Below are positions 1 through 59,561 of a stretch of 59,561 bases of DNA, piece by piece. The translations under genes and the position numbers were made by a program. This DNA comes from Terriglobia bacterium (lineage in GTDB: Bacteria; Acidobacteriota; Terriglobia; UBA7540), in the NCBI GenBank assembly GCA_035532595.1, contig DATKQU010000209.1:1-59561 (forward strand), in the 5' to 3' direction. The notes under the pieces were generated by a model, which saw only the letters and a list, made by a program, of their open reading frames with translations, did not search any database and was not told the DNA's origin. Numbering within the stretch: the stretch's first letter is position 1; each line of letters starts with the position of its first letter.

Positions 1-7
1 GCGAACA

Positions 8-44
8 GATGGTAGCCACGGCACCGATTTTGTGCCGTGGGCCT
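8..44. repeat. REP-like hairpin GATGGTAGCCACGG-loop-CCGTGGGCCT
   Basis: Stem CCACGGCAC/GTGCCGTGG. A second copy with the same flanks and a different loop lies at 41614..41652. Confidence 0.6.
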
Positions 45-658
45 CTTGCAGGCCAAAGCCCTAAGAACCCGCGGCATAGAAAGCCTGCCGTGGCGACCAA
101 CTTCTCCCGCCCTCGCCTTCAATTGAGCCTTCATGACTCAGAACTGCGCAATCGTCATTTGTAATTCGTAATTATCCCCGCAGGCCGCGCGTGGACGAAG
201 GAATTACACGCAAGCATAAGAGCCTAGTGTACTAGTCTATATATTGCATTCCAGCCCGCCAAATGAGACGCATGGGACTTTAGGCTGAGAAAAGCCTTAT
301 ATTAGTAAGTATAATTTTATCAGATGCTTACAAAAACTAAAGGGCGCTGAAATTTGAAAAAATGAGCCAATGTGTGCCATCTTTGCACACCGGGTAAAAA
401 TTACGGACTCCCAAATGCGCCGCGCCATTCCCGCTGGTAGCGGAGATATCTCCACTTGTAATTTCATGCTGTCCTCGCCGGACTCCGTCCCTTGCGCAAG
501 GCAGAGGCTCAGTCCTCTTCGGCTCGCGAATGTCGTTCCGCATTACCTCTCCCACCCTATCGCCCGAGGAACGGAGCTAACGGGAAGACTCGCTTTTGAC
601 TCGGGGACGATTGCACTATGCTCTATAATACGGGAGTTTTACTTAAGCTGAAGGCGGG

Positions 659-1927
659 ATGAGTCGCAGCGCAAGGCGATGCCGGAAATTTGGCAGGGCC
701 AGGAAAGAACAGGCAGTGAAGCAAACTAGGAAATTCATTGTAGTGATCGCGGGACTATGCGGATTTGTGGGTCTCGGTTGGCAAGCTGCGCGTGCCCAAG
801 TAAACACGCGGGTGTTGCTTTCCAGCGGCGCCGGCGTTCCAAACCATCCCGGCTTCACCTTTGGACCTTTTTACGATCTGGCCATGAACTCCCGAAAGCA
901 AATTGTCTTCCGCACAACGCTGCAAAGTCCCCGCACAGATTCGCCAGCCATCGTGCGTTCGGAGGGCGTCACGTTTTCGGTTGTGGCTTTCGGAGGACTT
1001 GTCTCCCCCGTCCCGCGAGAGGTCTATGACACCTTCAGCGCTCCCAGCATCAACGACGCGGGAAGCGTGGCCTTCACGGCGACTTTCAAAGAAGGGGCCA
1101 CTACGGCGGCGGTGGTGGAAGTTGAAGGCGACCAATCACGACTGGTGGCTGCGAATGGCAGCGCCGGGGCGAGCGATGGAGGCCCCGCCTTCAAAGAGTT
1201 TTCGGCGCCCGTCATCGGCTCGGACGGAGAGGTGCTGTTCGCGGCACGCATGGAGGGTTCGGGCTCAGGCCTGTATCTTTGGACGCCTCAGGGTATTCAT
1301 CAAGTGCCGCTGCCCCAGGGTTTCCATCTTGGGCCGCAAGACATCCTGCAGCCGTTGTTTTCCAGCAACAACGAAGCCGTATTTGTGCGGCGAGGGACGC
1401 CCCTGCAAGTCGCCAGTGAACAACTCTTTCGCGCCGTGGCCATCAAGAATTTCCAGCAGTTAAACACGCCTCCCGCCCCCGCTGAAACGGTGCAAGTCTT
1501 GCCGGCCCGGCCGGAGCAAGAGCCCGTCCAGTTGCTCCTGGTCTTGCTCGAGGGCGGAAATGCGCAGACCGCCGTGCTGGCAGGCGATCCCACTCAGCCG
1601 GTCATCGCCAAACGCTCACCCGGCATGGACTCTTCCGCCTCCGTATCGTTTAGCGAGATCCAGGGACAAGCGGCAGGACCCAACAGCGGCAGCGTCATCT
1701 TCGCGGGCCAGCCTGCGCAGCACGAAGACGGCTTCGGAATCTTTTGCTTTTGCCAAGGCGAGGTGGTTCGCCTGACCAGCCAGGAAGATTTCTCCATGCT
1801 CGTCCACAACCTGAATGGAAGACCTATTGTATCCCTCGCTGGCGACGCTCAGCATGTCGCGGCTTTCATCGCTCCGGTGGGAACGCAGCCGGATTCGAAC
1901 GCCATCTTCGTCTCTTACATCCCGTAG
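659..1927 (+). CDS. Secreted repeat protein with NxxGxxAF-type (choice-of-anchor tandem repeat-like) units
   Basis: N-terminal basic plus hydrophobic signal (FIVVIAGLCGFVGLGWQAARAQ). Recurring units INDAGSVAFTA, GSDGEVLFAA, SNNEAVFVR, GSVIFAG. Function unknown. Confidence 0.6.
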   Translation: MSRSARRCRKFGRARKEQAVKQTRKFIVVIAGLCGFVGLGWQAARAQVNTRVLLSSGAGVPNHPGFTFGPFYDLAMNSRKQIVFRTTLQSPRTDSPAIVRSEGVTFSVVAFGGLVSPVPREVYDTFSAPSINDAGSVAFTATFKEGATTAAVVEVEGDQSRLVAANGSAGASDGGPAFKEFSAPVIGSDGEVLFAARMEGSGSGLYLWTPQGIHQVPLPQGFHLGPQDILQPLFSSNNEAVFVRRGTPLQVASEQLFRAVAIKNFQQLNTPPAPAETVQVLPARPEQEPVQLLLVLLEGGNAQTAVLAGDPTQPVIAKRSPGMDSSASVSFSEIQGQAAGPNSGSVIFAGQPAQHEDGFGIFCFCQGEVVRLTSQEDFSMLVHNLNGRPIVSLAGDAQHVAAFIAPVGTQPDSNAIFVSYIP

Positions 1928-2045
1928 GGAGACGAGGCGCGCGCACTCCGCTTCGCAACTCAGCTTATCCCAGGCTCTCCCGAGCGTCCGGCTGAGCGAT
2001 GTCCGCCGGCAACCAGAGCACAGCAAGCTGCTGAAAAAGGTTATC

Positions 2046-2183
2046 GGTCATGCTGAGTGCCGCGAAGCATCTGCTGGATCTTCTTAAAAATGAACAAAGC
2101 AGATCCTTCGCGGAGTTTACCCTGAGCCCCTTCGCTTCGCTCAGGGCCGTTCGCGAACGGAGGGCGAACGGGCTCAGGATGAC
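2046..2183. repeat. Palindromic MITE/REP-like element with GTCATSCTGAG termini
   Basis: GTCATGCTGAG...CTCAGGATGAC termini. Internal hairpins GCGAAGCATCTGC/GCAGATCCTTCGC and GGGCCGTTCGC-n-GCGAACGGGC. Related copies at 5711..5778 and 41445..41529. Confidence 0.7.
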
Positions 2184-2210
2184 GTCGCGCGAGTGGTTTT
2201 CAGCAGCCCC

Positions 2211-3554
2211 TTAGACTTTCAGCTTCCACGGCGCGCGGTATTCCCGCATCAGGTATTGTTCCGCATTTCTTCCCGAGCTTCCGAACGCCAGGGCTTGCTT
2301 GCCAACATCCCAGACAATGCGTTCCTGGCTGCGCAAAGCGACGTTCCCCAGCAAACAGGCGCTGGTCGAACGATGCCCGATCTCGATATCGCTCGCGGGC
2401 CGCTGGCGTGACTTGACGCAATCCAGAAAGTTCCGCACGTGATCGAAGTGAGAATCGTTGGCCTCCTTCATTTGCATTGACGCCGTTTGCGCGACTTCCT
2501 TCCCGTCCAGCTTGCGCGATTCAGGGATGACCTCAAAACCGCCCCGGTCGACGAAGAGCGTTCCGTCGGTGCCGTGGAACTCAATGCCATAACTCTTGCC
2601 GTACATCGAGTTCGCGTTGTCCCAGCGATTCTCATAAACGCATACGAATTTGGGATTTTCGTACTGGTAGGTCACCTGGAGGGTGTCCGGAGTATCGGCG
2701 TTATCCTGAAGATAGAATTTCCCGCCCTGCGCGGTAATAACCTTCGGGCCGTCAACCTGCATTGCCCACTGGACGATGTCGATCAGGTGCACGCCCCAAT
2801 CGGTCATATACCCGCCCGCGTAATCCCAAAAATAGCGGAACGTCGACCAGCGTTCGCCCACCCCAAACCGATTCGAATTGAAAGGAACTTTCGGAGCAGG
2901 CCCCAGCCAGAAGTCCCAGTTCAGGTTTGAGGGCGGATCCGAATCGGCTGGGCTTCCGATGCCTTCCGGGTATTGATTGTCGTAATTCCAGGTGCGGACA
3001 AAGCTGACTTTGCCGATGAAACCATCCTGAACCAGCTTGACGGCCTTCTGGAAGTGAATGCCGGATCTCTGCTGCGTTCCGGCCTGCACGACCCGCTGAT
3101 ATTTGCGGGCGGCCTCCACCATGGCTTTGCCTTCATCGACACTGTGGCAAATGGGCTTTTCGACATAAACGTCTTTGCCGGCTTTGCAGGCCTCCACCAT
3201 CGGAAGCGCATGCCAGTGGTCCGGAGTGCCGATAATGACCACATTGATGTCCTGGCGATCCAGGATGTGTCGAAAGTCCGTGTAGGTCTGGGCCTTACCC
3301 TGGGTGGCCTCCAGGGCTTTATCAAGATTGGGCTGGTAGACGTCCGCCAATGCGGCGATTTCGACCTCCGGCTGCTTGGCGAAGTCTTTCAAATCATAAA
3401 GGCCCATGGCGCCAGTTCCGATGACGCCGGCAATGATCTTATCGTTGGCAGAAACCGTTTTCGCCGCACCGACGGCGGGAAATCCGATCCCTGCGCTCAC
3501 GGCCCCGATCGCGAAGCTTTTCATGAAGTCGCGTCGATTGAAGTCTTCGGTCAT
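2211..3554 (-). CDS. Gfo/Idh/MocA family oxidoreductase, Tat-exported
   Basis: Start moved to MTEDFNRRDFMKSFAIGAVSAG (twin-arginine motif). Rossmann motif IIAGVIGTGAMG. The ORF-track upstream 69 aa look like read-through. Confidence 0.85.
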   Translation of the reverse strand: MTEDFNRRDFMKSFAIGAVSAGIGFPAVGAAKTVSANDKIIAGVIGTGAMGLYDLKDFAKQPEVEIAALADVYQPNLDKALEATQGKAQTYTDFRHILDRQDINVVIIGTPDHWHALPMVEACKAGKDVYVEKPICHSVDEGKAMVEAARKYQRVVQAGTQQRSGIHFQKAVKLVQDGFIGKVSFVRTWNYDNQYPEGIGSPADSDPPSNLNWDFWLGPAPKVPFNSNRFGVGERWSTFRYFWDYAGGYMTDWGVHLIDIVQWAMQVDGPKVITAQGGKFYLQDNADTPDTLQVTYQYENPKFVCVYENRWDNANSMYGKSYGIEFHGTDGTLFVDRGGFEVIPESRKLDGKEVAQTASMQMKEANDSHFDHVRNFLDCVKSRQRPASDIEIGHRSTSACLLGNVALRSQERIVWDVGKQALAFGSSGRNAEQYLMREYRAPWKLKV

Positions 3555-3815
3555 GGTGAAGGTTCCGTTCCTTTCTTGGTGCGAGTTCCCTGCTTGGCGC
3601 CGATTGTATATCACCGCGGCCCCACATCCAAGCCGGGTCGCGGACTGCCTTGTGGTTTTCTTTGCATGAGCCGTGGGAGGGCGAAGCCTCAGGGTGGTGG
3701 GCGCAGGGTCATTCCTTTCTGCCGGAACTTTCCCGCAATGTGGCAAAATGGTTTGTTCCAAAGGGAGAGAAGGGGAGAGTGGTGAAATGGGATGCCGTGA
3801 GCTGCGCGGTGAAGC

Positions 3816-4154
3816 TTATTCCCTGCTCAACTTGCTGGCCAGGGTAAGAATTAGTTTTCGGTTGGCTGTGGACATATTTTCAAAATACTTCGCCAGCTTC
3901 CGCATCGATTTTGACTGGCTGGTGTGGGGAGGGACGCGGGCAGCCAACGGATGGCCGCCGCCGTGAAAAAGAAGCTGATAGGGTTCAACCTCCAAAGCCT
4001 TGGCGAACTTATCCAGCGTCGTCAAAGAAGGCGCGGTGTATCCGCCTTCCACACGGGAAATATACGAGCGCAACAAGCCCGAGCGCTTTTCAATGTCTCC
4101 CTGCGAGAGCCCTTTAGCCTCGCGCAGAGTCCGAATTCGCTTTCCGATATCCAC
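3816..4154 (-). CDS. XRE-family helix-turn-helix transcriptional regulator
   Basis: IRTLREAKGLSQGDIEKRSGLLRSYISRVEGG is a classic Cro/C1 HTH. Confidence 0.8.
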   Translation of the reverse strand: MDIGKRIRTLREAKGLSQGDIEKRSGLLRSYISRVEGGYTAPSLTTLDKFAKALEVEPYQLLFHGGGHPLAARVPPHTSQSKSMRKLAKYFENMSTANRKLILTLASKLSRE

Positions 4155-4264
4155 AGTCTTATCAGAACAGAAACCCCGTTCCTTGTCAATGATGGCCTAT
4201 TGTCGAAGTTGGTGGGATATTAGAATTAAATAATACAAAATTACCAGTCGGCAGGGAAGGCAAT

Positions 4265-5311
4265 CTAAGAGCTTGCGTGGCGGCGGGCTCGGCGGGAAGA
4301 TTCCGCCGAATGTCCCGCCGCGTGATGGGTTACACAATCAAGAAATGCCAGGGCCAGCAAGGCGCCTCCCGGCTCCGTCAGCGCCGGCAATAGCACGGAT
4401 ATCGCCGCGCTCCCGGAGAACTGCTGATCGTTGCTGTCCGTTATGGCGAAGAGTTTTCCGCCGTTTTTTTCCCCGGTGTCTGCTCCTACCTGGTGAACGA
4501 CCGCTTTGAGCGCGCAACGCGAGCCGGAAAGAATCACGACTCCGGTATCCTTTTCGATCAAGGGAAGCTCGGCATCGCGAAAATGCAGGAGTTCAAACCC
4601 TGCGGCCGGAAGCCCCGCCAGTTTCTCGAGATGGTGAGCGGCTTGAAGAGCGGCGGGGTGATACAGGCCGCCGCCGGTCACCACAACTTTCGGCAAGCTT
4701 CGGAGTTCGCCGGCAAGCGCCCGGGCAGCGTCGGTAAACTGATTGTGGACGCGCTCGATGTTTTCGGGCAGTTTTTCGAGTTCTGTTTCCTGTGCTTCCA
4801 CGAACGCCGCCGGCCGTTTCAGAACCCGCGCGGCGGCCAAAGCCAGAAAAAGCATTGCCGCATGCTGGCACAACGCCGACTGCATCCCATCGTCTGGGGC
4901 TTCATGAAGGTACAGTGGCGCGATACCGTCGGCCAGCGCGCCGAGCCTGCTGGCGGGGTTGGCCGTTAATCCCCAAACCATGGCGCCCCGGCTCTTCGCC
5001 GCTTGTGCGGCCTCCAACGTCTTCTCGCACTCGCCCGAAGGAGAAATCGCAATCAGCAGGGATCGAGAGGCGAGCACCGAACTGGTATAGGCAGTAAACA
5101 CCTCGGGGCTTCGCACCACAACCGGCAATTGCATGAGGGATTCAAAAGCATAGGCTCCCGTAAGCGCCGCCGAGTATGATGAGCCGCTGCCCGTTATAAA
5201 AACGGGCCTTTCACTCCAAGACGCCCGGCGAACCAGAGCGTCGTATTGGGGCCGTCCTTTCGCCCACATCAGCCGCAGCGCTCGCGGGATTTCAAGAATT
5301 TCCTGCCTCAT
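4265..5311 (-). CDS. Tandem-SIS-domain sugar phosphate isomerase/aminotransferase-like protein (GlmS isomerase-domain/AgaS-like)
   Basis: VFITGSGSSYSAA and LLIAISPSGE SIS motifs. Start chosen at MRQEILEIPRAL with AAGGCGGA upstream. The track start at 5341 is an alternative. Confidence 0.75.
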   Translation of the reverse strand: MRQEILEIPRALRLMWAKGRPQYDALVRRASWSERPVFITGSGSSYSAALTGAYAFESLMQLPVVVRSPEVFTAYTSSVLASRSLLIAISPSGECEKTLEAAQAAKSRGAMVWGLTANPASRLGALADGIAPLYLHEAPDDGMQSALCQHAAMLFLALAAARVLKRPAAFVEAQETELEKLPENIERVHNQFTDAARALAGELRSLPKVVVTGGGLYHPAALQAAHHLEKLAGLPAAGFELLHFRDAELPLIEKDTGVVILSGSRCALKAVVHQVGADTGEKNGGKLFAITDSNDQQFSGSAAISVLLPALTEPGGALLALAFLDCVTHHAAGHSAESSRRARRHASS

Positions 5312-5710
5312 ATTGGATTCCGCCTTAACAGCCGTCCCCATTGCCCGTTCCGGGTCGCGGCCAGGACAAGCGTGAAGGGGCCTTGTCGCCGCGGCCTACA
5401 AAACCGATCCACACCAGCATGGGAGCGTAGCAGATATTTGTACCATGAACCGGAGTCCGGCGGGTAAAACAGTGGCCGGCAGCTCGGAAAACGCCAGGAT
5501 AAGTTTGGCCCTGAAAACTCTCAAGGACATGCGGGGCGTTCCCTTTTCTGATTCGGGGAGTTCCGGCAGGATTGCGCCACCGGCCCTGCCAAAGGCCTGA
5601 AACCAATTCCTGGCGGCTTAATCTAATAGCTGGAGGAGCAGGCTTTGCTTTGCCATCAAGCGGGGAGTTATCCAGACCCCTGCGAGTTTGTTGAAAAGCG
5701 ATTTGGACAT

Positions 5711-5778
5711 GTCATGCGGCGCCCGTTCGCTTCGCTCAGGGCCGTTCGCAAGCTGAGGGCGAACGGGCTCAGGATGAC
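5711..5778. repeat. Half copy of the GTCATSCTGAG palindromic element
   Basis: GTCATGCGGCGCCCGTTCGCTTCGCTCAGGGCCGTTCGC-AAGCT-GAGGGCGAACGGGCTCAGGATGAC. Confidence 0.65.
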
Positions 5779-6119
5779 GGCGCGCAAGGTTTTCTCAGCA
5801 CCATGCTAAATAAAAGGTGACATCTTTGACCACGAAAAGTGATACCTCGGCCTGTTTCAATTATAATAATTGGGAACATGAAATTAGGAGGTTGTGCAAG
5901 GCGGCGGAAAGAGACGGGGGGGGAAGTGGGGCTTGGCGCCAGAGCCTCCGGGCCACGGCTCGCATGCCTGCCTGTAACGGGGAGGATGAGAAGGCTCCTC
6001 GATTCATTCCGCAAATGCTCACGCCCTCAATGCGGCGCCCAGCAGCGGCGGCGAAATTCGGCGGGTTCACTGTAACGCTTCCTCAAATACAATCGTCCTA
6101 AAAAGAATGAGGTCCTAGA

Positions 6120-7280
6120 TTGAAGAAACTGCCACTTTACAGACTGCAATGGGTTGGGTACGCCGCCTTGGCGATTGCTCTCACTCTATTCTCGATCGCC
6201 TGCGCAGAGAAGAAGCCTGGAAACGCTCCGGCGCTATCTCTAATGAATCAGCCTGTGCCGGTCACGGTCGCTGAGGCGGCAGAGAGAAGCGTGCCGGTCC
6301 AGGCGACGGCGATTGGCAACGTCGAGGCGTATTCTACGGTCACCATCAAGTCCCTGGTGGATGGAGAGATTCAGCGGGCCTATTTCACCCAAGGCCAGGA
6401 CGTGCACAAGGGTGATCTGTTATTCAGCATCGACTCTCGTCCTTTCAAGGCCACCCTTCAACAGGCGGAAGCCAACCTGGCCCGCGATGAGGCCCAGGCG
6501 AAAAACGCCCGGCAGCAACTCCAACGATACTCTCAACTGGAAAAGTCCGGCATCATCTCCGCGGACCAATACGATCAGTTCCAGACCAACTCCACGGCGC
6601 TCGAAGCGTCCGTTCGCGCGGACCAGGCCGCCGTCGAACAGTCTAAGATTCAGTTGGGCTATTGCTCGATCTACTCGCCCCTCGAAGGGCGCACGGGCAG
6701 CTTGCTGGTCTATCCCGGCAACCTGGTCAAGACCAACGACACGAGCTTGGTGGTGATCAATCAGGTCAGTCCGACTTACGTCGATTTCTCGGTGCCAGAA
6801 CAGTACTTGGGGCAGATAAAGTCATACCAGACCCACGGCCGGCTCCAGGTTCTTGCGGAAATTCCCAATAATGGAGGGAAGCCCTCTGTGGGCTGGCTGA
6901 CCTTCATCAATAATACCGTCGACAGCACCACCGGAACGATCATGTTGAAAGCAACGTTTCCTAACGAAGACCGGCGCTTGTGGCCCGGCCAATTCGTCAA
7001 CGTCACCCTGGACCTTACCGTGCAGCCCAGAGCGACGGTGGTTCCTGCGCAGGCTGTCCAGACAGGACAAGAGGGAAAATACATCTACGTGGTCAAGCCC
7101 GACCTGACCACCGAAGTTCGACCCGTGGAAGTGGGCAATTCGGTGAACGGGGTGACCGTCATTGAAAAGGGGATCAAACCCGGGGAAACGGTGGTCACCA
7201 ACGGCCAGCTTCGGCTTTACCCGGGGGCCAAGGTGTCGATCAAAAACGCCTCGGCTTCGGCGCAGGATAGCAGATCATGA
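6120..7280 (+). CDS. RND efflux periplasmic adaptor (membrane fusion protein)
   Basis: TTG start and a lipobox-like LFSIAC. Coiled-coil hairpin region (QQAEANLARDEAQAKNARQQLQRY) and an AcrA/HlyD-like C-terminal barrel. ATGA overlap with the pump gene. Confidence 0.9.
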   Translation: MKKLPLYRLQWVGYAALAIALTLFSIACAEKKPGNAPALSLMNQPVPVTVAEAAERSVPVQATAIGNVEAYSTVTIKSLVDGEIQRAYFTQGQDVHKGDLLFSIDSRPFKATLQQAEANLARDEAQAKNARQQLQRYSQLEKSGIISADQYDQFQTNSTALEASVRADQAAVEQSKIQLGYCSIYSPLEGRTGSLLVYPGNLVKTNDTSLVVINQVSPTYVDFSVPEQYLGQIKSYQTHGRLQVLAEIPNNGGKPSVGWLTFINNTVDSTTGTIMLKATFPNEDRRLWPGQFVNVTLDLTVQPRATVVPAQAVQTGQEGKYIYVVKPDLTTEVRPVEVGNSVNGVTVIEKGIKPGETVVTNGQLRLYPGAKVSIKNASASAQDSRS

Positions 7281-10200
7281 ATCTCTCTGAACTTTTTATC
7301 CGCCGCCCGGTGATGACGACGCTGGTCATGCTGGGAATCCTGCTGTTTGGCATCATGGCGTACCGGTTTTTGCCGGTCAACGACCTGCCGAACGTCGATT
7401 ACCCTACGATCACCGTGAGCGCGGGGCTTCCCGGAGCGAGTCCTGAAACCATGGCCTCGTCGGTGGCGACACCGCTCGAGAGGCAGTTTTCCACCATCGC
7501 CGGGCTTGACTCGATGTCGTCCACCAACACTCAGGGAATCGCGCAGATCAACCTGCAGTTTAACCTGAGCCGGAACATTGATGCGGCGGCCCAGGACGTT
7601 CAGGCCATGATCACCCAGGCCCAAGGCGATCTTCCTCCCGGGATGCCATCACCGCCAGTGTTCCGTAAAGTGAATCCGGCCGATCAGCCGATCCTCTACA
7701 TGGCGGTGTGGTCTGATACGCTTCCCCTCTACACCACAAGCGAGTATGCGGACACCCTCATGGCCCAGCGCATCTCCATGGTGAGCGGAGTGGCGCAGGT
7801 CTCAGTGTACGGTGAACAAAAGTATGCCGTCCATGTCCAATTCGATCCCAAAGCGCTGGCCACGCGGAAGATCGGGATCGACGAGGCTATCCAGGCGGTT
7901 CAGAACGCCAACGTCAATCTGCCCACGGGGACGCTCTACGGCACCCACAAGGCCTTCGTCGTCCAGGCGGAAGGCCAACTGAATGACGCGGCAGCCTACC
8001 GGCCTATTATCATCGCCTATCGGAACGGGGCCCCGGTGCGCCTGGACGCCGTGGCCAATGTGGTGAACGGCAGCCAAAGCGACAAAATCGCCAACTGGTA
8101 TAACGGCAAACGGGCGATGATTCTAGCAGTGCAACGCCAGCCCGGCACCAACACCGTGGAAGTGGTCGATAACATCCGGAAGCTGCTGCCCAACTTTCGA
8201 ACTGAAATTCCGGCCGCCATTCATCTCCACACGGTTTACGACCGGTCCGAGTCGATTCGGGATTCGATCAACGACGTCAAATTCACGCTCTATCTAACCC
8301 TCTGCCTCGTAGTCTTGGTGATCTTCGTTTTCTTGCGTAATATTTCCGCCACCATCATCCCCAGCTTGGCCCTTCCGATGTCGATTATCGGAACTTTTGC
8401 GGTGATGTACCTGGCGGGCTATACGGTGGACAACTTATCCCTCATGGCCCTGGTGCTCGCCGTGGGCTTCGTGGTGGATGACGCCATCGTCATGCTTGAA
8501 AACATTGTGCGTCACATGGAGATGGGCGAAAGCGTCATGGAAGCGGCGCTCAACGGCTCAAAGGAAATCAGCTTCACCATTCTTTCCATGACGCTCTCCT
8601 TGACCGCGGTTTTTATTCCCGTGCTCTTCATGAGCGGGATTATGGGCCGGCTGCTGCATGAATTTTCCGTGACCATCATGTCCGCGGTGCTGGTTTCCGG
8701 CATCGTGTCGCTGACGCTGACCCCCATGCTGTGCAGCCGCTTCCTGCGGCATCCGCGGGCCCAGAAGCACGGCCATCTGTTTGAGGTCTCCGAACGCTAT
8801 TTCAACCACTTCCTTCGCGGTTATGATTGGAGCCTGCGCGGGGCTCTCCGCCACCGCCTGACCGTCCTCATTGCGTCGATCGTGATTCTGATTGTGACCG
8901 GGTATTTGTTTTTCCTGATCCCCAAAGGATTCCTTCCCAGCGAAGACAGCGGAACCGTTCTGGGCTTCACCCTGGCCGCGCAGGGCACCTCCTTCGACGC
9001 CATGAAGGAGCTCCAGCAAGAGGTGGTAGCGATCGTGCGCGCCAACCCCAACGTCCATGACGTCTTCTCCCTGGCCGGCGCGGGCGGGCCGTCCTCGGGA
9101 GGAAATTCCGGTCTCTTCTTCTGCCATCTGAACCCGCGTCCCTCTGCGGGGCAGGATTTTGTGGCCGGGATCAAGGACTTCTTCCACATCCCGCACAAGC
9201 CCTTCGGCCCGGGATACCGGATGGTGAGCACGGACGCGGTGATTCAGCAATTGCGTCCGGAACTTGCGAGAGTCCCCGGGATCATGGCCTTCATGCAGAA
9301 CCCTCCTCCCATCCGCATTGGCGCCCATCTGACCAAAAGCGAGTACCAGTACACGCTGGAGGGGCCGGACACCAAGGAGCTATATCAGAACGCGCAAATT
9401 CTGAACGCGAAGATGAGCAAACTTCCCGGCTTCCAGGACGTCACGACCGACCTGCAGATCGACAATCCGCAGGTCAACGTGCAAATCGACCGCGATAAGG
9501 CCACGGCTTTGGGGGTGACCGCCTATCAAATCGAAAGCGCCCTGACCACCGCCTACGGCCAGGGACGGATCTCCACCATCTATGCTCCCAACAATGAATA
9601 TTGGGTGATCTCGGAGTTGGAGCCCCAATATCAGATGAATCCGGACGATCTGTCCATGCTGTACATTCGCTCTTCCAGCGGTCAACTCATCCCTCTGAAC
9701 ACCGTTGCGAACGTGACGGAAGGTCTTGGTCCCTTGTCCGTCAACCACTTTGGCCAGCTTCCTTCGGTCACCATCTCTTTTAACCTGAAGCCGGGAGTGG
9801 CCTTGGGCGGGGCGGTCTCGGACGTTGACCGTCTGGCGCGGGAAACGCTTCCCGCCGACATCAGCGCCACTTTTGAAGGAACCGCGCAGGAGTTTCAGTC
9901 GTCGCTAGTGGGCCTGGGCGTGTTGCTGATCGCCACGATCCTGGTGATTTACCTGGTTCTGGGCGTTCTTTACGAGAGCTTTATCCATCCCTTGACCATC
10001 CTTTCGGGCTTGCCTTCGGCAGCCCTGGGCGCCTTGGTGACCCTGATGGCCTTTCACCTGGATTTGGACCTCTACGGGTTTGTGGGCATCATCATGCTCA
10101 TCGGGATCGTTAAAAAGAACGCCATCATGATGATTGACTTTGCCCTGGACGCCGAGCGGAGCGGCGGGAAATCCACCCAGGAAGCGATTTACCACGGCGC

Positions 10201-10501
10201 CCTCGTCCGCTTCCGACCCATCATGATGACCACCTTCGCGGCCTTGATGGGGATCATGCCCATCGCCTTGGGCTTGGGAGCGGGCGCCGATTCACGGCGG
10301 CCTTTGGGATTGGCGGTGGTGGGAGGACTCGTCTTTTCACAAGTGATCACCCTGTACATTACCCCTGTTTATTACACCTACCTCGATCAGTTCCAGCGCT
10401 GGCTTGGCAGGCATTTCCGCCGCCGGCCCGCGGAAGGAGCGCTCGAAGTTCCGCCGGAATCCGTTCTGGCCGAAACCGGCGACGCTTCCCGGGGCCACTA
10501 A
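7277..10501 (+). CDS. RND multidrug efflux permease (AcrB/MdtB/MdtC family)
   Basis: 1074 aa. N-terminus MNLSELFIRRPVMTTLVML, motif VVDDAIVMLENI, 12-TM architecture with two large periplasmic loops. Confidence 0.95.
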   Translation: MNLSELFIRRPVMTTLVMLGILLFGIMAYRFLPVNDLPNVDYPTITVSAGLPGASPETMASSVATPLERQFSTIAGLDSMSSTNTQGIAQINLQFNLSRNIDAAAQDVQAMITQAQGDLPPGMPSPPVFRKVNPADQPILYMAVWSDTLPLYTTSEYADTLMAQRISMVSGVAQVSVYGEQKYAVHVQFDPKALATRKIGIDEAIQAVQNANVNLPTGTLYGTHKAFVVQAEGQLNDAAAYRPIIIAYRNGAPVRLDAVANVVNGSQSDKIANWYNGKRAMILAVQRQPGTNTVEVVDNIRKLLPNFRTEIPAAIHLHTVYDRSESIRDSINDVKFTLYLTLCLVVLVIFVFLRNISATIIPSLALPMSIIGTFAVMYLAGYTVDNLSLMALVLAVGFVVDDAIVMLENIVRHMEMGESVMEAALNGSKEISFTILSMTLSLTAVFIPVLFMSGIMGRLLHEFSVTIMSAVLVSGIVSLTLTPMLCSRFLRHPRAQKHGHLFEVSERYFNHFLRGYDWSLRGALRHRLTVLIASIVILIVTGYLFFLIPKGFLPSEDSGTVLGFTLAAQGTSFDAMKELQQEVVAIVRANPNVHDVFSLAGAGGPSSGGNSGLFFCHLNPRPSAGQDFVAGIKDFFHIPHKPFGPGYRMVSTDAVIQQLRPELARVPGIMAFMQNPPPIRIGAHLTKSEYQYTLEGPDTKELYQNAQILNAKMSKLPGFQDVTTDLQIDNPQVNVQIDRDKATALGVTAYQIESALTTAYGQGRISTIYAPNNEYWVISELEPQYQMNPDDLSMLYIRSSSGQLIPLNTVANVTEGLGPLSVNHFGQLPSVTISFNLKPGVALGGAVSDVDRLARETLPADISATFEGTAQEFQSSLVGLGVLLIATILVIYLVLGVLYESFIHPLTILSGLPSAALGALVTLMAFHLDLDLYGFVGIIMLIGIVKKNAIMMIDFALDAERSGGKSTQEAIYHGALVRFRPIMMTTFAALMGIMPIALGLGAGADSRRPLGLAVVGGLVFSQVITLYITPVYYTYLDQFQRWLGRHFRRRPAEGALEVPPESVLAETGDASRGH

Positions 10502-10543
10502 GCTCGCCGGGACTCGCCGCAGCCACCTTTCAGAAACTCCTGG

Positions 10544-10568
10544 TTGACAAATGTTCGAGTGCTATAAT
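10544..10568 (+). promoter_or_regulatory. Candidate promoter: perfect TTGACA and TATAAT hexamers with only a 13-nt spacer
   Basis: TTGACA at 10544..10549 and TATAAT at 10563..10568, about 110 nt upstream of the molybdo-enzyme operon. The spacer is shorter than the sigma70 optimum. Confidence 0.3.
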
Positions 10569-10675
10569 GGAGCCTCACCAAGTAATTGAACGGTCAGTGG
10601 TCTCAGTTTTGCAATGCAGTCGGGAACCCAAGTGCTCAAGTTGGGTAAAGCACAAATCCCCATAAGGAGCCCACA

Positions 10676-11332
10676 ATGAGACGAAAGAAAGACCGGCCTC
10701 GAGAAACAAACCCCGATAAAACTGCCTTAACGCGCCGGGATTTCCTGAAGGGCGCCGGCGTCACCGTATCCGGCGGATTGCTGGTCGGGAGCAAAGCTGC
10801 AGACGCCGCCCCGGCGCCGCCGGAGGCAGGGGTTGTGGGGCCGGGCGCCGTGCCGGTAACTCTCCGCGTAAATGGAAAAGTTCACAAGCTGAAACTCGAA
10901 CCGCGAGTCACGCTTCTCGACGCGTTGCGCGAACATCTGGACATTACGGGTTCGAAAGAGGTCTGCGACCGTGCCGTTTGCGGGTCCTGCACGGTAATGA
11001 TGGATCGCAAGCCTGTTTATGCCTGCACGGTTCTGGCTCTCGAAGCCGAAGGGCATGAGGTCACCACGATTGAGGGGCTCGCTGCAGATGGCAAGCTCAC
11101 CCCGGTGATGGCCGCCTTCGTTCGCCACGATGCCCAGCAGTGCGGCTTCTGCACGCCGGGATTTGTAATGGCCTGCACGGCGCTTCTGGAACGGAATCCG
11201 GACCCCTCTCTGGAGGAGATCGAGAAGGGGCTGGGAGGCAATCTGTGCCGGTGCGGAACCTACTGGGGCATCCGGCACGCGGTTCTGGACGTGGCAAAGG
11301 GAATGAAGGGAGGCGCATATGGCAAAGTGTAA
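10676..11332 (+). CDS. (2Fe-2S)-binding small subunit of a xanthine dehydrogenase-family oxidoreductase, Tat signal (PaoA-like)
   Basis: TRRDFLKGAGV Tat motif. Cys clusters CDRAVCGSCTV and CGFCTPG...CRCGTY. AAGGAG RBS. Confidence 0.9.
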   Translation: MRRKKDRPRETNPDKTALTRRDFLKGAGVTVSGGLLVGSKAADAAPAPPEAGVVGPGAVPVTLRVNGKVHKLKLEPRVTLLDALREHLDITGSKEVCDRAVCGSCTVMMDRKPVYACTVLALEAEGHEVTTIEGLAADGKLTPVMAAFVRHDAQQCGFCTPGFVMACTALLERNPDPSLEEIEKGLGGNLCRCGTYWGIRHAVLDVAKGMKGGAYGKV

Positions 11333-13484
11333 ATATGACTGGCCGCAGGCAGGCGAGCGCGAACTGATCGGCAAACGGATTGATCGGATTGACGGCCCGG
11401 AGAAGGCCAGCGGCCGGGCCAAGTACACTTATGATACGAACCGGCCGGGAATGCTTCGCGCCAAACTGCTGACCTGCCCTTACGCTCACGCCAAGATCAA
11501 ATCGATTGACCTTTCTTCCGCTCAAAACCTCCCGGGTGTCAAAGCCACGCTGGTTATTCAGGGGCCGGGTTCAGAGATTCAATGGGCCGGAGACGAAATC
11601 GCAGCCGTGGCGGCCGTTAGTGACGATATTGCGGAAGACGCCTGCCGGCGGATTCAAGTGGAGTACGAGCAGCTGCCGCACCTCGTTCGCGAAGAAGATC
11701 TGGACCGGGCGCAAGCGCAGGGCCGGACGAAAGCCGGCGGCGAAGAAACCACCGGCGACCCGGGCAAGGCCTTTCAGGACCCCGAAGCCGTCATTTCCAA
11801 AGGTTACTATGGGATTCCCGTCATTACGCATTGCTGCCTTGAATCGCATGGCAATGTTGCCGAGTGGCCTGATGCGAAGACCCTAAAGACGTGGTCTTCA
11901 ACGCAGAATGTTTCGGGCTTGCCAGGCCAGCTCGGCGCGGGACTGCGCCTGCAAAAAGTTGAGGTGGACGATAGCAACATTGAGACTGTCTGCCAATACA
12001 TTGGCGGAGGATTTGGCAGCAAGTTCTCTCCCGATCGCTGGGGCATCGTCGTTGCACAGCTCTCCAAGTTAGCGGGAAAACCTGTCCAACTGATGCTCGA
12101 ACGCAATATCGAGTTAGAGATGGCTGGGGCGCGGCCCTCGGCCTACGCGAAGATTCGCGTTGCCGCCAAGAAGGACGGTACGTTGACCGCGTGGGATTCA
12201 GAGTCCTGGGGAACCGGAGGGGTCGGACCCGCAGGTCATCCTCCCCTACCCTACGTGCTGCAGCCCCCGAACACGCACTGGAAACATACTATGATTGCTG
12301 CGAACGTCGGGCCCGCGCGCGCCTGGCGGGCGCCGAACCATCCGCAGGCCTGCCTGCTCACCCTGGGGGCGCTTGATGATCTGGCCGCCAAGCTGGAGAT
12401 GGATCCCGTCGAGTTTCTGATGAAAAATGCCCATCTTGCTCCACAGGGCTTGGGCCAAGTTTACACCGAGGAACTCCAAAAGGCTGCGGAACTTGCCGAA
12501 TGGAAGAAAAACTGGCATCCCCGCGGCGACAAAACTCCCGGGCACATCAAGCGCGGCATGGGAGTCAGTCTGCACACCTGGGGCGGAAGAGGCCACACCA
12601 GCTCCTGCAATGTCATTGTGCGCCCCGACGGCTCCGTCACCGTGCGCCTTGGGAGCCAGGATTTAGGTACCGGAACACGCACGGTCATCGCCATCTCCGT
12701 CGCCGAGACGTTGGGTCTTCCCGTCGAGGCCGTTAAGGTGGAAATTGGTGACAGCAAGTATCCGCCGGACGGCGCAAGTGGCGGCAGCACCACCGTGGGC
12801 GGAGTTTCCAGCTCCACTCGCCGCGGGGCTATCGATGCGCTCGATGAATTGTTTGCCGCGGTCGCCCCTTCGTTGGGTGTTCAGCCGGCGCAACTGGAGG
12901 CCTGGAACGGCCGGATCCGGGTCAAGGGCGATTCCTCAAAGAGTCTGACCTGGAAGCAGGCCTGCGCCAAGCTCGGGGTGAAGACCATCACGACCACGGG
13001 CAAGAACCCCGGCCCCTGCCACCTGAATGACAGCGGCGTGGGTGGCGTGCAAATCGCAGACGTTTCTGTGGACACGGAAACTGGTCAGGTCAAAGTCAAC
13101 CGAATCGTCGCCGCTCAGGATTGCGGCCTGGTAATCGACCTCAAGACGGCTGAAAGCCAAGTGTACGGCGCGCTGATCATGGGCATCTGTTACTCGCTCT
13201 TCGAGGAAAAGGTGATGGATGAAACGCTGGGCCGGATGCTCAATCCCAACATGGAGTTTTACAAGTTGGCTGGGATTGGAGATATCGGCGAGCTTATCGT
13301 GCACATGATGACGGGACCCGGCTATGACGAACGGGGAGTCATCGGGCTCGGGGAACCTCCCGTGATTTCCCCCGGTGCTGCGATCGCAAATGCCGTCGCC
13401 AATGCGATTGGGGTACGTGTCTCCACTCTCCCCTTAACTCCAGACAAAGTCCTGGCAGCTCTCGACAAAGGAGGTTTAGCCTGA
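11319..13484 (+). CDS. Molybdopterin-binding large subunit of a xanthine dehydrogenase-family oxidoreductase (PaoC-like)
   Basis: 721 aa. IGGGFGSK motif and a/b-hammerhead plus Moco-binding domain layout. Overlaps the small-subunit gene. Confidence 0.9.
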   Translation: MAKCKYDWPQAGERELIGKRIDRIDGPEKASGRAKYTYDTNRPGMLRAKLLTCPYAHAKIKSIDLSSAQNLPGVKATLVIQGPGSEIQWAGDEIAAVAAVSDDIAEDACRRIQVEYEQLPHLVREEDLDRAQAQGRTKAGGEETTGDPGKAFQDPEAVISKGYYGIPVITHCCLESHGNVAEWPDAKTLKTWSSTQNVSGLPGQLGAGLRLQKVEVDDSNIETVCQYIGGGFGSKFSPDRWGIVVAQLSKLAGKPVQLMLERNIELEMAGARPSAYAKIRVAAKKDGTLTAWDSESWGTGGVGPAGHPPLPYVLQPPNTHWKHTMIAANVGPARAWRAPNHPQACLLTLGALDDLAAKLEMDPVEFLMKNAHLAPQGLGQVYTEELQKAAELAEWKKNWHPRGDKTPGHIKRGMGVSLHTWGGRGHTSSCNVIVRPDGSVTVRLGSQDLGTGTRTVIAISVAETLGLPVEAVKVEIGDSKYPPDGASGGSTTVGGVSSSTRRGAIDALDELFAAVAPSLGVQPAQLEAWNGRIRVKGDSSKSLTWKQACAKLGVKTITTTGKNPGPCHLNDSGVGGVQIADVSVDTETGQVKVNRIVAAQDCGLVIDLKTAESQVYGALIMGICYSLFEEKVMDETLGRMLNPNMEFYKLAGIGDIGELIVHMMTGPGYDERGVIGLGEPPVISPGAAIANAVANAIGVRVSTLPLTPDKVLAALDKGGLA

Positions 13485-14470
13485 TGGAAGCCTTCGAATA
13501 CGCTAGCCCAAACACCACGCGGGATGCCCTTCAATTGCTGGGAAGCCAATGGGGCGAAATCGAGATTTTGGCGGGTGGAACCGACCTGATCAGCGCCATG
13601 AAGGACCGGATTACAACCCCCAAGCGGGTGGTAAGCCTGAAGAAAATCAAGGGGCTGAATCGGATCGAGTTCAGTGAACGCTCAGGGCTTCGAGTGGGCG
13701 CGCTGGTCACCATCCAGGAGATATTGGACAACCAGATGGTGCGCGAACACTATCCTGCTCTCCGGGAGGCTGCCGACGGCATTCGCGGCGAGCAGATGCG
13801 CCACATGGGCACGGCGGGCGGTGAACTGCTTCAGCGCCCTCGATGCTGGTACTTTCGCAACGGTTACGGGCAGCTGGCCGAATACCAGGGCAAATCCTTG
13901 GTCCCGGACGGCCAGAATCGCTACCATGCGATCCTGGGCAACTCGGGGCCGGCTTATTTCGTCAATGCCTCGAGCCTCGCCCCGGCGTTGATCGCGCTGG
14001 GCGGCAAGGTTCGGCTCCACGGGCCGGACGGCGAGCGCGAGGTTGAACTCGGCAAATTCTATACCACGCCCACCAAGGAAGGTGAGCGCGAGTACGTTAT
14101 CAAGCCCAATGAGATCCTGACGGAAATTCTTGTCCCGCCGCCGCACGGATTGAGGATGGCCGTTTATGAAGTGAGAGAGAAGACGGCGCTCGACTGGCCG
14201 TTGGTTGCAGCGGCCGTCGTCTTGCACATGAAAGGCCGCACGGTTAAGAGTGCGCGTGTGGTCATGGGGCACGTGGCTCCTGTTCCCTGGCCTTCGCCCG
14301 AAGCCGAGCAGGCGATTGAGGGCAAAACTGTCACGGAGGAAGTTGCTGAAGAGGCGGGCAAGGCTGCCGTCAGCAAGGCCACTCCCTTAAGCCAGAATGG
14401 TTATAAGGTACGACTTGCCCAGGTCGCTGTGAAAAGGGCCATCCTGAGCGCCATGAAAGGAGAAGCGTGA
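13484..14470 (+). CDS. FAD-binding subunit of a xanthine dehydrogenase-family oxidoreductase (PaoB-like)
   Basis: LAGGTDLISAMK FAD-binding PCMH motif and a CO-dehydrogenase flavoprotein-like C-terminus. The start overlaps the upstream stop. Confidence 0.9.
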   Translation: MEAFEYASPNTTRDALQLLGSQWGEIEILAGGTDLISAMKDRITTPKRVVSLKKIKGLNRIEFSERSGLRVGALVTIQEILDNQMVREHYPALREAADGIRGEQMRHMGTAGGELLQRPRCWYFRNGYGQLAEYQGKSLVPDGQNRYHAILGNSGPAYFVNASSLAPALIALGGKVRLHGPDGEREVELGKFYTTPTKEGEREYVIKPNEILTEILVPPPHGLRMAVYEVREKTALDWPLVAAAVVLHMKGRTVKSARVVMGHVAPVPWPSPEAEQAIEGKTVTEEVAEEAGKAAVSKATPLSQNGYKVRLAQVAVKRAILSAMKGEA

Positions 14471-14691
14471 GTATGCCTGAGCCCATGAATTTGACCGGAA
14501 TCAGTCACGCCGCATGCCGCTGCCTCCGCTCGAAAGAAATGTTTATTGACGCCGAACCCGACACCAGAATTCCCAGCGGCAGCAGTGGAATCTTTTGGTG
14601 CATTCACACGCACAATTGTCTGGGGCCGGATGGTCAGGTTGCCGAGCCCGCAGGCTGCAAACCCGGCCGCGGATGCTATGAGTCCATTTAG
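14467..14691 (+). CDS. Small Cys-rich hypothetical protein, translationally coupled to the oxidoreductase operon
   Basis: GTGA overlap with the upstream stop (ATG alternative at 14473). Cys pattern CxC...WCxHxxNC...CxxxxxC. No family recognised with certainty. Confidence 0.45.
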   Translation: MSMPEPMNLTGISHAACRCLRSKEMFIDAEPDTRIPSGSSGIFWCIHTHNCLGPDGQVAEPAGCKPGRGCYESI

Positions 14692-15114
14692 GCCATGGGT
14701 CGCTTGTGTTGGCGTCCTCTGTTGTGATGGGCAGAAGCCGGAGATGAGTGAAGGGGTCGGGGTCGGGGTCGCTGCGCTCTCCCGCCGCCTCCGGGTTTTA
14801 GTTTACGCAAGCGAGAGTTTCCTCAATCCTCTGGAGGATTTCTTGAAACCTCCCACCCGTAACGCGAATCTAATATGTAGCAGATCTGGGCGACTGGGAG
14901 CTTCAGACCGGAAGAGAATAGTCTTCCTCACGGTGGAGCTGCAGAGCATGGGGCGCCGCACGCAGGGGCAAGTAGGGGCAAAGGAAACGATACAAGGCTG
15001 CGAGTAAACTTCCATTGAGCATTTCGTCTTCTGCGGCAGCCTTTGAAAGCAGGCTGAATCCTGCGATAAAATTTAAACTAATGCCGCGATGAAGTTGAAG
15101 TTAAGGGGGTGAAT

Positions 15115-15786
15115 ATGCGTCGAATCGTATTAATGAGCTTGGCCAGCCTGGCTCTTCTCGCTCTGGCCGCGATGCCGGGCAAGGCTGCCATTGAAGGAAA
15201 TTACCTTGAAGTGCGAAACGCCGATGTGTGGACGGGTCCGTGTTTTGCCAATTCGGAAGTAGACTTGGCAGGCAAGCAGGCGATTCTCGCATGGAAAATC
15301 ACCAACGGAAGTTGGGATGGGACAAACTTACAGGGTTTAAGCGTGGTTGCCGTGGTCAAGGCCAGCGCAACTCTTGGCGATCCTTTTCATGATCCGTATC
15401 CGGCTGAATCGGTCTTGATTCTGGATCAGAAGGCAACACCCCAGCAGCAAAAGGTGTTGATGCGTTTTGCCAAATCGCGAGCCGGCAAACTGCTGGGCCA
15501 CGTGGTCCGAGTGGATGTTGCTCCGATTGACCTGGTGGCCGGGACGGGCGCAAACCACGGGGAGGGTGTGCTGAAGGCGGGGAACCTTGCCGTGGTGAAG
15601 ACAAGGGCCCTCTGCCAAGGGGATATGATGTGCGGCAACGAGACCGTCTATTATCCGCCCCTCACTAAGGTTGCCCACTCCATGCCCGCCTTTACCCGGG
15701 AAGATGCCTTCCATGGTAAAGGGCTGGGGGTTGTCTGGAACAACCGTGATGGCCGCAGCGCGTTTGTGGGTACATTTTCCGACTAA
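15115..15786 (+). CDS. Exported hypothetical protein
   Basis: AAGGGGG RBS and signal peptide MRRIVLMSLASLALLALAAMPGKA. Function unknown. Confidence 0.6.
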   Translation: MRRIVLMSLASLALLALAAMPGKAAIEGNYLEVRNADVWTGPCFANSEVDLAGKQAILAWKITNGSWDGTNLQGLSVVAVVKASATLGDPFHDPYPAESVLILDQKATPQQQKVLMRFAKSRAGKLLGHVVRVDVAPIDLVAGTGANHGEGVLKAGNLAVVKTRALCQGDMMCGNETVYYPPLTKVAHSMPAFTREDAFHGKGLGVVWNNRDGRSAFVGTFSD

Positions 15787-15888
15787 CACCCGGGGCGATC
15801 GGCTGATTGGAACTATCAAAACGGGAAGCAAAGGCTTGTTTCCCGCTTCTTTTCTGTGCAGTCTTAACGTCTTTGCCAGGAGGTTGAC

Positions 15889-16569
15889 ATGCGACGGCTC
15901 TTGATTCTTTCCCTGGTTTCATATTTGGCAGTTACAGTTACGGCTTTCGCGCAAGGCGCATATAAAATCGGAGCGGGCAGTGGGCTCCCGGCAGGCGACG
16001 TCAGTCAAGCGGTCAAGGATTCTCTCCAACCGGATGGATCGCGCCTGCTCAGCAGCGCCGGCAAGGAATTATGCGAGGTCTGGCTGCGCAAGCAGCTCCC
16101 GGCCGCGGAAAATTCCGATGCGGCCGCCAATGTGCTTTATGGCAAAGTGGCGCCTGGAAGTCTGATTGGCGTCATCCATTTTGCTGATCCGGCGAAAGAC
16201 TACCGCGGCCAGGACATCAAAGCCGGGTACTATACCCTCCGATACGAACTGATTCCGGAGGACGGAAACCATATGGGCGTCAGCCAATACCGCGATTTTC
16301 TGCTCCTGGTGCCGGCCGCCGATGACCCCGACGGCAGCAAGCCCCTGACTTTTAAAGAGACCGTGAGCCTGAGCCGCAAAGCGGCGAACACGGGCCACCC
16401 AGGCGTGATGCTGCTGGACGCCATCAGCGACTCCGACAAGACTTTTCCTTCTGTGTTTCAGGATTACTCGCAGAATTGGGCGCTCCAGGTAAAGTCCCAG
16501 ATTGAAACGGGCGGCAAAGCACAGGACTACCCGCTGGCGATCGTCCTTGTGGGACAATATCAAGGCTAA
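15889..16569 (+). CDS. Exported hypothetical protein
   Basis: AGGAGG RBS and signal peptide MRRLLILSLVSYLAVTVTAFAQG. Function unknown. Confidence 0.6.
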   Translation: MRRLLILSLVSYLAVTVTAFAQGAYKIGAGSGLPAGDVSQAVKDSLQPDGSRLLSSAGKELCEVWLRKQLPAAENSDAAANVLYGKVAPGSLIGVIHFADPAKDYRGQDIKAGYYTLRYELIPEDGNHMGVSQYRDFLLLVPAADDPDGSKPLTFKETVSLSRKAANTGHPGVMLLDAISDSDKTFPSVFQDYSQNWALQVKSQIETGGKAQDYPLAIVLVGQYQG

Positions 16570-16606
16570 ATTGGCCGGGGAATGCCGTGGGGATGGGAAA
16601 GTCGAT

Positions 16607-17113
16607 ATGAGACTGGTGGGACCGCGTTTTCCGGGTGTTTGTTTGAAAAGAGCCCAAGGAACCCGTTCGCCGCTCGCAGGCCTTGCAGGAATCATGCTAT
16701 CCGTGCCGTTCTTGCTGGCCGCGGCCATGCCATCGCGGGCGGCGAATATGACGGATCATCAGACACTGGAGGGCAAGCTCATTTTCGTTTCCGGAACCGG
16801 ACCGGTTCTCGAAACTCCCGGCAAGAATTATCCCCTGGCGGGCCGCAATCAATACGTCTTTAACACGCTCAAGGACAAGCGGCTGCGCAATGACAAGGTT
16901 CGTCTGGAAGGGAAAATGCGCGCGGACGGCAATTTCCAGGTGGACGATTTTTACACGATTCATCACGGAGAGCTTTATCGCATTCGCTATTACTGTGAAA
17001 CCTGCAATATCGTGGCTCTCGATCCAGGAAAGTGTGTCTGCTGCCAGCAGCCCACGGAGCTTCAGGAAACCCCTCTCAACAAGCAGGATCACAAAGTCTT
17101 GACTACCCACTGA
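16607..17113 (+). CDS. Exported hypothetical protein with a C-terminal CxxC...CxCC cluster
   Basis: Internal ATG chosen (MRLVGP...). Hydrophobic signal LSVPFLLAAAMPSRA. C-terminus YYCETCNIVALDPGKCVCCQ. The start is uncertain. Confidence 0.5.
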   Translation: MRLVGPRFPGVCLKRAQGTRSPLAGLAGIMLSVPFLLAAAMPSRAANMTDHQTLEGKLIFVSGTGPVLETPGKNYPLAGRNQYVFNTLKDKRLRNDKVRLEGKMRADGNFQVDDFYTIHHGELYRIRYYCETCNIVALDPGKCVCCQQPTELQETPLNKQDHKVLTTH

Positions 17114-17301
17114 CGCGAGCACGCATCGACTTTCATCAGAAAACAGAAGGCTGCCTGGGGCTGCTGTGAACTGCGGGCCTGTGGCGGGTCTCAGGCATGG
17201 ATTGGAAAATCTGCGCCGCCCTCGCAGGGGAGTAAGAACACCCTGCGCCGGGAGCCTTTGCGCCGACGGTTTGGAAGCGATCGCTTGCCGCCAACCCGCG
17301 T

Positions 17302-18297
17302 CTAGTCGCGGGGAACGGGCGCTTCGTCTGGAATGAGCCTTTGGGCGCGCATCTCGGCCCAGAAGGCGGCGGGAATAGGATGGCTGATGAGACGGAAGTT
17401 TTCCTCCACCTCGGCCACCGATCTCGCCCCGGGAATCACTGCGGCCACGGCCGGATGCGCCAGCGGGAATTGCAGCGCGGCGGCCTTCATCGGAACCTGA
17501 TGCCGGTCGCAGAGTTCCTGGACCTTGCGCACCTTGTCAAGAATCTCAGGGGGAGCATCGGCGTAATTGAACTTGGCGCCCGGCCGGGCTCCGGTGGCAA
17601 GGACGCCGCTGTTATAAGGGCCGCCGATAATGATGCTGATCTGCTTTTTGACGCAGAGAGGCAATAACTCTCGAAGGGCTGTGTGATCGATCAAGGTGTA
17701 GCGTCCTGCCAGGAGGAAGCAGTCAAAGTTCCCCGCCCGCGCAAAGCGCGCCAGCATCTCCCACTGGTTCATCCCGGCGCCAATGGCCTTGATCTGCCCT
17801 TCGCTGCGCAGCTTATCGAGAGCGGGATAGGCGCCCTCGATCGCCTGCTCGTAATGATCGTCAGCGTCGTGGATATGCAGGATGTCCACCCGGTCCAGAT
17901 TCAGCCGCTTCTTGCTTTCCTCGAAGGAGCGCATCACGCCGTCGTAGCTGTAATCGAACTCTGGCTCGAAAGGCGCGGGGTTGATGTAGCAGTCATCCTG
18001 GAGCTGGGTGGCAGGATCGACCGGCACCAGCAAACGCCCGACTTTGGAGGCCAGAACCCGGGAGTCAGGATCGACTCCGGCAAGGCCCTTGCCTAAATAC
18101 ATCTCGCTCTTGCCATGCCCGTAAAGAGGGGCCGTATCAAAGAAATTAATTCCGAAAGCCAAGGCGCGCCGAACCGTCGCGACGGCGCTCTCCTCCGGCA
18201 CGGTCTCAAAGAGTCCGCCGAGCGCCGCGCCCCCCAGCCCCATCCGCGTCACCCGCAGAGACGTTCTTCCGATTTGAGCTTTGGCCAAGGGGTCCAT
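17302..18297 (-). CDS. Aldo/keto reductase (sugar/aldose dehydrogenase-like)
   Basis: Start moved to MDPLAKAQIGRTSLRVTRMGLGGAALG. AKR motifs FFDTAPLYGHGKSE and HIHD. The track N-terminal extension would overlap the divergent gene. Confidence 0.85.
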   Translation of the reverse strand: MDPLAKAQIGRTSLRVTRMGLGGAALGGLFETVPEESAVATVRRALAFGINFFDTAPLYGHGKSEMYLGKGLAGVDPDSRVLASKVGRLLVPVDPATQLQDDCYINPAPFEPEFDYSYDGVMRSFEESKKRLNLDRVDILHIHDADDHYEQAIEGAYPALDKLRSEGQIKAIGAGMNQWEMLARFARAGNFDCFLLAGRYTLIDHTALRELLPLCVKKQISIIIGGPYNSGVLATGARPGAKFNYADAPPEILDKVRKVQELCDRHQVPMKAAALQFPLAHPAVAAVIPGARSVAEVEENFRLISHPIPAAFWAEMRAQRLIPDEAPVPRD

Positions 18298-18453
18298 GGT
18301 TTTCTCCCTTTCTGTATCTTCAAAAAGATGAGAATGCTTGGAAAGTCCTGCTGCGCTGCAAGGGTCGGAATGTATCATGGTTTCCGCACGGCAAGCAAGG
18401 CGCTTTATAGATCGGTATTGCCTTCCCGGCCCCGGCACAGGTAAACTGCATCC

Positions 18454-20025
18454 ATGACTATGGAACCGATACCCTTGCAAGAAGTCGCTATTGTTATCCG
18501 TCCCGGAAAGGACAACGTCGCCGTGGCCACCGTGGACCTCCTCGAACCGGGCAAAGTGCTCGCTTACGGCAAGGAACTCATTACCCTGTCAGGCCGGGTC
18601 TTGAGGGGACAAAGCTTCGCCGTCCACACCGTGGAAGATGGCAAGCCTTACATTACTCTCGGCGACCCCATTGGAATAGCGCGCGGAACCGTCTTGCCCG
18701 GCACACCCATCGATACGACGAATCTTGAAAATCGCCTGCCGCGCATTCCGGTCCGCTATCGCGACAACCCCAAACCCTCGCCGCGCGATCCAAGCCTGGC
18801 GTCGAGAACCTTCGAAGGTTACGTGCGGGCCGATGGCAGCGTTGGAACGCGAAACCTGGTGGGAGTGGTCAGCTCGGGGATGTGTTCTTCCACTGAATGC
18901 CGGGAAATCGCCACCCGCGCCATGCGAGAGATTTATTCCCGCGAGCGGTTTCCGAATGTGGACGGCGTGGTTCCCGTCGTGCACGAGTCCGGATGCGGCA
19001 TGCCCGACGGCCGGGCGGTCGATACGCTCAATCTACTGCTGGCGGACTCGCTCCGCCATCCGAATCTGGGAGCCGCCATCTATATCGACCTGGGGTGCGG
19101 AAAGACCTGCGTGGAATGTTCCGCGCCTGTCTTCCAAGCCGGCGTCCCCGACTACAACCAGCGGGTGGTTAACATGACCATCCAGCATGTGGGCGGAAGC
19201 CAGCGCACGGTGGAACGCGGCCTGCAAATCGTCGAGAAACTTCTCCATAACGCCAACCAATTCCGGCGGGAACCAGTTCCGATTTCCAAGCTGATTGTGG
19301 GAACCAAGTGCGGCGGATCCGACCGCTGGTCAGGAGTGACGGCCAATCCCGCCGTGGGCGTCGCCGCCGACATGTTCGTGAAGGCGGGGGCGGCGGTGCT
19401 GCTGCCCGAGATCCCTGAGCTGCAAGGGGCCGCGATGGTGGACCTGGTCCGGCGGGCTCGTACCCGGGCCGTGGGCCACAAGCTCATGCAGGCCCTCAAA
19501 CGCTACGAGAAATACGCCCGGATGTTTGGTGAAGACTTCCGCGACAACCCTTCACCCGGCAATAAGAAGGGCGGACTTTACAACATCTATCTGAAATCGA
19601 GCGGCGTCAAGGCCAAGGGAGGGAGTTCCATTGTCGAAGACCTGATCGAATACGGAGAATGGCTGGGCGATCGCAAGGGACTCTATGTGCTTTACACGCC
19701 AGGTTACGACCAAATTTCGACTCCCGCGCTGTTCCTGAGCGGCGCGCAGGTGGCGCTGTTCACCACCGGGAGAGGAACCGGCATTGGATGCGCCCTGGGC
19801 CCGGTGATGAAACTCGGCACCAACCCGTACCTTGCCAAAACCTACGCGGATATCGACATCGATGCAGGCGTTATCCTGGAGAACAAGGCCACCATCGAAG
19901 AGGTGGGGGGAAATATCTTTGAGGAAACCCTGGCCGTGGCTTCAGGCCAAAAGCTCGCACGGGCTGAAGAAACGGGATTCCATCACGAATTCAAGATTTG
20001 GGAATCGCTCTGGCCTGCTAATTGA
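18454..20025 (+). CDS. UxaA/GarD-family sugar-acid dehydratase (altronate/galactarate dehydratase-like)
   Basis: N-terminal SAF domain (IRPGKDNVAVATVDL). 523 aa with a C-terminal dehydratase domain carrying conserved Cys/His residues. Divergent from the AKR gene. Confidence 0.9.
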   Translation: MTMEPIPLQEVAIVIRPGKDNVAVATVDLLEPGKVLAYGKELITLSGRVLRGQSFAVHTVEDGKPYITLGDPIGIARGTVLPGTPIDTTNLENRLPRIPVRYRDNPKPSPRDPSLASRTFEGYVRADGSVGTRNLVGVVSSGMCSSTECREIATRAMREIYSRERFPNVDGVVPVVHESGCGMPDGRAVDTLNLLLADSLRHPNLGAAIYIDLGCGKTCVECSAPVFQAGVPDYNQRVVNMTIQHVGGSQRTVERGLQIVEKLLHNANQFRREPVPISKLIVGTKCGGSDRWSGVTANPAVGVAADMFVKAGAAVLLPEIPELQGAAMVDLVRRARTRAVGHKLMQALKRYEKYARMFGEDFRDNPSPGNKKGGLYNIYLKSSGVKAKGGSSIVEDLIEYGEWLGDRKGLYVLYTPGYDQISTPALFLSGAQVALFTTGRGTGIGCALGPVMKLGTNPYLAKTYADIDIDAGVILENKATIEEVGGNIFEETLAVASGQKLARAEETGFHHEFKIWESLWPAN

Positions 20026-20288
20026 CCGCACCGAGTTTCCGGGTGGGTTAGAAGCCCGCAGGTTCCGGCAAAACGTGCCGAAGAGGTTTGCTCTTCAAAT
20101 GTGTGGGGGGAAGACTTATAATATAAAAGATGGAAAGTTTCCTGATCTTTCTTCTCTTCATGGTTGTCTGGTTCGTGGTGCTGCCGCGAATACCGGGTGT
20201 CTCCCGGTTTACGTGAGCAACGAACCCCCGTCCCGGGTCGGGACCCAACTGCGCACCGGACAAACAGAAAAAGGGATGACGGAGTCCG

Positions 20289-20483
20289 ATGCCGATCTTC
20301 GAATACGCCTGCCATAAGTGTGGAAAAGTCTTTGAAAAATTAGTTCTGGGAAAAAAGCCGGAGGTGACCAAGTGTCCGCACTGCGGCTCACCCCGGACCG
20401 AACAGCAATTCTCCTCTTTCGCCACCTCCGGTGCGTCCGCCAAGCCGGGCGGTGGTGGCTGCTCCAGTGGCAGATTTACTTGA
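20289..20483 (+). CDS. FmdB-family zinc-ribbon protein
   Basis: MPIFEYACHKCGKVFE...CPHCGS signature. Confidence 0.8.
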   Translation: MPIFEYACHKCGKVFEKLVLGKKPEVTKCPHCGSPRTEQQFSSFATSGASAKPGGGGCSSGRFT

Positions 20484-20968
20484 GCGAGGTGATCGGAGAG
20501 CTGGAGGCTTCTCCGCGACCGCCCTTGCGCAAGGAATTTAGATCTTAGCAAGAAATTCCAGATTGCAATCCTCTTAAAATGATTGTGCCGGGCCATCCGT
20601 TTGCCCAATAAGGTTCCCCATGACCGGGTCACGCCTTCCGGGACTGCGCCCTCGATTTCCACTTCCATCCAACCAGCCGCTGAATCTGCCTTATTGAATC
20701 ACCTCTACAGGGCTTCCCCCCGTTCATTCCCTGCCGCGTTGCCCTCCGGCAAGCTCCCGTCGCAGCATCCTCGCCACGATCCTGCATCTCGGCACACGCC
20801 ACGTCGAACGATTCTGTTTCGTGTGACTTGCCACGCCTAAAACAGAAAATGCTTCCCTTCAGGTATCCAATTGTGAGATCATACACAATTTCCCAGAGGT
20901 AAAGATCGATAATGTCGAACCACGCTTCATTTCCACGGCTCGGTGGAAGCTCTAACTGACACCTACCC

Positions 20969-23230
20969 ATGGAAGCCCAACCTCCACTTCAACCTAAAGG
21001 CTCCAAGCGTACTGTGACGCTGCCGCGGGTCATGGTGGCCACGACGGCGATGCTGACGTTTATTTCTTTCTGGCGCGCCGCGGCCATTGTCCTGAACGAC
21101 CTCGCGTCGTCGGCGTTCTACGCGGGCGGCATCGCGGAGCAGGCGATTGGACCCTCGGCGCCGTGGTTCATATTGGCGGTCATGCTGTTTGCATACGCGA
21201 TCGCCCAGATGTACGTGGAAAGCTGCAGCATGTTTGTGCGGGGCGGCGTGTACCGAGTGGTCAAGGAGGCCATGGGCGGCACTTTGGCCAAATTTTCGGT
21301 CTCAGCCCTGATGTTCGATTACATCCTCACCGGACCGATCAGCGGCGTCTCCGCCGGGCAGTATTTAGTGGGTTTCATCAACGAGCTCTTCCAACACGCC
21401 CACCTGCACCTGGCGTTGCCGACCAATTCCACGTCGGCGATCTTCGCGGCGCTCGTGACGATTTATTTCTGGTGGGAAAACGTTAAAGGCATCGAGGAAT
21501 CCAGCGAAAAAGCGGCTCGGATTATGCAGTTCACCACCGCCCTGGTGCTCCTGATGATCGGCTGGTGCGGATACACCCTTTGGGTCAGGGGTGGCCACCT
21601 TCCGCCAGCTCCCATACCTTCCAACCTGCATTTTTCCGTCGATGCCGAGGGGTGGTTACGGTCCAGCCGCCTGCCGGAGATTATCGGTCTTGTCGGCATT
21701 CTCGTAGCCTTCGGACATTCAGTACTGGCGATGAGCGGCCTTGAAACCCTTGCCCAGGTCTATCGAGAAATCGAGCATCCCAAGTTGCCGAATCTCAAGA
21801 AGACCGCTTTTATTATTTTCGTTTACAGCATGGTTTTCACCTCGCTGGTTTCGTTTTTCGCCTTCATGATCATTCCCAATGCTCAGACGAGGCTCAGCTA
21901 CAAGGACAACCTGATCGCGGGTTTGGCGATGAACGTGACGGGGCCGTTGATGCTTCGGCTGCTGTTCCACGGATTCGTGGTTGTGGTGGGAATCATGATC
22001 CTTGCGGGAGCCGTCAACACGGCCATCGTCGGTTCGAATGGAGTGCTGAATCGCGTTTCCGAAGACGGAGTCCTGGCCGACTGGTTTAGGCGTCCCCACC
22101 CGCGCTTCGGAACATCCTACCGGATCATCAACCTGGTCGCAATACTCCAACTGCTGACGATTTTCCTCAGCCGCGGGAACGTCATTCTCCTGGGCGAAGC
22201 TTACGCCTTCGGCGTCATCTGGAGTTTTGCCATGAAGGGCCTTGCCGTTTTGGTTCTTCGCTTCACCGAACCTGGACCGCGCGAGTTCCGCGTTCCCTTG
22301 AACCTGAAGCTGATCCGGCTGGAAATTCCTCTGGGGTTGGTGCTGATTACGCTGACTCTGTTTGCAACCGCGATCATCAATCTGTTCACCAAGGAAATTG
22401 CCACCGTTTCCGGGGTCACCTTCACGTTACTCTTTTATACTCTATTCACCGTCTCTGAAAAACATGCACAACGAAGGGCACAGCGCGCTGATCTCGACCA
22501 GTTCAATCTGGAACCTAGCGAAGAAATCACGACCGTGGCGGTCGGCTCCAGAGCCGGCAATATCCTGGTTCCGATCCCTGACTACTACAAGCTTTACCAT
22601 CTAGCCTCCGTTCTGGAGCATGTGGACATCGAACGGCAGGATGTGGTGGTTCTTCACATTCGCGCCCTGCTGCGGGCCGGTTCCGGCGAACACGGTCTGG
22701 CCCCGGAACAACTCTTTACGGTCAACGAGCAGGAACTTTTTACCCGCGCGCTCGCATTGTCGGAAAAATACGGCAAATCCGTGAAACTGGCGGTCATCGC
22801 CGCTACCGATACTTGGGACGGAATGTTGCGCGCGGCTCAGAACCTTCAGTCGGCGGCGATGGTTCTCGGATCGTCCTCAAAAATGTCTGCGGCGGAAGAA
22901 GCGCGCCGGGCCGGGCTGGCGTGGGAAAAGCTGTCTGAACCCAAGCCCCAATTGACCGTCGAGGTTTACACGCCGCGCGGGCAGGAAGACGTCTTCTATC
23001 TGGGCCCGCACGCCCCTCATCTGACTCCGAAGGAAATCGACCTCCTTCACAAGATTTGGCTTGAGTGCAGCGCCCGCTTGGAGCCGGAGGAAATCCACCA
23101 CCACGACATCATCCATTTTGCACTGACCGAGATGCAACGCAAACTTTGTGACCCGGAGGATGCCGAAGTTCTGGAGCGCCTCAAGCGACACATTGAGGAA
23201 ATCAGGTCCCGCCGGATGCCACATCTATAA
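20969..23230 (+). CDS. APC-superfamily permease with a C-terminal USP-like cytoplasmic domain
   Basis: About 12 TM segments over the first roughly 500 aa, followed by a soluble roughly 250-aa tail (VVVLHIRALL...AVIAATD...VLGSS). Confidence 0.85.
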   Translation: MEAQPPLQPKGSKRTVTLPRVMVATTAMLTFISFWRAAAIVLNDLASSAFYAGGIAEQAIGPSAPWFILAVMLFAYAIAQMYVESCSMFVRGGVYRVVKEAMGGTLAKFSVSALMFDYILTGPISGVSAGQYLVGFINELFQHAHLHLALPTNSTSAIFAALVTIYFWWENVKGIEESSEKAARIMQFTTALVLLMIGWCGYTLWVRGGHLPPAPIPSNLHFSVDAEGWLRSSRLPEIIGLVGILVAFGHSVLAMSGLETLAQVYREIEHPKLPNLKKTAFIIFVYSMVFTSLVSFFAFMIIPNAQTRLSYKDNLIAGLAMNVTGPLMLRLLFHGFVVVVGIMILAGAVNTAIVGSNGVLNRVSEDGVLADWFRRPHPRFGTSYRIINLVAILQLLTIFLSRGNVILLGEAYAFGVIWSFAMKGLAVLVLRFTEPGPREFRVPLNLKLIRLEIPLGLVLITLTLFATAIINLFTKEIATVSGVTFTLLFYTLFTVSEKHAQRRAQRADLDQFNLEPSEEITTVAVGSRAGNILVPIPDYYKLYHLASVLEHVDIERQDVVVLHIRALLRAGSGEHGLAPEQLFTVNEQELFTRALALSEKYGKSVKLAVIAATDTWDGMLRAAQNLQSAAMVLGSSSKMSAAEEARRAGLAWEKLSEPKPQLTVEVYTPRGQEDVFYLGPHAPHLTPKEIDLLHKIWLECSARLEPEEIHHHDIIHFALTEMQRKLCDPEDAEVLERLKRHIEEIRSRRMPHL

Positions 23231-23308
23231 AGCGTCACCCCTGAAACTTCCTGGGGGGCGGACGTTCTATCCGTACGCTCGTCCCGCCCTGTTCCAGCGG
23301 ATAACCTC

Positions 23309-24748
23309 TCAGCGGGTGTTGCTCGGACTTTCGAAGTCCGCGATGCCTAAACGCACAATGGTATGGTGGGCAGGGCCCCCATCCCGGCGACTGCCGGAGC
23401 GTGGCCGCTCCTCGGCCCAGACCCCGTAGACCCTTCCGTGGTAGGCTGCAATCCCTGTGTAATCTCCCAAGAAATCCTGATCTGGATCAAATTCCTTACG
23501 CGTCCAGGCATAATTCTGAAAGGTTTTGCCGTCGTCCGTGGAACGGGCAAGAACTATGAAAGTCTTCCGATTGGCAGGGTCCCGGCGCCGGTCGTAGAAA
23601 ACAAGATTGGCCGCGCCTGATACGGGATCAACGGCCAGCCACTGGAAAAACTGATCGGCGCCATTGTGAAGGGGATCCGAGTTGACGCGAACCTCGGGAG
23701 TCCACGTCAGTCCCCGGTCTCGCGAAGTTGAACAGAAGATGTCCACGTCGCCGTTGCGGTAGTCGCTCCACGCCAAGTACAGGATGCCCGCCCCGTTTCC
23801 CCCGTGGGGATCGATCGAAATCACCGGAAACCCGTCCGTCCGGTCCACGCCGGTGATGTGGAAGTACGGCGGGGCAATATCGACGATGGCGCGCGAGGGA
23901 GCAAAGCTGTGACCGCCGTCCGGCGAGGTGGTAAAAACAATGTGGGAGCCGTCAGCCCACACCGCGTAGACCGTGCCATCCGGGCCGACCGCCCCCGTAA
24001 ATCCCTCGACCGCGCCATTATCATCCCGCGGCAGTCCCGCTTGCGTGCTGATGCGTAGAGGCCCGGACCAGGTTGCGCCATCATCTTCAGAACGCGAGAA
24101 CAAAATGATGGATTGAGTCAGGCTGAACTCTGTCCAGCCCACATAGAGACGGCCCGCGTAAGGCCCCCGGGTGTTGTCGGCCACGATGTAGGGCTTGTCT
24201 TCAAAGGGAATGCCAGGCCGCGTCGGGTGCTCGATCACCGGAACGTCTTCGCGCTGCCAGGTCTTGCCCCCATCCGGCGACCGGCGCACAAAGATTCCGT
24301 TGCGAGTGGCATTATGCCCCCAGTAATTTTCGGTTCCGAGTTTGTCGAATGCGATATAACAAAGGAAAGCGTGGCCACGATTATCGTAGGCAACCGACAC
24401 GTCCCCGGAAACCGCGTAGTTGCGGGGCTCGGTTCCGGAGGCCAATTCCCAGTGCTCCCCCAAGTCGCGCGAATAGGCAATCCGAGCTCCGGTCTGGAAT
24501 GCCGCTACCAATTCCTGGGGCTCGCGGGGATTCACCGCAATCGAGGGTTCGTTGAAATACCCAGCGTGATGAGTAAGGTTGATAACCTTCGCGCCGGGAG
24601 GGCCCAGCAGCGCCGGACTTTGCCCACGCAGCGACAGGGCACAAACACCCAGCACGCAGAGCAAAATAACCCGGAGCGCACAACCCCAATAGATCCTAGA
24701 TTGCCTAATATGCCGAGCGCTGCGTTTCCAAAAAATCGGGAGGGACAT
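23309..24748 (-). CDS. BNR/Asp-box repeat exo-alpha-sialidase-like glycosidase, exported
   Basis: Asp-boxes SRDLGEHW, SPDGGKTW, SEDDGATW, SPDGGHSF, SRDRGLTW, STDDGKTF. N-terminal signal or anchor. Confidence 0.8.
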   Translation of the reverse strand: MSLPIFWKRSARHIRQSRIYWGCALRVILLCVLGVCALSLRGQSPALLGPPGAKVINLTHHAGYFNEPSIAVNPREPQELVAAFQTGARIAYSRDLGEHWELASGTEPRNYAVSGDVSVAYDNRGHAFLCYIAFDKLGTENYWGHNATRNGIFVRRSPDGGKTWQREDVPVIEHPTRPGIPFEDKPYIVADNTRGPYAGRLYVGWTEFSLTQSIILFSRSEDDGATWSGPLRISTQAGLPRDDNGAVEGFTGAVGPDGTVYAVWADGSHIVFTTSPDGGHSFAPSRAIVDIAPPYFHITGVDRTDGFPVISIDPHGGNGAGILYLAWSDYRNGDVDIFCSTSRDRGLTWTPEVRVNSDPLHNGADQFFQWLAVDPVSGAANLVFYDRRRDPANRKTFIVLARSTDDGKTFQNYAWTRKEFDPDQDFLGDYTGIAAYHGRVYGVWAEERPRSGSRRDGGPAHHTIVRLGIADFESPSNTR

Positions 24749-24941
24749 AGCACCACGCCTTAGTTTCCTGCGATAGGTGGAAGCAGGCCGTTACAATGTA
24801 AGGCCCCGGTTTCTTCCTCTGGCCTGCATTGTTCATGGCATGACTGGGATTCGCGAAGGGGCGCGACCGAAAGTCGTGCCCCTTCGCGCTCCGCAGCGGT
24901 CAATTCATAAATAAACCGGAAGAGTGTCAATGGCCGTTGAG

Positions 24942-26837
24942 TCATCGGGACGCAAGGGGCTTCAGTATTTGATCGAGGAGGTCCCGCCGGCCGGATTCCC
25001 GCACCACGTGTGGGTACCTCTCGCCTCCGTGGTAATCGACATCGTACGTCTTGTAGTAGTCGTCGTTAAGAACCAGCAACCGGAGCGGCTGGGAGGTATC
25101 TTTGCCGGCCTTCAGGGCGGCGCGAAGCACTTCCGGCGTAAAGCTGCGCCCGTTGACCGCCACAAGCTTCATCCCGGGAGCAATGCCCGCCTTATATGCT
25201 GGCATCGTCACGATGGAATCTTCAATCGTGCCGTCGTCTTTCAGCAGAAGACCGATGGAATAGGCCGCGTTCATCGAATCGTGAACTTGCTCTGAAGCTT
25301 TCAGCAGCGGAGGCTCCACATCTGTGTAAACAACCTTCCAGCCGCTGGCTTCGATCCCGCCCAAAGGAGCTTCCGAAGATGTTGAGTCAAGACGCTTGTG
25401 AAAGAAGTCCGCCCAGGGGTAAGGCGCAATTTGATTTAAAACATCGACCAGTTCTTGGAAAGTATACGGCTTCAACTGCGGCCCTTTGTTCGGCCCTCCG
25501 TAAAACAGGCGGCAGAAATCGTCCAGGGATTTCTTTCCGTGGGTCTGCTGGTTAATGATCATGTTGACTTCCAGCCATAACAAGACGCCTTCGTCGTAAA
25601 AATCCACGCCCCGCCGCCAGTTCGTCCACTCCGCAGGAGCGAAATAAAGGCTCTGAGCTGCGTCGGTGGTATCTTGAAGCGGGCGCCAAGTGCGACCAGG
25701 GCGTCCGGGGCCAAGGGCAGCAGATGTCAAGGCGAGAGATTGGCGATATTGCTCGGGGGTCCACAAGCCGCTGCGGGCCGCCAGAAGATCGCCAAGGTAT
25801 TCTGTTAAGCCTTCGTATACCCAAAGCATGTCCGTCTTCATCGGAGCTTCGTAATAGGGAGGGCTTAGATCCTTGGGTCGCCGGAATTTGCCATTCCAGG
25901 AATGTACGAATTCGTGCGGCAGCAGAAAGGCCATCAGCTCGCGCTGCTGTGGGTCGATGAGAGAAACTTCATTAACCCGGCTGTCGTCCGATTCGTGATG
26001 TTCCAGACCGAATTGCGCGACATGATTGCTCAGGGTTAACAGGAAGTGATAATCACGATAGTGGCGCGCCCCAAACAACTTCCCTGTCTCGGCCACCAGG
26101 TTGGTGTAATCCTGTTGGAGAGCGGGGCTCATATCCAGCGCTGCTTCGCTGTCCGCGGCCATGTCAATCTCGTGATGGATCGGTTCCCCGGGCGGCGTCA
26201 CGTCAACCACCCGAAAATATTGACCGCTGATCACGGGGGAATCGACCAGGCGATTTAACGAGGCCGGCCGGAATTCCACGACATCGCCATTCTGATTGGC
26301 CACCGGAAGTGCGGTGCCGAACTTCCAGCCGGCGGGAAGTTTCAGCGTGGCCTTGTAGACGAGATCCTCGGCTAGATGCCCGGCGGGATAGAGCAGGTTC
26401 TGATTCCAACTGATCACCGCCAGCTTTTCCGTGGTCGATGCGCCGGCGGTAAATCCTGAGGTGGCACTGGGCTCAACGTAATCGAATGAAACCTCCAGCG
26501 TTCTAACCCCCGCCGGAACGTTGACGTGGAAGGCAAACATATCTAAAAGGTCGCGGCGCCATGGAATGGTCTGCCCATCGGCGCTCAGTTTCAGGCCAGT
26601 CAAGTCCACAATCGGCCCGTCCGGAGCGTGCTCTCCCGGAATCCATTTGGGATAGCAGAGCGTCAAGGGACCCGGCGAGACAGGCATGGACATTCGTGAA
26701 TGGATAATGTTCTGAGGCGCCTGAGTGGCATCGACCTCCAGATTGATGATTGGGGCGGTCTGGGCCTGCAGGCTGAGAACGGTAAACGCAAAAGGCATTA
26801 TGAAAAACAGACAAATTCGAGATCGCAATCTTGTCAT
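24942..26837 (-). CDS. M61 family glycyl aminopeptidase with a C-terminal PDZ domain, exported
   Basis: Start moved to MTRLRSRICLFFIMPFAFTVLSLQAQ. Zinc motif HEFVHSWNGK. PDZ-like GIAPGMKLVAVNG. Confidence 0.85.
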   Translation of the reverse strand: MTRLRSRICLFFIMPFAFTVLSLQAQTAPIINLEVDATQAPQNIIHSRMSMPVSPGPLTLCYPKWIPGEHAPDGPIVDLTGLKLSADGQTIPWRRDLLDMFAFHVNVPAGVRTLEVSFDYVEPSATSGFTAGASTTEKLAVISWNQNLLYPAGHLAEDLVYKATLKLPAGWKFGTALPVANQNGDVVEFRPASLNRLVDSPVISGQYFRVVDVTPPGEPIHHEIDMAADSEAALDMSPALQQDYTNLVAETGKLFGARHYRDYHFLLTLSNHVAQFGLEHHESDDSRVNEVSLIDPQQRELMAFLLPHEFVHSWNGKFRRPKDLSPPYYEAPMKTDMLWVYEGLTEYLGDLLAARSGLWTPEQYRQSLALTSAALGPGRPGRTWRPLQDTTDAAQSLYFAPAEWTNWRRGVDFYDEGVLLWLEVNMIINQQTHGKKSLDDFCRLFYGGPNKGPQLKPYTFQELVDVLNQIAPYPWADFFHKRLDSTSSEAPLGGIEASGWKVVYTDVEPPLLKASEQVHDSMNAAYSIGLLLKDDGTIEDSIVTMPAYKAGIAPGMKLVAVNGRSFTPEVLRAALKAGKDTSQPLRLLVLNDDYYKTYDVDYHGGERYPHVVRESGRRDLLDQILKPLASR

Positions 26838-27150
26838 TATGAAACCCCTCAACTCGATGATGCTTTTGGGGTACGCCGTCACCCTAAGGTTCAATTCCCA
26901 AAGTGAATCGCCTTCGGATTCCTAACGTACCCTTCATGACAAACGAAAGGGAATACGCGGCGGGAAAGTCCCCTCACAAATCCTATAATCATAGCGCGGT
27001 TCAGGCCCGGCGTCCAAGTGTGCCCGAGCGCTTTCGCGACGCCGGCCGGCTCCCTATAAACGCCTCGGTGATGCGACCGATACTCCTTTAACTTGGCTCT
27101 TGGCCGGTATGCTTTGGCGCCAAACCGCGCTCCTCCCCCGCGCCGCGACA

Positions 27151-29100
27151 TCACTTAGTCGGATCGGTAATGGGGCGTGGATTGAAGTCGGGAGGAATGG
27201 AATTCGCAATCTTGAGCTGGCGGTCGGTGGTGACAATCCCCAGCGCCTTGCAGCCATAGCCGCTTTCTTCGGGCAAAAGAATAATTAACGATTCGGGTAT
27301 TTTTACATAGCTAGCGGGCAAGGGCTCCGCTTGTCCAAGAAGACGCAACGGGCTGAAAGCCTCGGTCAGGTTAGTGACCCCGGGGGTGAGCGCGTCTTCG
27401 GGACCCAGATTCTTCTCTCCGAACCTTTTTTCCCCCAAGCGCCGCCCGCGCTCTTCATCCGGCAAGAGCGCCAGCGGCGGCAGGTCAAAGACCGCATCGA
27501 TCAGCTTGACCACCGAGGCATGGTTTCCCTCGGCGTGGGCGACAAAGTGGGTGCGGGCAAATGGAGAAATCAGGATGAGCGGAACGCGCGGGCCATTGCT
27601 GATCGGAGAGCCATCCGGCCCCTTGGCAAGGATGGGCGGCGGCACATGGTCGTAATCGCCTTCCGAATCGTCCCACGTAACGATAATCGCACTTTCCATC
27701 CAATAGGGGCTGGCGGCTATTTTGTTAATGGCCTCGGCCACCATAGCTTCGCTGATCTGTGCGTCGGAATAGGCCGGATGATCGTCATCTCCCAAAAAAT
27801 TCTTCTGTACCGCGGGATCGGGATCAGCGGGATTAAGGTGAAGCAAATTCCGAAGGCCGCCCTTCACAAAGAAAACACCGCCGCCCGTGGGAAGACTTTT
27901 CTGCTTGAGGACATCGAAGAAGTTCTGGAGCCCGTGCAGTTGCCGGCGCATCTGCGGATTGTTCGCGATGTACCCGAAGTATTGCGGACCGTTGTGGTGC
28001 GTAATATAGGAGGCGTGGAAACCGTTCGCATCGAGAGGGCCGTCATCGGGGTCCGCGGGCCCTCCGTCATAGCCTTCCTGATACCACCCGAAAGCGATGG
28101 GAGACTGGTCCCGGCTGGTGATGAAAGCAACGTCGTGCTGAACGTCGGCCAGGTCACGGCGCGGGTTCTTGTCCTGCCGGGTGACAGTGTTAAGCTGGTG
28201 CCCTTGAAGGGTGAGAAGGAGCGAAGCAAAGGTCAAGTTGATTGCCACCGGGAGTTTTGGTCCGTAAGTAAAGTCCCACCGGTTGATTGGCATCTTTTCG
28301 GCAGTCGGAGTTGGGTCTAAGGGCGAACCCCAAAATGGGTTGTTGTCATTCAAAACGGGTACGCCGGGAGAGTACGCTCCGTTGTCTTTATAAGCTTCAT
28401 CGGGGTGCAGTGCCCATTGGGTTTGGCCCGTCTGTGCCGCAATGATGGCAAGGTTCCCAAGCGTAGAGGGCCCGGTCATCTCCTGGAAGATGTGATCGAA
28501 CAGCACGAAACGGCTGGCATACCGCCAGAGGAGTGGAACGGTATCGCAATCCTCGTAGGCCATCGCCAACTCACCCATCTGTTTTGCCTTGAGTGAAGGG
28601 TTGCCAGGCCCCATGAATTTCTGTTCTTCAGCGAGGGCGAATCGATCCATCCTGGGAACTCCACTTTCGATGTGCATCTTCGCAACAATCATAGGATGCG
28701 AATGATCGACGTCGTCGGTGTCAGCCGCAAAGTGCTTCGTCCCGATGCGAAAAGGATGAATCGTTCCGGTTGACCCGTCAGCGTTCATCAAAGGCTGATA
28801 AAATCCTGGCGTGTCTTCAGGCTTGTGGCTGAACATCCCTTCGGCGCCCGGAAACGTGCCAAAGTACGAATCGAAGGACCGGTTCTCCTGGTAGATGACG
28901 AAAATATACTTGATCTTCTGCCGCAACAGCTTGGTCATTTGCTGCGGCGAGAGATGGGGTTCCTTCAATGACGCTATTTGATATCTTTCGACACCCTGCT
29001 GCTTGGGATTGGATTCCTTCTTTGGCTGGCATCCCGTAAACAGCAAGCCCATTAGGCCGACGAGCGCCATACGGGTAATTGAAAAAGAGAGTCGGTTCAT
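27151..29100 (-). CDS. Phosphoesterase-family protein (phospholipase C / AcpA-like)
   Basis: IKYIFVIYQENRSFDSYFGTFPGAEG signature. Lipoprotein-like N-terminus (LLFTGC). Confidence 0.85.
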   Translation of the reverse strand: MNRLSFSITRMALVGLMGLLFTGCQPKKESNPKQQGVERYQIASLKEPHLSPQQMTKLLRQKIKYIFVIYQENRSFDSYFGTFPGAEGMFSHKPEDTPGFYQPLMNADGSTGTIHPFRIGTKHFAADTDDVDHSHPMIVAKMHIESGVPRMDRFALAEEQKFMGPGNPSLKAKQMGELAMAYEDCDTVPLLWRYASRFVLFDHIFQEMTGPSTLGNLAIIAAQTGQTQWALHPDEAYKDNGAYSPGVPVLNDNNPFWGSPLDPTPTAEKMPINRWDFTYGPKLPVAINLTFASLLLTLQGHQLNTVTRQDKNPRRDLADVQHDVAFITSRDQSPIAFGWYQEGYDGGPADPDDGPLDANGFHASYITHHNGPQYFGYIANNPQMRRQLHGLQNFFDVLKQKSLPTGGGVFFVKGGLRNLLHLNPADPDPAVQKNFLGDDDHPAYSDAQISEAMVAEAINKIAASPYWMESAIIVTWDDSEGDYDHVPPPILAKGPDGSPISNGPRVPLILISPFARTHFVAHAEGNHASVVKLIDAVFDLPPLALLPDEERGRRLGEKRFGEKNLGPEDALTPGVTNLTEAFSPLRLLGQAEPLPASYVKIPESLIILLPEESGYGCKALGIVTTDRQLKIANSIPPDFNPRPITDPTK

Positions 29101-29297
29101 GGCCTCCCTAGTTTAATCCGAAACGGCTGTGGGAAGCACTCTCCCATCATGGCGGCGCGGAACGGTGCTTCCGGGCTTGCTTTACCGAACTGCCAGGTGC
29201 GAGCCGGACCGCCAGCATTGGCCGGCCCTGGAAAGCCGCCCAGCTTGAGCCGGCGTGCTTTTTCGTGGTATAAATGAGTCTGACAAGCAGTAGCAAT

Positions 29298-29464
29298 GAC
29301 CTTCGGGGCAGGGTGAGGGAAGAAAGGATTCTTCCCAATTCCCGATCGGCGGTAGAGCCCGCAAGGGGAAGAGGACGAGCAAGACTGCCGGATGGCAGAT
29401 GCCCGAATCCCCACGACCCGGTGAAACTCCGGGGCCGACGGTAAAGTCCGGATGGGAGAAGGTC
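29298..29464 (+). promoter_or_regulatory. FMN riboswitch (RFN element)
   Basis: P1 GACCTTC/GAAGGTC. Conserved GGGGCAGGGTGA...AATTCCCGATCGGCGGTAGAGCCCGC and GGTGAAACTCCGGGGCCGACGGTAAAGTCCGGATGGGAGAAGG. Lies upstream of ribE. Confidence 0.9.
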
Positions 29465-29726
29465 AGGGTCCCACGACCTCTGCGTTGCGGTCCATTGGCA
29501 GCCGCGGCGGAGTGTGGCCATGGGTATTGAGCGGTATCCCACCTTGCCCCGCGCGGGGAATTTCCCCCGATGATACTGAGATCCTGAACCCATTCCGATC
29601 CGTCGGGCTGATCTGCGGACCTTGAGCACGTCGCGGGCGGACCCCTCTCGAGCGCGCTTCAAAACACCGGGCGCGGCGAGGTGAGACCCGAATGCCAGCC
29701 GAAATTTCAGAGCAAGCGAGTGATTT

Positions 29727-30311
29727 GTGTTTAGCGGCATCGTAGAAGCAACTGGCATGGTTGTAGGGCTTGAGACCAAGCGGCAACAACGAGTCCTAAC
29801 CATCCGGAAGCCCTCGGGCTGGAAATTCCGGGAAGGAGAAAGCGTCTCGGTCGAAGGCGTGTGCTCAACGGTGCAGCAAACCAAGCGCGGCACGTTCCAG
29901 GTGACCTATATGCCTGAGACCCTGCGCAAATCGACTCTCGGCAGCTTGCGCCTCCACGACGAAGTCAACCTGGAACGCAGCCTCACGCTCAACACCCTGA
30001 TTGGCGGGCATCTCGTTCAGGGTCACGTGGACACCACGGGACGAATCCGAAAGATCAAGCCTGAAGGCGAGGCAAAAATTTACACCTTTGACGCTCCGGC
30101 GCGGTTTGCCCGCTACATTGTGCCCAAGGGTTCAATCGCCGTGGACGGCATCAGCCTCACGGTGGTCAATCCCCGGCGCAACACATTCGAAGTTTCCTTA
30201 CTGGCTTACACGCTCAGCCACACCACGCTGGGCAAGAAAGGCGTGGGCGATCGGGTCAACATCGAGGTTGACATGCTGGCGAAGTACATCGAAAGGCTGC
30301 TCGGAAAATGA
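29727..30311 (+). CDS. ribE: Riboflavin synthase
   Basis: GTG start, MFSGIVEATG N-terminus, two lumazine-binding repeats (second repeat GHLVQGHVD). Confidence 0.9.
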   Translation: MFSGIVEATGMVVGLETKRQQRVLTIRKPSGWKFREGESVSVEGVCSTVQQTKRGTFQVTYMPETLRKSTLGSLRLHDEVNLERSLTLNTLIGGHLVQGHVDTTGRIRKIKPEGEAKIYTFDAPARFARYIVPKGSIAVDGISLTVVNPRRNTFEVSLLAYTLSHTTLGKKGVGDRVNIEVDMLAKYIERLLGK

Positions 30312-30805
30312 GATTGCGAATCTCACCACCGGAACACGGAACATGGCAACTGCCTCGAAGCAAGGCCGCAAGGACCCGCCTGGCGATTATTCGGGCCGAA
30401 TACAACAGCGAGATCACCCGGAGCCTGGAAAAGAAGTGCGTGGAGAGCCTGATCGCAGCCGGAATCGCGCCGAAGAATATTAGCGTATACACCGTTCCCG
30501 GATGTTTCGAGATTCCGATCCTCGCTCAGAAATTGGCGGCCCATAAACGCTACGACGCGATGATTGCGCTGGGGGCCGTGATTCGCGGGGATACTTACCA
30601 CTTCGAACTGGTGGTGAACGGATGCGCGCAAGGCATCATGGAAGTTTCGCTGCGCCACAACGTGCCGATTATTTTTGAAGTTTTGGCAACCTACAACCGC
30701 CGCGACGCTCTGCGCCGCGCCGGGAACAATGACCTCAATAAGGGAATCGAGGCGGCCCGGTCGGCGCTTTCCTTGCTAGCCACGCTGAGCGAGATTAAGG
30801 ACTGA
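30308..30805 (+). CDS. ribH: 6,7-dimethyl-8-ribityllumazine synthase
   Basis: RLAIIRAEYNSEIT, VPGCFEIP, ALGAVIRGDTYHFE motifs. ATGA overlap with ribE. Confidence 0.9.
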   Translation: MRLRISPPEHGTWQLPRSKAARTRLAIIRAEYNSEITRSLEKKCVESLIAAGIAPKNISVYTVPGCFEIPILAQKLAAHKRYDAMIALGAVIRGDTYHFELVVNGCAQGIMEVSLRHNVPIIFEVLATYNRRDALRRAGNNDLNKGIEAARSALSLLATLSEIKD

Positions 30806-30814
30806 AAGGGACCC

Positions 30815-32029
30815 ATGTCGCAATTTGTCAGTGTCGAGGAAGCAATACAGGAAATACGGCGCGGCCGGCTGGTGATCGTGCGCGACAGCCTGGAGCGTGA
30901 AAACGAGGCGGATCTGGTCATGGCGGCGGAAAAGCTCACTCCCGCCCACATGAACTTCATGATCAAACACGGCGGAGGGCTCATCTGCGCGGCCCTGACG
31001 CGCGAGCGCGCCATGAAGCTGGGGCTCCCGCCAATGGTGACGGCAGATGAAAACTCCACGCCCTTCGGCTGCGATTTCACCGTATCGGTTGACGCGCGCA
31101 AAGGAATCACCACTGGGATCTCGGCCGAAGACCGCGCGGTCGCGGTCCGTTTGTTGGCGTCGCCCCGAACTCGGTCTTTCGATCTGATTCGTCCGGGTCA
31201 CGTTTTCCCCATCCGGGCGCGAGCGGGAGGCGTGCTGGCGAGAGCCGGTCACACCGAGGCGGCGGTTGACTTGGCGCGCCTGGCGGGGCTGAAGCCGGTG
31301 GGCGTCATGTGTGAGGTTTTAGATGAGGATGGCAAGGCCGCCCAAACGCGCAGCATTGAAAAACTGGCCCGGCGGTATCACCTGAAGGTCCTGAGCATCG
31401 AACAGCTGATCGACTATCGGCGATACCGGGAAAAGCTGGTCGAGCGGGTTGCCAGCGCCCAGTTACCCACCGAATACGGAGCTTTCACCGTACACGTTTA
31501 CGAGTGCCCTTCCCAAAACCGGGAGCACTTGGCCTTAGTCAAGGGGAAGATCTCTCCCGACCGTCCCGTCCTGGTTCGGGTTCATTCGCAGTGTCTGACC
31601 GGGGACACGCTTCACTCCATCCGGTGCGATTGCCGCGATCAGCTTGCGACGGCCATGAAGGAAATCGGCCAGAAAGGTGAGGGCGTGCTTGTGTACCTCA
31701 GCCAGGAGGGGCGCGGCATCGGATTGGCCAACAAGATTCGCGCCTACGCCCTTCAAGATAAGGGGTTGGACACTGTGCAGGCGAACGAGCGACTGGGCTT
31801 TCCTGCCGACATGCGTGATTACTCGGTGGGAGCCCAGATTCTGGCGGACCTGGGTGTTCACAAGATTAATCTGCTCACCAATAATCCCAAAAAGGTTTCG
31901 GGTATCAGACGATACGGACTCCGGATTCTTCGCCGCATCCCTCTGGAAATTCCCCCGACCAAGAGCAATCGCACTTACCTCAAAGTGAAGAAAGACAAGC
32001 TTGGACACCTCTTGAGCAAGGTGCAGTGA
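30815..32029 (+). CDS. ribBA: Bifunctional 3,4-dihydroxy-2-butanone-4-phosphate synthase / GTP cyclohydrolase II
   Basis: DHBPS motif RENEADLV. GCH-II motifs VRVHSQCLTGD and CDCRDQL. Confidence 0.95.
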   Translation: MSQFVSVEEAIQEIRRGRLVIVRDSLERENEADLVMAAEKLTPAHMNFMIKHGGGLICAALTRERAMKLGLPPMVTADENSTPFGCDFTVSVDARKGITTGISAEDRAVAVRLLASPRTRSFDLIRPGHVFPIRARAGGVLARAGHTEAAVDLARLAGLKPVGVMCEVLDEDGKAAQTRSIEKLARRYHLKVLSIEQLIDYRRYREKLVERVASAQLPTEYGAFTVHVYECPSQNREHLALVKGKISPDRPVLVRVHSQCLTGDTLHSIRCDCRDQLATAMKEIGQKGEGVLVYLSQEGRGIGLANKIRAYALQDKGLDTVQANERLGFPADMRDYSVGAQILADLGVHKINLLTNNPKKVSGIRRYGLRILRRIPLEIPPTKSNRTYLKVKKDKLGHLLSKVQ

Positions 32030-32035
32030 CCTCCT

Positions 32036-33139
32036 ATGCCAACTTCTCGCCGTTCCCCTGAGTTTTACATGCGGGAGGCCTTGTGCTTGGCGCGCCGGAG
32101 CCCTGCGTGGCCTTACCCGAATCCCTGGGTCGGCTGCGTGATCGTCCGGGACGGGCGGATCGTAGGGCGAGGGTTTCATCGCGGGATGGGCTCGAACCAC
32201 GCTGAAGTGGAGGCGCTCGCGGAGGCCGGGCCGCGCGCCCGGGGCGCCACTCTTTACGTCACGCTCGAACCCTGCTGCCACTACGGCCATACTCCGCCTT
32301 GCACGGAGGCCATCCTCAAGTCCGGAATCCGCGAAGTCTGCTATGCGTTAAAGGATCCCAACCCTCTGGTCGCCGGCGAAAGCGCCAGGATCCTGCGCGC
32401 TCACGGATTGCAAGTGAGCCGGGGTCTTTGCTCGCCGGAGGCGGCTGCCTTGAACGAAGTATATTTGAAGTTTCGAGCTGCCGGCATGCCTTTCGTAACC
32501 GTCAAAGTAGCGACCAGCCTGGACGGTAAAATCGCCACACGGACCGGACAATCCAAGTGGATCACGGATGCCCTGGCCCGGCAGTGTGCAAGGCAACTGC
32601 GTACACAGCACCAAGCGATCCTAGTCGGGATCAACACGATTCTTGCCGACAATCCTCACCTTGGTCCCCGAACGCCAGGCGCCCCTGAACCCTGGAGGAT
32701 CGTTCTCGACTCCCACTTGCGGATTCCGCCGGGATCCGAAGTTTTGAAATCGAAGAAATGCATCGTGGCGTGCACAGCGGGAGCCCTATCCCGGAAGAAA
32801 GCCCAGTTGGAACGCTGCGGAGTGAACGTGATGGCCTTCAAAGGAAAAAGAGTGCCTTTGAAACCGTTGCTGTCCGCGCTGGCCCGGCAGGGGATTATCA
32901 GTCTGATGGTTGAAGGCGGAGGCGAGGTCCTGGGAAGTTTCTTCGACATGCGGCTGGTGGACAGGGTCTACTGGTTCATCTCACCGGTCATTATAGGTTC
33001 TTCGCAAAGTCGTGTGGCTGTTGCGGGAACCGGCGCCGCCCGGCTTGCCGAAGCCAGTTGGCTGCGCAGCAGCAGCATCTCCCCAGCAGGGAATTCCTGG
33101 CTGGTCCGGGGGAATTTGTCTCCCTGGGCCCTGGACTAA
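32036..33139 (+). CDS. ribD: Bifunctional riboflavin deaminase/reductase
   Basis: Deaminase zinc motifs HAEVEAL and LEPCCHYGHTPPC. C-terminal RibD reductase domain. Confidence 0.95.
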   Translation: MPTSRRSPEFYMREALCLARRSPAWPYPNPWVGCVIVRDGRIVGRGFHRGMGSNHAEVEALAEAGPRARGATLYVTLEPCCHYGHTPPCTEAILKSGIREVCYALKDPNPLVAGESARILRAHGLQVSRGLCSPEAAALNEVYLKFRAAGMPFVTVKVATSLDGKIATRTGQSKWITDALARQCARQLRTQHQAILVGINTILADNPHLGPRTPGAPEPWRIVLDSHLRIPPGSEVLKSKKCIVACTAGALSRKKAQLERCGVNVMAFKGKRVPLKPLLSALARQGIISLMVEGGGEVLGSFFDMRLVDRVYWFISPVIIGSSQSRVAVAGTGAARLAEASWLRSSSISPAGNSWLVRGNLSPWALD

Positions 33140-33349
33140 AAGCTCCAGAGCATCGTCTTGTCCTTTGATCCATAGCGCATCGCTGGCCTCGCCTTTTGGT
33201 CAGCACTCCTGCTCGGGTGGATTCGCCCACTCCACGCCTTGATTTACAGTTTTCGCATACATTCTCGCATTTCTGGGCAACCATCTGACAATGCGCCAGC
33301 CTCATAGTTAATAGAAGTTAGAATTTTAATTGGGAGGTTGATCTTTTAT

Positions 33350-33739
33350 ATGAGAAGCGAACTTCACGTAAGGCTCATTTCATCGGTGGGCGTTGTTTTT
33401 TTATTCGGGGGAATGGCATTCGCCAAGACCAAGCAAATCGACGTACTCTTCCCCTCAACGGTCGGCAATTCGCTGAAACTACAGCCCGGCAAGTATCGTA
33501 TTGATGTTGCGCAAAATATGAAGAAGTCGGAGGTCAAATTCTATAATCGAAATGGAAATCTGGTGGGCCAAGTTCCCGCCAAGGTGGTTGACAGGACTCA
33601 AAAGAATCACCGAACGCAAATCGATTATGACAAGTTGGCCTCAAACCATGAGGTTCTTACCGAAATCAGCCCGAGGGGCTGGAGAGAAAACTTAGTTTTC
33701 AATCACCCGGGCGCAAATCAGAAGACAGCCAGAGAATAG
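33350..33739 (+). CDS. Small exported hypothetical protein
   Basis: GGGAGG sits 12 nt upstream of the ATG. Signal LISSVGVVFLFGGMAFA. The track TTG start at 33338 lies directly against the RBS. Confidence 0.5.
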   Translation: MRSELHVRLISSVGVVFLFGGMAFAKTKQIDVLFPSTVGNSLKLQPGKYRIDVAQNMKKSEVKFYNRNGNLVGQVPAKVVDRTQKNHRTQIDYDKLASNHEVLTEISPRGWRENLVFNHPGANQKTARE

Positions 33740-33748
33740 TGAAGAATG

Positions 33749-33790
33749 GAGTCCCAGAGTCACGGCAAGTGACCCTGGGACTCATTCTTT
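33749..33790. terminator. Hairpin terminator between convergent genes
   Basis: GAGTCCCAGAGTCAC-GGCAA-GTGACCCTGGGACTC followed by ATTCTTT. Lies between the 33739 (+) and 33882 (-) gene ends. Confidence 0.5.
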
Positions 33791-33881
33791 AGGGCGGGGC
33801 GATGCCCAAAGCGCTCAAGGCACTCTCCGCATCTCCGCCCGCGACTATCGAGGCGGGCTCTTTGAACGGGCAAGAGCAAAC

Positions 33882-35312
33882 CTAAGACCGCAGGCGGTTC
33901 ATGCCGTCAAAGGCGGCGTTTTTATAGCATTCGGCAAGGGTCGGGTAATTGAAGACTGTGTTAACGAAATAATCGATCTGTCCGCCAAAGGCGAGAACGG
34001 CCTGGCCGATGTGCACCAGGTCGCTCGCCCCCTCGCCGATAATGTGAACTCCCAGCAAGTCGCGAGTCTCAAGGTGAAAGATCAGCTTCAGCAGGCCCGT
34101 GACATCGCCAATGATCTGGCCTCGCGCGGTTTCCTTGTACTGAGCTTTGCCCACTTCATAGGGGACTCCCTGCTGGGACAGTTCTTCTTCGTTGCGCCCC
34201 ACCATGGAGATCTCAGGAATCGTGTAAATCCCGTAGGGGAACAATTCCCGCACGCTGGCCGCCTCAACGCCAAAAGCGTGGCACGCCGCCAGTCTTCCCT
34301 GCTCCATGGAAATCGAGGCCAGGCTGGGAAAGCCGATGACATCGCCGACGGCGTAGATATGCGGCGCCGCGGTCTGGTAATGTTCGTTCACTTTCAGCCG
34401 GCCCCGCTCATCGGCGGAAAGGGCCGCCGCCTCGAGCTTGAGCCGGTCGGTCGCGCCCGTGCGGCCGATGCTGTAGAGAGCCTTCTCGGTGACAATCTGC
34501 TTGCCGCTTGAAAGGTGAATCGTCACCCCGCCGCCGTGGTCATTATCGTAGGGCTCGATCGCCCGAACTTCCTCATGGAGCCACAAGGTCACCCGATTGT
34601 TGCGCATGTGGTAGGCGAGCGTGTCAATGATCTCTGCGTCCACAAAAGGCAGCAGGCGCGGATGCATATCGATCAGCGTAACTCGAACTCCCAGCGCCGC
34701 AAAGATGCTGGCGTATTCGCACCCAATCACTCCCGCCCCGACCACCGTGAGCGTCCGCGGCAAGCGGTCGAGCGTCAGGATTTCATCGCTGGTAAAGATT
34801 CGCTGGCCGTCGAAGGGAATATGCGGGTCTTTCGTGGCCGTGGAGCCCACCGCAATAACAACTTTCTCCGCCGTGACGTCCCGGTACCCTTGCGTCTCAA
34901 CATAATTCAGGCGAACGGTGTGGGGATCGACAAAGGAGGCCTCGGCGTTCACCAGCTCCACCCGGTTTCGAATCAACTGGTTCCGGAACACGTCGATTTC
35001 GTGGCGGATCACGTGTTCTGTGCGAAAGAGCAAGTCCTCTTTCGTAATGTTCTGCTTGACCGTGTAAGATTCCCCGTAGACTTCGTGCTCATGATAACCC
35101 GATAGGTAAAGCACCGCTTCACGCAACGTTTTGCTGGGAATCGTGCCCAGGTTGATGCAGACTCCGCCCACCACTCCTTTGCGCTCAGCAAGCGCAACCT
35201 TCTTAGCCAACTTTGCCGCCTGAATCGCCGCGTGATGGCCCGCGGGACCCGAGCCGATGACCAGGATGTCATAGTCGCAGTTCAGTTCTTCACTCCTCGT
35301 GGCTCTCCACAA
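33882..35312 (-). CDS. sthA: Soluble (Si-specific) pyridine nucleotide transhydrogenase
   Basis: YDILVIGSGPAGHHAA...GGVCINLGTIPSK. Two dinucleotide-binding folds and a dimerisation domain. Confidence 0.9.
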   Translation of the reverse strand: MWRATRSEELNCDYDILVIGSGPAGHHAAIQAAKLAKKVALAERKGVVGGVCINLGTIPSKTLREAVLYLSGYHEHEVYGESYTVKQNITKEDLLFRTEHVIRHEIDVFRNQLIRNRVELVNAEASFVDPHTVRLNYVETQGYRDVTAEKVVIAVGSTATKDPHIPFDGQRIFTSDEILTLDRLPRTLTVVGAGVIGCEYASIFAALGVRVTLIDMHPRLLPFVDAEIIDTLAYHMRNNRVTLWLHEEVRAIEPYDNDHGGGVTIHLSSGKQIVTEKALYSIGRTGATDRLKLEAAALSADERGRLKVNEHYQTAAPHIYAVGDVIGFPSLASISMEQGRLAACHAFGVEAASVRELFPYGIYTIPEISMVGRNEEELSQQGVPYEVGKAQYKETARGQIIGDVTGLLKLIFHLETRDLLGVHIIGEGASDLVHIGQAVLAFGGQIDYFVNTVFNYPTLAECYKNAAFDGMNRLRS

Positions 35313-35530
35313 GAGCCAAAGATTGTTCCGCCCGCCTAACCGTCATTTACAACCGTGACCGGGAAGCAGTCACAAAATAATCAGATTGCTCATGCCGCCC
35401 GGTCCGCTTGTCGCTGGTGGAAACCGTTATTGCAATCACGCATCACAATTGCAGCCCGGAGGTTCAACGGGAATTCCAGTAGGACAGAATTCTTGCTTTT
35501 CTTCAACACTTTTGATACACACAGACCCTC

Positions 35531-37006
35531 ATGGTCAAGGCCAACGATAGCGATTGCCGGTGGAGGGGGATCAGGCTTTTCCTGGCCCTTTCAACCATTC
35601 CCATGATTGTCATCACCCTGCTTCGCATTCACACCTGTTGGAGAAACGACGCCTATCTCGACCAAGTCTCCGGAGTTTGGATTGCCCTGGCCAATGACCT
35701 TTACCACGGGGTCTTTTACCGGCCGCTTTACGGGCCGCTTGGTTACGGCGGAACCCGGTACTTCCCGCTCGTCTTCGTGCTGCACGCCGGGCTCATGAAG
35801 TTGGGCGGCGGTCCCATCCTGACGGGCCACCTTCTTTGCCTCGCCTCGACCCTCGCCTTACTGGCAGGGGTGTATGCGCTCCTGCGAAGTCTGGGCGTTG
35901 ACAAGCTGCTCGCCGCCTGTTCGTCCCTGTTCGTTCTCTGCTCCGAATCAACTCAGTTGGCGCTGCTCGCGATCCGCGGCGATGTCTTGCCCGCGGCGCT
36001 GATCGTCTGGGGGTTTGTAGCGTGTTGCGGACCCACCATCGGCCTCCGCCAATTGATTGTTGCAGCCGCCTTCTTTACTCTCGCTTTTTCCGCGAAGGTC
36101 ACCGCCGCCTATGGCTTGGGCGCTGCGTTCATCTACTTCTGGTTTCGAGGCCAGCGCCGGCAAGCATGGACTCTGGCAGCCTTCGGGGCCGCCGGCTTCA
36201 CGATCGTGCTGGCGGCCATGCTCATCGCAAGCCACGGCCGCGTTTATGAAATTCTGAAATCGTGCGCAACGGCGGGAGCGCCATGGACTGAAATCTTTCT
36301 TGTTCCTCAGCACTTTGCCATGTTTACGGGCGTGGATGATTTGAGCGGATTTCCCTTTCTAATCTTGGCCGCCGCCGCGCTGGTGGCATGGCCGGGACGC
36401 TTCTGGCGGGAGTTGCCGCCGCTTTTTTTCCTGTTCGCCGCAGCCACGATTCTGGTTATTTTCGGCACTCCCGGGGCGGACTACAACCACCTGATCGACC
36501 TCCAGGCCGCCGCCGTTGTTCTGCTTGCAGTCTGGATCTCCCGTTCCGATCCGCAGCCGGCCACCTTTGGAATGGCGGCTCTGGGAATCGCCGCTCTGAT
36601 GGCTGTCTTCCCTGCCGCACGGAATTTACGCCACGGGATCGATACGATTCCACGCCGGGAGGAATTCCAGACCGTACTGCAGACGGTTGGAAACAATCCG
36701 AACCCGATCCTTTCGGGAAACTCCTTGATTCCGGTTCTGGCCGGTCAGACCCCTTACGTTCTCGACCCTTTCATGCTCAGAGCTCTCAGGCTTCACAACC
36801 CTCATTTTGCCGATCCGTTGTGGGAGATGCTCGAGAAGAAGAATTTCAGCGCCGTGGTCACGATCATGGATCCCAATTCCGAGGAAGGGGAAAGCGTCTA
36901 TACGCACGGCTTTTATGGCCCCGGTTTCCGCAAGAAGCTGCTTGAAAACTACAAGTTGTACATGGAAATGAAAGACAACTATATCTTCTTGCCCCGGCAG
37001 CACTGA
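35531..37006 (+). CDS. Polytopic membrane protein, possibly a GT-C-fold glycosyltransferase
   Basis: At least 10 hydrophobic segments and a soluble C-terminal tail. The functional assignment is weak. Confidence 0.55.
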   Translation: MVKANDSDCRWRGIRLFLALSTIPMIVITLLRIHTCWRNDAYLDQVSGVWIALANDLYHGVFYRPLYGPLGYGGTRYFPLVFVLHAGLMKLGGGPILTGHLLCLASTLALLAGVYALLRSLGVDKLLAACSSLFVLCSESTQLALLAIRGDVLPAALIVWGFVACCGPTIGLRQLIVAAAFFTLAFSAKVTAAYGLGAAFIYFWFRGQRRQAWTLAAFGAAGFTIVLAAMLIASHGRVYEILKSCATAGAPWTEIFLVPQHFAMFTGVDDLSGFPFLILAAAALVAWPGRFWRELPPLFFLFAAATILVIFGTPGADYNHLIDLQAAAVVLLAVWISRSDPQPATFGMAALGIAALMAVFPAARNLRHGIDTIPRREEFQTVLQTVGNNPNPILSGNSLIPVLAGQTPYVLDPFMLRALRLHNPHFADPLWEMLEKKNFSAVVTIMDPNSEEGESVYTHGFYGPGFRKKLLENYKLYMEMKDNYIFLPRQH

Positions 37007-37086
37007 GTCTTTCCCCTGGCGCCCGCCCAGCGGAGCATTTCCAGGTGATTCCTTGAAGGGCGTCACGAACAGCGTGCCGGCACGAA

Positions 37087-38553
37087 TTACAATTTCAAGC
37101 TTGCCCAGAGCTTGTCGATTTTCGCTTTGGTTTCCTCGTCCATGACCACCTCGTCGGGCCATGGCCGCGCAAAGCCTTCACTGGGCCACTTGCGCGTGGC
37201 GTCAATCCCCATCTTGGACCCGAAATTGGGCAACCGAGAGGCGTGTTCAAGCTGGTCCACCGGCCCCAGCACGAACTGGATGTCGCGTTCCGGATCGATG
37301 TGGTTCAAAGCTTTCCACGCCACCTCCCGAACGTTGTGGACGTCAACATCGTCATCCACCACAACGATGCACTTGCTGAACATGGCTCCGGGCAATCCCC
37401 AAATCGCGTTCATCACCTTGCGCGCGTGGCCGGGGTAACTCTTGCGGATGGAAACAATCAGCAGGTTGTGAAAGACCCCTTCCACGGGCATGTGCATGTC
37501 CACCACTTCGGGCATCTGCTTGCGCATTAGCGGCAGAAATAAGCGCTCGACGGCATAACCCATCCAATAATCTTCCATGGGCGGAACGCCCACGATGGTG
37601 GAAACATAAATGGGGTCTTTGCGCCGCGTGATGCAAGTCAGATGGAAGGCGGGAAACTTGTCTTCAAGGGAATAGAAGCCGGTATGGTCGCCGAAAGGCC
37701 CTTCCACGCGGATGTCATCCAGGTCAACGTAACCTTCCAGCACAATCTCCGCGTGGGCGGGAACCTCCAGGTCCACGGTTTCACACGCGACCAGTTCCAC
37801 CGGGTCCTTGCGCAGGAAGCCGGCAAAAAGAAACTCATCCAGATCCTCGGGCAGCGGCAGAATTCCCGCGAGCATGGTGATGGGATCGGCGCCGATGGCC
37901 ACAGCCACCTCCAGCCGGCGTCCCTTCCCTTGGCGCTCAAGCCAACGGAAGTGCTCCGCGCCGCCCTTGTGGATTTGCCAGTGCATCCCTGTGGTTCGTT
38001 CGTCATAAACCTGCATGCGATAGCAGCCCACGTTCCGCCGGCCGCTCCGCGGGCTGCGCGTGATGACCATGGGGAAGGTAATAAAGCGCCCGCCATCCTG
38101 CGGCCAGCACTTCATGACAGGGAGATGTGCCAAAGAAAAGTCTTCGCGCTCGATGATCTCCTTGACGGGACCCGTCTTCACGGTCTTGGGAAAAAAGGAT
38201 CCGATCTCGGCCAGCTTGGGCAGCATCTTCATTTTGTCAAGAAGCCCTTCGGGCGGCCGCATTTCAAGCAGGTCTTCGATGCGCCGCGCCACATCTTCCA
38301 GGGAAGAGACGTCGAGCGCCATTTCCATTCTCTTCTTGGAACCCAGCGTGTTGATCAAGAGCGGCATGCGATATGCGAGGGAATCTTTTTGGGAGCGTGG
38401 CTTCTCAAAGAGCAACGCCGGCCCTCCCTGTTTGGACACTCGGTCCGTGATCTCGGTGATTTCAAGGTCCACGTCGACTTCGGCGCTGATCCGCTTCAGT
38501 TCCCGCTCCCGTTCCAATCGCTTGATGAATTCTCGAAGGTCTTTATACGCCAC
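37087..38553 (-). CDS. ubiD: UbiD-family (prenylated-FMN) decarboxylase
   Basis: MAYKDLREFIKRLERERELKRI N-terminus and full-length UbiD-like sequence. Confidence 0.9.
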   Translation of the reverse strand: MAYKDLREFIKRLERERELKRISAEVDVDLEITEITDRVSKQGGPALLFEKPRSQKDSLAYRMPLLINTLGSKKRMEMALDVSSLEDVARRIEDLLEMRPPEGLLDKMKMLPKLAEIGSFFPKTVKTGPVKEIIEREDFSLAHLPVMKCWPQDGGRFITFPMVITRSPRSGRRNVGCYRMQVYDERTTGMHWQIHKGGAEHFRWLERQGKGRRLEVAVAIGADPITMLAGILPLPEDLDEFLFAGFLRKDPVELVACETVDLEVPAHAEIVLEGYVDLDDIRVEGPFGDHTGFYSLEDKFPAFHLTCITRRKDPIYVSTIVGVPPMEDYWMGYAVERLFLPLMRKQMPEVVDMHMPVEGVFHNLLIVSIRKSYPGHARKVMNAIWGLPGAMFSKCIVVVDDDVDVHNVREVAWKALNHIDPERDIQFVLGPVDQLEHASRLPNFGSKMGIDATRKWPSEGFARPWPDEVVMDEETKAKIDKLWASLKL

Positions 38554-38698
38554 GGTTCTCCTCGCCTCGCTTGCAGCGCCGGGCTAGATGCCCGGCATGC
38601 CGCCCTGAAGGGCGGCGCTGCGAACAAAGATGTTTTCCGAATGCAACCCTTGGAAGAATTACAGATCGCGCCCGGCAAATCAAGCTGCGAGCCCGCTG

Positions 38699-38787
38699 GG
38701 TAGTGGGTCGATTTGGCCGGGTAGCGGCAAGTTTACCTCGCCATGTGGCGGCATAAAGCCGCCTCTACGTCAAAATGACCCACTACC
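38699..38787. mobile_element. 89-nt MITE with GGTAGTGGGTC terminal inverted repeats and a perfect 8-bp TSD (GCCCGCTG)
   Basis: GCCCGCTG at 38691..38698 and at 38788..38795 flank the element. The second copy (4 mismatches) is at 52182..52270. Confidence 0.75.
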
Positions 38788-38933
38788 GCCCGCTGAATGA
38801 CGTATTGACAATTTTACCCTTAAGAACTGATACTTGGTTTGCTTAGTTGATGGAAAGAGCAAAGGACGCACAGAAAATCAGGACATTTGACCCCTTGCCG
38901 CTGCGGGAACGCTTCTCCTCCCGGGATTTTTCC

Positions 38934-40331
38934 ATGAAAAGTTACGGGCAAGCCTCTTTGCCGCGAGGGCGCACTGTCACGCTCCGCGTGGTTTTGGGAT
39001 GCCTGTTAACGGTCGTGGCATTCAGCCTCGCTGCCCAGAGCGCTCAAAAGCATCGCACCAGGCAGCATCATACTGCCAAGAAAACCGCTCCCAAGGCAAG
39101 AGTGTCCACCACGCCGGTGCCGCCCGTTCAGGTGTGCGTGGTGGTACGCGGACGGGGAGGCCGGGCGGTCGGAAACTTGCGGAAGAGCGACTTCCGCCTG
39201 TTCGACGACAACAGGATCCAGCACATCGCGGACTTCGGGTCCAATCTGGTTCCCGTGTCCGCTGATCCCATGGTTCCGGGAACGGTCCGTTACACGGCTC
39301 TTTACTTCGATGACCTTCACTACACTTTTACGGACACCATTCGCGCTACGGACAGCGCCTATGCGACCTTCGGGCCAAGGCTCAATCCGCGAAATCAGTT
39401 CGGCATCTTCACGGCCTCCGGCAAAATCACGCTGAACTTTACCGGCGACCGGGAGAAATTTCACAAAGCGTTGCTGGCCATTCGACCCCATCTTCCTTCC
39501 CCGACCATGGCCAAGGCCTGCCCCAAAATTTCCGACTATCAAGCCTACCTGCTTTTTTACCTTCACGACCCCTTGGCGCTGAAAGTCGCCTTCTATGACA
39601 TGCAGCATTGCGGGGGGCCCGACGGCGCCACGGATCCGGTTTCGCCCCGGCCGACTCTGGTTGAAATGAAGCGCATGAAAACCCGCGTCGACGAACAGGC
39701 CGGAAAGGTCATCGCGGAAGATGAAACGCGTTCCACTCAAACGCTTGCCGGGATCGAGCAACTCATCGGCGAGGTGGCCAAGCTTCCGGACCCGCGCACG
39801 ATCATGGTGGCTTCTCCCGGATTTCTGACCGGCACGCTCGGCCGGCGCGTCGATGAATTGTCCCGGCGCGCCACGCAACTCCACGTCATCGTAAATACCT
39901 TAAACACCGCCGGCTACGTCCGGCAGATTCCGCTCCCCGCGTCGCTGGGCCGCGGCCGGCAGGCCGAGGAGGCGGAGGGGATCATCGACGCCAAGAATGA
40001 AATGCGGGCAGACCGCGCGGGCGCGATTTCCGACCCCTTGGCGGATTTGGCCACCATGACCGGCGGCAATTTCGTCACCAATGTCGACGACCTGGATATG
40101 GGATTCAAGATGGCCGCGCCCCTGCCCGAAGCCTACTACGTTCTTGGTTACTTCCCGAACAACCTGCGGCCCAACGGCCGCTTCCACTCCGTGCATGTAA
40201 CGCTGGTCAGGCAATACCGCATGGAGGTCCAAGCCCCCGCGGGATATTTCGCTCCGGGGACGCCGCCCGAGATCGCGGCTTCCTCGCTCCGCGACCGGCA
40301 CGCGCGGCGCCGTCCTCGCCGCCGAAAATGA
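38934..40331 (+). CDS. VWFA-related Acidobacterial-domain protein, exported
   Basis: Start moved to MKSYGQ. TM/signal VVLGCLLTVVAFSLAAQS. N-terminal VCVVVRGRGGRAVGNLRKSDFRLFDD pattern typical of this family. Confidence 0.8.
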   Translation: MKSYGQASLPRGRTVTLRVVLGCLLTVVAFSLAAQSAQKHRTRQHHTAKKTAPKARVSTTPVPPVQVCVVVRGRGGRAVGNLRKSDFRLFDDNRIQHIADFGSNLVPVSADPMVPGTVRYTALYFDDLHYTFTDTIRATDSAYATFGPRLNPRNQFGIFTASGKITLNFTGDREKFHKALLAIRPHLPSPTMAKACPKISDYQAYLLFYLHDPLALKVAFYDMQHCGGPDGATDPVSPRPTLVEMKRMKTRVDEQAGKVIAEDETRSTQTLAGIEQLIGEVAKLPDPRTIMVASPGFLTGTLGRRVDELSRRATQLHVIVNTLNTAGYVRQIPLPASLGRGRQAEEAEGIIDAKNEMRADRAGAISDPLADLATMTGGNFVTNVDDLDMGFKMAAPLPEAYYVLGYFPNNLRPNGRFHSVHVTLVRQYRMEVQAPAGYFAPGTPPEIAASSLRDRHARRRPRRRK

Positions 40332-41404
40332 CGGCCGGCATGTCACGTCTCACTTCTTCTGAAGCTGCGGCCTTTCGAGCCGCGCTGCTCCGCTGGTTCG
40401 GCCGGCACGCTCGCCGGCTGCCCTGGCGAGGATCGAAGTCTGCCTACGAAGTATGGGTCTCCGAGATCATGCTGCAACAGACCCAGATCGCCGCCGCCAT
40501 TCCTTTTTACCAGCGATTCATGGCAGAGTTTCCCGCCGTGGAGCGCCTTGCCGCGGCGCCCCTCGAGCGTGTGATGGAACTGTGGTCGGGACTCGGTTAT
40601 TACCGCCGGGCCCGGCATCTGCACCTTGCGGCACGCAAGCTGGTGGAAGAATATGGCGGCCGCTTTCCAAAAGATTTTGCCCAGGCGCGACGCCTGCCGG
40701 GCGTGGGTGACTACACTGCACGCGCCGTGCTGAGCATCGCTTATGGCCAGCCTTACGCCGTGCTTGACGGCAACGTGGCGCGCGTGATGGCCAGGATTCT
40801 GGCGCAGCGCGGCAGCCTCGCTCAGCCAAACTTTCGCCGGACGGTCGAGAAAACTCTCGATCTGCTTCTTTCCCGCCGCAGCCCCGGCAACTTCAATCAG
40901 GCGCTGATGGAACTGGGGCAAACCATTTGCCTGCCGCGCTCGCCGCACTGTCCTGCATGCGCGTTGCGGCGTTGGTGCCGAGCTTTCCTCCAGGGCAAAC
41001 CCGAGGCCTATCCCGAAGCGCGGCCCCGCCGCCAGGCGGAAGAATGGCACCTGGCAGCGGCCGTCCTGCGCCGGAATCACCACATTTTATTGTTCCGGGG
41101 CCTTGATGACGGTCTGCTCGATGACCTCTGGAATTTCCCTTCGGCGCTGGGCCAGTCGAGCGGAAAGGCGTTGGCGCGCCTGAAGGAAAAACTCCGTTCC
41201 ACGCTTGGCGCCACAATCTCCTTGAAAGACCAAAGGCGCCAACTTCGCCACAGCATTACCTACCGGTCCATCCGCGTCCAGATTTACACGGGTAAATGGT
41301 CTGGAAAACCGCGCGGGAACAATATCCGCTGGTTTCCGGCAGCAGGCATCGAGCAAGCCGCCGTGTCGCAGTTGGCCCGCAAGATCGCGCGGGAGATTGC
41401 CTAA
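40328..41404 (+). CDS. mutY: A/G-specific adenine DNA glycosylase
   Basis: LPWR...YEVWVSEIMLQQTQ. HhH-GPD region with VGDYTA. 4Fe-4S loop CLPRSPHCPACALRRWC. NUDIX-like C-terminus. Confidence 0.9.
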   Translation: MTAGMSRLTSSEAAAFRAALLRWFGRHARRLPWRGSKSAYEVWVSEIMLQQTQIAAAIPFYQRFMAEFPAVERLAAAPLERVMELWSGLGYYRRARHLHLAARKLVEEYGGRFPKDFAQARRLPGVGDYTARAVLSIAYGQPYAVLDGNVARVMARILAQRGSLAQPNFRRTVEKTLDLLLSRRSPGNFNQALMELGQTICLPRSPHCPACALRRWCRAFLQGKPEAYPEARPRRQAEEWHLAAAVLRRNHHILLFRGLDDGLLDDLWNFPSALGQSSGKALARLKEKLRSTLGATISLKDQRRQLRHSITYRSIRVQIYTGKWSGKPRGNNIRWFPAAGIEQAAVSQLARKIAREIA

Positions 41405-41761
41405 TCTTTGGCGGCGATCTCCCCCGAACAGCGCAAAGCGAAAAGCAGATTCCTCGCGGAGTTTACCCTGAGCCCCTTCGCTTCACTCAGGGCCGTTCGC
41501 TAGCGGAGGGCGAACGGGCTCGGAATGACTGTTTGAGGAGGCCGGTCGCCGACGGCACGTCGCCGCTACAATAGGCGTGCCGAAGGGACTTTCTTGCCGG
41601 GCGTAAAATGGAAGATGGTAGCCACGGACAGTGCCTTTCTGTCCGTGGGCCTTTCAATACGGCACCAACCCACTAAAGCTGTAGCGGCGATCTATGATCG
41701 CCGGCCGTTTGGAAAAATCAAAAACCGGCGGCCATAGGCCGCCGCTACAATAGGCGCGGGC
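41405..41761. repeat. REP cluster with three families
   Basis: GTCATSCTGAG-family copy 41445..41529. GTAGCGGCG half unit 41541..41570. GATGGTAGCCACGG hairpin 41614..41652. GTAGCGGCG palindromic doublet 41679..41749. Confidence 0.8.
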
Positions 41762-43093
41762 TCATTGCTTGATGATGGCGCCATCGTACCGCCGGATTTC
41801 TCCCCAGCCGCCGTTCAGGTGATCGGGGCCGCCGCGGAAAGGGTGCTTCGAGGCGAGCTGCTCATCCACTTCAATGCCCCACCCCGGCGCATCGCTGGCA
41901 TACAAATAACCGTCTTTATAAGTTGCGCAGCCCTTGAAAATCTCGGCCTCGAGCCCTTGGATGATGCCGCCCTCCTGGATGCCGAAGTTGGTGCTGGCAA
42001 GATCCAGATGCAATTGCGCCGTGTGGCCGACAGGCGAGACGTCCGGGGGGCCGTGCCACGCGGTCTTAACGCCATACTGCTCCGCGAGGATGGCGATCTT
42101 GCGCGCTGGCGTCAGGCCTCCGGCTTGCGACAAGTGAACGCGGATGTAATCGATCAGGCGCTCCTCAATCAGCGGCTGCCACTCGTGCGGGCTATTAAAG
42201 AGTTCTCCCATGGCCAAGGAGGTTGCGCACTGCTGCCGAATCTGCCGGAAGTAGTCGATGTCTTCGGGCGAGAGCGCGTCTTCCAGATAGAACAACCGAT
42301 AAGGCTCGAGTTCTTTGGCAAATTGCACGGCCTGGCGCGGGCTCACGCGCTCGTGCACGTCATGGATCAGCCCGATCTCTTCGCCGAGTTGTTTGCGGCA
42401 CTCTTCCAGCATTTGGCGCGTGCGGCGCATGTAAGGGCCCGGCTCGAACACGGGCCCCGAGTGCAACCCTTTCAATGGCGGGCCGCTACTCGGGCCGTAT
42501 CCGGACATGCCGGGCACCCCCACCATGACTTTGACACATTTGAATCCCTTCTCCATGGAGGCGCGGACGCGCTCGACGGCCTGGGAGGCCTCGACGGCGC
42601 CTACGGTGTCATAAGTGAGGGCAGCTTCCCGCGCCTTGCCGCCCAGCAACTGGTACACCGGCATGTTAGCCTGGCGGCCCTTGATGTCCCAAAGCGCCTG
42701 GTCCACGCCGCTGATGGCGTTGTTGAGCACCGGGCCGTTGCGCCAGTAGGAACTGTTGTAGCAGGCCTGCCAGGTGTCCTCGATGCGGTCCGCCGGCTTG
42801 CCGAGCAGGAGCGGCTTGAGATATTTTTCCACCGCGGGCACCACCAGATCGGCGCGCTGGGTAAAGGTGGCGCAACCGTAACCGTAAAGGCCATCCTGAT
42901 CGGTAAGAACCTTCACCACCACCAGGCGCACGGCGCCGGGCTGGGTGGCGATTACCTGGATGTCTTTGATGATGGGAGACGGCAAGCCACTGATCGCGCG
43001 CGCCTCTTGCTCCCTGGCCGCGAGCGGCTCCGCCGACAAGGCCGCGCCGGCAACTCCCGCCACGGCAAGGTGAAAACATTCTCTTCTGTCCAT
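41762..43093 (-). CDS. Enolase-superfamily dehydratase, D-mannonate dehydratase (ManD)/RspA-like, with an N-terminal Tat-like signal
   Basis: ADRIEDTWQACYNSSYWRNGPVLNNAISGVDQALWDIKGRQANMPVYQLLGG matches the ManD-type N-terminal domain. N-terminus is MDRRECFHLAVAGVAGAAL. Confidence 0.85.
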   Translation of the reverse strand: MDRRECFHLAVAGVAGAALSAEPLAAREQEARAISGLPSPIIKDIQVIATQPGAVRLVVVKVLTDQDGLYGYGCATFTQRADLVVPAVEKYLKPLLLGKPADRIEDTWQACYNSSYWRNGPVLNNAISGVDQALWDIKGRQANMPVYQLLGGKAREAALTYDTVGAVEASQAVERVRASMEKGFKCVKVMVGVPGMSGYGPSSGPPLKGLHSGPVFEPGPYMRRTRQMLEECRKQLGEEIGLIHDVHERVSPRQAVQFAKELEPYRLFYLEDALSPEDIDYFRQIRQQCATSLAMGELFNSPHEWQPLIEERLIDYIRVHLSQAGGLTPARKIAILAEQYGVKTAWHGPPDVSPVGHTAQLHLDLASTNFGIQEGGIIQGLEAEIFKGCATYKDGYLYASDAPGWGIEVDEQLASKHPFRGGPDHLNGGWGEIRRYDGAIIKQ

Positions 43094-43467
43094 TGGAGGC
43101 TCCTTTGATGTTGGTCTGTGCCTGCTCCCTCGAGGCCAAGAGCAGGCCGCGCAGAAGGGGAAACGTTCAGTGCATTCCTCTTTTCATGAACCTCTGCATG
43201 GCCCCCTATTAAAGACCAGAAATCCTGAAACCGCAATCGTTCGCAATGTTACTCGCCGCACGGGTTGAGAACAACCGTAACCTGCTTAACGATTGAAGTT
43301 TCCTGGGAAGTACCCGGCGGGTCAATTGAATCCCAAACCAGAAAACGTAACACCTTCGGGTTCAGCAGATACTCTTCGGCGCCACATTACTGGTCCGCGG
43401 AGCGGATATTCTTCCCGTGCAACCGCAGACATGTGATGTTGAATATTGATTTAATATCCATCACTTG

Positions 43468-44124
43468 CTAGAATTCGCTATGCGTTCGGGGGTGATCGAT
43501 GATCCCCAACGAGTTGAACTCATTCTTTCTGGCAGCATCGAGCGCCGCTTCAACATCATGAAGAACCACGGCGAGACCTCTTGTTGCAGCTACGAGCCGG
43601 CGCTTTCGCTCAAGGAGGGAAAATCCTAAAGACCTCCAGCGTTTAGCACATTTTCCACAACCAGTGAGGCAAGTTCCTATGAACGGATCTGGAAGTTTCC
43701 ACGCCTGTGCGGTGTGCAACCGCCAAGTCTCGAGAGATTTTTCGCACGGATGCGTTAAAAATACAGTCGCAAACGCCGCCTCCAAAATACCCACGCCGCT
43801 CGCCAGCGCGGCCGAAGGAAACTTCGTCGCGTCGCTCTTTGCATTCCCCCGCACCCATAACACAGCACCCGCGAAGAGCGGATTCAGAACCTTCATAGCC
43901 GCAAAGATTCCCATTGTGCTGAACCCGGTTGATGACCTCGATATCAAGACGCCGAGTGTAATTCCAAATCCCGATACAATTGCGGAAGCAAGTGCCTTCG
44001 CAATGGTTCTTAATCCCGAATACGACGCGAAGTCAGGAGGCTCCTTGAATGCAGGGTCCAAGTCCAGAACTGGCCGATCACACGCCGGCACCTTAAACTT
44101 CTTCCTACCGTCTTGATCCGCCAC
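43468..44124 (-). CDS. Hypothetical membrane protein
   Basis: AT-richer segment. Central hydrophobic helices and a Cys-containing C-terminal part (CLTGCGKCAKRW). No family recognised. Confidence 0.4.
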   Translation of the reverse strand: MADQDGRKKFKVPACDRPVLDLDPAFKEPPDFASYSGLRTIAKALASAIVSGFGITLGVLISRSSTGFSTMGIFAAMKVLNPLFAGAVLWVRGNAKSDATKFPSAALASGVGILEAAFATVFLTHPCEKSLETWRLHTAQAWKLPDPFIGTCLTGCGKCAKRWRSLGFSLLERKRRLVAATRGLAVVLHDVEAALDAARKNEFNSLGIIDHPRTHSEF

Positions 44125-44214
44125 ACGTGAGAACCGGTCCGGTTCTGAAAGTAATCATGAACAATAGGTATCAATAATCCTAGCGATGTTGTATCCACTA
44201 TACGAGGCACTTGA

Positions 44215-47200
44215 ATGCAAAATCGATCGATTTTGAAGACGTTAGGTTTCTTCGTACTAATATTTCTCGTCGCTCTCGCGGTTGGCCGCGCCCAGTCAAC
44301 CACCACCGGAGCGGTCACGGGGCGAGTGATCGACCCTTCCGCCGCCGTGATCCCTAATGCCTCCGTTACCCTAACAAACGCGGGAACCGGCGCCACAAGA
44401 GCCATCGTAACTGGGGGAAATGGTACTTATCATTTTGCTTTCCTGGAACCCGGCAATTATATGGTGAGTGCAGGAGCCTCGGGGTTTCGCACAACCTCGC
44501 GGCCGGTAACGATTGCGGTGGGGCAGATCAAGACCGCGGACATCGAGCTCCAAGTCGGAGCAGCCACGCAGACCGTGACGGTAACTTCCGAAGTGCCACT
44601 GGTGCAGACGAACAATGCAAACATTTCCACCACGATCGATCAGCTCGAGATCTCGCAGATCCCCAATCCGGGCAACGATCTGACTTTCATCGCCCAGATG
44701 GCACCCGGGACCGTGGCCAATACCGGGGCTGGATACGGCAATCTCTCGCTGTACGGGTTGCCGGCCACATCCAATATGTTCACCGTCAATGGGATGAACG
44801 ACATGGATCCCCTGTTCAACACCAACAACTCCGGGCCCACCAACTTGCTGCTGGGCCTGAACGATATTAAGGAAGCGACGGTGGTCACCAACGGCTATTC
44901 GGGAGAGTATGGCGGCCTGGCCGGCGCGAACATCAATTACGTCACCAAGTCTGGAGCCAACGCCTTCCACGGAAACGCCAACTACTACTGGAACGGCCGG
45001 GCGCTTGACGCCAACAGTTTCTTTAACAACGCCACGGACACCCCGCGCCCCTTTGTCAATGCCAACCAGTGGTCGGCCTCCTTGGGCGGCCCGATTATGA
45101 AGGACAAGGCTTTCTTCTTTGTGGATCAGGAAGGAATACGGCTGCTGATTCCCACCAGCACGCAAGCACGGATACCAACCCAAGCCTTCGAGCAGGCGAC
45201 CCTGGATAACCTTTCAAACCTCGGGCTGAGCGCCTCCGTTCCCTTCTATCAGAACATGTTTGACCTTTACAACCATGCTCCCGGGGCCAGCCGGGCCCAA
45301 CCTTTGCTTGACTGCGGCAGCGTCGGAATTACGGCTCTTCCTGCAAGCAGCACCTGTGTGAGCGCGTTTCGCTCCACCGTCGGCCAACTTACGGACCAGT
45401 GGATTCTGACCTCGCGCCTGGACTTCAACCTCAGTTCCAAAGACACCCTATTCATCCACGGAGAAGTCGACCGGGGGTTCCAGGCGGCATTCACCGATCC
45501 CATTAATCCGGTCTTCAACATGGTGAGTAACCAGCCTGAAGAGCAGGGGCAGATCGGGTGGACTCACGTGCTGGGCACCAACAAAGTGAACTCTTTCCGG
45601 GGTACCCTGCAGTATTATTCCGCCCTCTTCAATGCCCCCGACCTAAACAAGGCCTTGCAAGCGTTTCCGACCACCATGTATTTCTACGACGGGTCTCTGA
45701 CCACTCTGGGAGGCCAGGACTATTATGTTCCTCAGGGCCGGAACGTCACCCAATATCAGTTTGTGGACGACTTTTCATGGATCCACGGGAACCACAATCT
45801 GAAGTTTGGAATCAATTATGCCCGAAGCGACATAAGTCTCTACGATTTTGGAATTTTATCGAGCGGCTTTCTGGGGGTCTTCAGCCTGAATGATTTTTAT
45901 AACGGCGGTTCGACAGGTGACCTTCTGGACAAGGTATTCCCCACCGCGCAGGTTCAGCCTTTTGCCGATTATCGCCTGGGGTTCTACGCCCAGGACGAAT
46001 GGAGAGTCGCGCACAACCTTAAGTTGACCCTGGCATTGAGGGCTGACCATGCGTCCAATCCGGTTTGCCAGCACAACTGCTTCGCCCGCACCGTTCAGCC
46101 TTTTATCAGCCTTAATCACGATGCTTCCCTTCCTTACAACCAGGCCATCCAGGTCGGGCAGCATCAGGAATTCACAGGGATGACCAATCTGGCCTGGCAG
46201 CCGCGCCTCGGGATGGCTTGGCAGCCCTTTGGCGCTCAGCACAACTTTGTGGTGCGCGGCGGAATTGGCTTGTTCTACGACGGCATCCCCGGCTTGACGG
46301 TAGAAAGCATCGCAGGAAATCCTCCCTATCAAAATGAGTTCATCCCATTTTTCGATAACATTGCACCGGCCGAATCATCGAACATTTTTGCGGACGCCGC
46401 AAATTCCAACAACGCCTTTATCAATGCGTTTGCAAACGGAGGAACGCTGGCGAGCATCAGCGATTCTCTGGCGTCTCTGGGCCAATACTTTTCGCCTCCC
46501 AATCTCGCTAGCTCCGCACAAACCATCCGCCTGCCCCAGTACCAGGAATGGAACCTGGAAATCCAGAAGGGCTTCGGGCAAAACACGATCCTGAGTCTGG
46601 ATTATGTGGGGAACCACGGCATCCACGAAATGATTCCTAATCGGTCCATCAACGGATACTGGCCAGGGTTCGCGGGGATGCCTGCGGCCGCCCCCGACCC
46701 AAGGTTCGGGATCGTCAACTATCTTGTGAGCGCCGGCGTCTCCAGCTACAACGGCATGACGCTCAGTTTCCGGCACAACTTTTCCCACGGCCTGGTCACC
46801 GCGAACTATACGTACGGCCATGCGCTGGATATCATCTCGAACGGCGGGAGCACACTGGCATTCATTTACGACACCAACGAGAGCATCCTCTATCCTCAGA
46901 ACCCCTACAACATTAGGGACAACTACGGCAATGCCGATTATGACAATCGTCATAATCTAAATATAGGCTACGTATATAACCTTCCAATCAAAAGCCTGCT
47001 TTTCGGCCATGGCTGGAACACGCTGGTGAATGGCTGGCAGATTTCCGGGACGCTCTTCACGCACTCCGGATTTCCATACACCGTGGAAGATGGCAATGCG
47101 GAAAGTTATCTGGCAGGGCAGGGCTTTGGCGGGCCCCTTTACGCAACTTACCTGAACTCGGCAGCCTCGGCGGTTGCCTGCAACAGCCCGGACCATCCTT

Positions 47201-47541
47201 GCTTGACCACTGCGCAGTTCGCGCCTTCCACCACCAACCCGGCCCACTTTGGCATCCAGGGCAGGAACAAGTTCCGGGGACCAGGGTATTTCAACACCGA
47301 TCTTGGAATTATGAAGACCACTTCCTTGCCGCATTGGGAGTCCGCGAAGCTCTCCCTGGGTTTCCAATTTTTCAACGTGCTGAACCACCCGAATTTCGAC
47401 CAGCCCATTGCCAACCTGGCCGATAGCCAGTTCGGGCAAATTCTCAACACCGTCAGCCCTCCGACCAGCATCTTCGGGTCAGGCCTGGGCGCCGATGCTT
47501 CACCCCGGCTCATTCAGGTACGAGCTTCACTCACCTTCTAA
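44215..47541 (+). CDS. TonB-dependent outer-membrane receptor with an N-terminal carboxypeptidase-regulatory-like domain
   Basis: Signal peptide. GAVTGRVIDPSAAVIPNASVTLTN...GNGTYHFAFLEPGNY. Plug and long beta-barrel. C-terminal ...RASLTF. Confidence 0.85.
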   Translation: MQNRSILKTLGFFVLIFLVALAVGRAQSTTTGAVTGRVIDPSAAVIPNASVTLTNAGTGATRAIVTGGNGTYHFAFLEPGNYMVSAGASGFRTTSRPVTIAVGQIKTADIELQVGAATQTVTVTSEVPLVQTNNANISTTIDQLEISQIPNPGNDLTFIAQMAPGTVANTGAGYGNLSLYGLPATSNMFTVNGMNDMDPLFNTNNSGPTNLLLGLNDIKEATVVTNGYSGEYGGLAGANINYVTKSGANAFHGNANYYWNGRALDANSFFNNATDTPRPFVNANQWSASLGGPIMKDKAFFFVDQEGIRLLIPTSTQARIPTQAFEQATLDNLSNLGLSASVPFYQNMFDLYNHAPGASRAQPLLDCGSVGITALPASSTCVSAFRSTVGQLTDQWILTSRLDFNLSSKDTLFIHGEVDRGFQAAFTDPINPVFNMVSNQPEEQGQIGWTHVLGTNKVNSFRGTLQYYSALFNAPDLNKALQAFPTTMYFYDGSLTTLGGQDYYVPQGRNVTQYQFVDDFSWIHGNHNLKFGINYARSDISLYDFGILSSGFLGVFSLNDFYNGGSTGDLLDKVFPTAQVQPFADYRLGFYAQDEWRVAHNLKLTLALRADHASNPVCQHNCFARTVQPFISLNHDASLPYNQAIQVGQHQEFTGMTNLAWQPRLGMAWQPFGAQHNFVVRGGIGLFYDGIPGLTVESIAGNPPYQNEFIPFFDNIAPAESSNIFADAANSNNAFINAFANGGTLASISDSLASLGQYFSPPNLASSAQTIRLPQYQEWNLEIQKGFGQNTILSLDYVGNHGIHEMIPNRSINGYWPGFAGMPAAAPDPRFGIVNYLVSAGVSSYNGMTLSFRHNFSHGLVTANYTYGHALDIISNGGSTLAFIYDTNESILYPQNPYNIRDNYGNADYDNRHNLNIGYVYNLPIKSLLFGHGWNTLVNGWQISGTLFTHSGFPYTVEDGNAESYLAGQGFGGPLYATYLNSAASAVACNSPDHPCLTTAQFAPSTTNPAHFGIQGRNKFRGPGYFNTDLGIMKTTSLPHWESAKLSLGFQFFNVLNHPNFDQPIANLADSQFGQILNTVSPPTSIFGSGLGADASPRLIQVRASLTF

Positions 47542-47718
47542 AATGCGGGTCTCGAGGAGTGGTGTGCCGTTCACAAAATACCGTGAGGCACACCACTTCC
47601 CTTTGCCCTCCAGATGCACGGCCGTGGCAGCCAGAAGAGAGAATCCCACGGCCCGCCGGACGGCTTGCCGGTTCGAGCAGGACACGGGACTCCATGCAGA
47701 AAACTTACCGCAGTTTCT

Positions 47719-48252
47719 TTAATAGAAGAGGTATTTCCGCCAGCGCTGGTCCGCGCGCCCCAGCATGCGCATAATGTGGCGGCTGGTATGAAGGGTAAAG
47801 GGCCGGGGTTGCTGGCGCAGTTTCAAGCCCGCTTCTTCCGGCAGGCGATCCCCTTTGAGACTGTTGCAGGAATGGCAGCAGGCCACCAGGTTGTCCCAAT
47901 CCGTGTGGCCGCCCTTCGACCGCGGGATGATGTGGTCCAGAGTCAATTCGCCGGCGGGCACGGTCCGCCCGCAAAACTGGCAGGTGTTGCGGTCTCGCAT
48001 GAGGATGTTCTTGCGGGACAGGGCGCGGGTTTGGTGGGGAATCCGCCGAAACTCGGTGAGCCTGATCACGGACGGAATGCGAAATGCCACCCGGGTGGAA
48101 TGGATGAAGCTGCCGTTTTCTTCCTCGGTGGTGGCGTTCCCCTTAAGGACCAGCACGAGCGCCCGCCGCGCCGCCGTTACGTTAATGGGCTCATAGGTGG
48201 CATTGAGCACCAGAACCGGCGCCTGCAACAGGCGTTCACCATTCTCCGCCAT
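47719..48252 (-). CDS. HNH endonuclease-family protein
   Basis: CQFCGR...[32 protein letters not shown]. Start chosen at MAENG with GGGAAGG upstream. The track start at 48294 is an alternative. Confidence 0.8.
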
Positions 48253-48294
48253 AGCCTTCCCTTTCAGGGAGCCGTTTCCCCCGTCATGAACCAA

Positions 48295-49143
48295 TTATGT
48301 CCAGTCCCCGCCCGATTCGTCAACATTCACTACTTCTCGCTGATCTGCCGTATCCGGGAATTGGGGCGTTGACCGCGCGAGCGCCAGCGCAAATACCGTT
48401 TTGGCTCCTCCCTGTTTAAGCGCCTGGGCACAGGCTGAAAGCGTGGCGCCCGTCGTCATGACGTCGTCGATGAGGACCACCTGGCGGCCCTCGAGGCGCT
48501 CCGGCTTTATCGCCCTGAAAGCCCCTTGGACGTTTTTCCGGCGCGCGTGGGCCTTCAGGCCGGTTTGGGGGAGCGTCTGCCGGGTGCGCACCAGCACCTT
48601 GGTGGCAACCCTCAGAGCCTTCCTGCCGTGGCCCTTCGGCAAGTGGTGTGCCAATCCCTCCGCGAGGGCTCGGGCCTGGTTAAAGCCGCGCTCTCGTTCC
48701 CGAGCGTGGAAGAGCGGGACGGGCACCAGCAGCACGGGTTGCGCTTCCCGAAAAACCTCCAGCCTTTCCCAAGTCTGCGCCAGATAACCACCCAGCCTTC
48801 GGCCCAGCCGCTCTCGCCGTTGAAATTTCAGTTGCAGGATAAGGGCTCGCAAATTTTCCCGGTAAAGCCCAAAGGTGCGCGCGACATCGAAATCCGGATC
48901 GGCAATCCGGCACTGGCCGCAGAGGACGGAATCCGATTCCTCCAGCAGGCGGGAAGCCATCGGGAGCCCGCATCGCCCGCAACAAATCCCTTCCCAGGGT
49001 TCCACGCCCGACCAACACCGGCGGCAAACCCCCAGCCCCGTAACGCGAACAACTTCACCGCCGCAAATCGAACATTGGGTCGGGAACAAGACAGAAAATA
49101 AGCTATCGGCTATCTCTTGAAGAGGAGAGCGGGGATCGGGCAA
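48295..49143 (-). CDS. ComF-family phosphoribosyltransferase-like protein
   Basis: N-terminal Cys4 finger (CSICGG...CRRCW, CGRCG...CGQC). PRTase motif VVLIDDVMTTGAT. TTG start. Confidence 0.8.
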   Translation of the reverse strand: MPDPRSPLQEIADSLFSVLFPTQCSICGGEVVRVTGLGVCRRCWSGVEPWEGICCGRCGLPMASRLLEESDSVLCGQCRIADPDFDVARTFGLYRENLRALILQLKFQRRERLGRRLGGYLAQTWERLEVFREAQPVLLVPVPLFHARERERGFNQARALAEGLAHHLPKGHGRKALRVATKVLVRTRQTLPQTGLKAHARRKNVQGAFRAIKPERLEGRQVVLIDDVMTTGATLSACAQALKQGGAKTVFALALARSTPQFPDTADQREVVNVDESGGDWT

Positions 49144-49291
49144 GGATGGGTGGGTCGAAGTGAAAGCAAACCTCGCTTTCTGCTGCCGGGAGTTCGCTAG
49201 TACTTAGTGCCGCCAGTTCGCGTTATGTTTGCGCCAGCTAAGCCGCTTGTTTGCCGATGGTTGAAATAACGGCCACTTTTGTCACGAAGTA

Positions 49292-49645
49292 CTAGAGCAG
49301 TCCCTTTTCCTGCTTTTCCTGGCATTCAATGCAATGGCGGGCCCAGGGCACAGCCTCCAAACGCTTGACTTGGACGTATTCCTGGCATTCAACGCAAAGA
49401 CCGTACGAACCATTCTCCATGCGCCCAAGGGCCTCCTCGATCAGGTGCAGGATCCGGTGGTTGTCATGACTTTGATGGAAAAGAAACTCCTTGGTATAGG
49501 AGTTCGCCGCTTTGTCAGCGGGGTCCTGAGTAGCTTCCCCATCCGCCTCGCGACCGTCTTGTTCGGATTTTGCGACCGTGCGTCGAAGCTCTTCCTGCTT
49601 TTCCAATAAGCGCTTCCTGTAGGTCTGAATCTTTCTCTTATCCAT
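49292..49645 (-). CDS. DksA/TraR-family C4 zinc-finger protein
   Basis: Coiled-coil N-terminus and CVECQEYV...HCIECQ C4 finger. Confidence 0.85.
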
Positions 49646-49901
49646 GGCCCTCTTGCACTAAAAGTCTGTTAAGTTTTTAAACGTTTGATTCTATCGTTCA
49701 CGCCGTCCATGTGTCAATCCAAACCTCAGCAAGGTGGTGTCCAATTTGCCTGAGCCGGTCGCGTAAATAACTTGCTTTTGGAGACAAAATATAACCCACA
49801 ACACACTGAAAGTGTATCATGGGCTACCCGGCCTTATGCGGGTGCCGTTGTACGTTCAACAGACAACGAGGAGCAAAGAACACCAGCTAAACCAGTACAA
49901 C

Positions 49902-50780
49902 ATGACTATTGGTATTAGTTTACTTTGCGAGTCTGGCAACACACTTCTATTGGGAGCAGATGCACGTGCGTCGTATGCTGGTACGCAACCGCTCCCCCGC
50001 CCGCATGATGATATGTGCAAGATATTTACTCTTCCTTTGGGGTTTCAAGCCGTTATCGCCGGATACTTTGATGCCTGCGAAGCCGTGATAGCCTCTCTTA
50101 CAGAAGCATTTAGGCGCGTTAAACAAGAATTACAAGGAAAAGAAGTGGGGCTAGATCATCTTCGTTTTGCTGTTACAGAAGCAGAAGCGCACGAATGGCA
50201 GATTATTCTTGATAGGGAATTTCAAAAACATCTTGGTATACGGCATCGGGATTGGACAACAGGCCCGCTAGATACGCGCCTAGTTCGAGCGGGTAAGCGG
50301 ATAGTACAGCAAACAAATTTTCCCGTACACCTCATCATTACCGGTTTTACCAGCTATGAGCCAATCATTTTCACTGTATCGGGACTCGATACTATCAGTT
50401 TCCCGCAAAAATTTGCTGTTATTGGCAGCGGTTTTACATTGGCAACAAACGCCTTAAATCAACGCCAGCAGTATGAGCACATGACCTTTCAAAGAAGTGT
50501 CTTTCACTTGATCGAGGCACTAGAAGCGGCAAGGCAAGAACCGCAAGGAACGGTTGGACCGCCAAGGGACATTGTTGTAATCGAGAGAGGGGCCTATAGG
50601 TCGCTACCTGTCCAAGACCCCGTCGTGCGCCAATTGCTATCACAGTATCAAGGCAAAGACAGCAAAGACCTCGATAACGATAATGCCATTCGGCAAAAGC
50701 TACAAAGTATTTTGTACGCCAATCCGCTTGATGAAAGCAATCGGGGGCCGTCGCCGGGCGGGGTTATACCTTCTTCTTAG
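49902..50780 (+). CDS. Proteasome-beta/HslV-like Ntn-hydrolase-fold protein (orphan)
   Basis: MTIGISLLCESGNTLLLGADARAS resembles the T1...G-x-x-L-x-x-D-x-R proteasome-beta N-terminus. A Lys-Ile pair (CKIF) follows downstream, and AVIGSGFTLA appears later. Upstream track starts (49812, 49836) are possible as a propeptide. Confidence 0.55.
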   Translation: MTIGISLLCESGNTLLLGADARASYAGTQPLPRPHDDMCKIFTLPLGFQAVIAGYFDACEAVIASLTEAFRRVKQELQGKEVGLDHLRFAVTEAEAHEWQIILDREFQKHLGIRHRDWTTGPLDTRLVRAGKRIVQQTNFPVHLIITGFTSYEPIIFTVSGLDTISFPQKFAVIGSGFTLATNALNQRQQYEHMTFQRSVFHLIEALEAARQEPQGTVGPPRDIVVIERGAYRSLPVQDPVVRQLLSQYQGKDSKDLDNDNAIRQKLQSILYANPLDESNRGPSPGGVIPSS

Positions 50781-50925
50781 CCCATCGCGCTAACACCGCT
50801 TTCCGCGCTGACTGACTGCGTTGCTCTGGCGTCATAGCTGCGGCCCTGGCAGGACCGCCCTTCTTACCACCCTTGCTTCCGAGCTTGGCAAGGTAAGCTC
50901 GAAGTTCTGGAGGCATCTTGTTCAT
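50764..50925 (-). CDS. Candidate 53-aa lysine/arginine-rich small protein (below the ORF-track cutoff)
   Basis: Reads MNKMPPELRAYLAKLGSKGGKKGGPARAAAMTPEQRSQSARKAVLARWAKKKV. Convergent with, and overlapping by 17 nt, the 3' end of the Ntn-hydrolase-like gene. Confidence 0.35.
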   Translation of the reverse strand: MNKMPPELRAYLAKLGSKGGKKGGPARAAAMTPEQRSQSARKAVLARWAKKKV

Positions 50926-50966
50926 GGCCCAAACCTACCTGAGCCGCTCACGAAAGTCAAGGAAAA

Positions 50967-51128
50967 CTAGAGTGGGTGCTTCTTGAGATACAAAAACATG
51001 CCGTATGCGAGCATTACGGCGAGCATAAAGCCGTACTTACCTTTTTCTGAAGCCAGCCACAAAATGAACGTTGCGCTCGCCAATAAGCCCACAAGTGCAA
51101 ATAGCGATTTTGAAGAGTTGTCCGCCAT
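50967..51128 (-). CDS. Candidate 53-aa two-helix small membrane protein (below the ORF-track cutoff)
   Basis: Reads MADNSSKSLFALVGLLASATFILWLASEKGKYGFMLAVMLAYGMFLYLKKHPL. Two hydrophobic stretches. Weak RBS. Confidence 0.35.
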   Translation of the reverse strand: MADNSSKSLFALVGLLASATFILWLASEKGKYGFMLAVMLAYGMFLYLKKHPL

Positions 51129-51310
51129 AGGTTTTTAGGGTTTCCGGTGTGCCTGTGCCAAGGCGTCGCTTCGGCGCGGTGTGTATGGCATTTCCCCGCC
51201 TACTGGCAACGGCGATAGCCCGAGCAACAGGCACGCCGGAAATATAGCACAACCCTACGCTTAACTAGTGTCAAAACTGCCTGCAATGCAGTGCAGGCCT
51301 AAAAGTTTAT

Positions 51311-51651
51311 GGGGTGAGTAGGTCTGAGGGCTGGTGTCAATCCAGACACCAGCCCCTTAACGCCGGGCTGGTTTCTGTTAACGAGTTGCCAGTCCGACGG
51401 CAACGATTGCCAGAAGGTCAAAACCGCCTTACGACGACTCCGTTTCGGACGCAGCGCAGAATCCCTGCTTTGCGTCAGGATGCATAGTCTCTATAGGCAA
51501 AGTACACCTATGGCAAGATGGCTGTTGCCGTACCGTTGCGCGGCTGATCCTGCCGCCATCCGCACTTCTGGCCCCAGGTGCATCAAAAGTGTTTTCAATG
51601 CACACCTCCTCCCGGAGTGCCGGGTCGCCAGAATTGTAACTCACCCCACCA
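51311..51651 (+). ncRNA. Candidate structured RNA of unknown class
   Basis: A 9-bp long-range helix GGGGTGAGT (51311..51319)/ACTCACCCC (51639..51647), followed by ACCA, encloses at least 6 local hairpins (for example the 11-bp GGGCTGGTGTC/GACACCAGCCC at 51328..51355). No convincing ORF. Confidence 0.3.
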
Positions 51652-51757
51652 GTTCTGATACCGATTAAGTCACCGGCAGTGATGTCCGATCTGCCATGAG
51701 TAGCTTACGCAAATAGTTAACCTGTAGGGCAACCAAATCCAAAAAGAGAGGTATGCA

Positions 51758-52102
51758 ATGACCAAAACGCAGTGCTATAGTTCTTGGCCGGAGGGTCTAT
51801 ACCGCATGAGCCAAGAAGATCAAGACAAGCAGTTTATCAGCGACCTACAAAAATATACCGAGTTGCAAGCTAGCTTGGCGTCTGTCCAAGCAACGCTCAC
51901 CGACATCGGAAGAAATCTGAAAGGAACAGGTGAGAGCGTGGAACGCGACCCTTATAACTGCTCAACCGAGTGGGGTATATTTAAGAGCCAAACAAGCCAA
52001 ATTGAGGGGCTCGTAAAGCAGTTCAAAGAGGAATCGAACGAAAGCCAAAGGCTTGCAGAGTCATTAAGAAAAAGACGGTTTACCTTCCCGCCCAATAAGT
52101 AA
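51758..52102 (+). CDS. Hypothetical coiled-coil protein (114 aa)
   Basis: AGAGAGG RBS. Heptad-like LQKYTELQASLASVQATLTDIG and IEGLVKQFKEESNESQRLAESL. No family recognised. Confidence 0.5.
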   Translation: MTKTQCYSSWPEGLYRMSQEDQDKQFISDLQKYTELQASLASVQATLTDIGRNLKGTGESVERDPYNCSTEWGIFKSQTSQIEGLVKQFKEESNESQRLAESLRKRRFTFPPNK

Positions 52103-52181
52103 CCAACTCACGCAATTCCACCACCAAAGCCTGTGCAAGTACGTGACCGGCTCAGGCAAATTAGGACACCACCCTCAGCAA

Positions 52182-52270
52182 GGTAGTGGGTCAATTTGGC
52201 TGGGTAGCGGCGAGTTTACCTCGCCATGTGGCGGCATAAAGCCGCCTCTAGGTCAAAATGACCCACTACC
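52182..52270. mobile_element. 89-nt MITE (second copy) directly abutting the cassette TSD
   Basis: Same element as 38699..38787. Flanked by CTCAGCAA (52174..52181) and CTCAGCGA (52271..52278). Confidence 0.75.
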
Positions 52271-52457
52271 CTCAGCGACTTAGCCTACACGCGCTGGATC
52301 GACCGCGCTTGCAAAGCAATCCTCCAGGCTTAAGCGGCCAGGAAGAGCGTTTTCACAACGAAGAGGAACGCCAAGCCTGCCGTCCCGGCTGCGCTGTCGG
52401 AGTAAATTCGAAGTAAAGAGCGAATCGGCCTTCGCAGACCGAATGCAGGGAAAAACA

Positions 52458-53023
52458 GGTAAGCGCGAGCAAGCCTGTAAGCCGAATTTTGTACCCCGGA
52501 GGTCCGGGGTGGCGATCATTCATCTAGCCCCGTCATTGCTGGCGGGGTCAAGCGACCTACCCGAGAGTTGCCAGCCCGTAGCGGCGGCCCGTGACCGCCG
52601 TGCGCGGCCCGCGGGAACCCCGGCGATCACCGATCGCCGCTACAGACCTTGCGGAGCGGGTCACTCCTCCTCTCCTATTTGGTCTTGCTCCGTGTGGGGT
52701 TTGCCCTGCCCCCCATATCGCTATGGAGGCGGTGCGCTCTTACATTAAGCCGCCTGCGCGGCCGCACCTTTTCACCCTTACCGCGTCCCCATTCTGGAAT
52801 TCCAGAGGAGACGCCGGCGGTATCTTTTCTGTGGCACTTTCCGTACCGGAGGCGTACGCTCGCTTGCGCGAAATCCCCCTCCGGCCCTCGCTGTTAGCGA
52901 GCACACTACCCTGTGGAGTTCGGACTTTCCTCTCCTCCGCTCCCGCTTGCCTGCCCCGTGCCCGTGAAGGCCGGAAACAGGCGCCTGAGCGGAGCAGCGA
53001 TCACCCGGCTTACTCGCGCTGCC
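52458..53023 (-). ncRNA. rnpB: RNase P RNA, bacterial type A, unusually long
   Basis: The minus strand reads GGAGGAGAGGAAAGTCCGAACTCCACAGGG, GGTAAGGGTGAAAAGGTGCGG...TAAGAGCGCACC, CACGGAGCAAGACCAAATAGG and GGGTAGGTCGCTTGA...CTAGATGAATGATCGCCAC...ACAAAATTCGGCTTACAGG. P1 is GCGCGAGTAAGCC/GGCTTGCTCGCGC. Ends are good to about 5 nt either way. Confidence 0.9.
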
Positions 53024-53078
53024 AGATTTTATGATAGGCTTTGGAAGACGGCGGGGTCAAGCGGCCCGGCGTCTGCCT

Positions 53079-54419
53079 ATGATGCGACGTCTCCTTTTGC
53101 TCGTTTCTTTGTTTACCTTTCTGGGGGCCCAGGGTTTCTCCGGCCCCAGCTCCGCCAGGGGGTTCGACCAACAGGCAAACCCGCCCTCGCCTTCTACATC
53201 CCTCGAGTCGCCGGCGGCCAACCCGCAATCGGTCCTTGCGCAAGCCGATTCGATTTTCGAACAGATGAGCCGCATTACCGGGTTGCCCATCAAGTCACCA
53301 CTCAAGAAGCGGATCGTGAGCCGTCCCGAAATCCGGAAATTCTTGATTGGCAACTTGCACGCCGAGTACACTCCCCAGGAAATCCACGTGCAAGAAGCCA
53401 CCCTGCGGGCCTTCGGCCTGGTCTCGCGGAACTTTGACCTGGAAAAATTCCTCATCGGCTTTTATACGGAGCAAGCCGCCGGATTTTACGATCCGCGCAC
53501 CAAAACCATGTACCTGGCCGACTGGGTTCCAGCCGACACCCAGCAGATGGTGCTGGCCCACGAATTGACTCACGCCCTGCAAGATCAAAATTTCAATCTC
53601 CTGCGCTACATGCACGCCGTGAAATCCGATGATGACGCAGAGGCCGCTCGCCAAGCCGTGGTGGAGGGCTATGCGACCGCGGCCATGTTTCAACGCATGC
53701 TCGGATCGACCAACCTGGCGGTGCTTCCCTCTTTCGATACCCTGATCGGGCCTCTGATCCATCAGCAGATGGCAGAGTTTCCGGTCTTCTCAAACGCCCC
53801 TCTCTTTTTCCGCCTGGAGGCGCTTTTCCCCTATATTCAAGGCGCAACTTTTATTGAAAAGGGGCTCAAAAAGGCAGGAGGGTGGAAGGAACTGAACACC
53901 CTTTTCACTTCGCCGCCCACATCCACCAAAGCCATCTATCAGCCGGATGTCTATTTCGGTCACATGCCGCTTCCCAAGGTCCAGCTTCCGGCGCGGACCC
54001 CGCTCGACTCCGTTCCGGGACTGGCGAAGCTCGATGAAAACAGCCTGGGCGAGCTTGGTTTCAATGCGCTGCTGGGGCAGTTTCTCTCCGAAGAGAGAGC
54101 CAAGTCGGTCAGCGCCGATTGGCTTGCCGACCGCTACATGCTTTACGAAGATGGCGCCAAGCACAGCTACGCCCTGGTTGCCCGAGCGCGCTGGGCGAAT
54201 CCGGAAGCGGCGCTGACGTTCTTCCGCGATTACCACGCCGTCCTGGTGCAGAAATACGCCGAGCTTTCGCCGGACGCCCGTTCCACGCCGCAGTGCTTTA
54301 TCGGCCACACTTCGAGCGGCGAGGTCATTCTTTCGCGGGCGGGCGACGAAGTCCGCTGGGCGGAGGGCGTCCCTGCCAACAAAGTTCAAGCCATGATGAA
54401 GTGGCTGAATTCCCTTTGA
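53079..54419 (+). CDS. Exported HExxH zinc-metalloprotease-like protein
   Basis: Start moved to MMRRLLLLVSLFTFLGAQG (the track start would overlap the rnpB promoter). HELTHALQDQ motif. Confidence 0.7.
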   Translation: MMRRLLLLVSLFTFLGAQGFSGPSSARGFDQQANPPSPSTSLESPAANPQSVLAQADSIFEQMSRITGLPIKSPLKKRIVSRPEIRKFLIGNLHAEYTPQEIHVQEATLRAFGLVSRNFDLEKFLIGFYTEQAAGFYDPRTKTMYLADWVPADTQQMVLAHELTHALQDQNFNLLRYMHAVKSDDDAEAARQAVVEGYATAAMFQRMLGSTNLAVLPSFDTLIGPLIHQQMAEFPVFSNAPLFFRLEALFPYIQGATFIEKGLKKAGGWKELNTLFTSPPTSTKAIYQPDVYFGHMPLPKVQLPARTPLDSVPGLAKLDENSLGELGFNALLGQFLSEERAKSVSADWLADRYMLYEDGAKHSYALVARARWANPEAALTFFRDYHAVLVQKYAELSPDARSTPQCFIGHTSSGEVILSRAGDEVRWAEGVPANKVQAMMKWLNSL

Positions 54420-54960
54420 TCCCCAGGCTGGTTTCTCCAAAGGCGATCCGGTTGCCGTCTTGCTATGGTTTGCCGGGAACCGCTTCTGTGCCAGCGTCTT
54501 TCACAGCAGGCAGCGCAGGGCTCGCAACGGGCGGCTTTTCGTCTCTGTAGCGGCGATGTGCCATCGCCGGATTTGCCGCCCTTCCAGTTCTTGCGGTTTG
54601 CGGGATCGCGCCCCTCATGCTCTGTAGCGGCGTCTATGACCGCCGGCCTTTGCCGTTCTGCAATCTCAAATCTGCAATCTTCAATCGCCGCGAGCCGGCA
54701 GCCTCGGCATGCTCTCTATGCCGCGCGCCCTTCGCTCCAGAACGTATGCGGATTGCCGAAAACGGGCGGACACCGTCCGCCCCTACGATCCGAGCGGCGC
54801 TTTGTCGCCGGTTGGTTTGTAGGGGCAATTCACGAATTGCCCTTTTGGAGTTCGTCGCCACATCCCCCGCCCCGCTTCGCGTTTATTCCTGTAGCGGCGC
54901 TCTGCGAGCGCCGGTTCGTGCTTAGATAAAAACCGGCGGTCATAGAGCGCCGCTACAGTG
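54420..54960. repeat. REP cluster (BIME-like) in a 785-nt noncoding gap
   Basis: CTGTAGCGGCG-loop-CGCCGG units at 54545..54570 and 54621..54645. Palindromic doublet at 54889..54957. Other hairpins GGGCGGACACCGTCCGCCC (about 54763) and GGGGCAATTCACGAATTGCCC (about 54822). AATCTSAAATCTGCAATCTTCAATC tract. Confidence 0.8.
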
Positions 54961-55204
54961 GGTTGGCTCGCTTGGCGCATTCCCAACCGCGGGCCGTTTG
55001 CATTGGCAGACAACCCCACGGTGCCAACAACTGTATTCTGTTTCAGGAGAATTGCGTTCCGCTTGGTACGTTCTCTTCTTGCCCGGCTCATTCCTTCGTG
55101 ATAACTTTCAACGCTTGTAAAGCAAGTAATCAGTCGCCTCGATTCCATGCCACTCCGAGGCACATTTCTATGCAAGCTAACTCAACCGGCGACGGCGGCA
55201 TTCA

Positions 55205-57604
55205 ATGCATGATCAGCCTGAAGCTTTTTCCCGTGTCCTGATAGATCAAGCCCTCCGAGAGAGTGATTGGGACCTCCTCGACCCGCACCGGGTTCGTTTT
55301 GAGCTTAATGGTCATAGCGGGCGGGCGGATTATGTCTTGAGCGGGTCGCGCGGGCCGCTCTGCGTTTTGGAAGCCAAGCGCGAAGATAAGGACCCCTACG
55401 AAGCCAAAGAGCAAGCGCGCGGCTATGCGGAAAACCTTCGTGCGCCCTTCATTATTCTTTCCAACGGGCGAGAACATTGGTTCTGGAACTACGAGCGAGC
55501 AGACCAGCGTGATGCCTACCGCATCGAGCGCTTACCGTCCCCCCAAGACCTCGACCGTCTCCGCCTCAAGAATCTCCAGCCGCCCCGTCCCTTAATGACG
55601 GAGGTCATTGGGCCAGATTACCTTAACGCGTACAAGCCGGACGTGACATTGCGGCGTTACCAGATCGCCGCCATGGATGAAGTTTCAAGGCAGTTTGACG
55701 ACCAGGGAAAACGAAGGTTTCTGCTGGAAATGGCCACCGGGACCGGTAAAACGCTCTTGTGCGCGGCGCTGATTCGCCGTTTCCTTGCCACGCGAAACGC
55801 CGAGCGCGTGCTTTTCATCGTGGACCGTATCGAACTGGCAAAGCAAACGATGGAGGACTTTAACGTCGTGCTGCGGGAATTCAGCCCCGTAGTGTTCAAG
55901 ACCGCACGCCGCCACCCGTCGGAATTGCTGGGCTCCTGCGTGGTGGTGGCAACGCTCCAATCCCTCATGGTGGACCGTCGCTTTCGCCAGGAGTTCACGC
56001 CATTCCACTTTGATCTGGTCATTGCCGATGAAGCGCACCGTTCCATATATGGCAACGCTCGCGAGGTCGTACATTTCTTTCAGGCGACTCGCATTGGCCT
56101 GACTGCCACGCCCAAGGCATATCTCAAGAATATTGATTTGGCCCGGCTCGGGCGGGAAAACCCTAAAGCCCTTGAAGCCCGCGAGCTTCGCGACACCTAC
56201 CACTACTTTGGCTGCGAGGCCGGTTTCCCCACATTTCGCTATGACATCATTGAGGCCGTCCAGGACCCCGAAGGGCCGTTCCTCTGCATGCCGAAGATTT
56301 ACGACATCCGTTCGGACATCACCACTCAGGCACTGGACGAAAACGGCTGGGCCGTGGTGGTTAACGAACAGGAGGAAAACTTCAAGATTCAGGACCTGGA
56401 GCGCAAAATCTTCACCCCGGAGCGGAACCGGGTGATGTGCGAAGCGTTTCTCAAACATGCCCAAAAGGACCCTTCCGGCCAGATCGGCAAGTCCGCCATT
56501 TTTGCGGTCAATCAAGACCACGCGACGAACCTTACTAAAATCCTTAACCTCATCCAGCCGGGCTTGGCCGTCACCATCACTTCGCGTATTCCCGAAGCGG
56601 CTTCCATCTCGAAAGATTTCCGCGACGGCAAGCGCTCCGAGCGCGTGGCGGTGTCCGTCGATATGCTCTCCACGGGGTACAACTGCCGCGACCTGTTGAA
56701 TGTGGTCCTCATGCGGCCGATTTTTTCTCCCACCGAATACATCCAGATCAAGGGCCGGGGCACGCGCCTTTTCACTTTTCGCTTTGGCAACACCGAATAC
56801 GAAAAGAAAGTATTCTTCCTGCTTGATTTCTGCGGGGTGGCCGAGTACTTCGAGGACACGTACGATTACAGCGAACCCCTGCCCATCCCCGTCCTGAGGG
56901 GAAAGCCATCCGTGCAGCTTGAGGTGGCACGGGCTTCCAGCCCGTGGACGGATGACACGGGCATTCTGCCTACGGCCAGGCACGGTCAAGATGACCATGC
57001 CACAGGCATCCCCGTGTGGGAAGGCAAGGACGTCATCATTTCCGAAGAAATCCGTATCGTGGGACCCAACGGTGAAAAGGTGGATGTGATGACCTTCCGG
57101 GGTTCTTTCGAGCGGGACATCAAAGAATTTGACCGTAAGGATGAGGAATTTCACGAAGCGGTCGAGACTGAAGGCGATGACGCCGTTGAAGAAATCCTTG
57201 GCGAACGTTTCTTTCACAAACCCGAGATGTTTTATTCCCCGGACAAACTGGTGTTATCCTATGGCGTTCCGGCTCCTACGCCTACTTTTGTTTACGGCGC
57301 TCTGGGCAAGAAGCCCTTGCCGAGCAAAGACGAGGTGGTTGCCGATGCCGTGGATTCCATCGCCGCGCGGTTCAATCTCCACTACAGCGAACAGAAGTGG
57401 TTGAACGCCACGGCACAGCTTCTCGCGCATGACCCGGCGGCTCTCAAACGCTTTGCGCAGGGTGACATGACGATTTTCGCGTCCAGCCAGTTCAATCAAT
57501 TGGGGGGCCTCGAAGCGCTGAACGAATTCACTGACCGCGACGAGGTTTTTGAGGCGCTTCGGCAATCCACCATGGTCCGCCAGTCGCTTCTGGCCGCTCA
57601 GTAA
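55205..57604 (+). CDS. hsdR: Type I restriction enzyme R subunit (EcoEI-type C-terminal domain)
   Basis: PD-(D/E)xK region ADYVL...VLEAKRE. Helicase motifs MATGTGKT, IADEAHRS, IGLTATP, QIKGRGTR. C-terminal FNQLGG tail. Contains an in-frame REP copy. Confidence 0.9.
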   Translation: MHDQPEAFSRVLIDQALRESDWDLLDPHRVRFELNGHSGRADYVLSGSRGPLCVLEAKREDKDPYEAKEQARGYAENLRAPFIILSNGREHWFWNYERADQRDAYRIERLPSPQDLDRLRLKNLQPPRPLMTEVIGPDYLNAYKPDVTLRRYQIAAMDEVSRQFDDQGKRRFLLEMATGTGKTLLCAALIRRFLATRNAERVLFIVDRIELAKQTMEDFNVVLREFSPVVFKTARRHPSELLGSCVVVATLQSLMVDRRFRQEFTPFHFDLVIADEAHRSIYGNAREVVHFFQATRIGLTATPKAYLKNIDLARLGRENPKALEARELRDTYHYFGCEAGFPTFRYDIIEAVQDPEGPFLCMPKIYDIRSDITTQALDENGWAVVVNEQEENFKIQDLERKIFTPERNRVMCEAFLKHAQKDPSGQIGKSAIFAVNQDHATNLTKILNLIQPGLAVTITSRIPEAASISKDFRDGKRSERVAVSVDMLSTGYNCRDLLNVVLMRPIFSPTEYIQIKGRGTRLFTFRFGNTEYEKKVFFLLDFCGVAEYFEDTYDYSEPLPIPVLRGKPSVQLEVARASSPWTDDTGILPTARHGQDDHATGIPVWEGKDVIISEEIRIVGPNGEKVDVMTFRGSFERDIKEFDRKDEEFHEAVETEGDDAVEEILGERFFHKPEMFYSPDKLVLSYGVPAPTPTFVYGALGKKPLPSKDEVVADAVDSIAARFNLHYSEQKWLNATAQLLAHDPAALKRFAQGDMTIFASSQFNQLGGLEALNEFTDRDEVFEALRQSTMVRQSLLAAQ
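56924..57003 (+). repeat. GTGGCACGGGC-type REP copy inside hsdR
   Basis: GTGGCACGGGCTTCCAGCCCGTG...CACGGTCAAGATGACCATGCCAC, translated as ...VARASSPW...ARHGQDDHAT. Confidence 0.75.
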
Positions 57605-57606
57605 AG

Positions 57607-57658
57607 GTGGCACGGGCATCTTGCCCGTGAAGCCTCATGGCCCGGAGGGCCATGCCAC
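57607..57658 (+). repeat. GTGGCACGGGC-type REP copy in the hsdR-hsdM spacer
   Basis: GTGGCACGGGCATCTTGCCCGTGAAGCCTCATGGCCCGGAGGGCCATGCCAC. Two nested hairpins inside an outer GTGGCA/TGCCAC stem. Confidence 0.8.
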
Positions 57659-57681
57659 AGGGCAATTAGCTGATTCTTCTT

Positions 57682-59124
57682 ATGGGAAATAACACGCAAC
57701 AACACAACGGGAGTAATTTTCATTCCTCCGGCCTGCGCCAAAAGATTGACCTGCTCATGGACATCCTTTGGGCGGGCGGCGTGAATAACCCCATGGATTC
57801 CATCGAGCAGATTTCCTACTTGCTCTTTCTGCGCCTGCTCACGGAAAGGGATGACATTCTCGCCTCGCTCCAGAAGAAGGGCTACCAGCGCATCTTTTCG
57901 GGATCGTGGGCGCGCTACGCCTGGGGGAATTTTGTCACCCTCACCGGCGATCAGCTTTTTGACGCCGTCCGGTCTGCGATTGAAAGCATCCACGAACTGC
58001 CGGGGCTTTCGGGAACCGGAAAACTTCTTTTCAATCGCGCCACGCTCAAGATTTATGACCGCCCCACGCTTCGGGCCGTTGTCCAGGCCATCCATGAGAT
58101 GGATCTTGCCTCACACAATGGACATGACATCAAGGGCGATATGTACGAGTACCTGCTCAGCAAACTCCAATTGTCCGGCACCAACGGCCAATTCCGGACC
58201 CCGCGCCACATTATCGCCATGATCGTGGCACTCGTTGATCCCAAGCCGGGAATGCGCATCTGCGACCCTGCCTGTGGCACAGCAGGCTTCCTCATCGCAG
58301 CATACAACCATATCTTGCGGCAGAACACATCCAAGGCGGCGCTCGCCAAAGGCGATTCAGACGGCGATTTATTGAAGCCTGCACAATGGAGATTCCTGGA
58401 GGAACACGCCTTCACCGGCTATGACAATGACGCCAACATGGTAAAGATTGCGATTTTGAATCTTTATCTGCACAAGCTGGAAAGGGCCAACATTGAGCTT
58501 CACAATCCCCTGACCACAAGCAAGGGTAACCCCTATCCCGGCTTCACCTTTGACACGATTCTCGCCAATCCGCCGTTTGCGGGACAGATTCAAAAGGAAA
58601 GTATCCTTGCGGACATCAACCTTGAGACGCGAGACACAGAACTGCTCTTCCTCAAGTGGTTCCTCGACCACCTGAATCCCGTCGGACGCGCCGGTGTGAT
58701 CGTTCCGAACGGCGTGTTTAAGCCCTATTCCGGCGTCGGCACTGCGGCGCTGATTCTTGAAAAATGTGGCACGGGCGTCCCTCCCGTTAAAGACCATGGT
58801 CAGGATGACCATGCCACGGAGTTTGTCTGGTTCTATGACCTCACGGCGGATGGATTTTCCCTCGATGATAAGCGCGCTCCAATTGAGGCCAATGATATTC
58901 CCGATGTTCTAGCTAAATGGCCCAAGCGCGAAGAAGGTCCGAACAGTTACCGTGTGCCAATTGAGAAGATTCGCGAGCACGATTGGAGTCTCGCGTCAGG
59001 CAGATACAAGCCGGTGGTGGTGGAGACGGTTAAGCACGATGCACCGGCAAAAATTGTCGGCGCCATCTTGAGTCTCGAGAAGCAGATCACCGAAGAAATC
59101 CAGAAGCTGATGGAGAAGCTGTAA
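57682..59124 (+). CDS. hsdM: Type I R-M N6-adenine DNA methyltransferase subunit, probably defective
   Basis: HsdM N-terminal domain, motif I DPACGTAGFL, motif IV NPPF. Carries an in-frame REP insertion and appears to lack about 30 aa between PNGV and FKPYSGV. Confidence 0.8.
   Translation: MGNNTQQHNGSNFHSSGLRQKIDLLMDILWAGGVNNPMDSIEQISYLLFLRLLTERDDILASLQKKGYQRIFSGSWARYAWGNFVTLTGDQLFDAVRSAIESIHELPGLSGTGKLLFNRATLKIYDRPTLRAVVQAIHEMDLASHNGHDIKGDMYEYLLSKLQLSGTNGQFRTPRHIIAMIVALVDPKPGMRICDPACGTAGFLIAAYNHILRQNTSKAALAKGDSDGDLLKPAQWRFLEEHAFTGYDNDANMVKIAILNLYLHKLERANIELHNPLTTSKGNPYPGFTFDTILANPPFAGQIQKESILADINLETRDTELLFLKWFLDHLNPVGRAGVIVPNGVFKPYSGVGTAALILEKCGTGVPPVKDHGQDDHATEFVWFYDLTADGFSLDDKRAPIEANDIPDVLAKWPKREEGPNSYRVPIEKIREHDWSLASGRYKPVVVETVKHDAPAKIVGAILSLEKQITEEIQKLMEKL
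58766..58817 (+). repeat. GTGGCACGGGC-type REP copy inside hsdM
   Basis: GTGGCACGGGCGTCCCTCCCGTTAAAGACCATGGTCAGGATGACCATGCCAC, translated as CGTGVPPVKDHGQDDHAT. Confidence 0.8.
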
Positions 59125-59127
59125 GGT

Positions 59128-59213
59128 GTGGCACAAACGTGGCACGGGCGTCCCGCCCGTGAAGAACCATGGCCAGGAGGGCCATGCCACTGCGCATGAC
59201 CAGGATGGTCATG
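59128..59213 (+). repeat. REP array (partial unit, full unit and an extra hairpin) between hsdM and the RAYT gene
   Basis: GTGGCAC-AAAC-GTGGCACGGGCGTCCCGCCCGTGAAGAACCATGGCCAGGAGGGCCATGCCAC-TGCG-CATGACCAGGATGGTCATG. Confidence 0.8.
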
Positions 59214-59220
59214 CAACATT

Positions 59221-59561
59221 AAAGGTTCGCCATGGCGCTTACTTGCCCCATTGGACGCGTGATGGTGCTATCTATGCCGTCAATTTCCGTCTGGCTGATT
59301 CGCTGCCCAAGCCGGTGCTCGAATCCTGGAAATTTGAGAGGAAGGATATTATCAAGACTGCGCGGCAAATGAAGCGACCGCTGAGCGCCTCTGAAGAAGA
59401 ACGGCTCGATAAACTCTTTTCCGAAAAAGTTGAAAAATACTTGGACGAAGGCCGGGGAGCATGCTGGATGCGAAGAGATGAAGTGGCAGCGCGGGTGGCG
59501 GGCGCTCTCGAACACTTCGATGGCAAGCGTTACCGCCTTGCCGCCTGGTGCATCATGCCGA
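59221..59561 (+). CDS. REP-associated tyrosine transposase (RAYT/IS200-like Y1) family, partial; 5' start unresolved, 3' end cut by the window
   Basis: Open frame reads KVRHGAYLPHWTRDGAIYAVNFRLADSLPKPVLESW...LDEGRGACWMRRDEVAARVAGALEHFDGKRYRLAAWCIMP. This matches the LPHW...YFVTFRLADSLP...G.G.C.L...FDG.RY.L.A.VVMP pattern. It is not in the ORF track because there is no stop within the window. Confidence 0.7.

Follow-up and report, generated by a model that had tools for sequence, protein, structure and literature searches.

Introduction

REP sequences are imperfect GC-rich palindromes of 20-40 nt with a GTAG head, and two of them in inverted orientation form a doublet that folds as one hairpin. 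Such doublets are the REPINs, which are mobilised by the RAYT tyrosine transposases (PMC3733652; PMC3116915). REPs inside protein genes have been described, and a 2013 survey did not list GTAG REPs for Acidobacteria, recording there only RAYT-like genes flanked by TIRs (PMC3733652). Palindromic elements within genes, structural RNA genes included, occur in Rickettsia and others according to a passage in PMC5896051 that cites Ogata 2002. As for RNase P RNA, STRR repeats inside the rnpB gene of heterocyst-forming cyanobacteria are mentioned in a passage of PMC2858038 that cites Vioque 1997 (NAR 25:3471). In Thermodesulfatator indicus, an expansion of P12 is excised, giving a fragmented yet functional RNase P RNA (PMC9945441). 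Stepwise insertion of expansion segments is the supposed mode of growth of structural RNAs such as rRNA and RNase P RNA; for RNase P, an accretion model has been published (PMC12974513). A literature search for a REP, MITE or REPIN inside RNase P RNA found no direct report. To my knowledge, the source of an inserted expansion helix is almost never visible.

Here I report a REP doublet in the rnpB gene of a Terriglobia bacterium. The gene lies in the window, that is, the whole stretch of 59,561 nucleotides that was analysed. A REP/REPIN in RNase P RNA is the new element of this case; repeats in rnpB, and palindromes in genes and in structural RNA genes, were already known.

The repeats of the window resemble REPs and REPINs in being short, imperfect, GC-rich palindromes whose 5′ foot carries GTAG, in being apparently dispersed and mostly intergenic, in forming spaced inverted doublets that give one long hairpin, and in differing in copy number between related genomes. 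In contrast to known REPINs, the rnpB copy sits inside an essential ribozyme gene and is orthologously conserved across a clade. Its evolution keeps an RNA helix and not the REP hairpins, and no RAYT is present among the 26 window ORFs scanned. The cyanobacterial STRRs are reportedly tandem heptanucleotide repeats in P12. They share with the element of the window that a genome-dispersed repeat inside rnpB lengthens a peripheral helix and does not abolish function. The window element differs in being a palindromic, inverted doublet between P17 and P16, where it makes a new helix, and in that both empty and filled sites are documented. The P12 segment of T. indicus and the intervening sequences of rRNA are also long extra peripheral helices in a conserved RNA, restricted to a lineage and missing in close relatives. 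Excision has been demonstrated in T. indicus, whereas for the window helix it would be a candidate fate; a mobile-repeat origin is not established for those segments, whereas for the window insert the origin is the best-supported point. Rickettsia palindromic elements, MITEs and REPs are likewise small palindromic mobile elements that enter permissive positions of genes and are then inherited. The insertions of the Rickettsia type are mostly in protein genes, and the inserted palindrome is said to decay afterwards. The palindrome of the window, in contrast, is a helix of the RNA and for that reason is actively maintained.

Materials and Methods

The window was scanned with cmscan against RF00010, which has a consensus of 367 nt and a gathering score of 100. 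Orthologous rnpB genes were collected by means of the syntenic DUF6782/DUF8575 protein, from contigs encoding its homologues, from species-representative genomes, and by a metagenome scan with a pattern covering P15-P17. The names under which homologues of this protein are recorded point to an uncultured member of the Terriglobia (Acidobacteriota). The comparison set consisted of 32 related rnpB genes, and all relatives, designated here by L numbers, are metagenomic contigs or MAGs. The insert-bearing genes are those of the window, L001/L091, L002/L095/L103, L004, L005, L086/L094/L101, L088, L090, L092, L093, L096, L097, L098, L099, L100, L102, L104, L105/106, L107/108 and L109/110. The neighbour-joining (NJ) tree held 17 of the 20 distinct insert-bearing genes. 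Structure-based counts were made on a MAFFT alignment of 17 distinct related sequences.

Results

As listed in Table 1, the window has a gene for a bacterial type A RNase P RNA. It matches RF00010 over model positions 1-367 of 367 with 236.5 bits (E=1e-75), above the gathering score, which places it in class A of that family. The RNA exceeds the consensus by 188 nt. In the cmscan alignment, P3 holds about 42 nt of the excess, P9 29, P12 17 and the P13 loop 19; the P16/P17 region holds about 80. The preliminary description had put the RNA at about 566 nt and had explained its length by an insert together with expanded P3 and P12. The RNA is indeed over-long, though its measured length is 555 nt; the insert provides about 81 of the 188 nt and P3 and P12 are expanded, but P9 and P13 are expanded as well. 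These other expansions are older and are common in some form to a sister clade that lacks the insert and has RNAs of 444-497 nt. In practical terms, the case explains why these rnpB genes run about 80-190 nt over the family model.

A sigma-70-like promoter candidate with 10/12 consensus matches (0.2 expected) precedes the RNA. The terminator-like site that follows it is weak, such sites numbering 1.4 in shuffles. The DUF6782/DUF8575 gene is the neighbour of rnpB in every related contig where it was found, one gene apart in L004/L109. With its full covariance-model match, promoter-like site and conserved core, the rnpB gene of the window appears to be expressed and functional.

Table 1. Positions of the rnpB gene, its parts and the related repeats in the window.
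Feature	Position	Strand	Remark
rnpB, bacterial type A RNase P RNA	52462-53016	minus	555 nt; RF00010 covariance-model match
Promoter-like TTGACC-18-TATCAT	53031..53060	minus	lies about 15 nt before the 5′ end of the RNA; consensus scan
Terminator-like hairpin and T-rich tail	52420..52435	minus	just 3′ of the RNA end; weak
P6 5′ strand GGGU, RNA positions 106-109	52908..52911	minus	pairs with ACCC of the P17 loop
P16 5′ strand GAGAG	52670..52674	minus	cmscan alignment; RNAalifold pairs 6-10 with 115-119
Native P17 hairpin GGAG-UGACCCG-CUCC, loop forms P6	52653..52667	minus	in insert-bearing and empty-site rnpB genes
Segment without counterpart in empty-site relatives, RNA positions 367-447, 81 nt	52570..52650	minus	new helix, P17-to-P16 joiner
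5′ REP unit CTGTAGCGGCGATCGGTGATCGCCGG	52620..52645	minus	24/26 identical to intergenic unit 41679-41704
3′ REP unit, inverted; plus strand CCGTAGCGGCGGCCCGTGACCGCCGT	52576..52601	minus	
P16 3′ strand CUCUC	52563..52567	minus	
L15 3′ side GGGUA, holds GGU	52558..52562	minus	aligned to consensus CGGGUAgg, full posterior probability
Single REP unit TTGTAGCGGCGACGTGCCGTCGGCG	41547..41572	minus	
Intergenic REP doublet (REPIN), same family	41679..41749	plus	between ORFs ending at 41404 and starting at 41765
Two single REP units, tandem	54545-54570 and 54622-54647 (54545..54647)	plus	
Intergenic REP doublet (REPIN), same family	54889..54958	plus	between the DUF6782 gene (ends 54419) and a helicase gene (starts 55205)

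Where in the ribozyme does the extra segment lie? It had been proposed that the element became or replaced helices P16 and P17, and that an AAGGT just before it was L15. In the alignment with RF00010, the check suggested at that time, about 76 nt are inserted between the P16 5′ strand and the P17/P16 3′ part; the empty sites of relatives narrow the position down to the P17-to-P16 joiner (J17/16). The window reads GAGAG-GA-GGAGUGACCCGCUCC-GC-(81 nt)-AA-CUCUC-GGGUAGG, while seven genes of the sister clade read AGGGG-A-GGGGCGGCCCGCUCC-GCUAYAA-CCCUC-GGGUAGG. The latter corresponds to P16 and a bulge of one base, followed by the P17 hairpin and a joiner of 7 nt; the P16 3′ strand and the L15 3′ side come next. 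Thus, comparison of the two reads indicates that P16 and P17 are intact and that the insert occupies the joiner. P16 (GAGAG/CUCUC), the P17 hairpin and P6 are all present by the covariance-model alignment, the empty sites and RNAalifold, so neither helix was replaced. The actual GGU lies in CGGGUAGG, 3′ of P16, and not in the AAGGT. In type A RNase P, the GGU of L15 pairs with the tRNA 3′-CCA (G292/G293/U294 in Escherichia coli). The P15-L15-P16-P17 module is complete, with an AAAUAG/GGGUA internal loop, 5 bp of P16, and a P17 of 4 bp with a 7-nt loop, and P6 is present. In the RNAalifold analysis the P16 pairing shows AU/GC covariation. P6 covaries between the clades, being GGGU/ACCC in 17/17 insert-bearing genes and GGGC/GCCC in 7/7 sister-clade genes. 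RNAalifold and single-sequence folding agree on the placement of a third helix, and the domain has an MFE of -75.6 kcal/mol (z = -5). The insert is therefore a new third helix in the single-stranded joiner between P17 and the P16 3′ strand.

The insert contains a palindromic doublet of 70 nt on the minus strand, CTGTAGCGGCGATCGGTGATCGCCGG-(19 nt spacer)-ACGGCGGTCACGGGCCGCCGCTACGG, with the second unit inverted. The preliminary description had quoted it at 52578-52645; it was recovered at 52576-52645. The architecture that it was said to share with the intergenic doublets starting at 41679 and 54889 was also borne out, in the head, the hairpins, the spacing and the fold as a long hairpin. The three doublets agree in the head CTGTAGCGGCG, the CGCCGG foot, the inverted second unit and a total length of 70-72 nt, and their 3-nt stem is variable with covarying partners. 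Six exact copies of the 11-mer CTGTAGCGGCG were counted in the window, where 0.02 would be expected, and six was reached in 0/100 shuffles. Both rnpB arms and all intergenic units have the GTAG head, beginning with (C)TGTAGCGGCG or CCGTAGCGGCG. The unit palindrome is GGCGATC-NNN-GATCGCC with variants, and its stems covary among the window copies (ATC/GAT, CTC/GAG, ATG/CAT, GCC/GGC). In a six-way alignment, the sequences share invariant columns in each of the two arms and agree in their total length of 70-72 nt. A repeat search found the 26-nt arms of rnpB to be 92% complementary to 41679-41704 and 85% to 54889-54914. In 1.4 Mb, the nhmmer profile of rnpB matches 41679-41749 (E=8e-6) through profile positions 373-439 only; thus, no other part of the gene contributes to the match than the insert. 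Folding gives a long irregular hairpin for each of the three doublets, and the internal loops lie at corresponding places (MFE -40 to -51 kcal/mol, z -4 to -10). Outside rnpB, the 59.5-kb window has seven units at two sites, all intergenic. GTAG head, short GC-rich palindrome and inverted doublets folding as one hairpin are the published definition of REPs and REPINs (PMC3733652; PMC3116915). The likeness is far beyond chance, and by all these features the rnpB element belongs to the family of GTAG-headed REP doublets of its own genome.

Is the insert also present in related genomes? Presence and absence in relatives, the second check suggested beforehand, gave 20 distinct rnpB sequences with the insert, the window included, and seven sister-clade genes and one outgroup gene without it. 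The empty site is CUCCGC-UAYAA-CCCUC in the seven sister-clade genes (L006, L007, L011, L012, L014, L015, L016) and CUCCGC-UUCCA-CUCUC in the outgroup, L085. The DUF6782 neighbour of the insert-bearing genes is 64-100% identical to the window's protein, and that of the sister clade 50-59%. In the non-insert columns, the insert-bearing genes are 81-100% identical to each other and 73-85% to the sister clade. An NJ tree of these columns (about 500) has the 17 insert-bearing genes as monophyletic with a bootstrap of 171/200. The joiner measures 7 nt in the sister clade and 81 nt when filled, with no intermediates. A single insertion in the ancestor of the clade is the simplest history. The event is old rather than recent, since the neighbouring protein falls to 64% identity within the clade. 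It had been allowed beforehand that the segment might be a native extension of P16/P17, conserved in the lineage and unrelated to the intergenic repeats. Conserved in the lineage it is, in 20 rnpB genes; the sister clade, however, lacks it, and its relation to the repeats is clear, so that a native and unrelated extension is rejected.

L085 was considered as a precise loss within the clade. This was ruled out; L085 has a compact type A RNA of 376 nt that is only 64-68% identical to the others, and it is thus an outgroup.

The RNAalifold consensus of the insert is the long hairpin spanning the doublet, with 26 pairs and 98.0% of cells paired. Compensatory change was found in six pairs, 21 cells being altered on both sides; for example, column pair 53:88 is AU in eight and GC in seven sequences, and 57:84 is GC in ten and AU in six. 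Neither the covariation score nor the percentage paired was matched in any of 500 shuffles, a significance that the relatedness of the 17 sequences inflates. When the partners of the long hairpin were slid, 25-59% were paired. Past the REP ends, the stem continues outward (GGCC / GGCC, one U being bulged) and varies there between GC, GU and AU, and the helix has conserved mismatches and bulges. Its basal 12 bp (GUAGCGGCGAUC / GAYCGCCGCUAC) have 0.25-0.9 minority bases per column, a level also seen in the catalytic core. In the apical 42 nt the figure is 7.3, comparable to that of P12, and 20 apical nt are missing in five contigs (L086, L094, L096, L101, L104) representing three distinct sequences. 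L005 lacks the G of the left GTAG. This pattern is the signature of selection on an RNA helix and not on a transposon.

Two separate REP hairpins were also tried as the conserved RNA structure and rejected, since they give 84% paired, which is no more than shuffles give, where the long hairpin gives 98%. The slid controls and this two-hairpin comparison point the same way as the shuffle test. The near-invariance of the basal 12 bp is more than maintenance of the helix alone needs, a point that counts against the main interpretation given below.

The family has also been mobile elsewhere. Other lineages, too, have units with this head (GTAGCGGCG) in their intergenic DNA, singly in L107 (position 3457) and as doublets in L107 (689/736) and L016 (1148/1220). 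Presence and absence are polymorphic: rnpB sites are empty or filled, and L002 and L107 have no REP cluster downstream of the DUF6782 gene. L014, whose J17/16 is empty, has a single unit, CTGTAGCGGCGCUCGAUGGGGCGCCGG, in the loop of the P13 extension of rnpB, where the covariance-model insertion is 52 nt against 25 nt elsewhere. This unit is a second, independent insertion into rnpB. Outside rnpB, type-A units number seven in the 59.5 kb of the window and about 1-3 in about 200 kb from insert-bearing relatives. Since only these few members of the family were seen in DNA of insert-bearing relatives, its presence at the time of the insertion is itself inferred. The intergenic copies of the window share the states GGTCAT.G with the inserts of other species and not with the derived insert of the window, GGTCACGG. 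Recent copying out of rnpB is thus disfavoured, these states being the ancestral ones of the insert. In L089, rnpB runs into a doublet with an AT-rich spacer like that of the intergenic copies and then into unrelated sequence, which is most simply an assembly join across the repeat. As for a transposase, no Y1_Tnp was found among the 26 window ORFs scanned with Pfam, and for the two ORFs of a neighbouring 2.4-kb insertion neither Pfam nor NCBIfam gave a credible family.

Discussion

Taken together, I put at roughly 0.7 the probability that a REPIN was inserted into a permissive joiner of RNase P RNA and was then kept as a self-folding expansion helix. The palindrome is made of two inverted GTAG-headed REP units of a family that is also found in intergenic DNA of the Terriglobia genome. 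One copy entered rnpB in a single event in the ancestor of this subclade of soil Acidobacteria, the target being the single-stranded joiner of 7 nt between the P17 hairpin and the P16 3′ strand. A REP-associated tyrosine (Y1/HUH) transposase acting on single-stranded DNA presumably performed the insertion. The native P15/L15/P16/P17/P6 and the CCA-binding GGU were left intact because the element folds on itself and the joiner is peripheral, and the ribozyme would have tolerated the insertion. Transcribed within the RNA, the element is predicted to fold autonomously into an irregular hairpin of about 26-30 bp, so that the P16-P17 stack becomes a three-way junction. After fixation, selection has acted on the helix and not on the transposon; compensatory substitutions have held the doublet-wide pairing, and the basal 12 bp have stayed nearly invariant. 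The separate REP hairpins and the apical spacer have decayed or been deleted, as has the GTAG head in one lineage. The outcome is a lineage-specific expansion segment. The relationship to the repeat family, the position, the single old gain and the upkeep of the helix are shown by the comparisons above. The helix is probably retained in the mature RNA, in a structural or near-neutral role.

A duplex cut out of the transcript, for example by RNase III, is the alternative to retention in the mature RNA. The ribozyme would then consist of two pieces held together by the surrounding helices, as with the intervening sequences of rRNA and the excised P12 expansion of T. indicus. This alternative concerns the fate of the RNA and not the origin of the insert, which would again be a REPIN. 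RNase III cleaves duplexes of about 26-30 bp, and the quasi-continuous duplex here is of that size; the hypervariable and sometimes deleted apex would also suit a discarded part. However, the conservation and compensation in the basal 12-20 bp are equally compatible with excision and with retention, and the conserved mismatches and bulges could, speculatively, be antideterminants of RNase III. I consider excision unlikely.

It is more doubtful still that the invariant 12-bp base has been kept for sequence-specific recognition, or that rnpB is a preferred target of REPs. The base is the same motif that defines the mobile family. Candidates for its recognition are a protein (for example, RAYT itself or a cofactor of RNase P) or a tertiary contact. 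The preferred-target version rests on the two independent insertions into rnpB, in J17/16 and in P13. If recognition were sequence-specific, a domesticated REPIN/RAYT system would be functionally tied to tRNA processing.

Insertion of a REPIN from the intergenic family, the reading preferred here, has also to be weighed against descent without it. The helix might be native, produced by ordinary expansion of rnpB, with the likeness to REPs being convergence between GC-rich palindromes, or the rnpB copy might be the source of the intergenic repeats. In keeping with this, no single intergenic copy that can be dated is as old as the rnpB copy, type-A units outside rnpB are abundant only in the window's species, and the scan of the 26 window ORFs gave no transposase. 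Convergence would have to account for a likeness that is too specific for it, namely identical 11-nt inverted heads at both ends and the same stem, CGCCGG foot, length and fold. GTAG-headed palindromes are moreover the defining form of REPs, whose origin is linked to a transposase (PMC3733652; PMC3116915). The same head is found on units of lineages without the J17/16 insert, both in L016 and, within another rnpB helix, in L014. The step from 7 to 81 nt without intermediates argues against a native helix, and the ancestral states shared by the intergenic copies argue against the reverse descent. A native helix or a copy that seeded the others is thus improbable.

The weakest alternative, a pseudogene or a chimeric assembly across the repeat with a working rnpB elsewhere, has in its favour that repeats at this site can break assemblies or genes, as in L089, but it is scarcely credible, since samples and assemblers that are independent of one another (JGI, ENA, NCBI MAGs) yielded 20 distinct sequences with the same architecture, always with the DUF6782 gene adjacent or one gene away. 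These have a full-length covariance-model match, compensatory substitutions and a catalytic core that does not vary. The pseudogene that had been allowed for at the outset is likewise contradicted by the conservation and the compensatory changes between species.

What makes the case unusually valuable is that one can see the donor family, the site both empty and filled, and 20 descendants. Both states survive, empty at 7 nt and filled at 81 nt, with the donor family still identifiable in the same genome. The later history is legible in the 20 orthologues: the base is frozen, the apex varies or shrinks, and the transposon-specific hairpins are lost. It may serve as a concrete and testable case of self-folding mobile palindromes supplying new helices to an essential ribozyme. 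The known range of GTAG-type REPs and REPINs would also be extended to Acidobacteriota. On the practical side, repeats inside rnpB can break metagenomic assemblies, L089 being an example.

Two minor observations concern the empty sites. L085 has the P17 sequence of the insert-bearing clade together with its empty site. The empty-site sequence CCGCUACAA resembles the REP end CGCCGCUACAG and was considered as a clue to the target site; it is present in only two of the eight empty sites.

Variation among rnpB genes

The P6 pseudoknot of the type A RNase P RNA covaries cleanly between the clade carrying the REP doublet in J17/16 and its sister clade, whose J17/16 site is empty. Each of the 17 insert-bearing genes examined has GGGU/ACCC, and each of the 7 sister-clade genes has GGGC/GCCC.

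Extra sequence was also found elsewhere in rnpB. In the lineage of the related contig L014, the J17/16 site is empty, and the L014 gene has a single REP unit (CTGTAGCGGCGCTCGATGGGGCGCCGG) inserted into the loop of the hairpin that extends P13. This is a second, independent event of REP insertion into rnpB, in a different helix. Another relative, L004, has 59 extra nucleotides after P13, which are an inverted duplication of the neighbouring P13/P14 sequence (GGCTCAATGTAAGAGCGCACCGCC ... GGCGGTGCGCTCTTACATTAAGCC); they may represent either a genuine hairpin expansion or an assembly artefact. In a third relative, L089, rnpB stops within a REP doublet whose spacer is AT-rich, and unrelated coding-like sequence follows. 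It is likely that this break reflects a chimeric assembly across the doublet repeat; alternatively, the rnpB gene may have been disrupted.

Mobile-element-like sequences and other repeats

I found a 2.4-kb segment adjoining rnpB that looks like an uncharacterised mobile element. It is absent from the strain contig L001, which is 99.8% identical to the window, and its GC content is reduced (44-55% vs ~60%). The segment ends in terminal inverted repeats of ~33 nt (GGTGGTGTCCAATTTGCCTGAGCCGGTCGCGTA) and is also bounded by the direct repeat CCTCAGCAAGGT. No credible family was found in Pfam or NCBIfam for its two ORFs. Its ends resemble those of the adjacent MITE-like element of 89 nt, whose copies are 96% identical and have two GTAGCGGCG-type hairpins inside terminal inverted repeats (GGTAGTGGGTC.../...GACCCACTACC). 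One copy of this element lies at the same position of the dksA-rnpB interval in the window, L001, and L002.

Two further palindromic repeat families were observed in the window. The copies of an additional dispersed repeat of ~88 nt are 72-92% identical and contain a GC-rich palindrome (GGGCCGTTCGC...GCGAACGGGCTC); two of them flank a gene block, and the remaining one adjoins the REP cluster at 41.5 kb. The other family has the pattern ..GTGGCACGGGC-loop-GCCCGTG.., then CCATGGCC...GGCCATGCCAC. One copy is well within a predicted helicase ORF, another overlaps the final codons of the same ORF, and two more lie inside or just beyond a second ORF.

An FMN riboswitch was found upstream of riboflavin genes, which encode a lumazine-binding riboflavin synthase and a lumazine synthase.

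Coordinates of the features in the window and in related contigs
Feature	Contig	Position	Strand	Remarks
P6 pseudoknot strands	window	52908-52911 with 52658-52661		
REP unit in rnpB	L014	2603-2629	minus	rnpB 2390-2886
Extra 59 nt in rnpB	L004	~2810-2870	minus	rnpB 2538-3124
rnpB break	L089	998-1400		only model positions 12-328 matched
2.4-kb segment	window	49753-52172		
ORF in segment	window	49812-50780		322 aa
ORF in segment	window	51758-52102		114 aa
89-nt element	window	38699-38787; 52182-52270		
89-nt element	L002	~2500-2590		
89-nt element	L087; L095; L103			
~88-nt repeat	window	2096-2183; 5691-5778; 41442-41529		
Flanked gene block	window	2211-5341		
Palindromic repeat	window	56922-59196		4 copies, spacing 370-1160 nt
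Copy within helicase ORF	window	56922-56946		
Predicted helicase ORF	window	55205-57604		
ORF with two copies	window	57682-59124		inside or just beyond
FMN riboswitch	window	29295-29467		RF00050, 94.6 bits
Lumazine-binding riboflavin synthase gene	window	29727-30311		
Lumazine synthase gene	window	30308-30805
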